Of a stretch of 64,000 nucleotides of DNA, positions 1-64,000 are shown piece after piece. The notes under the pieces are model-generated. The model made no database searches. It had not been told where the DNA came from and was given only the letters and a program-made list of their open reading frames with translations. Source of the DNA: Botryllus schlosseri (taxonomy: Eukaryota); NCBI GenBank assembly GCA_051294905.1, contig CM119373.1, positions 1,242,001 through 1,306,000 of the forward strand. Reading direction: 5' to 3'. Position numbers and translations under genes: made by a program. How positions within the stretch are numbered: position 1 is the first letter of the stretch; every line of letters starts with the position of its first letter.

Positions 1-488
1 CGTCTCTTACATCTTCAACGAGTCAATTTTTTAAATTTCTTTCTTGCATAGTGTGTAGCGTTATGAAATGAATGAGGATATATTTTGTTAATTTTTCGTG
101 GCTTCCTGAAAATGGCTCGCGGACAACTAGTTCATTCCAGTCCTCTAATTAAAGCAAATTCAACAAAATGCCGGTAACTTAATTGTAATCTAGTTTATAG
201 TTTTCCTGAAAATTGATACAAGAGAACGATATAATGCTAATTGAGCTAAGCTTAAATTAGTGTACAATTATGAGGACCAACCATAATGCGATAGGGACTG
301 GACTTGCTTTTTATCGTCGTTCGTTCAAATTCGGAATGTAATTCAATTTCATTCATTAGTTTTAATCCTAATCTAATTTGAAAAACGTGAAAATTTTGTA
401 GTTGCTCAACCCTGGTTGAGAAGCACTGATATAAATGTGTTCATTTTCGATGACAACGCGACTTATTCTGGATATTTTCCGTTACCAG

Positions 489-3400
489 GAAGATCTGGTG
501 CCGAGACGCGGGCTCGAGACGGGTTCCGACAAGCAAGTCTTCGAATTGCTCATCCCGCCAAAGATGAGAGTACAGTACGACAAAATCTACGAGCCATTGC
601 AGCAACAGGTAGGCTCTTTTCTGCATGATTTTGTGTTCGGGCGAGATCAGGGGCTCTCAATCTGTGGACCATGGCCAATGTACGCTGCGTTTACTGCCAG
701 ATCAAAGAGCTTTTGGGTCTTTTAGCACTTGAAGATTTGAATGGCCATGGCGGTAACGTCATGTGTTGATAGCATTTATAATATGCGCGTCTATTTAGAA
801 TTGTCAACTACTTGCTGACGATTATTCAATTGAAGAATTTACCGAATTAACGAATCTCATTACTTTTTCAGATACGTTCTCAGCCTCAAGGCAATGGTGA
901 GTATTTCCGTTTTTTTCAGCATGTCAGTGAAAAACCTTGTATTTAACAGTAGGGTGATATTTTGAGATTGGTACTGCGGCTGTACACATTGAATTGAGGT
1001 CGTCTACCAATCGAAATATTCGGAGTCGAGGAGTGAGAGTTTATTTCTTTTAGTAACGAAATTTAGAGTCTCGGGAAATATAGTATCAGTACTTTCCTCC
1101 CACGATGGGAGCCTTGAACATTGGTCATATCATAGCGAACGATATATAAGACTATGAATGCCCATGCCCATGGAACCGACATTCTGTGATCTATCCTCGA
1201 TATGGGCACCAACTTCAATGGAAAGATCATGGCTCGAGGTTACCTAGACCAAAGTTATTTTTGATGAAATGTGACTGGGGAAATCGAGTCCCCGAGTCAT
1301 TCCAATTTCAGTCGAGTATGAAGCTTCAATTCGAGTATTTGAGTAACACTCATTATGATTTCATAACAGTTTGAAAGAAGGGCACAATTCAAATATGTAC
1401 CTTTTATGATTGTGAAGAATATGGGACACTTCTTCGATAGTAGGCAGACATCGAACATGTTTCTCATGACCACGTCAAAATATACTATTTTTTTCCGCAT
1501 TGGAATTAGGGTTGGGGGAGGGGATATTAGTGTTATGGAGAGCGATATTAGGGTTGGAGGTGGAATAGGGTCAAAGCTGAGGTTAGGGTATCCCATGATT
1601 AGGGTTGGGGTGAGGGACACTATGTCCAACCCTAATATCCCCCTCCTCCAACCCTAACCTTGGGATACCATAACTCCAACTTTGACCCTAACCCTAATAT
1701 TCCCCCAACCCTAATATCGCCCACCCTAATATTAATATCCCCTCCCCCAACTCTATTATACCTCACCCCAACCCTCATCTTGGGATACCCTGACCCTCTC
1801 CCAACCCAAATATCCTCTCCACAGGTAAAACCACTTATTTTGGCTTTTATAAATTTTGATGTCTTCCTACTATCGAAGAAGCAGCAGATATCGTGGCGGC
1901 TCTCCGTCACATCAAAGATAATTTGGTATTGGACTTTGTGACAATGTTGTGGATTGATCATAATAGCAATATGTCATTTCCAGTAACGTGTGTGGCTTTG
2001 TAATACATGTTTTGTATGCTACGAGATGACTAATTGAGCATTTCAAGGCTTCCACAGTGAAAGTAGTATCAGAACTACAAATTACATTGATACATTAACT
2101 CTTGGTGACAAGGAGCGTTTCATTTCGGTACTGTAAAAAAATAGTCTTTCAATACTCTGGTATTATTATTACAATTGATTTGAGTGCTGAAATCATTCTA
2201 TCCAGTCCTATTCGTATTCACAATCGTTTACCATCAGGTTCAGGAGTCCATTTTTTGAAAGGAATACCCAATTCACCATAAGTGCAATAGAAAACGATTG
2301 TACATTGTTCACAGGTGGCATGGGAAGAGACACGAACGTTATGAACGACCAAATGCGGGCTTACGGCGTCATGAAGAAATTTCTCACTTCGTTCTTGGAT
2401 CATGTGAGAGTTTATGCATTCTATTTTAGTCTGTGTCAATCGAATCATTTTACAAACCATATACACACACGCACAGCGTAGGATTTCTATTATCACTACT
2501 TCGAATGGGTAGAGATAGAAATCGCTCCATAAGACTCAGGGTTGTAATGACTCGAGTCGAGTCCAACTCGAGTCAAGATTTTCCGATGACTCTACTTGAC
2601 TCGAGTCATTTTCTCACAACACGGAAATGACTCAATTCGTGTAAACCAGTCTATGAACTTGACTCGGACTGAGTCATTGCGCATGACTCGAACCAAGTCA
2701 TACGACTCTAGACTCAAACGGCCAAGACCGACATTTCATTGTAATTTCGAAAAAAAGTAAAGTAACCACACTGTTGTGATTTCGTTTATTGACAGCGATA
2801 CTTGAAAATGCGACCAGAAACTGCTAAAAGTGAGGAAAATGAGTAGATTTTAAATGCGAACCATTCGATATCACCAACAGAGCTATAAAAGTAGGTTAAC
2901 AAGACTTCAACTGTAAACTGAACAGCCAACACAATGACTCGCACTCGACCCTCTTCTCGCTGATTTGGACTCGAACTTGACTCGGTGGTGGATGGAAAAT
3001 GACTCGACTGGACTCGAGTCAAAACTATAAAAGTGAGATTGACTTGTGACTTCTAAACGTTATTATAGTCTTGATAGACGGAGGTTGACGATTGCAAACC
3101 ATTTAAACTCTTTCAATGGCAGCTCCACACGTAGACAAGCTTGTCGCCATGATGCAACAACAGCCATCTCACTGATACTGCCTTGTTCACAAGTTGCATA
3201 AATGAACATTTGTTTCAACAGATTGGTAACTTAGTTGCCATTACTGCGTATGTAGTCGCCAGCTTCCCACATAGGCCGGGAGTAGGTTTACCGACCTTTT
3301 CTTTAGCAATCAGCTTCTCAAATTTAGGAATTTGGGTCGAGAGCATCAAAAATGTTGTGAAACTCTGCAGTAGATCAATTCATGATCATAATTTACAATT

Positions 3401-4838
3401 CCGATAAGACGTTACCATGATTTTACTTCAATTCGTGTTCAGGGGCTGAAAGATTTGGACTACAGAGTCAGGGAAAAGCTCTTTCTGGAAAAGATTCTGG
3501 GCATTGAATTCCAAGACTCTACAGAAGAGGCGTTTTTCACCATCGGTAAGATATTCTTCTGATACTTTGATCCAGATTGGTACAAACTATCATTCTAGTT
3601 CGTTGACGGTCATTTAACTGCTGTTTTTTTGAGTAGTTCTAGATCAAAAAGTTGGTAATTCTAGTTCCAGTTGTAAGTTTTAAAAAGTGAGTAGTTATAG
3701 TTATAGTTGCCGGTTCCAGTTTAGAGTTTTGAAAAGTGAATAGTTTGAGTTGGACATTTTAAATAGTGAGTAGTTCTAATTCTAGTTGAGACTATTGAAA
3801 ATGTGAGTGGTTGTAGTTCCCCATTTTAGAAAGTGTCCCGTTATAGTGGTAGTTGCAAGTTTTAAAAAAAATCAGTAGTTCTAGTTGTAGTTGGCGTAAT
3901 GTGAAAATCCACGAGTTTTTATTAGTCTGCATCGATCCAAGTCAAATTTGTCGTGTTTCACGCAGGAGACGACAATTCCTTTGCTGACATCCTCTTCTAC
4001 GGAAACGAGTTTGCTCTGTTTCTATTCGACGTGTTGCTATTCTCGTTGGTCGATTACGGGTCTGAGAATTTCCTGCTGGCGGCTGTTTTAACTTATCTTG
4101 TCGGAATGGTAAGATTGCTGATACGGTTGTTGATATACAATGTTCTTTCCAATTCTTTACTAGTTGTAGATGATTGCCCTTGACAGCCAGCCGAAAATAT
4201 TCGGGTGTATTTCAATATCAATATAATTTTCAATTATACATTGAAGTTTTTTACCTCCAAGAGTATCTTCGAATCATTTGATATGGGTAAGTGTGGCTTG
4301 GCAGTATCGAGTACATGAGCGATTTGATTATTTCGCTCCTAGTCGCGTATTCAAGTATCATTCGTAGTGATAAGAGTATGGTTGATGTGAGCGGTTCGAA
4401 TATGTGCTTTATATGCATTATACATCACACCGAAAGTAATTTTGTACTTTTGCGGCCATGCCTTGCACTTTGTGACCATTCGATATCACCACAGTTATAA
4501 AAGTGGGTTTAACAAGACTTTAACTGGAAACTGAGCAGTCAACACACTGACTTGGACTCGGACTTGACTCGGGGGTTAATCAAAAATGACTCGACTTGAC
4601 CCGCGTCAAAGTTGTAAAAGTGAGATTGACTTGTGACTCGGAGCTTTGTGACTTGGTGAAATTGTTGTTGTAGTACAACAGCGAAAGATACTTGTCTATA
4701 TTATCTGTTAAAAAGTGTCTGTCATTACTAATTCGCGGTTGATATGTTATTTTTCAGTTACTCAGACTTGTTCGGAACCAGTTGTCGCGGCATAATCTGG
4801 CAAAAAAGACTTTGATCGACAAGAGGTTTCTGATTTAG
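489..4838 (+). CDS. TMEM67: Meckelin (TMEM67/MKS3), last six coding exons: 489-608, 872-896, 2315-2403, 3443-3545, 3966-4108, 4758-4838 (gene starts upstream of window)
   Basis: Exons bounded by AG/GT with consistent phases splice to EDLVPRRGLETGSDKQVFELL...IRSQPQGNGGMGRD...AYGVMKKFLTSFLDH GLKDLDYRVREKLFLEKILGIEF...YGNEFALFLFDVLLFSLVD...NLAKKTLIDKRFLI*, matching the conserved meckelin C-terminus. Confidence 0.93.
1429..1881. mobile_element. Foldback/MITE-like element with internal inverted TTAGGG-like repeats, in a TMEM67 intron
   Basis: 24-bp inverted repeats (cttcttcgatagtaggcagacatc / gatgtcttcctactatcgaagaag, 1 mismatch). Interior has ttagggttgg units switching to ccaaccctaa units near 1620. 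Confidence 0.6.
2538..3050. repeat. GACTCGAGTC-rich MITE family copy (partial related copy at ~4478-4655)
   Basis: Dense gactcgagtc/gacttgactc motifs. 2862-3050 is repeated at ~4478-4640, and the motif family matches the complete element at 52325-53313. Confidence 0.6.
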
Positions 4839-7800
4839 GGTGGTCGAGTGAATCAAATGCATTTTACTGTTTATAAGTACCATCGTTATATTGCCATCGT
4901 ATTATTTTCACATCTTATAGGTATGCGGTATATATTTTTGTAGAAAAATAAAGAATATTGCTCGTAATAAAAACATGATTGAGTGAAGGCTTCGTGTGTG
5001 TGTTTCTGAGTTACAGCATCGCCGTAGTCGTAGGTAGGCAGCTTGGTGAGTGATTCTAGTTGCAGAACTACAGAAAGACACGTGTTGTCGTTTGGCGTGA
5101 ATCGGAACTCCGTCGTTTTCCGTTGTGCGATGTTCTTGCAGACTTTGGTAACTCTCATAAAGTCATCACATATAACACTTTGGGATTCTAAACCCAACCA
5201 TTTCAGACTTGTAGTGATACGCACCTGGAAAACCGATCCGATAAAATAAAAAGAGTTTAATCACTTCGGAATCGAGTCTAGTTAGATGAGTTTTAGTTGT
5301 GGATAAGGTCGTTACATCAATTTCTAGTTGTGACTTTTGAGAAGTACTTCTAGTTCTAGTTACGACTTTTGAAAATCCAGTAGTTCTTTCTAGACTGTCC
5401 GCTACAGCTATATTAGGACAGCAGAGATCAGGGCTTAATTTTTATTCGTAAATCTAATTCCAGTTTCGGATTTGAGATTCAATTCCAAATAGGAAATTAA
5501 TTATCTCATCCAAATATGATAGGCGGGTTATCATGTTTTGGAATCGGGAAAGGAGGACACTTTTTCGAAATCTTCAGATTTACAATACTGGAGTAAAATT
5601 CGGAAAAATGGTACAATTACCACGAAATTGTGGTTGAGTTGACCAAAAAAAATGTCCAATTTCCGACTCAACTCCTGAAATACAATTTCTCATGCGCATT
5701 GTCCGTTGGCTATAACTAATAAAAAAGAAGGTTGTCACTTACGTTACAACCTCGAATTTCCTGTTTTGAGAAGTAGCATGAATTTAAAATCTAGCTTGAA
5801 AGTGATCGCAACTTCATATCTGATAGATCCCCGGCCAAAACGATCCAATCCGTTACGTTTTTTTCAAGCCCAGTCAATATTCAATTCTTGCTGATTTCTG
5901 CTGGACAGTGACTAAAATGCGGCTTTTGGAGTATTTTTTAAATGTGTGGCTATTTGGATTTTTGGTAACAGGTTTACGTCCTGATATTATTTCTCACCCT
6001 GCCACTGGCACAGCAGCAATAATTTTGATGATGTAGTTTTGACGCATTCATAATTCTGAACTGTTCATTTGCAATGAAGTATTGCTGATCTATAATCCGT
6101 TGGAAAGCCCTGAAAAACACAGGCAGTCAGACTTCCGTGGATTTTTGCCGCAGACTCTCCGTACCTAACGAATAAAATTATGTAGCCATAGTAAGCCTAT
6201 TATAGCTTCCTTGGAAGTGTAGGCTATATGGTTGTATTTGGAAATTACTATAGTCTCATTTCACTAATGTATAAAACTTGATGTTATTATGCTGTGGTAA
6301 ATTTCCTGTTGATATAATACTTTCACCCGAATCACATCCGTCATCACGCGATTCAAAAACGAGATGGAATATGAACGCTTGTCGGCGAACGAAAGATTCC
6401 AATATTAAACAAAACTGTAAGCTAAGTATTTCATTTCTAGATAGCCAAAGCGTGGAATTTTTCCATGTAATCGAATGAATTTAGTCACTTTAGGTTTGTA
6501 CTTGCATATGTCGCTAAAAATTTATTATCCTGTCTCATCAGCCCACGCGACAAGATTTTACAACGGAGATGAGCCAGCACACTACGGTAAGGATTATTAT
6601 TTATTTATTGATGGATACTTTGATGGATACTTCCATCACCTCGGTGATGGTGCTCCAAGTCTGAACGCAGACAGAACTAGACCTATATAAAGGCTAGATA
6701 TGAGGTTCTCGAGGCTTGGCTTCCGGAGAGTCCCGTGTTATCATGCAATTACTTTGTTACTACGAGAAGGTTGTTGTTTCCAGGAAAATATCGTGATCGC
6801 TCACATGCAGGCCTACGCGAACAACCTGAAATAGCCTACGTCGCGTGATTTCAAATTCACGTTCTTTTCGATGGTCGATTCATTTCTCACTGCGTTCGAA
6901 TTTATAGCGCGGGGCTCAGATGGCAAGGACAACTTGGCAGTGTCCTAGGCTAAACCAGGCCTAGAGTAGGCCTACTTTCTTATTTACTCATTTGTAAATT
7001 GTTACTCTACTCAAGTACCAACGAGGAAGTTGACCACCTCCGGAGGTTTCATCGTCACCGTCCGTCGTCACCTGAACGTCTCGGCCCGCGCCCGTCGGTA
7101 CAAATCCCTAGATGAGTGGCTCGCAAAGTAGGCGATACCCCCATTGGGTGACAATTTTGTCGAGAGACAAGGGCCAATACACTAAAGGGGGTGTTGAGAG
7201 GGGCCAAACGTTAATATGTAGTCGATGGGAGTTGATAAAATGGCGGGGCTTACTACCTGAGATATCCCAGCCAACGAATGCGGAAAAGGATAGAATCGGG
7301 AAATGTGATTTCATTTAACCAATTCAACTTGTTACATGAATTTTCTCGACATTGCTATACGCGTTGTTTAAGTGCACCCCAGAACTACTTTTCATTTGCA
7401 CATTAACGAAAACAAAAATGAGTAGGCCGCATTTCATCATCAATGAAAATAAGATCATGCAGTGTTGAAATATAGAAGTAGTTTATAGATTGGGTCAAAG
7501 GAGTCTACGTTAATACTCAAATATAAGCGAAAAATGATCGTGACAATTTCTACTCATTCACAAGTAGAAGTAGATATGAAAGGTCTGAAAATTTATCAAG
7601 TGGGCTGAGATTTATTTGGGGGTAAACGTACTATTTATTGTTTCACGGAGGTGGTGCTTTCGAAATTGCAAGATGCGTCTCTGCGAGTACTGCCAAGACT
7701 AGTGACTCAAAATTTTTACTACGATATCGACGAGATGACGTAGTGGTAGACCAACCACCGTTTGATCGGTCGTGGGTTCACTTCCCGGCGTGGGCAGGCA

Positions 7801-8060
7801 GAGTCGTCATGCAGACCAAATATTAGATCATAAAACTTATGGCCGAAGTTTTCCCGTTCCCGCTCAACACTCTTTGAGTAGCATGGAGATGAAAAATGAT
7901 GTATATCTTTGATAATCTAACCACCATGCATTGCCATCACATATCCGTGAATTGCCTTATAATAGATTCAAAAAAGCCCTACTTGATCACCTCTTGTCGT
8001 TACACTAACACTGTTGCCCTACCTCGCCCAGACATTGCTTCATTGATGATTTGCTACCAT

Positions 8061-8298
8061 TGTTTAATTTTTTTTTCTATTTTCCTTTCTTAACTAAACA
8101 TTTTTTACAGCCAGACTGTTCTGAGTCAAGTGTACCTGTTTGATGCTGGTGTGATCAGACTAGATGACCTTCACGGTCTTATCGATCATTCCTATCTAAT
8201 ACCGAATACTGTGCACGCATATTTTCTGTACCACCATCACTGCCGTTTGTTATGTATTTTGGTTCGATGAAAATAAAGACTCTCTCTCTCTCTCTCTC
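8061..8298 (+). mobile_element. 3' end of CR1/L2-group LINE with AATAAAGA-(TC)n tail
   Basis: Near-identical to 52170-52324 plus 53314-53402, which follows an RT fragment. Ends aaataaagac(tc)n like the LINE ending at 33739. Confidence 0.75.
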
Positions 8299-8300
8299 AC

Positions 8301-8750
8301 CACAGATAAGCAAATTTGGAATTTCTATGTCCTAATCCAATCCAAATTCGAACCTTCAAATCCTGATCCAAAACCTAATTCATAACTTTTGTATATTCAA
8401 ATCCGAGTCCAATCCTAATCCGATTCTGACTTGAAATTCAGAATAAATGCCAATTTATGCAAGGCAGGAATTGAAAATTTTTCTTTCACAACCAACAATG
8501 ATCTTGATTTAAGATGACTTAGTGTAGGGCTCCACCTCATGTTCATTGGCACCGAGTGTGCCATAAGGACATTAACTACTGTTCTGAATAAAGTCTGTCG
8601 CCATTCGCCACACGACTCATCAATCTCCCAAAAATCGGTAAATCCAACCCAAATCCTAATCCGCTCGAAAAAAAATCTAATCCAGATCACAAAAAAGTTC
8701 ACATATCCGTTTTTTTTCCAAATCCTAATCCTAATTCATGCTCATCTCTG
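8301..8750. mobile_element. MITE with aatcc/aatct subterminal repeats
   Basis: Imperfect TIRs cacagataagca / tgctcatctctg; no clear TSD. Confidence 0.45.
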
Positions 8751-10020
8751 CTAACCCCCTACGTTATCTATTGCAACCACTTTCCTAAATAACATCTATT
8801 ATTGTTGGAAGCAGGCTGTAATCAGACCAGTTAACCCTCGCCAGAGTCACACATCACACCCAGGTCCAACACCATTAACTTTCTTTGTTAGTTTGTTATT
8901 TCACATGATAATGTGATTTATTTCCGGTGCGAAGGATCAATAAACATCTCCCTTTCCTCGATGGTGCAGTCGAAAATAAACATGCTGCCAATAAATCATC
9001 TGGCAACAATTTTTTTGACCTCAATATATGCATAGCTATTTTGCTGAAGGATAGCTTATGCTATGTTCGTTTTTCATCGGCTAATATAACATGTCGAATG
9101 CTTGGAAACAGTGTTCAAGAAAAGAGTTAATTATAATGGTAACGGCAATAGCTTTGATAATGTTTCGCTCCGCTTGGGCCTGCAGTTACGTGGGGCAAAT
9201 TTTCACAACGTAGTAAATTATCTGGCAAGACGTTTCTCGACATGGACCAAGTCGAAGACGCTAACTCGCACGGCACGTGACACGCTTGTTCATTTGAAGC
9301 GGCGTTTTCGTGAGAGGCGGTTCTCTTATTGAGTCGAGTTGCGTACTTGAGCAAGTTTGAGAGAGCGAAGACCACGTTTTTTTTAAATGTCACTTCATTT
9401 TAGATACCGGTCTGGCTTTAGTCAACATTTGCCTTGTTCGGCTAGCAAGCTACCAGTATTGAATCAGGCCCGTACAGTTCTTATACACCTCTATGACGCT
9501 CAAGTAACACAATGGACGGATTGCTGTTGTAGAATAGCAGAGGTGAAAAGCACAAATGAATATATAAACGGAGGTCATGGCAGCTGTTGTGTATCTGTCT
9601 TCAGCCAAATACCTAACATGCAGACAAGTGATTGTAAGCGAAAGTCCGTTATTACTCGGATGACGCGATCCTAAATCGGAACGAGAACACAGTACACCCA
9701 TTATTAGGACTACGTAAGTACGTTATCACATCCTTTTCACCCCAAGACGTCGTGATACGCAATCCTTGAAGTATTTGGGTCGTCTTCGATCTTCGCGGTA
9801 TGATTTTCGGTGTAGCAGGTGCACTGGTTGCTTCATCAGCAACCACGAAAGGTGTTACATCATTGAAGCAATAAGACGATTGTGGCGACGTCAATGTCTT
9901 CTCGGGTGTAGTCTTTTCTACCACAAGTTCCAGCTGAAGTCCTACTTCTGTTATAATAATTCCGCAGGTGTCTACGGTTTATTTTTATGAGCATGCCGGA
10001 TTCTAGTCCAGTAAGGCATC

Positions 10021-10095
10021 TTCGTTCATCGGCGGTACACTTACTAAAATTGAAACGATACAGAGAAGATTAGCATTGGCCCCTGCAGCAAGGAT
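10021..10095 (+). pseudogene. U6 snRNA fragment, 3'-truncated and mutated
   Basis: tactaaaattgaaacgatacagagaagattagcattggcccctgcagcaaggat matches the U6 core including the ACAGAGA box and ISL, with indels. The U6 3' third is absent. Confidence 0.85.
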
Positions 10096-10439
10096 ATTTT
10101 ACCTACGGATGTTCTCTGTTGGGTTGCTAATTTTGCTTGACTGCGCACGCGACCATTGACTTCAAAACGATTAGGTTGTCCTGCCGAAATCGGCCGGGAC
10201 GCTCTCCCAACCAGACTAAGACCACTATATAATTTTCAAATTATTATTTTCCAAATTAGATTGGAATTGGAACTACAGCTACACACATTTCTTGATTAGG
10301 CTCGATTTAAAATTATAACTACATAGTTTTTCCTAATTAGATTATAATTACATCTACAATTTATCGGAATTAGATTAGAATTACACTTATAGCTACACAG
10401 ATACGTGTGTACAGAAAGCTTGGGTCTTTTCGCACTAGC

Positions 10440-11760
10440 CAATTCTCCTGTAGCATTGCCAGGAAGCCAGAAATTATACTAGATTGAAAACTAGAACATG
10501 GAAACAAGCAGTTTCTACCCACATGATACTTGCCTACCCTACTATATGAAGCATTTCAACCTGGTTTTAGATCAACCACTTCTTGGATCACACGAAATAC
10601 GGCGCTACACCCTATCACGAATTTCAACCTAGTGCGTTTTGCATCAACCATTTCTGGGACAACCAGAGGGTGCCTATGATTCGTTCCTTCCTTGCTAGAT
10701 AAAGAACTCCTACCTAGTGCGCTTTCGGATCAACCATTTCTGGCATCACACAGTTGCTGCCTACCCGATCCCTTCCTTCCCTGCTAGATGAAGCACTACA
10801 ACCTGGCTTTGGATCAACCATTTCTGGGATCACATGAAACATCGCGCTGCAGCGTGACGTACCTAAATACTGAATTTTCCTTTTCAGAAACCCCAGCTTT
10901 AGGTTTTGAATGATATTAAAAAGAACGAATGAAGAAATAATTGATTAATAATTAATTAATGATGATCGACTTCATGTCGCCCTCGACGTAATTGAAGGTG
11001 ATCTGAGAATACAGAGTGGGTAAAGTTTGGGCTATATATCTGCGAACGAGATATTATAGACATACCGATTCTGATTTTAGTTCCACTGTGATTGATTTTT
11101 TTTCCGATATGGAACTGTCACTTTGACCTACGGAGGCGGCGTCGACGTGTGCGTCGGGGACGGGGGTTTGGGGGATTCACACTGTTCAATATGTATGGAT
11201 TAAAATTCGATAAATTTTTGACTCAACACATTGATCGCCTTGGAGTTGCGTCGACCTCCCTCCCTTCTTCTCAATCGGTAGGGGAAGGAGGTCATAGACG
11301 ATCGGAGTCCTGAACAATAAGATCATTGTTTGTATAATGATAATGACATTGGTGCCATATTCATTGAAATACCTTTTTACCGTTACGTCTTTCGGAGGTG
11401 GTTCTTCTTCCACAGCAAAATCAGTATTCTCTTCTTCCACCTCTTGAAAAATGAAGGATATCTTCTGCTTATTCATAATTGTCTACTTGAGCCTATACGT
11501 TTACTTGAGCCTATACGTTATCTGTAAAGATACGAAAAACGGTTAAAACAGAATTACAATAATGAACATTCTACGGCATGCGAAGAAAGTGGCGAAAAGG
11601 ATAGCTAAGGGCGTATAAAACAGTAAACAAAGAATCAGTAGGTTAGCCGATGTCTTCCGTGGGTTTGAAGTACGAGTTGGGTATGTAGATATTCTTTCTG
11701 GCGACGAAGGGTCGGCTTTACAGCTTAACCGTGGTCGATTCCAAAACCTTTGAATGAAAA
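10440..11760 (-). pseudogene. Degenerate multi-exon gene of unknown product with short introns and coding tandem repeats
   Basis: Minus-strand short exon-like blocks (EVEEENTDFAVEEEPPPKDVT; Pro-rich block) separated by ~55-nt GT-AG gaps, and repeats reading PEMVDPKPGCS at 10540-10850. Stops and frameshifts present. Confidence 0.35.
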
Positions 11761-13019
11761 AGTAGACAACAGCCACGAACAAGTATGGAATATAGTGACA
11801 GTTACCATGAGCTCATATCATATAAATTATCTATTCACAGTTTACCGCTAAAGGTATTGGCCACTGAATGCTGCCTTATGATAGAAGGATGACAGATTAT
11901 AGATAACTAACCTACGGATAGATAGGCAACACGTGACTCACGGTCGAGTGATGCGACAACGGCAGATTTGTTGTCGCTTCATAGCATGAAACGGGAGCGT
12001 AATTGCTAATCCCATAGATGACGACCCGAGCGCTCAAATTAAAGTTGATCTTATTTGAAAGCTACAGTCGCGCTGATTCTGATAATATACATTAAGCTTT
12101 CATCAAAGCAATGGAACCACCCCGAAATAGCCTTCAAAGTCTTAAAATCGGCATTGTTGTAAACAATTGCTACGGCGCAGCACAATGACCATAACAACGG
12201 TCCGTGCGTGGTTGCGATTGTTTAGAACAATGCCGATTTCGTGTCACCCCGAAAACAGCATGACATTACGAACGATAATCAACCTAAATGTAACAGTATT
12301 GGGGAGAGAGTATGTAAAGCTACTGCTGCAGAAGCGGTAATTCAGATCAGCGATGATAGCAGGCGCACTAGGGTTGTTCAAAATTTGGAAAATGTTTGGA
12401 ATCTGCGTGTCCATCGCTTATTCTGTAGATTATTGTTAAAAAACAATAATGGGCTTGAAAGAAGCTCGCAGGAAAGCCGGTAATATTTGTCTAAATGCGT
12501 TTGAAAGTAGCGGTCGGCGAGTGGGCGGGGAATCGATGAAGTGGGCGGGCAAAGAGAAGCCATTAATCCTGATTGGTTGAAGCCGGGACTTTGTGAACAC
12601 TGCTGGTAACGATTTTTGCGTGCTGTTGTGCAGTCGTTTCTGTTGGTGGCATTACAGACATGCTTTTGTTAATGTTGTCATCGTGTCATCAAGAGTCCAT
12701 AGTACAACATTGCAACCGCCTAAGTTAATATCTACCTGCAGAAAGTGCTATGTATTGCTGTGCTCTCGCTAGTTGAGATACGAATAAACTAGAAGCATGC
12801 ATCTTGCTACCTTCAACCTTTCCAAAAGTTACTGACAGTGAGTGAAACTCAAAAATTTACCACCAGGAGTCAACATCTGAATAGTACTTGTTATGACTAG
12901 TCGACGTCTCACCCATAAACGAACGCATGTTACACTTTTTATTCACAATTGAATGAAGGCGAAAAGCACTATTTACAAAAGACATTAAGAAAGTACGTTG
13001 TTGTCAGGCACAAGTTGCA

Positions 13020-13800
13020 GATTACAGGCTTTTGATCAGAGTTGACTTCCTGCTGTCTCCAACTGTCTTCCTATGCTGTTCCACAGCTTGAAGCAGACTG
13101 TCTGACCTTTGTTGTTCATTGTCAGTCAAGATTGCAGCATAGTCTGTGCTTAGCTTTACACCTCGTTGTGCGGCATCATTAACGACTTTGACAGAAGCTC
13201 ATTCTGGTGTAGGAATCTGACAAGTGCCAAACATCAACCGGTTGAGCTAGCCACGCCCCAGAGCATTCAAAAACATCAAATATGTACCACGACTGTGGCC
13301 CAATAAAATCAGACAAAGTAGTGTCCTTGTTGATGTGTACAGTTGCATTCAACGAGGGCGGGTCTCTCCTGAAACTTGAAGTTAGCTCTACCTGCAGGAG
13401 CGTCTTTGCCATATCTTTTCGGGTTTCATTGCTTTCTCACTCGGCGAAAACAGGGCATATACAGCGGTTTCCTCAACGATATACCAGTCATGCTTTAAAA
13501 GCTTTTGTGAAGCAGCTTTGGAAACTTGTTCATCATGTTCCTTGTAACTCAACATGTCCTGGATGAATCTCAAGTCATAACCTACTGATCACGACCGATG
13601 CTGGAAGCAACCCAGGCAGGGATATAAAAGAGAACTAAAAATAAATTGAAGCGATGCAGCAGTTCCACTTCTTCGGATTTGTAATGTAACTGATCAGCCC
13701 ACATGAACATCTTCTGAGCATACAGAATTGTGCCCATTCACCTTGCATGGTGTGTTGCACCAGCGTGTACTCAAAGGTGGTGTGGACACTGCCGGTGAAT
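13020..13800 (-). pseudogene. Degenerate DNA transposase C-terminal half (hATm-like)
   Basis: Motifs AGATHHAR*MGTILYAQKMF, KLLKHDWYIVEETAVYALF, TLSDFIGPQSW and LLQAVEQHRK, with frameshifts. Subfamily assignment is from memory of motif pattern. Confidence 0.65.
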
Positions 13801-14260
13801 CCCCTTGGTCACGCTCTGATTGGGTAGTCAACCTTGTTATTGACGATCGATTTGCAGCACTAATTCAATGCAAAAGTCGGTGTTGTTATATGTGGAGTTT
13901 GAAGATGTTTTATATCGAGATGGGTGTCAAGATTTGGTGTGGTATATCCTAATGATGTCATCTGATACTATGCCGAGTTTCAAAGTCGTCACTCAATGAC
14001 TAGAGTGTTAATTTCGTTATCGAAGTCAAGTGTAGATTTGTTAGCGTCGATCGTAGTGCAGCACCGTTGTGCTGTGTGTGCGACTCACCCTGTGGGATGT
14101 TCGTCGGATAGTTAGATAATTTATTATCTACTGATATATATTCTACTGGAATTTTACCTAGGCCAAAAATATACCATCAGCCAAGCCATCATAAAAACAT
14201 TATCTTTGAACGTTAACTATTGCAGATTTCTAGACTTAACTGCTAATTGCATATTGTAAT

Positions 14261-17200
14261 ATGGTTTACTGCTGTGTTCCGGGATGTAACTGGTCTTCGG
14301 TCAAATCGAGAAAGGCGGGTGCCGGGCGTACATTCTTTAAAATATTAAGGCCAGATCTAGCAAAAAATGATGAACACAAGATGCACAGGAAATCATTGCA
14401 GGGATTTATTTTGTCATTACGAAATGCATCACATAAGAATGACACAGTGGCGGCTCGTGACAATATCGGGTGGTGGGGCAAGGGCTGCGAGCGACTTTTA
14501 TCAACATGACGTCACAATGGCGTTTTCCAACGTAAAAACGTAACTTTATGATGGTCACATGAATTTCCCGACAACAGTGATTTTAACGTAGGTGCCGCCA
14601 GAGGTTTGCCGGTGAACCGTGACTTGAAGTGTGGTAACAAATGTTTTATTCATTTATTTTTAATCAAAGGATTATTTTACAAAATGTACGTGAACTAAGA
14701 ATCGTCCCTATGCCACGAATCAAGTATCAGGTCATCCTTAGTAGCATGCGTTTTGATTTCATGGTAGAGTTATAGATTACGCAAATCGATAGACCCTAAA
14801 ATCCGACCGTCACCCCAAATTCGAAATCCGGATCCAGTCCGGCCAGGTAAAAAAACATTGAAATCCTGCTCCGGCTCCTGAACCGGACTGTGGCCATCTC
14901 TGGTTACGACCAGGTGATAATAGGCAACCAAAGCGGAGGCACCCGGCGTACGATTGGATCAATAGACTGGACAACTTCTAGACCTCTCATTTTCGCTCTA
15001 AAGGCAACTGCGTAAACTACGTACGAAATAAAGATTCAATACGATTCATGTTCGCACTTGACTTGACCTGACTAATTCCAATGACTAGAACTCGAGAGAT
15101 TGCGTAAGCCTAACTGGAAAGGTCAACGAGTTCGGACACATACGCAATTGTTATCTCATAGATTGGACCTGTCATATTGAATCCAGAACATCAATTTGAA
15201 TGGTCTTTGAAGAACTAAGGACAGCGGCCTCGGAACTTCGGTCTCGGAACAACATAGTACATTTTGGCCTTGAAACTGGAGATTGTGACACAACACATAC
15301 GGCTTACTGTCTATAAGTCTGCTGCGAAATCGCCGTTGGAAAATATATTAATCAATAAATACATGAATAAAAGCCGTAACTTAGTATACTGTTACAAGAA
15401 ATCATCGAGAAGTAGCATACGCAATCTCATAACCCATTCCGGTATGGTACACTGTCAAAATCAATGCAAACAGACGAACACCGAACTTCGAGTAAAATAG
15501 ATCGAGGAATAGGCTGATCGAATGATCAGCTGTTAGCCGACATCGAAAATGAAATAGCTATCGCAATTGACAGGGGATTGTAAGCAAATGGTTTGAAGGC
15601 CACAATTTCACAGTGAAATGGACATTGGCGAACATAAAATTATGTGAATATTTGAATGCAAACCGAGAATCTTGGTTAGCTGTTTCATGCGATCATCGAG
15701 ATATACCATTGGAAATATCATCACCGATCTCGTTAGGGAACGCAGACTATAGATTAGCATAGACCGACACCGGCTTTTGCGTGAGATCCGCAATGACGTA
15801 GGTAGGCTAAGTATCAGATCAGCACGCATCTCTACCATACTCGACCTCGAAAACGAAATAACTGCCTCAATCATTGAGTGTCAACTTTAAGACTTGGCAC
15901 CGCGTTCGATACTAAAATCAAGACATACCGTGTGAAAGCTCATGACAGATCTAGGCCCTATTTCTTGTCGCATTCTTTTTCTATACTATCTTCTTTACTT
16001 TCATTCAGTGTGCATGCCTCCTCTTTACATCGCCTAGGCCAAGGTGGGTGTCAGATTCCATAGACTACTCCTTGTCGCTTCGACATCTTCCTGTCTTTTC
16101 ATTGTATCGCATTTTTTGTGGTGTATTGAACTGATAAAATTGCTAATAAACCAATGATGATGATGATGAGGTATGGAACATCGTTAAAATCAATAGAGAC
16201 CAATAACGGCTTTTGCGTAAATTTGTTGGCGATAAATGAAGAGTCAGCTCTTACTCGACTTTGGAAACGAAATTACCACCCACATAGTTCAGTGACAAAC
16301 TTAAAACTTGTTACAGCGGTCGATACTAACACTTACCGTGCCAAATGTCATGACCGATCTGGGTATAGAACATCGTCAAAATCAATGGAGACCAATACCG
16401 GCTTTTGAGTAAAATCTGTTTGCTGTACTATGTACATGATAGATCAGCACACACTGAACTTCGGAAACGGAATTACTACCATTATCTTTAAGTAGCAAGC
16501 CTGAAACTTGGAGCAGTGTTCAATACTACCTTCACGACATATCATACCAAGTTTCAAGAATTATCATGGTGCGAAACACCGTCAAAATCGACCTATACCA
16601 GCAAAGGTCGACTCAACGCATATTACGGTAACCGAGTTCAGATATAGATACGATTGTTACATCACACCTTAAGGGCGAGTAGGCATATTTGCCCCGGTTG
16701 CTCGGCCATTTTACGAATAGGAGAGAGTAAATCACCGTTTCTTTATTGTGCGCGGCTTTGAGAGAATAGATAGTGAAAGCTTGTTATGAGCGCTACCGGG
16801 GCAAGCCCCGGCTAGGCATTCACAAAGCGAAAACACAGAAGAGAATTCGATTTTCGCAGAGACTTCGCTATGTATGGGCGTTTGCAAGCGAAAGCACAAG
16901 AAGAACGCGGGTTTCGCTGTGATCTCGGTATATATTGATTGCTGTGCGTCTATAAATGGTTAAATTGTTATTGAACAGAATTTTAGGTGGGGCAATGCCC
17001 CAGTTGCCCTATAGGACGAGCCGCCACTGGAATGACAGTATATTGCACCAACTTCACAAGGAAACGTAAGATTAGACTCGGCAACAGACAACATAGTGTT
17101 TTGATAAAGCGATTAGCTTCATGATTTGTAGTAGGTTATGGCTTCAACCCAGGCCGAAGTCTTAATTGTAGAAATGTTATCCACGGCTTTCCCTATTATA

Positions 17201-20200
17201 GAGGCTAGAGACTGAACGACAATGTGGATAGAGAATACAGCATTGCTAATTGAAAACTTCAAGGTTCTTCCCTCGTTCAGTGTTTCATTATTCAAAACAG
17301 TATTGTTTTTCTTTGAGTCAAGGAAGGAGTCTGGTCAGTGATCTCCATTTGGAGAAATCGAAAGCAGATTCAATGTAAAATATTTCCAGTCATAATTCAG
17401 ATTCTTGAGTCCTACAAAAAGATCGATATGCCATTGATGTATAAAAATATTTCTAGTATAGCGACCACATTCTTCAGCATTGAGATTCTGTATACCGGTA
17501 TTGCTTTTCAGTGCTCATATTTGTGATGTGCATTTTGATGATGGTGATGACATCATCACTCTGAAGGAAAGGAGGAATTTGAAGATTGGCGCTGTACCAA
17601 AACACCACTTGCCCAAATCTCAAAATAGTTGTGTGCCACGCAAATCACCAGATGTTCGAAAAGTTCAACCGCCAGCTGCTGTTCGAAAAGTTCATCCTCT
17701 GAAAATCAGGCACTCAGACCAGGAGGGTATTTGGCATTCGATTAACAGCCTGTCATCGACATCGAAAGGTGATACTGACATGTGTTTCAATTTGCATAAA
17801 CCAATGGTTATAGCAGGGTAGCCTACTTGTGTTCGTTGGCAGGTGATTGGATCTTTTACTCCAGAAAAGAGATGCTAGTCATGGAACTGCAATGGAATGA
17901 TGCTGTTGTTCCTCGAATACGGTATGGTACAGTATAACCTGACATTGACATTGGTATGATAGCACCTTCTATGGCCAAGCACTAACAGGACTTGCCTTTA
18001 GGTTGGAGTTCGTACAGGATATTGAGCAGATTCATGCTTCATTTTATGGCTGGAAAATCCCCATTGACAGCACCACTTTACCAAACCTTAGATTCCAAAC
18101 CTTGCATTCATTTTTGAGTGAGTTCCATCCAATATTTTGAAGCATTTTTCGCAGTTTACATAGCAGTAGTAAAGGGAAATGATGGAATGAATTATTCGTA
18201 GTTGGTTGTACGGTTTCAAGGCGACTAAATTTACAGGGGATATGGAAGCGCTGAAAATCTGTGGTGGTATTTCGGATTTAGTCTCCCCACGAGATATTAT
18301 TATCCACCCTATTCCTATTTGGGATGGCACCAGAGTCGCATGTAGGGATTTTAAGAGATCTGCTCAATGTATGATCATTGGTAAAGTAGATGCTCAAATA
18401 TATAGCTATTCAGTTTGAGGCAATAGTATTATTTACTATCATAGTTGAAGATTGTGAGGACAGTTCTTCGCAGTGCATTCTGTGTAAGGAGTTGGAGACC
18501 TCATCTGAGTTCACGGTGCAGCTGGATGAAGATTGTAATATTTCCTTTGAGGTAATCAGATTCACTACAGGCACTGCAGTTAACAAGGTAGCAAAGCCTA
18601 ACTATAGCATATCTCTGCAAGCTGTTGAATATGAGCTACTGTGTGCAGTTTTCATTTGTATAATTGTTTCTAAGTTGCCATGCCTCTTTTTAGACATCTC
18701 AGGACATGGCTGGTGAACAACTAAATGACTGGCAAAAAGTTTTCATTTCCAATCAGACAAGAAGGAGATACCACCCTGATGTCATCAGATGGGCTCTGGA
18801 ATTGCACTGTCGTTCACCTGCCGCATATCAGCATATCGTTACCAGCAAGGCTCTTGTGCTTCCTTCAAGCAAAACATTGCAAAGATTTAGGTGAATGTGT
18901 TCTTTTCATCTGTGATGTAGATCCATATATTTATGATGATTGATTTCAATGGAACTTTGTGAAGCCTGAGCCTGGCATCAATGATATCGCATTCGAAGAA
19001 ATTGATAGAGTAATGACACAACATGACCACCTCCCTGCCTTCATCACCCTCGATAAAATGAAAAGTAATTAAGTGTGCATTTTGACATATATGATTGTAA
19101 TTTTTTTTCGTGAAATTTTTCAGTCAGAGAAAATTTAGTGATGTCCGAAGGTAAATTGGTGGGCTTTATCGATGCGAACTTTTCTACCGAGTGCAAACTA
19201 GCTACTCACATTCTTTGGTGGGTATATTTTTCAATAAACTTGTATAATTGCAAGTATGGAATTACAATATTTGATCATTTTCCAGTGTTTTACTTGCGCA
19301 CAGTGAAAGGTGAAATCTCTCTTCCCATTGCTTGGTATCCCACAATCGTCACTCATGGAGGAGATCTGGCATTGAAATTCTGGACCTTACTTCGTCACTG
19401 CGAGATAAGAGGCATTCAAGTTCATGCCGTTATTGCAGACGGCATGTCTACGAATCGCCAATTTTTCAAAGTGTTGGCTGGAAGTCAAGAGATACCTCTT
19501 AACTCCTCTTTCTCGGCACCGAATTCATACGGCCGTAATAGACCGATACTGATCTTTTCTGATCCACCGCACCTGCTCAAGGTATTGTGCGAAGCTATAC
19601 TCTTCTTTCATGATAATTGTGATTTATTTATTACATACTGTGAGGAATGCTCTGCATTCCTCCAAACCAAGTGGAACCAAATATATGAACAAAAATGGGC
19701 ATGATATTCTTTGAACTCACATTCTGAAACTTTATGAAAATGAGAAATACAGCCTCATGCTCAGAAGAACAAGACTCAGAGGCCCATATTAAATTGAATC
19801 CATATTCTAAAGTATGTTTTCCATTTTAGTATATTGTTATCAGACTTATCACTAATAGCAATTGAAATCTAGATGAAAGTAAACCTGGCAAGGGACATTC
19901 TGAGCTGGAATTTGTGCAAGATCTTCTGTTGTGGAAGGTAGTATTCAAATTTTTCCAATATGAGAAGTAGCCTACATATCTTATATATTTCAAAGGCTGA
20001 AGTGGATGGATTGGGTGACCAAAAGCGTATTCTTCCACGAGCAACCTTGGAGGGATTGATCTTCACATCACGCAATTTCGTATTTCTTTGTGAACGATTA
20101 CTCCGAGAGTTGGATTATGTTTGCCTGCGGACCTTCTCACAAGATGTTTTGGAAGCTTTCTTCGGAAATCTTGTAAGAACCAATTTGTCCTGAATAATAT

Positions 20201-20397
20201 CTCGTGTTCAGAGAAACTTGGGCAGGCATTCGCAAAATCCAGATCTCAAGGCTGTGGCTTACGGAGTGCAGCAAATCACCCAGCGCAAAATTATAAAAAA
20301 GATAAAAGGGGGTAATACCACTTTTGGCACAAAAAACGCGTGGCAAGAGGTCTGCAATGAGCCGATAGTGAAACGTCGTAAATCCAAAGGTCTGTAA
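14261..20397 (+). pseudogene. THAP-domain P-element-type transposase, ~13 exons, disrupted (locus P1)
   Basis: THAP CCVPGC (14261) joins across an insertion to ICDVHF...GAVP (17511+). Downstream motifs RYHPDVIRWAL..SPAAY..LVLPS, LDKMK, IADGMSTN, FSDPPHLLK, MKVNLA and SQDVLEAFFG; stop at 20395-20397 and AATAAA at ~20438. Internal stop and deletions. Confidence 0.88.
14445..17029. mobile_element. Non-autonomous hAT-type element inserted in the THAP exon
   Basis: TIRs cagtggcggctcgt / acgagccgccactg and a perfect 8-bp TSD gaatgaca (14437-14444; 17030-17037). Confidence 0.9.
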
Positions 20398-21230
20398 GAC
20401 CTGGTGTGCAGTAGAGTACGCGGCATCCTAATGTTGCAATAAATTAGATTAGAATTGAAATAATTGAAGCATAGAAACATTATACAAATTAGATTACTGG
20501 TATTTCGCTCTAAAATTATCTCGACTCAGAAAGGGGTTTATTTACGGTGCTTCAATGATGGAAATGCAAAGGGTCTGCAAGGTTATTCAGTCAATACGGT
20601 TAAGTACTGAGTTGGGACCACTTGGGTCAATATTTTAGAACTATTTTTTTTGACTCGTCACTTCATCGTACTTGTACTCGAGTCATTGCGCATGACTTGA
20701 TATCAATGTATATATGTGCTAGATACTGTTCAGTGCTCACCTTATCTTATATTTCCTCTCAATAGAAGTGTTCCGTAATGGAGTAGCAAATCATGTCGCT
20801 TCTTTTTTCAGAATAAAAATAATTATTCTACCTGTGCTTGTCTTCTTGTCACTCAAATATAGGGGTAAATTGTAATACAAGATTCAGAACAGATTGTGGT
20901 ATCCTCCTAAGACTCAATTTATTGCCATCAGATTGCAGAATAAAAAAATAAAAATGGGAGTCAAGCACAAGTAGTGAAGGTGGAGCAATGTTGACGATGC
21001 AAAGCTGCTATGCAATAAAAACCAATATAATAATACAAGAGAAAGAATCCATAACATGGATGCACTAATCAATAATAATCAGATTAGATTTTAATCTGAA
21101 CAAGACACACATTGTGTAATGCAATACACAAAAAACAATGCATTGTAATGAACATAGGACGATGCCGAGATAACCAGTGAATACATAACTGAAAATGCTA
21201 ATGACGAGCCAAAACTATTGAATTCGCGTG

Positions 21231-21600
21231 CTAGCAGCCTTTACTTTGCAATTTCAAATTACCTCTCAACCCTTTGGTCAACAGACACTTCCCTCGGATT
21301 CTGTCAAATAACTTTTTGGCAAATCCTCTTCCAAGAAGCTTGGTTACTGTTTTCACAATATGTGTGAGGATTGCGATATATATTTGCAGCAATTTTGAAG
21401 AAATATTGGTCTTTCAAGATAGTCTCATAAAATACACTTATGTCAACATTACCTGGGGACCTGCTAAATTCCGAAGCTAAGTCTCATAAAATACACTTAT
21501 GTCAACATTACCTGGGGACCTGCTAAATTCCGAAGCTAATTTCAAATAAATATGCTGCAAAAAATAGAACCGCTTCCATGATTACAGGAGCTTTAGATTA
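21231..21600 (-). pseudogene. Convergent partner gene of P1, 3' fragment (P-transposase C-terminal-domain-like)
   Basis: FYFLQHIYLKLASEFSRSPGNVD...LLGRGFAKKLFDRIRGKCLLTKGLRGNLKLQSKGC* aligns by eye with the partner genes at 37107-37990 and 41589-42485. Contains a 59-bp tandem duplication (~21420-21538). Confidence 0.7.
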
Positions 21601-21681
21601 GTCATTTAACTTTTTTTTGACGTGTGAAAAACATTTCCATTTGATTTTAAAAAGGCGACCGGCAGTAAACGGGCGCCTGTC

Positions 21682-21731
21682 AAGACTAAGCATCTCAAAT
21701 TCGCTATAGCGAATTTGAGATGCTTAGTCTT
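21682..21731. repeat. Perfect 50-bp palindrome
   Basis: aagactaagcatctcaaattcgcta followed directly by its reverse complement tagcgaatttgagatgcttagtctt. Confidence 0.95.
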
Positions 21732-22461
21732 CCTGGATGCGTCGACTGAGCCTGGCTGCTGGACAATCACTATTACACTTTAATTGACAATTCAAATACG
21801 ACATCACATGGTCCTCAATAATGCTCTTTATGTCGTGAGTGCATGCCGCACTGTCAATAAACTTGAAATTATCTGGGATAGCTTCAATACAGCATTCAAC
21901 TTTGTTCACTTTCTTGCAAGTAATGGGCTTGAGCTTGCGGGTTGTCAAATTATTGCCGTAATTGCCCGTCAAAACTTTGAGGAGTTGTTCTATTTTTAGT
22001 GGTGCATCTCGAACCAAAGCTAATACAAAATCCCGAGATTTGAAGCTGACAATAGGTCGCATTCTGTAGGTTTTTGAAGATGGATTTCGCAACAATGCAA
22101 TCCATTTACTAAAATGCTGCGATTGAAATTCAATGAATCCGGAATCTCCAACCGAGGAAGTGGTGAACAGTTCCCATTTCTTGATACGCTTTTTATAACA
22201 CATGATATCAACATCTGTGTATTCATTGTCAGCAACGAGCCAAGTGTGCAACCTAAGTGTCGCCTTTTTCTGTAAATTTTTCGCACAAATGTCAAGAGTA
22301 GAAGTGACTGCTTCTCTACCGGGTGGCCATTCGTCAGGATCCAATCTTGCCAAAATAGTAATAGTCTCAACGTCGTTGAAGGTTCCAGGCTCGAATCTGA
22401 CGAATGATCCTCCTACCTCAATTTCATCCCCATCTTTTCCAATTTTGATGGATTCTGTCAC
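21724..22461 (-). CDS. ZU5(-UPA)-domain exon with HFS motif (PIDD/UNC5CL-like), probably a gene fragment
   Basis: 245-aa ORF: IGKDGDEIEVGGSFVRFEPGTF...AVTSTL...FIEFQSQHFSKW. In-frame TGA just upstream, and the 3' end is cut near the palindrome. Confidence 0.6.
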   Translation of the reverse strand: MTESIKIGKDGDEIEVGGSFVRFEPGTFNDVETITILARLDPDEWPPGREAVTSTLDICAKNLQKKATLRLHTWLVADNEYTDVDIMCYKKRIKKWELFTTSSVGDSGFIEFQSQHFSKWIALLRNPSSKTYRMRPIVSFKSRDFVLALVRDAPLKIEQLLKVLTGNYGNNLTTRKLKPITCKKVNKVECCIEAIPDNFKFIDSAACTHDIKSIIEDHVMSYLNCQLKCNSDCPAARLSRRIQED

Positions 22462-22659
22462 ACTGGGTATATCCTTCGCGCGTTTAGCACCACTGTCTCA
22501 GAAATATCCTGGTGAAATATACTAAGAAAAAGTTAATCCATGCAATAATTCGATTTTTAGTACGCATTTTATCAATACTTTTAAAAAGTTTCTTCAGACT
22601 CTAGCGGGCCGCATAGAACGGCGTCGCGGGCCGTAGTTTGCCCACCCCTGGCTTATAGA

Positions 22660-23075
22660 CTAGCGGGGCGGTAGCTATAGCGTTATTCGCTTCTTTCTGT
22701 AAGCTGTGAAGGCGCACTGTATCTAATTCCTGCGTGCTTCGCAAGAACCGATGCTGTGATTTCGCTGCACGGAGAGTCATGCAACCACCGTCGAGACAGT
22801 GTCGTAGCGCGCCGGTAATTAAGCCAAGTCCAGCCAAAGGTTATAGGCAGACAGTCTCCCGACGCCTCAAGCGAGAGGCGCGACAGAATAGAAAAAGTAG
22901 AGACCCGACTCAAGGGAGAGTCAAGTCTCACGAAGACGAGTCTAAAGAAGACTCAAGTAGAATAGGAAATCCGGCGACGATGGAGAGAATGAAATAGAAG
23001 GAGAAAATTAACCTAAGTGAAAAATTAAGCTAGGTACAACGAAACTTAACTAATATTTACGGTAAGTCGGTCTTT
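22660..23075 (-). mobile_element. 5' UTR fragment of a Tx1-like LINE (third copy)
   Basis: Resembles 27770-28235 (gcctcaag..gagg.gcga, gagtct.aagaagactc, same order) and starts with the same AAAGACCGA motif on the minus strand. Confidence 0.55.
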
Positions 23076-26000
23076 GATCTCCAATTTTTTGGTTCTCTAT
23101 GTCGAGACTTATTTTTAGGTTTATAATTGCTTTTTTGTATATCGACAAGATGATCCAATCTATTTTTGTTGTTCCTTCGCTGTAGAGGATCGCGTCATTT
23201 GTTATAGAGGATCGCGTCATTTGTTAGAGTTTTCACTAATATTTCTTCTATGTTTTTTTATTATTTTTTTGGTATACGAGCATGACGTCAGGATGTGCTT
23301 GACGTTATCTTCTTTTTTACCGCAGAATTTACACGTTAGAACTAGGCTAATATTTCTTCTATGTTTTTTTATTATTTTTTTGGTATACGAGCATGACGTC
23401 AGGATGTGCTTGACGTTATCTTCTTTTTTACCGCAGAATTTACACGTTAGAACTAGGTTTTTTCCGTGCTCATCTTTGGTTATATTTCTTCGGCGCTATT
23501 TTTCACCAAACATGTATGAATCATGCGCGATTTTTCGTAGTTTATGATTCGCTCGTTATTTTTTATCATTTTTCTCCCGAAGGATCTTTGTCTGGCGAAC
23601 TTGTTCCAGTTGATTTCCCTTTTTTCAGTTCTTTTATTGCTCTTGTTCTCTTTCAAGCTTTTGATTCTTTTATACATTGCGTTATGAGTGGCGCCATTCT
23701 TCTTCGGTCCATTCTAATTGTTCGGCCAGGTATATGCTGTCCGTCCACCACTTCGGGGTGGGATATTTGTGTGGCTCCGAATTCGAGTATAGTTTTGGGT
23801 TTATTTTATTTATTTTTGTTCCGAGTTCATAAATTGTGTGTTGTTGCCAGATTTCTGTTGGTTCGACCAGTTTTTTCAGTGTTGCTATCTTTTCTATCCC
23901 GCATGCTTGTACTATTGCTGCTATGTCTGGGATGCCCATTCCTCCCACTTTTTGATCTGCTATTAGAGTGTTTCTTGCGATATTTTCGATTTTTTTTCGG
24001 GGTACCAAAGGAATCGGAAGCAGACTCCTTCAATTTCCTTTATATCCTCTTTCGGCATCGGTATTGCCCTCGCGTTGTGCGTTATTTGTGAAGTAACCAT
24101 ACTGTCGAGTATGGTTTTCTTCCCTAGCCAGGTCAGGTGGCGGTTTTTATATGCCTCAGTGATTCGACGGATTTTCGCGGTTCTTTTTGCCATGTTTTTT
24201 CTTTATCTGGTTTTTCAATATTTGGATTTCCTGTTTCTTTAGTACTCCTCATCGTGTATTAGCTGTGCCGGGTCCGGGTTTTTCGTTTAGGTGTAGAATT
24301 TCCGTTTTTTCGGCGTTTAGTTTTTTTGTCCAGTGGCTTGTTCAAAGTTTTCGAATTCTTTGAAGATATGTGGCAGTTCCTCTTCTGCTAAAAATACCGT
24401 CATATCATCAGCGTATTGCTGTATCTTCACGTTCACTTTCCCGATGGCGGCTCCACTGATTTTTCCGTTGTTGTTTATTTTACGCGCGAGGGGGGTCGAT
24501 GCTAATGGCATAGAGCGCCATACATGCGGGGCAACCTTGTCTTATGCCCCTTTGGATTCTTATGGGTTCGGTTAAGGCTCCGTTAACAGTAATTTGGCTT
24601 GTTGCTGTTCCGTATGTTTTTTTTTATTAGCTTGATTAGATGATTTGGAACTTCATAATTCTCTAATATGTGTGATTGATCATGTGAAACGCTTTTTGTT
24701 GATCTAGGTTGACTATGAGCGTTTATCTCATTCTTTCATTTGCGTATTCTAATACCGCTTGGATGTTTCGCAATATGTCGCTAATCCGTCTGTCTTCCAC
24801 TGCGCACTTTTGCATCTGTAGTATCAGGTTTCGCAGCGCTGGTTTTAGTCGGCTTGCAATAATTCCCGTCATGATTTTGTAGTCCGTATTAAGAAGCGTG
24901 ATAGGTCTCCAATTTTCGAGTTTTTCTGGTTCGCCTTTTTTGTAGATTAATGTTGTTATGCCCTCTTTCCAGCTGTTGCATAGTTCTCCGAAGAGGTATG
25001 CATTATTTAGTAATTCCTGCAGGTCGCTCTTTAGTATATTCCAATAGGTTGTGTAAAATTCTTTTGAGAGTCCGTCCGGACCTGGGGTTTTTCCAGTCTG
25101 TCCGGTCCTGGGGTTTTTCCGTTTTTCATATCTTTCAATATATTTTTGATTTCGTTTTGGTCTGTGTGTCGAGGTTTTTCTTTTGTTCCTCCGTTATTTT
25201 CTGGTCCTTCACTGTTTCTATGTATCTGTTCTGCATGTCTGTGTTGTCATTTGGCGATTTGGTCCAGAGCGTCTCGTAAAACTGTTTGACTTCCCCTATC
25301 ACCTCCTCTTTTGATGTTAGTTGTTTTTTTCCGTTCGTGTTTACTATTTCCATCAGTGCTTTGCTATATTTTCACTGCTTTATTTTTTAGAAGAAATATT
25401 TGGATGGATGGTTTCTCATTTTCTTCCAAGTCTTGCAGCTTATATAGCTGGCAATTCCGTCGTAGGCTTTATCGCTATCGCTGTGTTGTTTTTGTGCGAT
25501 GCTATTTTTTAGTGCGACGACTCTTGTTTGTTCGGCCTTTCGTTGTTCGGTGCCGAACTGGATCGGGTATTTCCTGATCTGGGTTTTGAAATACTCCCAC
25601 CATTCATATATGGTTTCGTATTCGTGTTTTTTTTGGTGCATTGTTCATGCAATTTTTTATTATTTTGATACAGGTTATCGTTATCTTCAAACATTCTTGC
25701 GTCGTTTTTCCATGGGCTTCTTCCCCATCTGGCCTGTTCAATCTGTTTTACTGACAGGTGTTGCAGGAAAGTATGGTCGCTAATGTAGTTTAATTTATAT
25801 TTGGAGTGGCTTCTTATGAGGAGGTCCTCTGTAACGTATGCTCGGTCTTGCTTGATGTGCCTTCGTCACTGTATACAGTCGCTTTATGTGTGTTGTGCCA
25901 TCTCCATATGTCTCGTAATTTATATCTTTTTGTGAACTCTTTCCACACTTTCGCTGCTGGTGTCAGCTTGAAGTTGCTGTTGTTTTTCGCGTCGATTTTA

Positions 26001-28238
26001 TTCGTGACGCAATTAAAATCCCCGCATATTATCATCCGGTTTGGTATTTTTCCGAGTTTCTCGGTTAGTTCTTTGTAAAAATTTGTTTGATATGCCCCCA
26101 CATCCGCGGGTGCGTATACATTAAAAATCGTGGTGATGTCTCCGTTTTCTATGTCCTTCAGTGTTAGTGACTGGATCCTGTCCGGTACTATTATATGGCT
26201 TTCTATGTGGTATTTTTGTTCTAACTCCTTTTTAATCAGAATGCTGGTTCCCTTGAAATATAGTTTTTTTTCCCTCTTCTATGTCTGTCCATTCTTGGTT
26301 AGGTTTGGTTTGATTAGGGTAGTACCTGATGTTTTTTTGTTGTGCCCATCTGTTTATCGTCGTGTCGTCGACTCTATGGGTGTCTTGGAGACAAATGATG
26401 TCCCATTTTTCTGTTCGTGTTAAAATCTTAACTTTTTGCCAGTGTGCCTTTAGGCCATTGACATTGATTGAAAGTATAGAGGAGAACATTTGTTTGGGGT
26501 CTGGGGCAAGTTCGGCAGTCGGCTTACATCTTCACGTTGTCTGGTTCAAGAAGTTTCCTTCTCGCCGAACTTTCGGCTTGTATCGTAGGGCTTCTTTCGC
26601 TTTGACTTCTTTTGCTTGGTGAAGAAGGTGCGCTAAAGAACTCAGCTGCTGTGAAATTTCTACCTTCGAATTTCATTGTCAGTGTTGCTGTGTGGCCTGT
26701 TCGGCTTTTGATTGTTTTAGATTTCTTCTTATCTCTGTTCTTATTTTTTTTCGAGGTTTGTGTGAGTCTTCCTCACTGGTTATGATTACTGCTAATTCCT
26801 CGTCTGTCGCGTTTTCACTGCTGTTATCTTCTTCGTCTTGTTTTTGTATTATAGGTTTATGGAGGTCACTGTTATCAGGTGTCGGTGGCGATCTTAGGTT
26901 GAAAAAATCTTCGCCTTCCGACTCCTCTATAATGTCTGCCTCTTGTTCCTGTGTTTGGTTAGGACTTGTTATGTCATCTATTTGTGGCTCTGTCTCTGGT
27001 TCTTGTGTTTGGTTAGGACTTGTTATGTCCTCTATTTGTGGCTCTGTCTCTTCTTCCATGTTTTGCATTTCTGCCTCTACGTGTTTTTGTTTTTTGGGCA
27101 GTGTTCTCGAATATGCCCTTTGTTTTTTGGGCAGTGTTCTCGAATATGCCCGTATTCTTTGCACTGCACGCATGCTGTTTGATTTGGGCAGTTATCTGCG
27201 TTGTGTCCTTCCTGCAGGCATTTGAAGCATTTTTTGTTTGTGCTTCGTCTGCAGGAAGGTACACCTTACATGGTGCTTTCCTGGAATGTAGTCCCTTATG
27301 GTGATCTGCCTGTATCCATTGTGGATATTCGTTCCTCTGCGGTAGATCAACTTTATGTTTCTCACCGTTCCGCATCCCAATTGTTTGATTATTTGCTCTA
27401 TTTCTGCATTTTCTACCTCTGTAGGTACTGCCCTAATGTTTATTTGTACAGCCGGGGGCTGTGGTCTATGCAGATATAGAGTTCCGTTTTGTGTCGGGAT
27501 TCCCTGTACAGAGTTTCTCAGGAATGTTTCAATGAGGTTTTCGTAAGGAACATCTTTGTGAAATGATAAGTTATATGTCGCTCTGCCGATCTGGAAGATA
27601 GAGGCGATTCCATTCCTTTGTTCCCTCAAGAGCGGGTGGCTGATTATAGCTTCCACTATATCTGTGGCGTTGCTCTCTGGCGGCGTGATAATGTCCAGAG
27701 AGCGTGGTCTGTATCCGTATGTAATTCTCTGATTGCGTGTGTGTAAAGCACTGGCGTAAGCCATCTTACGGCTTTTGTCTTTACAGCGTTTATCAGTGGC
27801 ACAGGCTTTACAGCACAGATTGCAAGCGTCTACAGAATCGATACTGGCGTTTCCCAAGCGCGCAAGAATCGTTCGATGTCTGACGTTAGACAATCAGAAC
27901 TGAACTACTAAGGTTAAAAAGTCTCTCGTCGCCTCAAGAAAGAGGTGCGAGAGACTCTCTCTCGAGTCAAGTCTCTAAAGAAAACACTCAACGAGTCCTG
28001 ACTCGAGAGAGAGAGAGAGTCAAGACTCGAAGAGAATAGACTCACCAAGACTCGACCCACGAAGAGGAGTCAAGTCTTGGAGAGGTAGAGGTATTGAGTC
28101 TGAAGAAGACTCGAAGCGGAATCCAAACGTCGACGAAAAGAAAGAAAGAAGAAGTTAGTAGTTTGCCTAGGTAAGTTGCTACATTAAACTAAGCTTTACG
28201 GTAGCTAGGTTGCCTCAGCGGCTCCGGATCGGTCTTTA
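23075..28238 (-). mobile_element. L1/Tx1-clade LINE, near full length and degenerate: ORF1 ~27764-26500, ORF2 26489-~23075 (APE endonuclease, RT, CCHC finger)
   Basis: SINVNGL, IICLQDTH, NVYAP, ICGDFN, NWRPITLLNTDYKI, NLDQQKAF, QYADDMT, GGMGIPDI and LCGKKEDNVKHILTSC (tandemly duplicated). Many frameshifts. Confidence 0.9.
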
Positions 28239-29040
28239 TATATGTAAATAGCCGTTAGATACTCACGCGTTGCTATCTTAATACAACCAAATACTCCATG
28301 TACATTCCACTTATTTTTTTTCTTCAGCTCAGGTCGTGCCATGTTTAGCCATTCTCAATAGGTCTGAGCAGCTTTTCGGTATCGTTCGTATTTCGTTCTT
28401 CCGGTTCTCAGGCCAACAGGCCTTCATGGCAGTTTCGTCATTGCTTGTCAAGTTTATTTATTTCGGTATATATAAAAAGGCGTAAATACATAGACATTGA
28501 TATTGTATATGTATTGTTAGCGGGTGTTGGTTGGTCTCTTCTTTTGTCTTTGTCGTTTTCTTTTAGGATGACTTCTCTCAAGGCTTTCTGGAAGTAGTTC
28601 ATGTATTTCTATTCTTTTTAGAGCTGTCTTTTTTATCGTCTCAAACGTTGTTTTGACGTATTGCTCGGGGTCTTTCTGGTATTTATTTTCTACTTCAAGG
28701 TGTCTTCTATTTCTGATCACTTTATTTTTGAATATCGCTATCATGAGTGTTGTTGCTGTGTCCATTCTTCCTCTGTTTCTGCCGAGGATGCTGTCCTCGT
28801 CAAGGTTGACGTTTGTTCTTGTTGCGTCTGATAGTATGCTTTGCATCATCCTGATTATCTTTAGGGATGCTTTACAGTGATATATCAGATTTGACATTGT
28901 TCCATTCCTGGCCTTGCATTGCCTGCAGTTTGTCAGGGCTTGTTTGCCTGTTTTTAGTTGGAGGAGGCTTCCCTTTCTCCTATTTGCTCGAAAAGGTAGG
29001 CGTTGTGCGCAATTCTGTATGATGTTATTCGTTCTTCGTT
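28238..29040 (-). mobile_element. 3' end (ORF2 C-terminus and 3' UTR) of another Tx1-like LINE
   Basis: SYRIAHNA and CRQCKARNGTMSNLIYHC zinc finger in and upstream of ORF 28517-28897; abuts the 5' end of the preceding element. Confidence 0.7.
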
Positions 29041-29418
29041 AGTGACTCAAGTGCTGAAATTTGATCAACCTCGGCAGCTAGATTAAGGTCCTGATTAGTC
29101 TGTGCGGATATAGCTACTGCTGTAGTACCGGTAGTTTGCTACTCTCATTGTAGCCCGGAAGTCTGGGTGTTTAGTACCGGTAAAGTGATAACCATGTTGG
29201 GTGTTTAGTACCGGTAAAGTGATAACCATGTCAAGTTTTTCCATCCATTTGACGTGACGTAGATTTTCTCTTCGGAAATCGGCAAATATCGGTAGCCGGT
29301 TCTTATCTAGTCTCAGGTGCCTGATAATGTTTGCTTGAGGTTTATTCGGTGCCGTTGCACTGCTCTATTACTGATGTGAATGATCATGATTCCATAGCCC
29401 AGTCTACAGATTTCTACA

Positions 29419-32400
29419 ATGGCTGCGAATCGAGGAGAAAACTATTCAAAGTTGGGGAAAACATTTGATAGTGGAATTAGCTGAAAGTTATTCTAAAACT
29501 TTTGAGAGCACAGCATTAGGTGGCAAGACTAGTAAGCAAAAGGAGAACTGCTGGATTGAAATTGCGGAAAATTTCAACTCTCGGACAACTGGATGCAAGC
29601 GGACACCGCCTGCTGCAAAACCTGTGGCGTAATTTGAAGCAAGAGACCAAAAAGGATTTCGCGAAACAAAAACAATGCGCTTTCAAAACTGGAGGTGGAC
29701 CCCCACCTCCTGAGTTTAACGAGATGATGTCCAAGAAAATAGTTGGTAAGATTCTTAGTAAGATTCATATTTCATACTCATTATAGTATAGTTTGTTACA
29801 GACTCCAGTGGCTGTATCGAGCCTATAGTTGAGAACAGATATCACGAGTTAATTGAAGCAGATTATCAATCGACAATCTACTGACAATCTAATCATTCGT
29901 GCTGTCGCAGTTCTTGGGATAGATGTCACAGCCAACGACATATCCATTTCTCACCGCTTGCCTTCTAAACACCAGAGCCTACCGCCGCCAATACTGGTCC
30001 GCTTTACTTCATTGAAAATGAGGAATCTCATCCTGAAAGCACGAATCAAACTATCGAAAATTAAAGATTTTGGGATCCCAAAAATGACTTCACTGTTTAT
30101 CAATGAAAATTTGACCAAGAATGCTCGTGACCTGCTCGCCGCTGCCAAAACTTTCAAAAAGAAACACGACTATGATTATTTATGGATAAACAATGGCCGC
30201 ATATTCCTAAGAAGAGCTCCTGGTGAGGAAAAAATTCATCTTCGTTGTCAAAATGACCTTGACCAGCTGCAATAATTCCTCGCTATCATCTACTCGCAGT
30301 CTTCTCAAATCACTGCCAATATGGCGAGACGACGCTGCAAAGCTTGCTTTGAATATTGCGAATCTGATGACCCAACCCTTAAATGTGTTATCTGTAATTG
30401 CTGGTTACACCAGAGATGTGTGAGTGCTTCTAATTTTCATCCTAATAATACTACTGTCATACAGCATTATTGTAATGGTTGCCTAAACAATAATCTTGCT
30501 CTTGGTCATTCTTATGAAACATTGTGCCAAACCACTACTTCCCCTGCAGAGATCACTGATAGTAACAAATTATCAACTAAACAAGTAGAGCTTAACAACC
30601 TAAATGCATGTAAATGTATTGATTTTACAGCTGATTCTATTCAAATACCCAAGACCAACCATTTTGCTATTGGTCATGTAAACATTGTATCTTTGCAGAA
30701 AAACTTCGACAAGCTTCATGAATTTCTATGCTCACTGGATATCCCAGTTACATTACTTGCAGTCTCTGAGACCAGACTTCAGAGTGACCCAATTAGTAAC
30801 ATAAATATTGATGGCTATTCTTTTATTCATAGCCCAACCATATCCAAGGCTGGTGGAGTGGGTTTGTATATACATGATGACATAACTTACCAAGAGAATC
30901 AAGAATTTGAATTAAAAGGCTGTCAATGTGAACAGCTATGGATTGAAATTTCTGGTATACCAACCTTCCCAGACTCCATTATTGTTGGATCAATCTATAG
31001 ACACCCAAGGGATAATGTTTCCAATTTCATGGAATAATTTTCCTCGACCTTAGAGTTATTGAACAGTAAAGATAAAAAATTCATTATCACCGGTGACTTC
31101 AACATCAACCTATTAGATGCATCACCCATGGTCAGAGAATATCTAGACATGATATCAAGTCACGGCACTGCTCAAATTATAACCCATCCGACAAGAGTCA
31201 CAAGAACATCTAAAACGCTCTTGGATCATACCTATACAAATATTGCTGATCAATCAATATCCCCTTTTGTTGTGGAATGTAACTTGAGTGATCACTATCC
31301 AATATTATGTCAATTTGGATCTCGTCTTAAACGCTTGAGACCAAAGTACATGCGCAGAAATCTGCACAAAATTGACCTGACCTCCTTCTACTATGACCTT
31401 GACTGCCTGGCAGACAAACCGATGCTGTGATCCTCCATGATAACAACTTTAATGAAACATTTGATTACTTCATGAAAGAAATCTCTTGTATTGTAAACAA
31501 ACATGCACCTTTAAAAACTCTATCAAAGCGTCAACAAAGATTATCAAATAAACCTTGGTTATCTCTTGGCATACTGGTATCCATTAAGCACCGAAACAGA
31601 CTCTACAGATCACTGAAAAATAAATGGTCATAATCTAGACAATTGCAATTCAAAAAATATGCCAACTTACTCTCTCAAATCAAAACGAAAGCAAAGGAAC
31701 TATATTTTAAGAAACACTTTTCTAAACATCAAAATAATCCACGTGAAACATGGAGATCCGTAAATCGTATTGTCAACAGAAAATCCAACTCCCAGGCACC
31801 TAACAAAATAAAAGATTTTGTTTCTGATCAAATGGTCTCTGATGACTGAGATCTTTAATAGTTTCTTTTCTACCATCGGCACAAAACTCTCGGAATGTTG
31901 CTCGAATGAAGATGTCGATCACCATCATATTTTTGGAAAACGCCGAAGTTCATCATTCTATCTTCAACCAACGTCACCAAATGAAGTCATAAGTGTTCTA
32001 TCTACACTGAAAAACAATAAAGCTCAAGGTCACGATCAACTACCTGTCATTATTGTCAAACACATAGGAATTCACTTAGCAGATACCATCGCTAAATTAT
32101 TCAATTTCTCATTTTCTTCAGGGATATTTCCTGATTACTTGAAGATTGCACGTGTGATACCTGTATTTAAATGTGGGGACAAAACCAACGTAAGCAACTA
32201 TCGACCCATTTCGATATTGTCACCGTTTGCCACTCTGCTTGAGAAAATATTATTTGAGAGACTTAACAGTTATCTCAATAAAGTGAATCTCTTAAACTCA
32301 AATCAATATGGTTTTAGAAATAACCACACAACCTCTCAAGCTATATTACAGGTTACCTCAAGGATATATGAGCTCATTGACTCTAAAAATGTTGCCACTG

Positions 32401-33957
32401 GTGTGTTTTTAGATCTGAAAAAGGCATTCGACTGTGTCAATCATTCCAAACTAGTTGATAAACGTGAATTCTATGGTATACGTGGACTTGCAAAAATGTA
32501 TTTCGAATCTTACTTAAATAATAGGAAACAATTTGTTCATATTGGAACAACGCGTTCACAATTACTACCCATACAGACTGGTGTACCTCAGGGATCAGTT
32601 CTCGGGCCCCTGCTGTTCATAATTTACATCGATGATATTGGTCATTTATTTGACAATGACATTACATTGTTTGCTGATGACACCAGTCTAGTTATACCCA
32701 GTAAAAATTTATCTGATGCATTTGACAACATTAACACTAAGCTATCGACAGTGTCAAAATGGATGGCGTCTAACCAACTTCAGCTCAATGCCTCCAAAAC
32801 CAAAACTCTCGTGTTTCATACACAAGTGAATCGCAGTGGAATTATAGCAAATAACGCACATCTTGATACACATAAAACTGTTAGATATCTTGGCATTATC
32901 ATTGATGATAAACTCGGATGGTCTGATCATATCAACAATATAAAAACTAAAATCTCGCGTGGTGTCGGGGCTCTCTATCGCCTTAAAAATTTAATTCCTC
33001 ATCAAACTCTCAGATCAGTCTACTATGCCTTAATTCACTGCTATCTCATTTATGGGATCCTAGTTTGGGGACCTGCTGCGAAAAAACATCTGCAGAAATT
33101 GCAAGTCTTGCAAAACCGAGCCATACGAATTCTCTGTCGGAAATCTAGATATGAGAACTGTAATAGCATGTATCGTAGCGTTAGAATATTGAAAGTGGAA
33201 GATATTTTCAAATTTGAGGTAATGAAATTCATGCATAGCTATCATCAGGGTGAACTGCCACTATATTTTGATAATCTGTTCAAGATACCTTCAGATACCC
33301 ACCAACATCATACCAGATTTTCTTCTAACTTGTCTCTGTCTGTGCAACACCACTCTACCAGTCTAGTACAAAATTCAATCAGTTTTATTGGTGTCAATGT
33401 TTGGAATAAGCTGTCACCTAATCTCCGCAATTTAGACTCTTATGCTTTTAAAAAACAATGTTTTCATTCTCTTATCTCTAACTACCGGTAAATTGTATTT
33501 GCGTTGTATTTCAAATTGGTCCATGATACTGTGTCTTATTTTTCCTTTCGTTCGTTAGTTTATTTTTTCATTAGTTATCGACTGTGAAAATTGCTCCTGT
33601 CCCGGGTGGCTCTGCTCTGAAGACTATGTCATATCGAGCCTCCCGTCTACCTTACATGTCTCATTTCACTGTTACATTTTTGTAGTGTTATGTTGATATG
33701 TAATGTATACGAATAAAGATTCTCTCTCTCTCTCTCTCTACAGCTGACAGGTGATATGAAAGCTTACCTATAACTACGTCCCATAGTAAATGTTTATTCT
33801 GGATCTAGCCCAAACAGATCTAGAAAGTGTGGGATGTGCTTTCCAGAGAACGATATGACGAAGTTATATTGCTGTTCATTGCCAGGCATCATTCCGTCAC
33901 AGATAGAACCACTGCAAAATCCGTATGACTTTGATGCAGAGAAGGTACCGGAATTCG
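29419..33957 (+). pseudogene. Myb/SANT-like DNA-binding protein gene (Harbinger ORF2/MSANTD type); exons 29419-29745 and 33886-33957, LINE in intron
   Basis: MAANRGENYS...KENCWIEIAENFNS...LWRNLK...FKTGGGPP splices in phase to GIIPSQIEPLQNPYDFDA. Frameshifts in exon 1. Confidence 0.7.
29853..33739 (+). mobile_element. CR1/L2-group (Crack-like) LINE, 5'-truncated: ORF1 C-terminus 29853-30275, ORF2 30321-33491 (PHD-like finger, APE, RT)
   Basis: ORF1 HRLP...PILVRF...INENLT...YLWINNGRI. ORF2 CKAC...CVIC..WLHQRC, AVSETRL, IYRHP, GDFNI, SDHYP, YRPISIL, DLKKAFD, GVPQGSVLGP, FADDT. 3' aataaagat(tc)n. A few stops and frameshifts. Confidence 0.93.
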
Positions 33958-35196
33958 GTAATGAGCCCGACAAGCAGGATCAACTTATTGACATATTATT
34001 ATTCAGTGGGTATTCGGTTCACATATGTGATAAATGTTTACATTGATATTTACCAATTGTTTTGCAGCATAAATACCATATGCTGAACCAATAGGTGAGC
34101 AATGAGCAGAGGCATTTTAGTTACAATTGGAATAGTTACTGCCACATCCTTATGATCTAAGCAGGTTACAGTATAGATAACTAACCTACGGATAGATGGG
34201 CAACACGTGCTTCATGGTCGAGAGACCGGATGCTCGTCAGATTTGTTGTCGCTTCGTAGCATGAAGCGGCAGGTTGTCGGCCAGATTGACTGTTTAAAAT
34301 GAAGGTATGTTTGGTGCAGATAGGATATAGAGCAATCAGATGAAAGATCCCAATTTGTAGATCTGTTCTCTACCACGCAAGTCGAAAAATGTCACAATTT
34401 TCAACGTTTACTTCCTCTTTCGAATGATGATTCCGGAACATGTAATTGACGGACCTGCGGGGCTCGTGCATGTTCGGACTAAACTCACTACAGCCTTACG
34501 GAGAAAATCTGTTTTTGGTCCGAAAGTGCATGAGTCCCGCAGCTATTCGCTTTGTAGTGGTTTGAACGTTCGTCGCGAAAGGGTGCCTGGCGGGCCACGC
34601 AATAAAACTTGGATGGAAAGTGGTTGAGAAGCACTGGTCTAGATGACGCGCTTGCAATCATTCACTGGGTGGAGATGTGACCGTTTTTCATGCCAAATGA
34701 ATGCCAGTTAGTCAACGGGTGTATCGAGTCATAAAGTTGGAAATTGGTTGAAAGGGATGGGAGCAGCTGGTACATCTGATTTTGTTCTGATGATGGAAAG
34801 GTATGAGTAATGAATTTTCACTTATATAACAAGGGGCTTGATTTTATGACCTAAACAGATGGTTCAATATCGTCACATGCCGCATTAGTTATCCGATATG
34901 CAGCCTGGACGATGAAAGAATTGCATGGCTGAGAGAATTTGCGAATCGATTATTGAGTTGGAAGGTCAGTTCCTCATAGTTATTATTATTCAAAGTATGT
35001 TCGGAGGTATTTTCGGGTTATCATGTAATTTTTTTAGAAATATGCTGAAAGCCGTGGTGAGCCAAAACGAATGATGGTAAAACCCACGATGGAATGCCTA
35101 ATTTTCACGTCACGTAATATGGTGGGTCCATGTGATCGTCTCCTCAAAGAAATGTCCAAGTTGGCCCTTGGAACGATCACGAAAGATGCGCTAGAG

Positions 35197-36642
35197 CAGG
35201 GGTGTCAAACTCAAATTATGTCGCGGGCCGGATTCAGACCTTCAAATCGCTCGCGGGCCGGACCAGCCAACTGATTCCAAAATGATAGGCCTACCTCATG
35301 TTCTTGCTTTTCACCTAAATACTTCATTATCTTATATAGATAATAATTGTATATTACATTGTATCACGGTTCAAATAGGTTTTATTGTAGATAGCAAGTA
35401 GCAACAATTACCTTTATTCGCGAACAATGGAATTGGCTAAATGCGATGATTGACCGATTGCATGCAGTTATGAACGAAGAGACTCTTTGGGGTACAGAAC
35501 TTTAATATACATTTTAATAATATATTCATATTAAAACCCGAAGCAACATGTCCCTAGCGTTATTAGATCACGCATATTGGACTCTCGCGAAGACGCAGCC
35601 GTAACTGATCTCCGAATACTAGAACGTAATCAGGCCATGGCTATGAACTCTGCCATCGGCAAGCATTTGGCTGAGAATGCAACTTGCGCTAAAAACTATC
35701 GCGATGAAAGATTTTCGATATTAGGTAGAGGCCGCACTCATTTCCATCTGTCTGCACTGGAATCGACTTATATTAAAATCCACCGACCGCGCTTGTGTCA
35801 GCAGAAGGAATTTGTAGTGAATCTAAAAATTGTCCACTAGCTGCGCTCGCGGTTTGCCTGTATTTCATGTTGTTTGTTTCTATGACGTCATAATTGGTTG
35901 TATGCAATGTAGCTAGATGCATGTTTTTGAAATTCTCCATTTGCTGACGATTGCCCTTGAGAAGTGTCAGCTCGAAAAGCTTCGGGTTTTAATATGAATA
36001 TATTATTAAAAGTTATGAACGACTAAAACAGTAGCGCTAATTACGATATGACTTGGCCTATTTCTATACTCCTATTGCTTTAGTCGTAATCTGGCTTTAG
36101 GCCTGCACATGCGTTGTGAGGAACAGATTTAACAGTGGACGCGGACGTTTGAATTTGGTTTATCATTAATAAATATCGATTCTGGTTTATCTGGAGTCCA
36201 AGAACCTTCCGAGTCGGAAGTGACACAGTATAGTGAGGCCATAGATATTTGAATTATTTGTGTGTAAGTAATATATTCTCCATGTAAACTGCATATAACG
36301 GTTCCGCATGGGCGATTTCGCTTCTGCAAACACATACTTTTTGATCCATATTCCCATAAAACTCTGAACACAATGTGTACTTTTGCCTTCTCGAAACTTG
36401 TGAAACCACAACACCGCAATTGGGCGGTTATAACGTGGCCTATGAACATTGAACATGCTCGACATTTGCTGTCCTAAGGGGTTATTTAATGAAAGTATAA
36501 CCTACAATAAAATATCAACATTAGTTGCAAATGTGCTGTAAACTATACTCAGTTTTCAATCTACTCAGAATTGCTTTGCGGGCCGGATGAAATGGTCTGG
36601 CGGGCCGGATGCGGCCCGCGGGCCGTATGTTTGACACCCCTG
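35197..36642. mobile_element. hAT (Charlie/Buster-type) non-autonomous element inserted right after the catalytic Glu codon of P2
   Basis: TIRs caggggtgtcaaac / gtttgacacccctg, gcgggccg subterminal motifs, TSD cgctagag / cactagag (7/8). Confidence 0.88.
35478..36010 (+). mobile_element. Penelope-like element 3' fragment (GIY-YIG C-terminus) with an inverted copy of its 3' end
   Basis: SAIGKHL...FSILGRGRT...LESTYIK..RPRLCQQK. ttttaataatatattcatattaaaacccgaagc (~35512-35545) is the reverse complement of ~35979-36011. Flanking direct repeat agttatgaacga. Confidence 0.75.
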
Positions 36643-37106
36643 CACTAGAGGCATTTTTTGGAAATTTAGTAAGATACTTGAACGTAATATGGCGTTAGAT
36701 TAATGACTGGGATTGTGATTGCAGAGACAAATAGGGAGAAGACGAACAAATCTGGATATTTCACAGCTAGCGTACGACATCCATCATGTCACCCAATCAA
36801 AGGCAATGAAAAGATCAGCAAAGCCATACGATGCATCCCCAATAGCCAAGCGAAAGTCGAGTGAATAATATATATATTATAATATTAAATATTGAAAATA
36901 ATAAATACTGAGGATATATGTGTCAGTTTGATTTGTCATCATTGCGAAGGGGACTGCCAGCTGATATTGGAAAAAAGCCAACACACCAACGTCAAGGTTT
37001 CAGCCATAGTGTTGGTTTACCTCTTTACATAGGAGGAATCTTTGCATGGCTAGGCAGTATCAACATGCAAAGCAAGAAGACTATGTTGCTCAAGAACGGG
37101 ATGATT

Positions 37107-37990
37107 TTATGACAGCTGACTTCGAAGTGAAATAGCTCCTGTTGTGACTCGTTGATGCATCCTCTCAAACAACTTCTTAGCAAAGCCGTGAGAAAACAGC
37201 CGTACCATTAGCGTTGTGACGTAAATGAAAAGTTCCTTAACAGTCGACTCATCAGCAGCATCAACGCACATGTCAGAAACTGTCTGAACGATTCGCCACA
37301 AAGTACTTCATCCGTCACTGCCCGGCAATCTATCTTATTGGCAGTTCTGCCTGCTTCCCTGGATAACTTCAAATATACCTACTGAACGAAGTACACATAA
37401 TCCTCAGAAGGATAAAGTATGGAGTTATCATTAAGGGACCCTTGTGGCTTCTCACTACACATCTGTTCGACTATCACTAAACCTAGTGGAAATCTTGCAT
37501 GAGCCTTTTTCAGTAGTTTTCAAATTGTCCAATTTCTCCTCCAACCAAGTTTTTTTCTTTTCTCGTATCACCAATTTCTGCAATTTTACGCATAACCTCG
37601 AGCAACAATCTTGCTGGCCGATGATCTGATGTTAACCTGTCGAAGTATTTATCTGCCTGGAGGCACTCTGTTGGGTACAGAGTGATAATTGATCCAGAAT
37701 TTGTGGCGGTAATCCGATATGAACTGCTTTACTTTATCCTGCCCATATGGTGTTAAAACAACGTTCTCATCGAGAGCCTCCATAATTTGCCCTGGTATTA
37801 TATCACAATATGGCTTGCTTGCATCCGACATATGTCCCGGTGTAACACCGCCACAAGTTCTGCTTCCTTTCGAACACTTCGGAGTATTGCTGCTGTCAAT
37901 AGAATTGTCATCCATATCTACATACAGTAACTCACGGATGATATCCTCAGTCAGTAATTCGAAATCAAATTCCTCTATCTTAATTATGCC
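37107..37990 (-). pseudogene. Convergent partner gene of P2 (P-transposase C-terminal-domain-like)
   Basis: Splice acceptor near 37990, then IIKIEEFDFELLTEDIIRELLYVDM...RLLLEVMRKIA...ILYPSEDYVYFVQ...RLFSHGFAKKLFERMHQRVTTGAISLRSQLS*. Frameshifted. Confidence 0.75.
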
Positions 37991-39474
37991 TGAATTATGA
38001 AAACGTCTTCTCTTTATTCATCAATACATACCAAAACCTATCTATGACCATACAAACCAAAATAGTTCAAAGAAACCTCAGCCGAAGTCAATATTGAAAC
38101 CAATTAATAATAGAGTGAATATCATATCATGACTTCTTTTGGTCATGAAATATCCTCCTGATATTAATGCATTGATAGCCGCGCCATCAAGAGGCGATAT
38201 ACGAAAGAGTTTGTAGCTGCTTCTTTCTAGAGTGCATCACTACACTAAAGAATAATCGAATCTCTTATGATGAATCTCTTACTACGACACATACTGTTTT
38301 CTTCTTGCCGAGGGCAAAGTTCGCAGCAAAAATCTATTCAGTAGCTTACGGACAGGAAAGAACCATTGTATGACCTTAATAGCTTTCAGCAACAAAATAT
38401 ATCAAAAATAATGGAATCAGTCGACTGAAATAAAGGAGATCAACAGGATCAATTAGTCGACCCTAGCAAATTACCGTATCATGTAGCCAGCCACGTCCAT
38501 TCAAAATCAGCTGGTCGCGTGTAAATTAAGGTAGCCGATTCACGACAGCTTCATGCGCCAACGTCCAAAGTGAATTTATTTCTAAACTGAGTATTATCAT
38601 CAGTACGATAATTATCACCCTTTATGAAATATACCTCTGGTTTTGAATGGAAGTATCTGAATCGTTATCTTTTTTTATTTTGTGGCATTTTCGTCCACAG
38701 AATTTTCAAATATATCTCTTGCGACAATGGGGCAACATTCCGATTTGTCATAGCATGAATCAACAGATAACGGAATCAACCTGCGACGGAAGAGTCACAG
38801 AATCAGTAGCAATAATGAGAGTGGTAGGTACATTACTACCACTCGCATTTGCAGCACTTGATGCTTTAACATGGTCGATGACAATGGGCAGAATAGTGGT
38901 ATTTTCAACAATTCGTGACGCCGTCGCAGAACTGGCAGACCGGTCGTAAAATGAGCTAGTAGTAACATTTCCGTTTTTTTCAACTCCATCATCTGAATAA
39001 CAAAAACAATAAATATACCGGAAAATAAATATTTGACTTTTAATGCTGAAACAAAGTCACAGAATTTGCAGCTTCTACCTTTCATTGCCAGCATCGCACG
39101 GCCATCATCAACGAGAACAACACACCCGGAGGAAAGTATTTTTTAGCTAGTGCTATTCTATATGTGGCATACATTTCACTGACCGGTGTCGTGCCATCAT
39201 ATACTCCGGTTCCATGCACGGCACAAAGGCCATGACGCATGCGTTGTAGATGTCGGTCGTGTTTCCACTTTCCATGACCAGACGTAACCCGATCATGACT
39301 TAGCCGAACTAGGTGGCGAAGCGTTCGCGATGACGTCTTTGGCATACTTGAGGCCGTATCAGACGAGGCAATGTCGGCGGATCGTTAGTGTATGTTTTAT
39401 CATCGCTGAAATTGCCGGCGATTTTATTTGGCAATGTCAATCAACTCGGCGCCGTCGCCGGCGATGAGAGAAGT

Positions 39475-39800
39475 CCCAGCAAACACATAATTGCCGAGGG
39501 CTATCCAAGCAGTGTCCGATTGGACAGACGTGGGCACTTGGCTATCCATGGTCGTAAATGTCCGGTTCGGATATCCTGGGACATACGTACAGATATACAT
39601 TCGGAATAGTCCACTAAAAAGTCAACCTCTCTAGTTATTGCTGATAAGTGCACATATTTCATCCTTTCAAATTATTTCAAGAATACAGTTCGAAGGAAAA
39701 TCACACATTTACACACTTGTATTCGGGATAGTCCACTGAAAGTACGAATCAGAATTCCAATGGATATCATATTCGGACAGTGTGAGGATAGTTCCATTTT
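39475..39800 (+). mobile_element. Single terminus of an EnSpm/CACTA-like element
   Basis: cccagcaaacac terminus identical to 44360, followed by ggatagtcc-type subterminal repeats. No partner end found. Confidence 0.5.
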
Positions 39801-40507
39801 GTTTCAGCTATAGAGTCATTCTCTCATTAAGAGTCAATCTCTCATTAACACCTGACGCTGGCGTGCACAAATTGCACATATTTCAAAATATTTCAAGAGA
39901 ATTTGAAAGAAAATCGTCACTGGACGTGATTCTTCAGCGACGTCACGTAACCGGATTATGCATGCTGGCATTGAATGGTCAATATTCATCACTGTCGGAC
40001 CTACATTCCAGGCTTTCAAACTTTGCCATTTCTGTGCCCCTGTAGCTGTCGCGTTACTGTTTGTTCCTGCGGTGAACATTCGCAATTCCGAAAGATGTTA
40101 CGAACTTTTCGGAAGTTCGCGTGGAAAAGTTCGTGTGCGTCATGCCGTGAGATGTTTAGCGTTTTGCACTTGAATGCGCTCAATGGGTCGGCAGAAATGG
40201 GGACTGCGCACAGTGAATCCGACTTGATCGTCATATATTTGACTGGGATTGTATGCTGGTATTATCGACTTCCATAATGGTATATTTTCTTTCGTACTTT
40301 TATTTCGAGCATGTAATAAACTTGACAATTTTTGTGTCGCATAATGTTTTACCGATGTTCCTGCGCTGAAGACCACTCCACGTTTGACGAGCTTTCCTCG
40401 TGCGTCGCGTGTTGGGTTGTGTTAAACAAAAATAAATTGTTTGTTAAGGTTTGTAAATAATAGAAATATTAAGCACATGCTACTTGCTAGTAAGATAATG
40501 TGTTTCA

Positions 40508-41116
40508 GATGATGGTTCAACATTGTCACATGCCGTATAACGTATCCAATTGGAAGAATGAGAGATCCAAGAATACTTTGGTTGGCAGAATTTTTTGAGA
40601 ATATGATCAAATGGAAGGTAGTCAAAGTTGGCATTCCAATATTTTGATGCGACATAGCTTTTGAAATATCCTTTTATCACAGAGAAATGCTGAAAGTCGG
40701 CGAGAAACTAAGCGAATGATGGCTTTGCCGAAGATGGAAGGGCTAATATTCACATCCAATAATCTTATAGCCATTTCAGAACGATTATTGAAAGACATGC
40801 CGAAATTAGCCTTGAGAACTTTCACACAAGATGTGTTGGAGGCATTATTTGGAAACATAGTAATTACCTAATTATTTCAAGTAATTATTTTAGGTAATTC
40901 GTGCTGGTACGGGTACGGTTATTGTATTCTCAGAGGCAAATGTGTCGTCGGCGAACAAATCCTGATGTGGCCGAGGTTGCTTACGACATTCACCACATCA
41001 CCCAAACTCGAATAGCGCGGCGGCAGGACCGGCCATATGCACTTGCCCCCGCCCCGAAACGGAAAAAGTCTCAATCTGGAAGAATTGAGGATGGTTGGAT
41101 ATTCTTTCCACAATAA
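40508..41116 (+). pseudogene. P-element-type transposase C-terminal exons (locus P3)
   Basis: WFNIVTCRITYP...MIKWK / RNAESRRETKRMM...EGLIFTS...FTQDVLEALFGNI / RQMCRRRTNPDVAEVAYDIHH...APKRKK...FPQ*. Confidence 0.85.
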
Positions 41117-41588
41117 GCACATGCATTGCTTGTAATATAGATTGTGTTTAGGAATCAAGGACCATTGTATGAAGAGGACATAGTTGCACTCCAATCCGAA
41201 TGATGCAGACTTGTTCAAACGACCAATTAGTTACCAATGCTGCAGACTTTGTACACCAATCATGCAGACTTGAACGAACAATTATCTAGTTTTTTTTATC
41301 TAGTTAACTGCTTACAGAATAATGCTTCGAAATACAATAAATGACCTACAGAATTGATGCATTGAATTACTTCTTGCTGCCGGCTGATATTTGTTAACAA
41401 AGCCAACACACCAGCGTCAAGGTTTCAGCCAAAGTGTTGGTTTACCTTTTTTTTTACATAGAAGGAATTCTTGCATGCTTAGGCAGCATAAACATGCAAA
41501 GCAAGGAAACTATATTGTGGATGCCGGTGACCAAACAAAGTCAGTTCATTCGCAAAATCTTGGGGCCCACTACCCAAGTGTCATTAGC

Positions 41589-42485
41589 TCATGATGAGAG
41601 TTGACTGCGGAGGGAAATCGCTCCCGTTGTGACCCGCTGATGCATCCTCTCAAATAGCTTCTTCGCAAAACTATGAGAAAGCGTTCCCAACATCAGCTTA
41701 GTTACAATACATAAGTGAGGAGTGCGTGCACTTCACTTTCACTGGCGTCTTCAACACATAAATCTATGTACAAGAGATACGAAATATTGGCCTTGAAGAA
41801 TTTCTATTGTTGTGCTACCAAAATCGATCTTGTTTGCTGTTCGGCTGGCTTCACGTGAAGACCTTAGATAAACATGCTGTACCAAATATAGAAAGTCTTC
41901 TGAAGGATACAGGAGACAATTGTCTTTTCGTTCTAACATTGTTATTAGTAATCCTTGCGGCTCATCATTGCACAGCTGGTTCACCGTCACCAATGGAAAT
42001 CGGTCATAAGCCTTCTTTAATGCGAAGCCAGCAATATACTCCAGTGTTTCACTTTCGAATCGTCCAATTCTCCCCCTACCAATTTTCCCTCTCTTCCCAC
42101 TCCACCAATTAAGGCAATTTTTCTAAGTGCCTCGAGCAACAGTCTTGGCGCCCTCTGATCTGCTGACAATCCTCAAAATATTTGACAGCTGTACAACATT
42201 CTTCGGAGTACTCTCTAACAACTGTTGCAGAATCAGCTGCAGGTATGTAATGTGACATGAACTGCCTCAATTTTTGGCTGGCATAGGAGGTTAAATTGAC
42301 CCGCTAATCAATGTCTTTGATTATATCCTCCGGAGACGGTTGACGAATATTTTCATTCATGCCAATTACAATAGATTTAGGATTAGGGTTGCTTCCACTA
42401 GGTTCTTCATCCATGTCTACGTATCGGAGCTCATGAATTATATCATCGGTCAGTAGTAATTCCCAGCTAACCTCGTTCATGTTTA
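41589..42485 (-). pseudogene. Convergent partner gene of P3, interrupted by the Gypsy element (continues at 54762)
   Basis: MNEVSWELLLTDDIIHELRYVDM...ETLEYIAGFALKKAYDRFP...LITMLERKDNCLLYPSEDFLYLVQHVYL...FAKKLFERMHQRVTTGAISLRSQLSS*. Confidence 0.8.
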
Positions 42486-44399
42486 TGTTGTGTCTTTATT
42501 CACATAACAAAATAAGCAAAGGCAATTTACAATCACGTCCCTGATAGCTCACCATCACCAATGTTTTACCCAATACCGGCAGAATTTCGCCACTGTTGGC
42601 CTTCAATTTAATGTTGCATGGCTCCAGCGTCGCAAGAGGAAATTTCTCCACAGTAAATACTTCGAAATTACGGATACTGCAGCACCTGTATCGAATATCA
42701 TAGAAATGATAATACCGTTAATGCCAATATCTACGCGAATCTCATCTTTCCCTTCTACGAATTGATATTCATCAACATACTCACACTGTCGTCTGCCGAG
42801 GACTCGGAACCACAGTCGTCACCGTTACCAGCATCATCAGTTGATTGCTTTTCCGTCGATCCGCTCAAACAGTTAATCTTGCATGCGGTCTTACTCTTTC
42901 GCCTTGTACTTTTTCCGGGGCACATCTTCCTTATGTGTCCGACCCGTCTGCACGCATGACACAGTGCTGTGCGAAAGATACAATTGTCTTCTCCGTGGTT
43001 AGATTTCCCGCAGCGCTTGCATTCCTGGTATTCTTGAGTCACCCGCTGTTCCCTTCGTACCATCGCGGTGCTGTAACTACCAGTATCGAAAAGTTGCCTC
43101 CCAGCTGCTTCCATTGCGACAGCCTTTTTAACGGCGTCTTCTAAGCTCAAATCATTCTCCAACAGTAAGCGCTCCTAAACCATCTGGGGACGCGTCTACT
43201 GACAGGGTAATCGGCTTATCAGGGTCATAGTGAGCCAATACCAAATCGGAGGTAAGCCAATTTTTCATGGCTCCGAAGGCCTTTTCACAAGTATCATCCC
43301 ACTTCCACTTCACGTCCTTTCTTAGCAAGTTCGTTAACGGTTGCAACAGACTGGATAGGTTAAGTATGAATTTTCTATGGACATTTACCATCCCGAGAAA
43401 AGACCGCAGTACCCTCACGTTGTCTGGACGGCAAGCAGAAGTCACTGATCGCAAATTTGAGTTGCTCGGTCGTATGCCATTCTTGTCAATTACATAGCCT
43501 AAATATTCCAGGGACTCTTCCAGGAAACAACACTTGGACTTTTTAGCTTTCAAACCATATTTATCCAAACGATTACATACAGTTGATAGCAGCTCAAGAT
43601 TTTCCTTCTCCGAAGACCCGGTGATTAAGATGTCGTCTAGCAAACACGGTACATTCAGTCCTTGTAACACCTGATCCATCAGTTGCTGAAAAATCGCCGG
43701 CGCTGATGCCACTCCAAACGGAAGTCGGGTGTACCTGAACAATCCAAGATGGGTGTTAATCACCACGTACTTACGCGAGTCGTCATCAAGCTCCACTTGC
43801 GTGTACGCTTGTGATAAATCGATCTTGCTAAAATACGAACTTTTCCTTCCGTCAAGAAGCGCCAGCAAGTCGTCGGGGGTCGGTAATGGATATTCGGGTA
43901 TATCCAACTGCGGATTAATCGTAACTTTGAAGTCGCCACAAATACGAACTTCCCCGGACGCCTTTAGCACAGGCACAATTGGACTCGCCCAGTCGGAGTG
44001 CTCAACGCTTTCCAACACTCCAGTATCCACTAACCCAAGGGTCGGCAACCTACGGCCCGCGGGCCGGATCCGGCCCGCTAAGCGAAATCGTCCGGCCCGC
44101 GACATAATAATTAGTTATCACAAGAATACGGCCCGCCGTTTCATAATGAGTTTCAATCTCCAGTGCAGCACTGCATGAAAAAAAATGCGGCATTGCTACG
44201 ATATAATAGTAGCCTTCATCGTATTAGTCTATTGTTACGCCATAAAACGAAGGTGGTTGAAGTAGGAGATGAAGATAGACTAGACTGGATCAGTGGTTAT
44301 CATTATCAATCAGGTGTATCTCGCAACCGAAGGCGTGCCATACTTTTTTTTAAAGGTTTCCCAGCAAACACTAGATGTCTTTTGAACCTGTCAGGATAT

Positions 44400-45075
44400 C
44401 TTTTTCTTGTCCAGCCAGGTTCAAATCATATCTTGTGCATGCTTTGTGCTGAAGCACGACTTAAATATATCTTTTTCATGTCCAGTCATGTTCAAATCAT
44501 ATCTTTGTGCAAACCTTGTGCTGAAGCACGACTTAAATATATCTTGTTCTTGTCCAGTCAAGTCCAAATCGTATCTTGTTCATACCTTGTGCTGAAGCAC
44601 GAATTAAATATATTTTTTTCTTGTCCAGTCAAGTCCAAATCATATCTCGTCCATACCTTGTGCTGAAGCACAACACAAATATATCTTGTTCTTGTCCTGT
44701 CAAGTCCAAATCATGTCTTGTCCATACATTGTGCTGAAGCACGACTTAAATATATCTTGTTCTTGTCCAGTCGAGTCCAAATCGTATCTTGTTCATACCT
44801 TGTGCTGAAGCACGAATTAAATATATCTTGTTCTTGTCCTGTCAAGTCCAAATCATGTCTTGTCCATACATTGTGCTGAAGCACGACTTAAATATATCTT
44901 ATTCTTGTCCAGTCGAGTCCAAATCGTATCTTGTTCATACCTTGTGCTGAAGCACGAATCAATTTTTTTTGTCCAGTCAAGTCCAAATCATATCTTGTCC
45001 ATACCTTGTGCTGAAGCACGACACAAATATATCTTGTTCTTGTCCAGTCAAGTCCAAATCATGTCTTGTCCATAC
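44400..45075. repeat. Subterminal tandem array, ~71-bp unit, about 9 copies
   Basis: tgtgctgaagcac...atatatcttgttcttgtccagtcaagtccaaatc recurs mostly every 71-72 bp. Confidence 0.9.
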
Positions 45076-45645
45076 CCTGTGATGGCCTCCGCTGCTTTCG
45101 GTGGTTGATGGGTATTATAGAGTGTATAATTGGAATTGGTCGGCTCCGAAATTTTGGAAGGCAATTTGAAAGTCAGCAAAATCCGGCTGGAGAATTTCCG
45201 GTTCTGCGTCCCAAAAACTTCTACCAAAATCATGATATCGTATTTAAGATTATAATTAAGAATGTTGCTAAAATCCAACTGTCGAAATAAATTCAGAATC
45301 CGCATCCAGTCCGGCTGAAATCGCTGAAATCCTGCTACGACTCCGGCTTCTGATCCGGAGTGTAAACGAGAGGCCGTTTCTCCCTTGCGAGTTCACATAA
45401 GTTTTGGCGCGGAATACTGGCAGACAAAGCGCTCTCGTAATGGCGGCTTACAGCTATACAGTCGTATGTTAGGTTTAGTTGCGTTCTGGAATTAATCGTG
45501 GTAAATTGAGGCTCAACCAACCATATTCCTTCAGAGGATTACTGAAAACTTAACTGTAGATGGTAATTTATATATGCTTCATACGAAACATAGGTATATG
45601 ATGTATGGTAGACAACTACTTGTGTGTTTTTGGTTCTGTCTGATA

Positions 45646-48600
45646 ATGATGGTGCTGTCTGATGAAGATGAATACCTGATTGTTATATTTCTCGAAGGAA
45701 AACAATCAGTTGCTGTGATACATAAAAGCTGGAAAACCACTGTAGATGTGAGTTCATTCAATCCTTTTTAACAGACTTGTATAAACTACCCAATAGTTTG
45801 TTGATGGTCAACGATTTGACGGTTTTGAGTAGTTGTAGCTCCAGTTGCTGATTTTAAAAACTGATTACGGTACTTCTGGTTCCAGTTGTGCTTTTTGAAA
45901 ATCCAATAGATTATACAAGTCTGCTCGTTCGTATTTTATGGATTGTAATTTGCATGAAATTGTTTTTATCTATATTCAGGGAGTATTGCATTGCTGGTGG
46001 CCGAAGAAGAATGAGAATTATAAGGCAAAACACAAGAAGCAACCGAAATATGATACGGGCAATTGGTCTCTGTACAAAATATGTATCAAATGCTCATCCA
46101 GTAAGTCAACTCATAATTTGTGAAGGTTTACCATTACTAAGTACCATTAAATTCTCTTGCTTAGCTTGGAGTCTGGAGTTTTTAATTAGGATTGCAGAAA
46201 AGTTCTGAGTAGAGTGCTAACGTTATGTCACTACTGTATATAGGTATTGATAACTAATCTATAGATAGATATACAACACATGACTCACGGTTGAATACGC
46301 CGAGGCAAAACCCTAAATCTAGATCTAAAGCAGTCACGAATTCGCGCGGCCCCAACTATACTCTGAAATTCTAAATTTGGCCCTGACAGTGAAAAAGGTT
46401 GAGAACCACTGAGCTATACAGTTACTTGCGTACAGTATTTCATTAGCAGTCTAAGTTTGCGTGAGCGATACAATATCGTTTTTTCGAATTTTCAAATTTG
46501 AGTAATTCTTGATCTAGTTTTGCTGTTTAAAAATCCAGTAGTTTAATAAATCTGGAATCTGACCATCTATATCAGGGGTGGACAATTATTTTCCTCCGCG
46601 GGCCAAATGAGAAAAATAAATACGTTGGCGGGCCGAGTGAACATTTTTAGCTATATTCTCCAGCGTATTTCCAGCGTTGGCGGGCCGAGTGAACGATTTT
46701 TCTGTTCATTTGATATAGCCTATGGTTTTCGTCATTCAAAAAGCAAGTTTTATGTTTTGAATTCGAAGAAACCTTTCGCGGGCCGCACAGAATAGCTTCG
46801 CGGGCCGCACTTTGCCCAGGTCTGATCTATATTATCCATCTGTTTTAGATGAATGGGACAAGGCCCTTCGTGATATGAGGGCAGTTGCAGACAATAGTAG
46901 CTTACCCTCCGCTTCAGATAAGGAGCTACAACGGTCTAACCGGAAACGTCAGCCGCCAAAAAAACTTTTGGATAATTCCACGTCATCTGATGATCAAGGT
47001 ATAGCCTACACTGATATTCTTCCTAATATGTTATACACAGAAGACAGAAGTGACATATGTATAACTTTCATACTTTGTAGATGATGCTGCTCCTTCAAAG
47101 AAAAAATGTAATCCAAGTATTCAGACACAAGGCATCCCTATACCAATTGCAAGAGTGCGGTCACCTCCTGATTCTGGCGATGAAACTGTGACAAGCAAGA
47201 GTGCTCTTGTCAATGATGCTTCAAATGCAAGTTTGCCATCATTGAGTGAGGAGAGTGTTCAAGAACAGCATGACCCCAACATTGAATGTAGTGGCCAGTT
47301 GCAGGGAATCAACCAATGCAGTAAGTTCCTAACACTTTGATTCATTCTCCAATTTAAGCAATAGAGTCGCTCTATTTTCCAGACGATCCTTCATTTGTAA
47401 GCAATGTTGAACTGCAAAATTCTGACTGTCAACAACAAGGCCTATCACAAAGTAATGGTAAGTTTATAGCATATGATCAATCCAGTATTATTGAATTCAA
47501 ATAATTTTTTAGCTGCTCCATGTTCTTCATCAACTCCAACATCTGCACACAGTGACCACTCTATCTCTTTGATGCGTAAAGACATCAAAGACATCAAGTT
47601 GCAAATGAACATCATGATGGACCTCAGCTCCAAGCAGATGAACCAGATGATGGATCTAATTAAAGGTCACATGATCAACGACTCAAAAAATAAACACAGT
47701 ACAACAGCCCCAATCTTGCTTGAAGATCTTATTGAAAACCCCTGTCAAACCGTATCTCAGCTGGAACAACTGGAAAAGAACTTGACTGACGGCGATTGCA
47801 AGAAGTCTGAACTGGTATGATTTGTATGACTTGTATGACATTTGGTATGATTTGTATGACATTTGGTATGACTTGTAGCACGGCACACTTCTAGGCTTTT
47901 GTAAGGCACCGGTTATTCTAGGGGCGCCAACTCAAAATTGGTCGCAGGCCACTTTTCAATTTCGGTAGAGGATGCAGGCCGCATGAATTCAATAACGAGA
48001 TTAATTAGGCCACAGAGTTGAACGCCTTATGAAATCTTAATTAGGGATTGCACCGTGTGTTGATTGATCAGGGAGAAAAAACATGGCGGCGCCTGCATGA
48101 CAATGTTATTTTCAAATTCACATTGTCCTCAGCATTATCGGTGGGAAATGGATTTGAAGTGACATTGCTGTCGTTGTAATACATTCATTAAATACGATTT
48201 ATTCATTGTATATGTGGATAAATGGGCGAATAATGTATCGATTCAGCAATCCGGCCTATATCCGGCCCGCCGACTGGAGAAGTTGCCCACCCCTGATCTA
48301 ACCTCTCGTCAAGATCAACGTTCCATCAAGTTATTTGATGTCTATGCAGGCGCGTAGCCAGAGGGGGGGTTTCGAGGGTATAGTCGTCATTTACGCATGT
48401 ACTTAACCATAATGAATTGATGCTATATTAGTGAATTCGAAAAATATCGAAACCCTGCCATATTATTTTAAAAAACCCTACTTATTTTTTGCCATTTGTA
48501 TTTTGTACTACAGGTATCTGCTTTGAAAGGACTTCACGGTGAACAATTGGCCTCAACGGTCAGAAATATCATGACAAGCATAGCTGTAAAAGATGTGTGG

Positions 48601-50544
48601 CAATTGTTCAGCCTAAAAGGTCAAAGAAGCAAAAATGGACAAAAAAGAAGTTTTCAAAATTTTACTCTTTACAAGACTATAAAACGTAAGTTGTTACTGA
48701 TATTACAATCGCGATTTCAAAACCCATGATAACGATGTCTTCGAGAGCATTTTTACAGAGTTAGGGTATTTTGCTTTCCCTTCTTGTGAAAGATCATCGC
48801 AGCTAAATTGCAAATCGTTGCTGACCACACACCCTTATAAGCCCTCGTTTGAAGTCATCTTCTACTGACATTGCCGACATGGCGAAATCACAAGCAAGTG
48901 CGTTGATTGCGCAACTCCATGTTGAGTCTGGAATGTTTTGAAATACCAATTTTGACACCATGGGGTGATCACATTCGAGAGAGATTGTTACCGCTGGCGG
49001 AGATTCCGATTTGCCGCATTGTTTTGTAATGCCGCCCCTGATCTACTTATATTCTCTTTGAAGGAGCATGTAAAGTGGCTCATCCTACGGCCGACAGTAC
49101 AACAATTACAACTAAAGTGGGACGATTTCTAACTGTTATTGGAGCTTGCAAGGTAATTTTGTTTATGAATCTGACGTCTGTGTGACAGCTGCGTTCTTTA
49201 TCCGTAAGTGAATCGTTGCTACCTCCAGGGCCACTACCATTCATCTTCAGAACACTATACCAGTGGTTTCCAAACTTTGACGTGATGTAATTTAAAAAAA
49301 AATTATAGTTATTTAATTTCTCGGATTATCCTTGATTGGTGGATAATCCGCGATTTATCAACGAAAAACTCACATAAACCCGCTTCTACTGGTCGGAATT
49401 GACTCAAATTTGTTTTGCAACGTCTTTGAAGACAGCTCAACAATTTCATGGGGTTGGCAGGAAAATTGGGAAATTTTTTTTTTAATTTTCAATAATAAAT
49501 TAAAAATTTTAATTGGATCTGCGGAGTCCTATACTTGTTAGAATCGAACCAAATTTGGTGTGCAGCGTTTTTAGGGTAACCTGACAATTAAATCAGTGAA
49601 TGGCTGGAATCCGAGGAAAAAAGTTATTTTTGAACAGCCCTACTGCACACGTGAGCAATTACGCAGTGCTTAGTTGGTCTCAGCGCAGAAAAAGCGCAGA
49701 AAAAATCTGAAGTGATGTCATTTTTTTAGTCGTTACGTACTACTGTCGAAGGGACCGCGCAGTGAGTTGGTGAGTGTGTGCAGACTCTTCAAAAATTAGA
49801 GGGAACATTGGGCCGGCTGTTTCGGTGGCGAACAAGATGCATGGCAAATATGGCTCAATTCCAACGTGTAGAAGTCAAATCATTGAGATACAAAATTAGG
49901 GATTGGAAACTTCGCTGGTATATATATTAGGTACATTTTACAGCTAGCTATACTATCCCATTCACCAAAGAAATGTTTGAAGCTGGCCCAGAACGATAAC
50001 GATGAGTTATACGATCTTCCAGGGCCGTAACTGTCACACTCCAAACACCCAATTAGGATAGCTCGACTGGACCCAAAATTACTTTGTTGGTCGTTTGTTG
50101 AAGTAGATGTAATCAAATTGAATATTTTTGTCGTGCTTAGCGCGATTTCTTGTCCCTGTAGGTCTACATTTAAATATGATTAGTAAGATAAAAAGGTGCT
50201 TATGTTAGAGAAATATGCAAATCGGTGGTGGCGATTACCACACATTGAAAAGGACTACGACTCTACTCTGTGCTAAGAGATGGGCCTCAAGAACATTTTC
50301 AAACAACACACACCACCAAGGTCGTCGTGACTTCCTAAAGGCGATTCGGAATCCTTGGATGAATGTGACTTGCCATGACCGTCCCATTGTACTCGCAACC
50401 AAACACATATAATGACTTTTGCTCTACTGCTAATCAATCGAAGTAATCAATTCATTTATGTTTTAGGATGACGATAAAGGAGAAAACAGGAGCAAGACTG
50501 TTATCGAGGAGGCTGAAGATTCCGATACCGATAACATAGACTAA
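45646..50544 (+). CDS. DUF4806-type accessory protein, 9 exons: 45646-45747, 45980-46100, 46849-46998, 47081-47320, 47383-47457, 47513-47814, 48514-48685, 49064-49151, 50467-50544
   Basis: All junctions GT-AG with matching phases, and no stop seen. N-terminus YLIVIF...VAVIHKSW...CWWP; C-terminus LKGLHGEQLASTVRNIMTSIAVKDVWQLFSLKGQ...KRSF. Confidence 0.72.
46573..46824. mobile_element. hAT MITE in intron 2 of the DUF4806-type gene
   Basis: caggggtggacaa / ttgcccaggtctg imperfect TIRs, gcgggccg motifs, TSD atctatat on both sides. Confidence 0.8.
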
Positions 50545-50994
50545 TGCTAATGCAGAAATATTTGCTGAAGTGATTGCACAGTTCTGTATCAAGGCCCAAT
50601 TCTTGCTAACGTATTTTCTTCATCCATGTTTTTTTTGGCGTGTTTTGTTCTGATTTCATACAGAACAGAAAGCCATAAACATGATTTTTAAAATTGGCGA
50701 TTAGTTTTAATTCTGAATCAAGGCCTACCTCTTGCTGCCTACTTCTTGCTAACGTATGTTGTGTCACGGACTGTTATTTTACCTTGATTCTTCATCTATT
50801 TTTATTCCAATTTTCCGTCGAGGTCTAGTCCAGTTCATTTTTTTTTGAACTGGTATAATACAGAACAAAAAGCCATACATGATTTGTAAATCTGGCGATT
50901 CGTATTCGTTCATATGTGAAGTCCAGCAAATAGCAGGTTTAGCCAACCAGGGTTCAGGGTCACACAGGGTCGAGTTATACAAAAAATCTCTTCT

Positions 50995-51195
50995 AGGATA
51001 TGTTTAAGGATGTTAGTCAGGATATCTTTGAGGATGTTTATCAGGATATCTTTGAGGATGTTTCTCAGGATATCTTTGAGGATGTTTATCAGGATATCTT
51101 TGAGGATGTCCATCAGAATGTCTTTGAGGATGTTTATCAGGATATCTTTGAGGATGTCCATCAGAATGTCTTTGAGGATGTCCTACAGGACATCT
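50995..51195. repeat. Subterminal tandem array, 24-bp unit
   Basis: aggatatctttgaggatgtttatc repeated about 8 times. Confidence 0.9.
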
Positions 51196-51949
51196 TATAT
51201 ATATCCATTTCTGTCGACAAATGTATATATTTTGCAGTTCAGTGAAGGACATCTTTTGAACTCATGGAAGATGTTTAAAAAATATCTTTAATAAGTTTTG
51301 TGTTTGCTGGGTTACCACTCTAACGGGGTGTGACAATAAAGGTGTTCTTCCTTTGCTTCAAAAACGCTTGGAACATCTCAGACGCAATGACGGAATCTCA
51401 AACTGTTCAATTATAGATAACTAGCCTCCGTATGTTAGTTAGCCTATCTATAGCCAGAAGGCATTGTATGCCAAGACAACAAACCTGAATAGTGTTTTGG
51501 CCACAATGGTGAAAACTGTTAATATGATTTTTGTCTCATTACCTGAATCAGTTACGCCAGATATTACTAGAAGCAGAGAATCAATATGGCGATGTCACGT
51601 AGGCCTATATTTGTCATGTTCGCGCATTAAGTCGAGCAGCTATGCTTACACGAGTGTATGAACTGAGAAATGAAATAGCAACTTTCCTCGAGAACACAAA
51701 TATCGCCGACTCATAATCTTGTAATCGAAAATGGGCATCTCATCTTGCTTTCCTGGTACATTTAACGTCACATCTGAACAAATTGAATTTGCAACTTCAG
51801 GGGGAAAACAACTAAATACCTGAGATGTTGAGGCGCATTGAAAACAAATCTGTGACTCTGGAAATGTCAACAGTACAAAGAAAATTATGCTCACTTTCCT
51901 ATACTGGAGGAGAGAAAACCTAGTACCAACACTACATTTGTAACGACTA

Positions 51950-53402
51950 CCAGAGAACTAACTTGTGGAGTGCCACAAGGCTCAGTCCTTGGACCGACTT
52001 TTTTCCTCATTTATATTAACGACATTGTTAATGCATCTTTATTCCGCACAACGCTATTTGCTGATGATACTCACCTCTTCATAACCTCCAACACTATCGA
52101 TGGTTTGCATGCATCTGTGAATAGGGAACTCCCAAAAGTGTCGAGATGGCTCCAAGCAAACAAACTAAGTGTTTAATTTTATTTCTATTTTCCTTTCTTA
52201 AGTAAACATTTTTTACAGCCAGACTGTTCAGAGTCAAGTGTACCTGTTTGATGCTGGTGTGATCAGACTAGATGACCTTCACGGTCGTATCGATCATTCC
52301 TATCTAATACCGAATACTGTGCACCAGTGTTGGGATGACTCGAGTCATGACTTGACTCGAGTCAGACTCGAGTCACTTTTTCGTATGACTTGACTTGACT
52401 CGAGTCACTTTGCAAAAATGACTTGACTTGACTTGACTCGGCGCTTCAAAAATGCGGATTGACTCGTGACTCGGAGCAAAATTTACGAGTCAATTTCAAG
52501 TCATCAAGTAAACGGTATCAATCAAATCATTGTATTTTGGACATATGTTCGTATTGTTCGCGATACGCCTATGTGCCACTTGTGAGAGTAACCAGTCATT
52601 CACTGAATGTACGTTTGAATGATCCTCCATTATTGCATCACAAATATATTGACCACAACGAAATGATCACAGGTTACGTTGTAGTAGTAGTAGTAGTAGT
52701 AGTAGAAGTAGTAGTAGTAGTAGTAGAAGAAGAAGAATACAATAGCAATTAACGTATCTATGTTTCTTGGACGGCTCACTGCCAACATTGCGCAGTGATC
52801 ACCGTTACCAACCATCTTGTATGATTCAAATCCATATCAATTTGTTTCAACGTCTCGAGGCTTCGTATTCGATCCTAATGGCTGACATAATAACAGACTG
52901 TATAGCATGGTATACAGTTAGTCGCGTATATTATTTGCGGTTCTACGTCTGCATGATAAACGCCTTCTTGCATGCATATTCATTATTCAACTTTATAAAG
53001 TATGTGTGTGTATACATTAGTTATTTGATGCAAGATAAATGGTAAATTATACTGTCTTTCACTCAGCTAGCAAAATGTAATTACTCTGAATCGTCACTGA
53101 TACTTCGAAAATTCAATTTGACTTGAATTGTGACTTGACTCGTGACTCGACTTGACTTGACTTGACTTGACTCGAGTCACATCCAAAAAACGAGTGACTT
53201 GACTTGACTCGAGTCACTTTCGAAAATCGATTGACTTGACTTGACTCGAGTCAAAATGTGCAATGACTCGAGATGACTCGTGACTCGAAGGTACTGACTT
53301 GATCCCAACACTGCTTGTGCACGCATATTTTCTGTACCACCAGCACTGCCGTTTGTTATGTATTTTGGTTCGATGAAAATAAAGACTCTCTCTCTCTCTC
53401 TC
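51950..53402 (+). mobile_element. Internally deleted CR1/L2-group LINE (RT core fused to 3' UTR) inserted in the hAT transposase
   Basis: CGVPQGSVLGPTFFLIYIND...LFADDT...WLQANKL, then a 3' UTR matching 8061-8298 and a (TC)n tail. Confidence 0.82.
52325..53313. mobile_element. hAT-type GACTCGAGTC MITE, contains (GTA)n microsatellite at ~52681-52725
   Basis: TIRs cagtgttgggat / atcccaacactg, TSD ctgtgcac / c(t)tgtgcac. The empty site is visible at ~8205-8220. Confidence 0.88.
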
Positions 53403-55249
53403 TGATACGAAATTTAACTACTGAATATTCACCCGCTTTTCCGACATTCCTTCTCTACAAAATGAATTCTGACTATTCAGTACTCCGTTTATTGTGGACG
53501 CCAATACCTTTGCCTGAAAATTTCAAATGGGCCTTTCTCAAATGCGATGCAGTTGAATTGAATGACAAATTTCATACAAAGAGCATATCGCTGCATGACT
53601 TTGACAAAGAGTACATTCCTGAAATTGGTCTTTATCCCAGCTTGACCAACAATGCAAAAGAGATTGCATCGATTTTTGAAAGCACGTACGCATGTGAACA
53701 ATAGTTTTGAACAATGAAATCCACGAAGAGCAAGCTAAGATCGCGTATTTCGGACGTCCATTTTGAATAGGGTCTTATTCTTGTTTCATCTGACTTGTTA
53801 CCAGAAGTTGAAAACCTTTCACAAAGCAAGCTGCGTCAATTGCCACATTTATTCTGTGTTGATGAAGTGTAAATACATGTGTCTGCTGGTTGGTATGATT
53901 GAGATTGCAGCAATGTAGGATAATATACCGAAGTGAACGTAAAATATAGTACTAAGAAAAATTCCGGCCCGCCAAAAAGTTGTACACCCGAAATTTGGCC
54001 CGCGACTAGCAAAAGGTTGCCGACCCCTGCACTAACCTATGGATTTCTGTTTCCACTTTATCAAGTAAAGCGTATGGCACTTTACGCGCTTTGTAAAATT
54101 TCGGAACGGCGTTGGGCTTCATGTTGAGCCGTGCTTTAATGCCTACAACCTTCCCTAGTTGCGTTTCGAAGATGCGAGTATCCCTCAATAGCCTGCTTAG
54201 GTAATCTCTGGAATTCTAACTCTGACCGCTAACAACGGCTTCGGCGTAAGATGATCCCCGAGCAATTTAACTATTTGTTGGTAACTCTTATCTTTCGGTT
54301 TTTCTGGTGTCGAGAGATTTCGAACGAGGCTATATGCTTTCGCCCCACATACCGTTAGCAAGACAGCTTTCATTTTTCCTTCGTCGGCAATACCATTCGC
54401 TTCAAAGTAAAGCTCCAAGCGTTCGACATACTCGTCCCACTCGTCTTCACCCAACTATTTGTTGGTAACTCTTATCTTTCGGTTTTTCTGGTGTCGAGAG
54501 ATTTCGAACGAGGCTATATGCTTTCGCCCCACATACCGTTAGCAAGACAGCTTTCATTTTTCCTTCGTCGGCAATACAAAGCTCCAAGCGTTCGACATAC
54601 TCGTCCCACTCGTCTTCACCCAAGTTGAACTCGGGCACTTTCCCGTATCCTCGGCTTCCGGCCGCAGCAGTGTCGTTGTTCATCCTCGTCGCCAATGTTG
54701 TGTCTTTATTCACATAACAAAATAAGCAAAGGCAATTTACAATCATGTCCCTGATAGCTCAGTTTAAATGCTATAAGTCCAGACCGTTATTGAATAGCTG
54801 TTCCTTGCAGGCACAAAATTAAATCATTATATACGAAAATGCTGCTGTCAGTACGACGATAATGGCGCACAAAATGTTGAAATCCCAAATGAAATTACAA
54901 TGTAAATTAAGAATATATACGTGTCCAATGACACCGCGGTATTGCAGTTTGTAGCCATTATCAATACAATAACTGCTATCTGAACGCAACCATAAAAATA
55001 ACCGAATGATCTGTTACGGCACTGAGTGAATGACTAAAAAAGCGACAGGCAGAAGCTTTCGCGGTCACACGGTATCTTTACCTGACTTAATAGTTCTATC
55101 TGCGTGGACATGGTTCAATATGCGTTCGACTACATCCAAAAACCATGACACTACAGTCGGTTTAGATACGCTGCTAGCATACTTCGCCCAGCGAAATCGG
55201 CGATCTTCCTCCGTGCAGCGGACCGTGAAGTCGGCTGTTGTGTATCACT

Positions 55250-55833
55250 GTCACCAATGGAAATCGGTCATAAGCCTTCTTTAATGCGAAGCCAGCAATA
55301 TACTCCAGTGTTTCACTTTCGAATCGTCCAATTCTCCCCCTACCAATTTTCCCTCTCTTCCCACTCCACCAATTAAGGCAATTTTTCTAAGTGCCTCGAG
55401 CAACAGTCTTGGCGCCCTCTGATCTGCTGACAATCCCTCAAAATATTTGACAGCTGTACAACATTCTTCGGAGTACTCTCTAACAACTGTTGCAGAATCA
55501 GGTGCAGGTATGTAATGTGACATGAACTGCCTCAATTTTTGGCTGGCATAGGAGGTTAAATTGACCCGCTAATCAATGTCTTTGATTATATCCTCTGGAG
55601 ACGGTTGACGAATATTTTCATTCATGCCAATTACAATAGATTTAGGATTAGGTTTGCTTCCACTAGGTTCTTCATCCATGTCTACGTATCGGAGCTCATG
55701 AATTATATCATCGGTCAGTAGTAACTCCTAGCTAACCTCGTTCATGTTTAAATGCTATAAGTCCAGACCGTTATTGAATAGCTGTTCCTTGCAGGCACAA
55801 AATTAAATCATTATATACGAAAATGCTGCTGTC
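55250..55833 (-). repeat. Near-identical duplicate of the P3 partner gene segment without the Gypsy insertion
   Basis: Matches 41985-42485 plus 54767-54849 contiguously, with a single gttta at the empty site. Confidence 0.9.
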
Positions 55834-56835
55834 TGATGACCGTGGCCCCCGCTATGCTCGTATACAGTCTTGCCAGATAACAGCTAATTAGCCTAACTTA
55901 ATATGTTAGTACAGTTATGGAGATCACCAGACATAAGACAAGTGCATTCAATGCTCTCTGTGTAAAGTTGAGGCATCCTGGGTATTTATCCTGTAATAAA
56001 ACCATACGTACAGTCACATAGTATTCAGTCTATGTTAAATTGCCGACTATTAGTATGGCAAGAGGTTCTCGATCTCTTCCGGCGGGTATTTTTCTCCGAT
56101 TGCACTCACGTACTGACGAAAATGAACTTCGAAGAAATATAATCAATAGTGTGTAGATCACACGGTACCGAAATTCGCTAGCGACTTCGTTTCTTTCTTT
56201 GCTTCACTCCTTCGCTGGCAAGGTCGCTAGTCAAGACGCTACCGATGCGTTACACTCTCGAGCTCGCTAGTGAATCTTGTTGTGACAGTATTACGTCACA
56301 GCGGAGAAAAAGTTACTGTGAAATAGAAATCAGTTGTTCGAAAACCGCCGTGTACGGACTTAGCCTAGTAGGTGATACATTGTAGCATACAGACCTGTGT
56401 GGCATTTGCAATAACAAAAGCAAATCTTATGATATTGAAATAGGTGAAAATGTTGGCTACTGCAACAACAAGAATTCAAATGTTTAAATTAGAACACAAG
56501 GTATGTAAATCGATAACGACAAGGGCCATGCAATGATGGACGAGGAGATTACGAAATCTGACCCAACTCATGCTTGATATGAAGGGATCAGGGCTTCTAC
56601 TGGATATTTTATTACGCCGATTTCTGATTTGATCATCGTGGTCACTTCCTTCATCAAGCAGCCGTTGTTGTGCCCTACAAAACTCTCCGCAACTGACCAA
56701 CACCAAGCCAATCGCAGTTGAATAAATCACTATGATACCGCATTTGACTGCTGAAATGTGTTCATTTATTGAATGCCATTACCAATGAAAGCACCGTACC
56801 GGCGCAGTTTCTCGCTCCGAGTAAGACGTACTGTA

Positions 56836-58314
56836 CAGTTAACTCCCGGTCAAGTACGCACCCGTTTAAGTTCGCATCCCAGATAAGTACGCGAAAATTC
56901 TTCACAAATTCTGGGTTCAACTTTTTTCAGTAATTTATTTATTTTAAACAGCAACCACATTAACTGGAAAAGTTGAACGTCAATTAGACAATAGTTCACT
57001 GCTTAAACATGTCGCGCAAAGCCATCTGATGCATATTTTGCACTCTTTTCTGCTTGACTTCCAACTTCACCTGTGTCGGTTTTCGCTGAAAGCATTCAAG
57101 AGTGCTTTTGAGATTATCGGAAGCACCTCCTGCTCGATCCTGTAAGGCAGGACACAGCACTTCGTTGTAAAGTTGTTCAAAGCCAATCGGTGCTTTTTTG
57201 ACAGGTGCACATGTACAGTACAATTGTCATGCTTGAGCCAGCCTCATCGTTAGTGTCATAATTTTAAGCCTGCATCGTTTCCAACACATCATTCACGTCA
57301 TCCAAAATTGCCTGTGAATACTTTTCATTATTCCCGTCATCAACATGCATAAATCCTTCTAGCTCGTCTTTGTCAATCGAAATACCCATATAGACTTGAA
57401 ACATGTCAGACCTGAAGTTAGCTTCCTCATCAACGCCCCCATCCAACGGAGTTATTTGTTGAGTCTGGATTTCTTACCGACTCACCCGATATTAATCACC
57501 ATACCTGCTTTATATAGTGAGCAGCATCCAGCAAATGAGCTGGGTTCTCATAAGCAACACTTGCGGCCCCTATGGCTTCTGGATAATCTTTTAGCTTGTT
57601 CTTTCTTGTGGGCCTTCAAGTTCTCGTCAAGCTCGTAAAAGTCCAGAACCTCCCTGAGGTAGAAATATTTGTACCTCTTCTTCAGCCGCGATGATTCCCT
57701 TGTCACATGGCTGACGTTATTCCATTCAAGGGCTGCAAATGTCCCGGGGCGTTATCCAACAACAAGAGAAACAGACGTCCTGTTCTTTTTTTACTTCAGC
57801 ATAAAACACTCCGTTGAACCATTTCCAACTTTTGTCCATGTCCATCGAACGCTGTCCACGATATTTGACAGGCCATCTCCGATTCTCTACAGGCCTGAGA
57901 TTTAGGTTTCCAATCAATGTGCATGGAACTTTGTGTGCTCCTGTGGCATTTGCACAGACAACCAGAGTCACTCTCTGGCGAGACTTCTTTTACTCGGAGC
58001 GGACGGCACACACAACTTTGCAATGACTTCATCTAATCTTACCTTTACCCTGACATCATGCGAACGCGCAAATTGTTCCCAACAAATTACTTCGGCTTTA
58101 CTGTACACTTATCAGAAAATATAGCATACAAAACCGCACAACAGAAAATGAGCGTGGGCAACGCATCGTCAATGACGTAAAGAAAATTCAAAATTTGTCC
58201 ATAGCTGCAAGCATACGATCACTGGGTAGCTGCATATCTGTTAAGTACGCACTACCACATAAGTTCGCACAAACTACTGAGGATCAAGTTGCGTACTTAA
58301 CCGGGAGATGACTG
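56836..58314 (-). mobile_element. pogo/Tigger-type Tc1/mariner element, internally deleted
   Basis: TIRs cagttaactcccggtcaagtacgc / gcgtacttaaccgggagatgactg flanked by TA. Remnants RVTLVVCANATGAHK and LLLDNAPGH. Right end tandemly duplicated to ~58370. Confidence 0.87.
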
Positions 58315-58539
58315 TACTCGGTTAACCTTTTCCCAAACCGGGAGATGACTGTACTCGGTTAACCTTTTCCCACCCATCATGACGTAACACTCGTCTTAGT
58401 GAAAAAGTGAGATTATCGCGAGTGATGTCGCTAGTGAATATTGTACGTGTGGCCTACGCTTTAGGCAATATCCTTGCCTTTACGACTCTGGCGACGGTAA
58501 CTACCATAGCAAGAATGTAAAGGGCAACGCATGGAGCGC

Positions 58540-59145
58540 AGTTACCAATTCACTTCCAATTCCAATGCGTATTATGGATGTGAAAAGTCAAATTGGAAAC
58601 ACTTGAGGGACAAGTACCGAAAAATGAGGAATAAAATAAATGACAGCTACAAATCTGGAATGCTATGAAACCATGAAATTTCTGGGTAGCAAAAAACGAT
58701 CACTAACATTGATGATACGAGCAATTTAGATACCTCTGATATTGAACGTTTGGATGCGAGTTCTAACGAAGATTTCCACATTTTAAATTTGATACCAGAA
58801 GGAGATTCAGAGACGGCTCCACCCACATGATATACGAACTCCCAAGAGAGTTGGAAACTATCGGCAACCTGGAAACTCCCAGAAATCGAAGGAGGTCATC
58901 TACTGTGGTGAACAATAACATCACATCAGTGAACTCAAGAAAGCAATGAATACTATCGGCTACGTCTGCACCTCGTTCACCAGCTGCCCCTCAAAATATG
59001 GTAGCTGAAAAAGCGCCAGTTCTTTGGTTCTTAATGAAATGAGCTATCAACTTGCCGCAACATGTTCTTCTTCAATTTGAGATGGATGTCCACCAAATAC
59101 TTTTACCTTTGTTCAATGAACATGACCATGCTATTCAGCAATAAA
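58540..59145 (+). pseudogene. Possible 3' part of Harbinger accessory (MADF/BESS-type) gene convergent with the transposase
   Basis: Acidic/Ser-rich linker then NLPQHVLLQFEMDVHQILL, followed by AATAAA; position next to the Harbinger transposase. Weak. Confidence 0.3.
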
Positions 59146-59349
59146 CATGTATTGAAAAATGCAGACAGACATTGTGCATCATTGTTTTAGTGAAGGTTTG
59201 GCGCAGGTTATAATTTTCCAACAGAATTGAAAAATGCAGATCATGTGCAGCATTATTGTAGTGAAAGTTTCGAGCCGGTTCAAAATTCCAAACAGTAGCA
59301 TATAGCAAACAAGACAGAAAAGGAATTATAATGACATGCGATTAATGAA

Positions 59350-62304
59350 TCAGCGTACGCCATTGACATATTCAACTTGACCACTTATTTCACCAGCTGC
59401 GCTGGTAAAGTACTGCATGAAGGCTTCGCGTATAGCTTTTGCTTCTCCCGAGACACCTCTTCCAACCCGATCGAAGGAAACGAAGGCTGCAGACGGGTGT
59501 TTGGGAATACTAGGTTCGCGCCGAGATGAGCAATTGTCTTTTCTGAGATAATTGTGCAGAGAGACACACGCTTTCACAACTTCATCCACATTTTCTGGTT
59601 TCAAGCACAACGGCTTGCGAAACACGCGGAATATAGCAGACATAATTCCGAAAGCATTTTCAACTGTCCTTAGGGTTTTTGATAAGCGGTAATTGAAAAT
59701 TTTCTTTGAGTGAACTTTTTTGCCGGGAAGGGTCCAATCAAGTTGTGGCACAACGTAAATGCCTCATCCGCAACGAGAACATGTGGCATACTGGGTAGTC
59801 CAGGCTGGTCAGCAGGTAATTCCAATGTCCCGTCTATTATTTGCTTTCCGAAGTCGGAATGGCTGAACATCCCAGCATCAGTATTTCGTCCATAAGAGCT
59901 GATTGAAACCCACAGAAATTTATAATTTCCATCCGTCGGTATTGCCATTAGCACCATGCTGAAGGTCTTTTTGTAGTTGAAGTACCAAGAGCCGGAATTT
60001 GGTGTAGCCTCTATAAACACATGTTTTCCGTCGATTGCGCCGACGCACTTGGGGAAGTTTCACCTTGATTGAAATTGCATGGATACCTCCTTCAATCTTG
60101 AAGATGTAGGTCGAGGTAAAACGATAGGTTGAAGGCAATTCCATATGGCCTGACATGTTTCTGGGACGATTTTACTGATTGTTGTGTGGGGTGTATCCGA
60201 AAACTGTAGCCAAGGCAATGGTAGTCATTCCCGGTAGCAAGAAATCTAATAAAAATACCGAAGTTTCAATGAGATAAGTAGGTACAACAAAAGCACACTG
60301 CAATTCACCTCCAATTCACAGCAAGCCTCTCAGAAGGACCAATAGGTTCCCTCATACATGTGGCTTGTTTGGTGATACTTGGGCCAATCAGTCGCAGTAG
60401 TGCTTGGTATTGCGCCTTGTTCATTCGGAAAAAGTTTATGAACATCTCCCTCCAATGCCAATTCTTTAACAAGTTGGTGGAAATGACCTGTTGAATATGA
60501 AAATTGGTGAGTAAAAATGAGGCAATAAATACTGAACTAACAAATGGTCTCAACAAGCTAGTTATCTTACGACAACTCTTTAACTCTCTGGTCGCAGGTC
60601 GCATTATTACATTATTATTATTAGGACCAGGGCCCGCGATGCTTGTTGAGCAGTAGACTAGTAGTAAAATTTGTCTTTGAAACGAGACCAAAAAACTGAA
60701 GCAACAAAAATTGTCTCAGTAAGCTAGTTTTGTCTTGTGTTGTCTTGTTTTCTTTTAAATGCCAACGTTCCGGTATAAATTTCAAGACCACAGACCAGGT
60801 TCTTTCTTGTTAAGCAAAATTTGTCTAAAAACAAGACCAAGCAAAATTTGTCTAAAAACAAGACCAAACAGACTGATACGTTGCAAATTGACAATCTGTA
60901 TCAGTGGTTCCCAACCTTTTCCGGTGTCAGGGCCACATTTGGAATTTCGGAGTACGGCTGGGGCCGCACGAATACACTCATCAAGTATAGCAAAAGTTAT
61001 AAAGCCTCAAAGTACGTACCAACGAAGAACGAATTAAAACACTAACAAGAAGGAAATACGAAAATCAATTTAATGTCCAACTTGGCATTGGCTTTGAGAT
61101 TTACGAAGTTTGCCAAAGCGAGGAGTAATTGCAGATGATGCAGTACGCAGTAGCTGCTTGAGATGGTTATCGGTCAATCGATTGCGATATTGATTTTTTA
61201 TTCTCGCCATTTTGCTGAAAAGTGCTTCTTATTCTCACCATTTTGCTGAAAAGTGCTTCACATACATAAGTTGACCCAAACAGAGAAGCGTGTTTCTGTG
61301 CATTGATTATCAAGTTGGGATACTTTCCGCCTGGAACTTGACTCCGAAATTCAAGTAAGTCTTCACTTTTAAATAATTGCTTCAGCTCGATATCTGATTG
61401 CATGTCTTACAACTCCAATTGACAATTGCCAGGAGCAGTGGCTATATTAACGGCAAAAGGATTGGAAAACATTTTCATCATGGGCAGAAAAGCATTCAAT
61501 CCGTCTATATGCGGCGATTTAACTCATCGATCAGGTTGCTGATGAGCCTGTTGTATACATCAAATGATGCATTGGCTCGATGGCCTAGTGTTGGAAAATG
61601 TGCTGTAACACCATCTGCAAGCTGCGTTTTCGAGAGACACAGCTTGTTAATGAAAGCAGTTGTTGTTCTATACAAATCATGACAGAGCTTGTTATTGCCC
61701 TGTAGAGCGCGATTGAGAGTAGACAGGTGTGTAGTTGCTAGACATGCAAATGCGATTTTCGCTGTGATTTCGTTATATACTGATTGCTGTGCGTCTATAA
61801 ATGGTAAATGCGTCTATAAATGGTAAATAATTGTTAATGAACAGAATTTTATGGCAGCATTTTACTCACAACCTTCCTGCAATCCTAATTAATAACTCCA
61901 GACTCCAAGCCAAACAACAGTTTTTTATAAAAAAAAATTATTTTATTTTATGTAGTAAATCGATTTCCTAATACGTTTGTGCGGGCCGCAAGAAGGGTAG
62001 CTGGGGGCCGCGGTTGGGAATCACTGATCTATATTATACACAGTCTCGGTTCTAAGACATCACTTGATCATTAAAACCCTAAATGATACTAAATCAACCT
62101 ACTGTCTTGCATTTGACTAGAGTGGACTTTGTAGTGTACTAGAACGGTACATACCTTGTGACTTTCTGCGCAGGTACAACTGCCGTACCCATTTTAAGCG
62201 TTTTTTCTCCTTGAATTCTGTTTCCTCAGTTCCACCAAATAACATGAACAGACCAAGCATGCAGACGTAGCCAGCAAAATTTGATGTCTTCTCTCGTCGT
62301 CCAT
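59350..62304 (-). pseudogene. PIF/Harbinger transposase, 3 exons (62304-62155, ~60500-60309, ~60246-59350)
   Basis: KWVRQLYLRRKSQG; FFRMNKAQY...MREPIGPSERLAV; FLATG; FPKCVGAIDGKHV; YFNYKKTFSMVLMA; VADEAF; FNYRLS...VENAFGI...ACVSLHN. Frameshifts present. Confidence 0.9.
60902..62026 (-). mobile_element. hAT (Charlie/GTF2IRD2-type) deleted element in the Harbinger intron
   Basis: TIRs cagtggttcccaacc / ggttgggaatcactg, TSD atctgtat / atctatat. Remnant LFGSTYVCEALFSKM. Confidence 0.87.
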
Positions 62305-63689
62305 CACTCCACACTTGCAAGACCAGCAAACTGAACAAACTCACCAAGTACCTCGCGCTGACGCTCAAAAGACGCTACAGGAGCGTTATCAAGCGCTGCC
62401 GCGCGGCGGGAGTTTCGCGTTAGCTCGCGCCTGCAGTTCGCGGTACAGGGAGTCTTTAGAATAAACAAAGAATGCCTCGCGGCAACTCATCGTGTAACCG
62501 AGCCTTAAATGGTACGCACGCACGCAATCCAAGGCGTATGCAACTATAGATAAATAGGGTAAACCGTAGATGCGACGGTTTGTGCAGAATGCATAGCGTA
62601 AAATGCAGCGGTGTCGAGTGTAGGTTCCCCAATCACGAACTATTCTACACGCTCACTGTACAACCAAATTAAGGTGCAATCCGCAGTATATTCAAGACAT
62701 TGTTAGAGATGTGTTGTTGCATTTCACGACATCTCAGACTTTCAGCATGTGATTTCTAAGCAATCCAGCCACTCACTGTATCTCAACTATTCAAGTATGG
62801 CACCAACACATCGTGCAAAGCCGGGCTGCAATTGGTCATGTTCCAAAGCAAAGAAATGCGCGGATTGTTCACAATCCATCAACCGCAATTTGCAAACAAT
62901 CCTGAAGAGAAATCTCACCGGGAAAATTTCACAACATCTATCTTGTCATTTGGAGACCACACTCAAGGAGACATAATAAAATATACGTTACATAAAGAAA
63001 CGCGAGTCAATGCTTCCCAATCCGCAAGCGTGGGTGTAGGGAGATGTGTACCGATGGAGCACTGGGACCAAAAATACTTGAACAATTCTGAATGATAATC
63101 TCATAATTACACTCCGTGAATTTCTTTACAAATTTATGCTGGCGGAATCTTCCTTCACACGCAAATAACTTTGACCTGCGCGACTTTTTGTTAATCATAT
63201 GTTATGGCTGGCAATTTGAACTTGAAAAAGTACAGCTCTAGCATTCTGCACTCTGACTTCATTTCTAGGTGAGTAATAAGTCTCGTCCTTTGGTGCTGAT
63301 GAGAGATGACGGACAGACTGTTCCGGCAGAAGATTCATTAGATTAGAGCAAATAATCCCAACTACATCTGAAGAAATAAACAATGCGGGAAAGCAACATT
63401 ACTGCACGAGCACGGGCGGCGACGTATACGAAGTCTGTTTCAATACTGCGACGTGAGGGATTTCACCCGCAATGTCAAGCTTTGCTAAGACCAATATCGA
63501 AGCCTGCTATGGGGTAGGCTGAAGTTGTCTATCATGGGTGTTTTTGGTATGCACTGTTAGTTTCGTGTGCTGCAAGCCAGTTTATGAATTCACACGTGAT
63601 GAAAACGTCCAGCAAAAAATAACTGAAGGAAATGAAATCTCACATTGCCGATATATGTCGATCACGCGAATGCCAATGACGACGACTCG

Positions 63690-63900
63690 CAATGTAAAAA
63701 AAAATATTGGAGTTATCAGGGACATGAACCCAAGCATTAATTTGTCTCGCAGAGAAGCCGGAATTCTAATTAGATTGCAGACTGGTCATTCTAGGCTGAA
63801 CGGCCATCTCCACAGAATGAAATGTCACCAAAATGTCCTTTGTGATGTATGCGGGATCGAAGAAAACGTGGAACATTTCCTTCTTCCCTGCCCTATAAGT
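63690..63900 (+). mobile_element. LINE ORF2 C-terminal zinc finger fragment (I/Nimb/R1-like)
   Basis: LSRREAGILIRLQTGHSRLNGHLHRMK...CDVCGIEENVEHFLLPCP. Confidence 0.7.
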
Positions 63901-64000
63901 ATGACGTGCCAGGATGAATCTAATTCAGACCATCAACCAGTGCGGCAGATCTTAGCAAAGCTTCACACCTTAACCAATAAATTACTTCCCGTTATCCAGG

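Follow-up and report, generated by a model that had tools for sequence, protein, structure and literature searches.

A retrotransposon copy in a 64,000-nucleotide stretch of the Botryllus schlosseri genome (contig CM119373.1; the whole stretch is called the window) ends in two 66-bp long terminal repeats (LTRs), most of whose length corresponds to protease coding sequence of the element itself. It is very probable (roughly 0.9) that this new LTR arose from protease sequence, was produced by reverse transcription, and was then integrated. The features of the locus are collected in Table 1.

Table 1. Features of the element and its surroundings; positions are those of the window
Feature	Position	Strand	Remarks
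Target-site duplication GTTTA, left	42481-42485
3′ neo-LTR	42486-42551	-	66 bp: 42518-42551 protease-only, 42508-42517 microhomology, 42486-42507 old LTR tip with AATAAA
Aspartic protease, DTG motif	42508-42746	-	frameshift near 42690; cut off at LTR joint
Place of missing polypurine tract	42552-42571	-	protease coding sequence; 14/20 purines, 6 of last 10
gag C-part, two CX2CX4HX4C knuckles	42750-43174	-	homologue P0003 residues 142 to ~285
Reverse transcriptase, plus RNase H (first 45 profile positions)	43167-44027	-	P0003 457-743
DNA transposon with nested repeats	44036-54029		9,994 bp; inverted ends, 8-bp duplication 44028-44035 and 54030-54037
Protease-RT linker	54038-54225	-	P0003 402-457 aligned; directly joined to gag-N; left edge approximate
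gag N-part	54236-54683	-	P0003 4-83; tandem duplication, 184-bp spacing
Primer-binding site, starts TGG	54681-54694	-	1 nt after LTR
5′ neo-LTR	54696-54761	-	54728-54761 protease-only, 54718-54727 microhomology, 54696-54717 old LTR tip; basis relatives' contigs
Target-site duplication GTTTA, right	54762-54766
Second flank copy with empty site	55245-55833		GTTTA once, at 55746-55750

Terminal repeats and empty site

Both repeats are read on the minus strand from TG to CA and differ at one of 66 bases, a CpG position that is CG in the 3′ copy and CA in the 5′ copy. They are flanked by the 5-bp duplication GTTTA, for which the chance match of a given 5-mer has p = 0.0017. A 588-bp stretch of the flank is found a second time in the window, with 582 of 588 positions identical and one gap, and the single GTTTA in this second copy is an element-free site. 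The protease-derived part stops exactly at the TG against an intact 5-bp duplication, with nothing lost or gained relative to the empty site. The preliminary description of this locus had reported the TG..CA pair, its one differing base, and the target-site duplication (TSD), all of which are borne out, and the empty site agrees with them.

Composition of the 66-bp repeat

Contigs of relatives from 4 of 24 public runs (X1, X4, X7, and X9) were compared over positions 54430-55000. In these four runs, they divide the repeat into 34 nt found only in protease, 10 nt common to both sources, and 22 nt of old LTR; the subdivision was established on the 5′ copy and transferred to the 3′ copy. Protease-class contigs (X1 no. 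7, X7 no. 21, X9 nos. 28 and 29) match only 54718/9-54761 and continue to either side as protease; such loose ends are listed in 4/4 runs, and the 44 nt at 54718-54761 sit within the relatives' protease gene. LTR-class contigs (X1 nos. 5 and 6, X7 no. 20, X9 no. 26) carry the PBS (primer-binding site) plus LTR tip up to 54727, beyond which their sequence does not resemble protease (for 119 letters in X7 and X9). The overlap of the two classes is the 10-nt microhomology at the joint, and the last 32 nt of the repeat are the end of the relatives' longer LTR, which is at least 151 bp in length, and about 151 bp if its start is where the X7 and X9 contigs end. It had been predicted that the first part of the repeat would be present only inside the parental element's pol and the last part at the end of a longer parental LTR, which is what these 44 and 32 nt represent. 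The two-source composition proposed at that time holds, but not the lengths of ~40 and ~25 nt, which become 34 + 10 shared + 22. Among the contigs listed for the four runs, none bridges the LTR-flank junction 54761/54762, and no other flank appears at the loose ends listed at 54761.

The 66-bp LTR has lost the old U3, including the TATA-like box, and retains AATAAA. In the loose ends of X7 and X9, TATAAG was located by hand 29 nt before the 10-nt block, at the edge of the 30-letter loose end, so that the start of R would fall at the joint. Between the joint and the LTR end there are 32 nt, and the TATA-like motif, from which the start position is predicted, precedes the joint by 29 nt. The PBS-bearing contigs of X1 extend 41-48 letters past the joint, and if X1 represents RNA, the start may lie further upstream. 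Contig no. 11 of X4 contains the PBS and the new joint with one substitution and one gap, and is possibly a sibling copy; depth in X4 is zero over the gag-duplication joint (54430-54449), where all four runs are uncovered.

The protease reading frame continues into the 3′ repeat, as had been claimed. With a profile built on those homologues (29 of 120) whose protease could be located by a pattern, the C-terminal half scores 35.4 bits with the repeat versus 18.7 bits without it. The 14 LTR codons were equalled or bettered in 1 of 3000 shuffles, and one other site among the 127,918 14-mers of the window equals or beats them. The LTR-encoded peptide alone is a weak protease match (E 0.007), and a Pfam search gave no match for the protease C-half; the question is decided at the DNA level by the contigs of the relatives.

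Interior and parent family

The 2.3-kb interior is scrambled into the order gag-N, reverse transcriptase (RT), gag-C, and protease, lacks integrase, and is interrupted by the 10-kb transposon. The preliminary description had mentioned neither the scrambling nor the transposon nor the loss of the TATA-like box. The segment order is unlike that in 46 of 55 full-length homologues yielding all five segments, and the RT segment, which has an open frame, is joined out of order to gag-C. The gag duplication excepted, no part of P0003 is represented in more than one segment, a pattern to be expected were RNase H to degrade every stretch after its copying. In the gag-N duplication, the first copy is without 15 nt that are retained in contigs of X1, X7, and X9; its joint has only 2 nt in common, and the unduplicated form is present in contigs of all four runs. 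Pfam gave no match for gag-N or the linker. The integrase region had no match in the window, which supports the earlier proposal that the product was integrated in trans. With its scrambled order and neither integrase nor a polypurine tract (PPT), the element is a defective, non-autonomous copy. A PBS for tRNA-Ser or tRNA-Leu would be expected of a Mag-like element; the present one may match tRNA-Ser(GCU). No tRNA genes were found in the window, and a literature search for the PBS motif yielded nothing of relevance. The 9,994-bp insertion is presumably of hAT type, judging from its end sequence and 8-bp TSD, and no Pfam match was obtained for the open reading frame of this remnant.

The RT segment shows a best identity of 67% (to P0003), with named matches that are mostly K02A2.6-like polyproteins, and is matched by Pfam RVT_1 and RT_RNaseH_2. 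Both gag knuckles are evident in the sequence, and Pfam zf-CCHC was matched for one of them, below cut-off. From structural features, we tentatively assign the parent family to the Mag lineage of Ty3/Gypsy; none of the searches brought up a named Mag reference sequence. According to the Culex data in PMC3286476, Mag-lineage LTRs are short, at 119-304 bp, and a 5-bp TSD is given in all but one of the Mag rows. The parent LTR, of at least and about 151 bp, falls within this range, and 66 bp lies below it. Protein searches returned no near-identical parent polyprotein and no intact parent with integrase, both being weak blanks; a related-locus scan gave one distant RT (30% identity) in metagenome contigs and no related locus in viral contigs.

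Plus-strand priming

No normal PPT precedes the TG, as the preliminary description had stated, and as many purines as here are found upstream of 67 of 128 TG sites at 10 nt and of 17 of 126 at 20 nt. The search for a cryptic PPT rich in purines upstream of the new end was negative. The proposed cryptic priming site remains necessary for the argument, but nothing special marks it, given the 67 equal TG sites. Nor does the new end resemble the old attachment site better than average; by eye the two agree at 5/9 positions, and the TG at 42554 does equally well. RNAs other than the PPT are able to prime the plus strand (PMC2665208), and alternative plus-strand priming has also been studied in RSV by Oh et al., whose work is cited by both PMC5041404 and PMC12657518. 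In non-PPT and alternative-PPT priming (PMC2665208; bioRxiv 10.1101/2023.06.12.544617), fragments left by RNase H can set a new left end, as they would have done here; the altPPTs of HIV are 75-94% purine (bioRxiv 10.1101/2023.06.12.544617), compared to 10/15 purines in the 15 nt upstream of the present end.

Proposed origin of the new LTR

We lean towards a route in which both LTRs were newly made in one faulty round of reverse transcription. In this route, tRNA-primed minus-strand strong-stop DNA would have copied the last ~32 nt of the old LTR and annealed through the 10-nt microhomology to the protease gene rather than to the 3′ R; the joint is present in the sequence, and the moment of its formation is presumed. 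Further minus-strand template switches would have given gag-N, linker-RT, gag-C, and protease, in an order that is directly observed and with a timing that is likewise presumed. The PPT would have been skipped, and a leftover RNA fragment may have primed the plus strand ~34 nt upstream of the joint, by which the protease sequence would have replaced U3 and been copied to both ends, the result now seen. The integrase of a helper may then have accepted the chance CA at the new end with a normal 5-bp duplication, the TG..CA ends, TSD, and empty site being observed and the enzyme being putative. The 10-kb DNA transposon would have inserted later. The joint had previously been ascribed to a deletion from protease to the LTR tip; the joint itself stands, but a misplaced first strand transfer explains it better than a plain deletion. 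Against the one-round route stand the X1 contigs that run past the joint, the unremarkable purine content at the new end, and the lack of an intact parent with integrase among the protein matches; in addition, five internal joints are many for a single round, and to explain the gag duplication one has to invoke either another template or a DNA event at a later time.

It is possible, if rather unlikely, that two rounds were involved, which is the rival closest to the earlier reading. A progenitor with a long, promoter-bearing 5′ LTR would have undergone the protease-to-tip deletion at its 3′ end, either because the minus strand switched template or through microhomology-mediated DNA repair; its PPT-less RNA would have been primed at a non-PPT site, and the next round would have made the ends symmetric. 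Several insertions could stem from a progenitor of this kind, and X4 contig no. 11 possibly represents one of them; many joints also build up more easily over generations. No progenitor of this build was seen among the contigs, in a compared stretch (54430-55000) too short to reveal one. Asymmetric proviruses of the same build are described in HIV (26/88, 24 of them with an intact 5′ LTR; PMC9278108). However, a joint at the presumed R start is not predicted by this route; in 2000 random LTR/interior pairs, a 10-mer was in common by chance anywhere in 39.9%, but within 5 nt of the presumed R start in 4.3%.

Because the TATA-like box has been lost, the new LTR is probably a dead end, even with its AATAAA. 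A TATCAG at LTR position 6 lies 29 nt from the microhomology, the same distance as the TATAAG of the parent. It is doubtful that the 66-bp repeat is a working LTR that was inserted more than once with TATCAG as a weak promoter; if this were true, misplaced first strand transfer could give rise to new short-LTR non-autonomous families without recognisable U3 ancestry.

It is very improbable that a normal long-LTR insertion later suffered a 3′ deletion, after which gene conversion or repair synthesis remade the 5′ end, or that integrase inserted a single end and the host joined the other. Host-mediated insertion of bad ends is efficient in ASLV and HIV (PMC5041404), and an event at the level of DNA may account for the gag duplication, but the exact TG end, the intact 5-bp duplication, and the unchanged sequence relative to the empty site argue against this explanation, and the deletions, insertions, or odd duplications that host-joined ends bring according to the same source are not seen at the GTTTA site. 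The least credible explanation, that the repeat is the normal LTR of the family with a chance likeness to protease or else an assembly artefact, could draw on the short Mag-lineage LTRs, the weak match of the LTR peptide alone, and the unbridged junction among the listed contigs, but the family LTR is ruled out by the relatives' contigs, in which the LTR is a different and longer one (X1, X7, and X9), contrary to the refuting case, named beforehand, of autonomous relatives sharing the 66 bp, and in which the 44 nt lie within protease in 4/4 runs, while the new joint in an X4 contig, the CpG difference between the LTRs, and the concordant TSD and empty site speak against an artefact.

Significance and comparison with known systems

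A literature search, which covered subscription papers thinly, brought up no description of LTRs in a genome that stem, as a pair, from the pol of the element itself. The finding rests on one copy, which is probably dead. In this natural insertion, of which the empty site and both ends are available, coding sequence would have supplied symmetric LTRs to a reverse transcript devoid of U3 and PPT, which would then have been integrated with a normal duplication, an event whose HIV counterpart has been modelled but is not demonstrable from those data (PMC12657518). It also makes possible a survey for LTR pairs in which the 5′ part can be aligned, in frame, with the pol of the same element; such pairs would mark the start of R, the primers left by RNase H, and the ends accepted by integrase.

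The closest parallel is provided by HIV-1. Aberrant first-strand transfer fits 61 of 395 deleted HIV proviruses (Hardy et al. 2025, PMC12657518), and, as that work puts it, integration of such products is not demonstrable without both ends and the site. Its models A and B share with the present element the placement of strong-stop DNA at an internal site, the loss of U3 and PPT, and a proposed alternative CA; the absence of U3 at both ends with an alternative CA at the new left end, as found here, is a feature of model B. Both models place the joint inside R or at its start, a start which here is presumed from a TATA-like motif. Whereas the data presented in that work are without proviral ends or integration sites, the present case offers both ends, the 5-bp duplication, and the empty site in an animal Ty3/Gypsy element, and a copy of the internal sequence is visible at the 5′ end. 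Asymmetric-LTR HIV-1 proviruses (Joseph et al. 2022, PMC9278108) similarly have an interior-to-3′ U3/R deletion and are integrated, but mostly keep an intact 5′ LTR, whereas the present element has one and the same new 66-bp repeat at either end.

With Mag-lineage Ty3/Gypsy elements (PMC3286476), the locus shares the K02A2.6-like RT, CCHC knuckles, a short parent LTR, the 5-bp TSD, and the TGG PBS; it differs in being scrambled, in lacking integrase and PPT, and in having a 66-bp LTR in which coding sequence replaces U3. TRIM-type elements, as surveyed in sugar beet (PMC13570524), also have short LTRs, a PBS, and coding remnants and are moved in trans, but they are described with a PPT, which the present element, known here as one copy, does not have. 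The origin of many such families is untraceable according to that survey, and pol-derived LTRs may explain short LTRs of unknown origin.

Origin of the terminal repeats

The two terminal repeats of the minus-strand element, which run TG..CA on that strand, differ at one of 66 bases, at a CpG (95% interval 0.04-8.2%), and GTTTA stands at both element ends. Positions, 66-bp length, terminal dinucleotides, one-base difference, and 5-bp target-site duplication are thus all as the preliminary description had stated them. A 588-bp repeat occurs twice in direct orientation, and the element lies in one of the copies; since the other copy (582/588 identical, one gap) contains GTTTA once, an empty site is present in the same window. 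Over the duplicated 88 bp, public run X4 has roughly double the depth of the adjacent stretch, and contigs of runs X7 and X9 arrive at 54762 out of non-LTR sequence. The primer binding site (PBS) begins with TGG one base beyond the 5′ LTR and presumably matches tRNA-Ser(GCU). The gag ATG overlaps the final three bases of the presumed PBS, leaving almost no 5′ leader in the element.

The protease could be aligned without gaps to P0003, the closest homologous polyprotein (67% in RT), up to 42508, i.e., 44 nt into the 3′ LTR. A profile was built from the 29 of 120 homologues in which the search pattern located the protease; against it the C-half of the protease scores 35.4 bits, falling to 18.7 bits once the LTR part is left off. 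The 14 LTR codons alone score 11.9. With the best frame of each shuffle taken, one in 3000 attained this value, as did, in a scan of the 127,918 14-mers of the window, one other site (55054, at 12.0). The LTR peptide alone is weak (E 0.007, under the lowest-scoring homologue at 13.5), and a Pfam search of the C-half gave no match.

Contigs of 4 of 24 listed runs (X1, X4, X7, and X9) were compared with 54430-55000. Protease-class contigs (X1 no. 7, X7 no. 21, and X9 nos. 28 and 29) fit 54718/9-54761 alone and show 2-3 differences from it. To one side they run on as the protease sequence present upstream of the 3′ LTR; to the other, by hand translation, they continue with six residues and then LFGR, a spacing that is the same in all 54 pattern-matching homologues. 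Protease-class loose ends occur in all four runs. LTR-class contigs (X1 nos. 5 and 6, X7 no. 20, and X9 no. 26) fit the PBS and the LTR tip to 54727, beyond which their sequence is unlike protease (for 119 letters in X7 and likewise in X9), which gives a parent LTR of no less than 151 bp, and of about 151 bp should its start be where the contigs break. The two classes have 54718-54727 in common, so that the new LTR can be divided into 34 nt of protease-only sequence, 10 nt of microhomology, and 22 nt of the old tip with AATAAA. The two classes bear out both earlier predictions, namely that relatives carry the first part only inside pol and the last part at the end of a longer LTR. Collectively, we can conclude that the observation is confirmed and that the main claim of the preliminary description, a new LTR made from the element's own protease sequence, holds.

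Scrambled interior

Without the inserted transposon the element is about 2.27 kb long, and its segments stand in an unusual order (table). The usual order (gag-N, gag-C, protease, linker, and RT), with all five segments, is found in 46 of 55 full-length homologues; among the remaining nine, five have the same order without a protease match, two have two segments only, and two have other orders. The integrase-bearing last 520 residues of six homologues match nothing in the window, three late matches being second RT copies within those homologous proteins. At the RNase H/gag-C joint, 2-5 nt are shared, as judged from both frames. gag-N is tandemly duplicated with a 184-bp spacing, and the 15 nt missing from its first copy are present in X1, X7, and X9 contigs; the unduplicated form occurs in all four runs. 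No stop codons are found in seven aligned segments; a frameshift lies in the protease near 42690 and a stop near the gag-N/linker joint. The 9,994-bp insertion, which we take to be hAT-type from its end type, separates the linker from RT. This 10-kb transposon, full of nested repeats, may have transposed as a single unit; the element that holds it has LTRs with a single difference in 66 bases.

Features of the element and the window, with segments measured in P0003 residues
Feature	Position (strand)	P0003 residues	Remarks
3′ LTR	42486-42551 (minus)		66 bp
5′ LTR	54696-54761 (minus)		66 bp
Last 24 nt of LTR	54696-54719 (minus)		starts TGTTATGT, finishes ACAACA; imperfect inverted pair resembling a miniature LTR
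gag ATG	54681-54683
gag-N		4-83	first in element order
Linker		402-457	second
RT + start of RNase H		457-743	third
gag-C		142 to about 285	fourth; two CCHC knuckles
Protease		286-365	fifth, then LTR
Inserted element	44036-54029		inverted ends, 8-bp duplication; contains 71-bp and 24-bp tandem arrays
LINE RT fragment	51856-52173		inside insertion
Element with GACTT-type subterminal repeats	~52325-53315		inside insertion
Spliced gene-like remnant	~45600-50530		inside insertion
588-bp repeat, host copy	41981-42485 + 54767-54849		reads as P-element/THAP9-like transposase remnant (weak Pfam match)
588-bp repeat, other copy	55245-55833		99% identical, ~395 bp apart
hAT-like inverted-repeat ends	22602-22647, 36578-36631		elsewhere in window
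Non-LTR retrotransposon, broken	23400-28000 (minus)		ORF1, endonuclease, RT pieces
Non-LTR retrotransposon	30276-33491 (plus)		559-codon RT frame
Open frame, 257 codons	21724-22497 (minus)		ZU5-like by eye; no Pfam match
Palindrome	21682-21731		50 bp, perfect

Mechanism of formation

Since the repeat at both ends contains the joint between protease and old LTR tip, the element must have gone through reverse transcription either as this joint formed or afterwards; the basis in LTR replication is established, as summarised in PMC6894440. The left end of the element is fixed by the plus-strand primer. As the polypurine tract (PPT) lay in the lost region, the primer must have been a different RNase H fragment. 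Purine counts agree with the earlier remark that a normal PPT is missing: no purine tract was found upstream of the new left end, where 6/10 purines are equalled at 67 of 128 TG sites (3′ part) and 14/20 by 17 of 126 sites. In vitro, non-PPT RNAs can prime unless nucleocapsid blocks them (PMC2665208). The new end lands on a TG abutting a perfect 5-bp duplication, unlike host-joined ends, which bring rearrangements (PMC5041404), and concerted integration by the integrase of a helper is the simplest reading.

One round of reverse transcription with a misplaced first transfer is favoured over two rounds, with a probability of roughly 0.6. TATAAG lies 29 nt before the microhomology in the X7 and X9 loose ends, a spacing by which transcription would start at the microhomology and strong-stop DNA would have its 3′ end there. 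Among 2000 random LTR/interior pairs, a shared 10-mer occurred anywhere in 39.9%, but in 4.3% if it had to fall no more than 5 nt from that position. The large segments cover the parent without overlap, and one RNA consumed piece by piece would give non-overlapping segments. Against one round, the transcription start is inferred from one TATA-like motif, X1 PBS contigs extend 41-48 letters beyond the joint (relevant if X1 is RNA), and the duplication in gag calls for either another template or a subsequent event at the DNA level. Two rounds, via a progenitor that retained an intact 5′ LTR, are the less likely route.

Copy number and promoter

Because X4 contig no. 11 (85 nt, depth 5.2), which covers 54673-54758 with one substitution and one gap, spans the joint with 45 letters to the left and 31 to the right of the microhomology, the joint is present in a separately assembled run. 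This contig, with a depth close to the level where a contig may be an error, may represent a second insertion or another allele. X4 contigs 13 and 14 match the window flank exactly, and X4 may not be independent. The joint of the gag duplication has zero X4 depth, and contig 12 of this run goes into the right flank via three non-LTR letters. Among the loose ends listed for the four runs, no other flank was found at 54761. Spread of the 66-bp LTR to further insertions is unlikely. The parent's TATA-like box is absent from the new LTR. Protease-derived TATCAG at LTR position 6 (54756-54751, minus), spotted post hoc, is spaced from the microhomology just as the parent's TATAAG is.

Comparison with known systems

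The element belongs to a Mag-like family as a defective copy and is not autonomous; membership in a TRIM-type family is not established. The parent's features, judged on structure, fit the Mag lineage of Culex, in which LTRs measure 119-304 bp, the PBS is mostly of the Ser or Leu kind, and duplications are 5 bp long (PMC3286476). In the main texts of mostly non-subscription papers, no report was found of a genomic LTR pair made from an element's own pol. For 61 of 395 HIV proviruses with deletions, aberrant first-strand transfer has been inferred (PMC12657518); the authors put forward an alternative CA and note that, without viral ends and matched sites, it is not demonstrable that the products integrate. 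Most HIV proviruses with such 3′ deletions, where the 5′ junction was sequenced too, retain an intact 5′ LTR (PMC9278108). The element described here probably behaves like an aberrant first-strand-transfer product.
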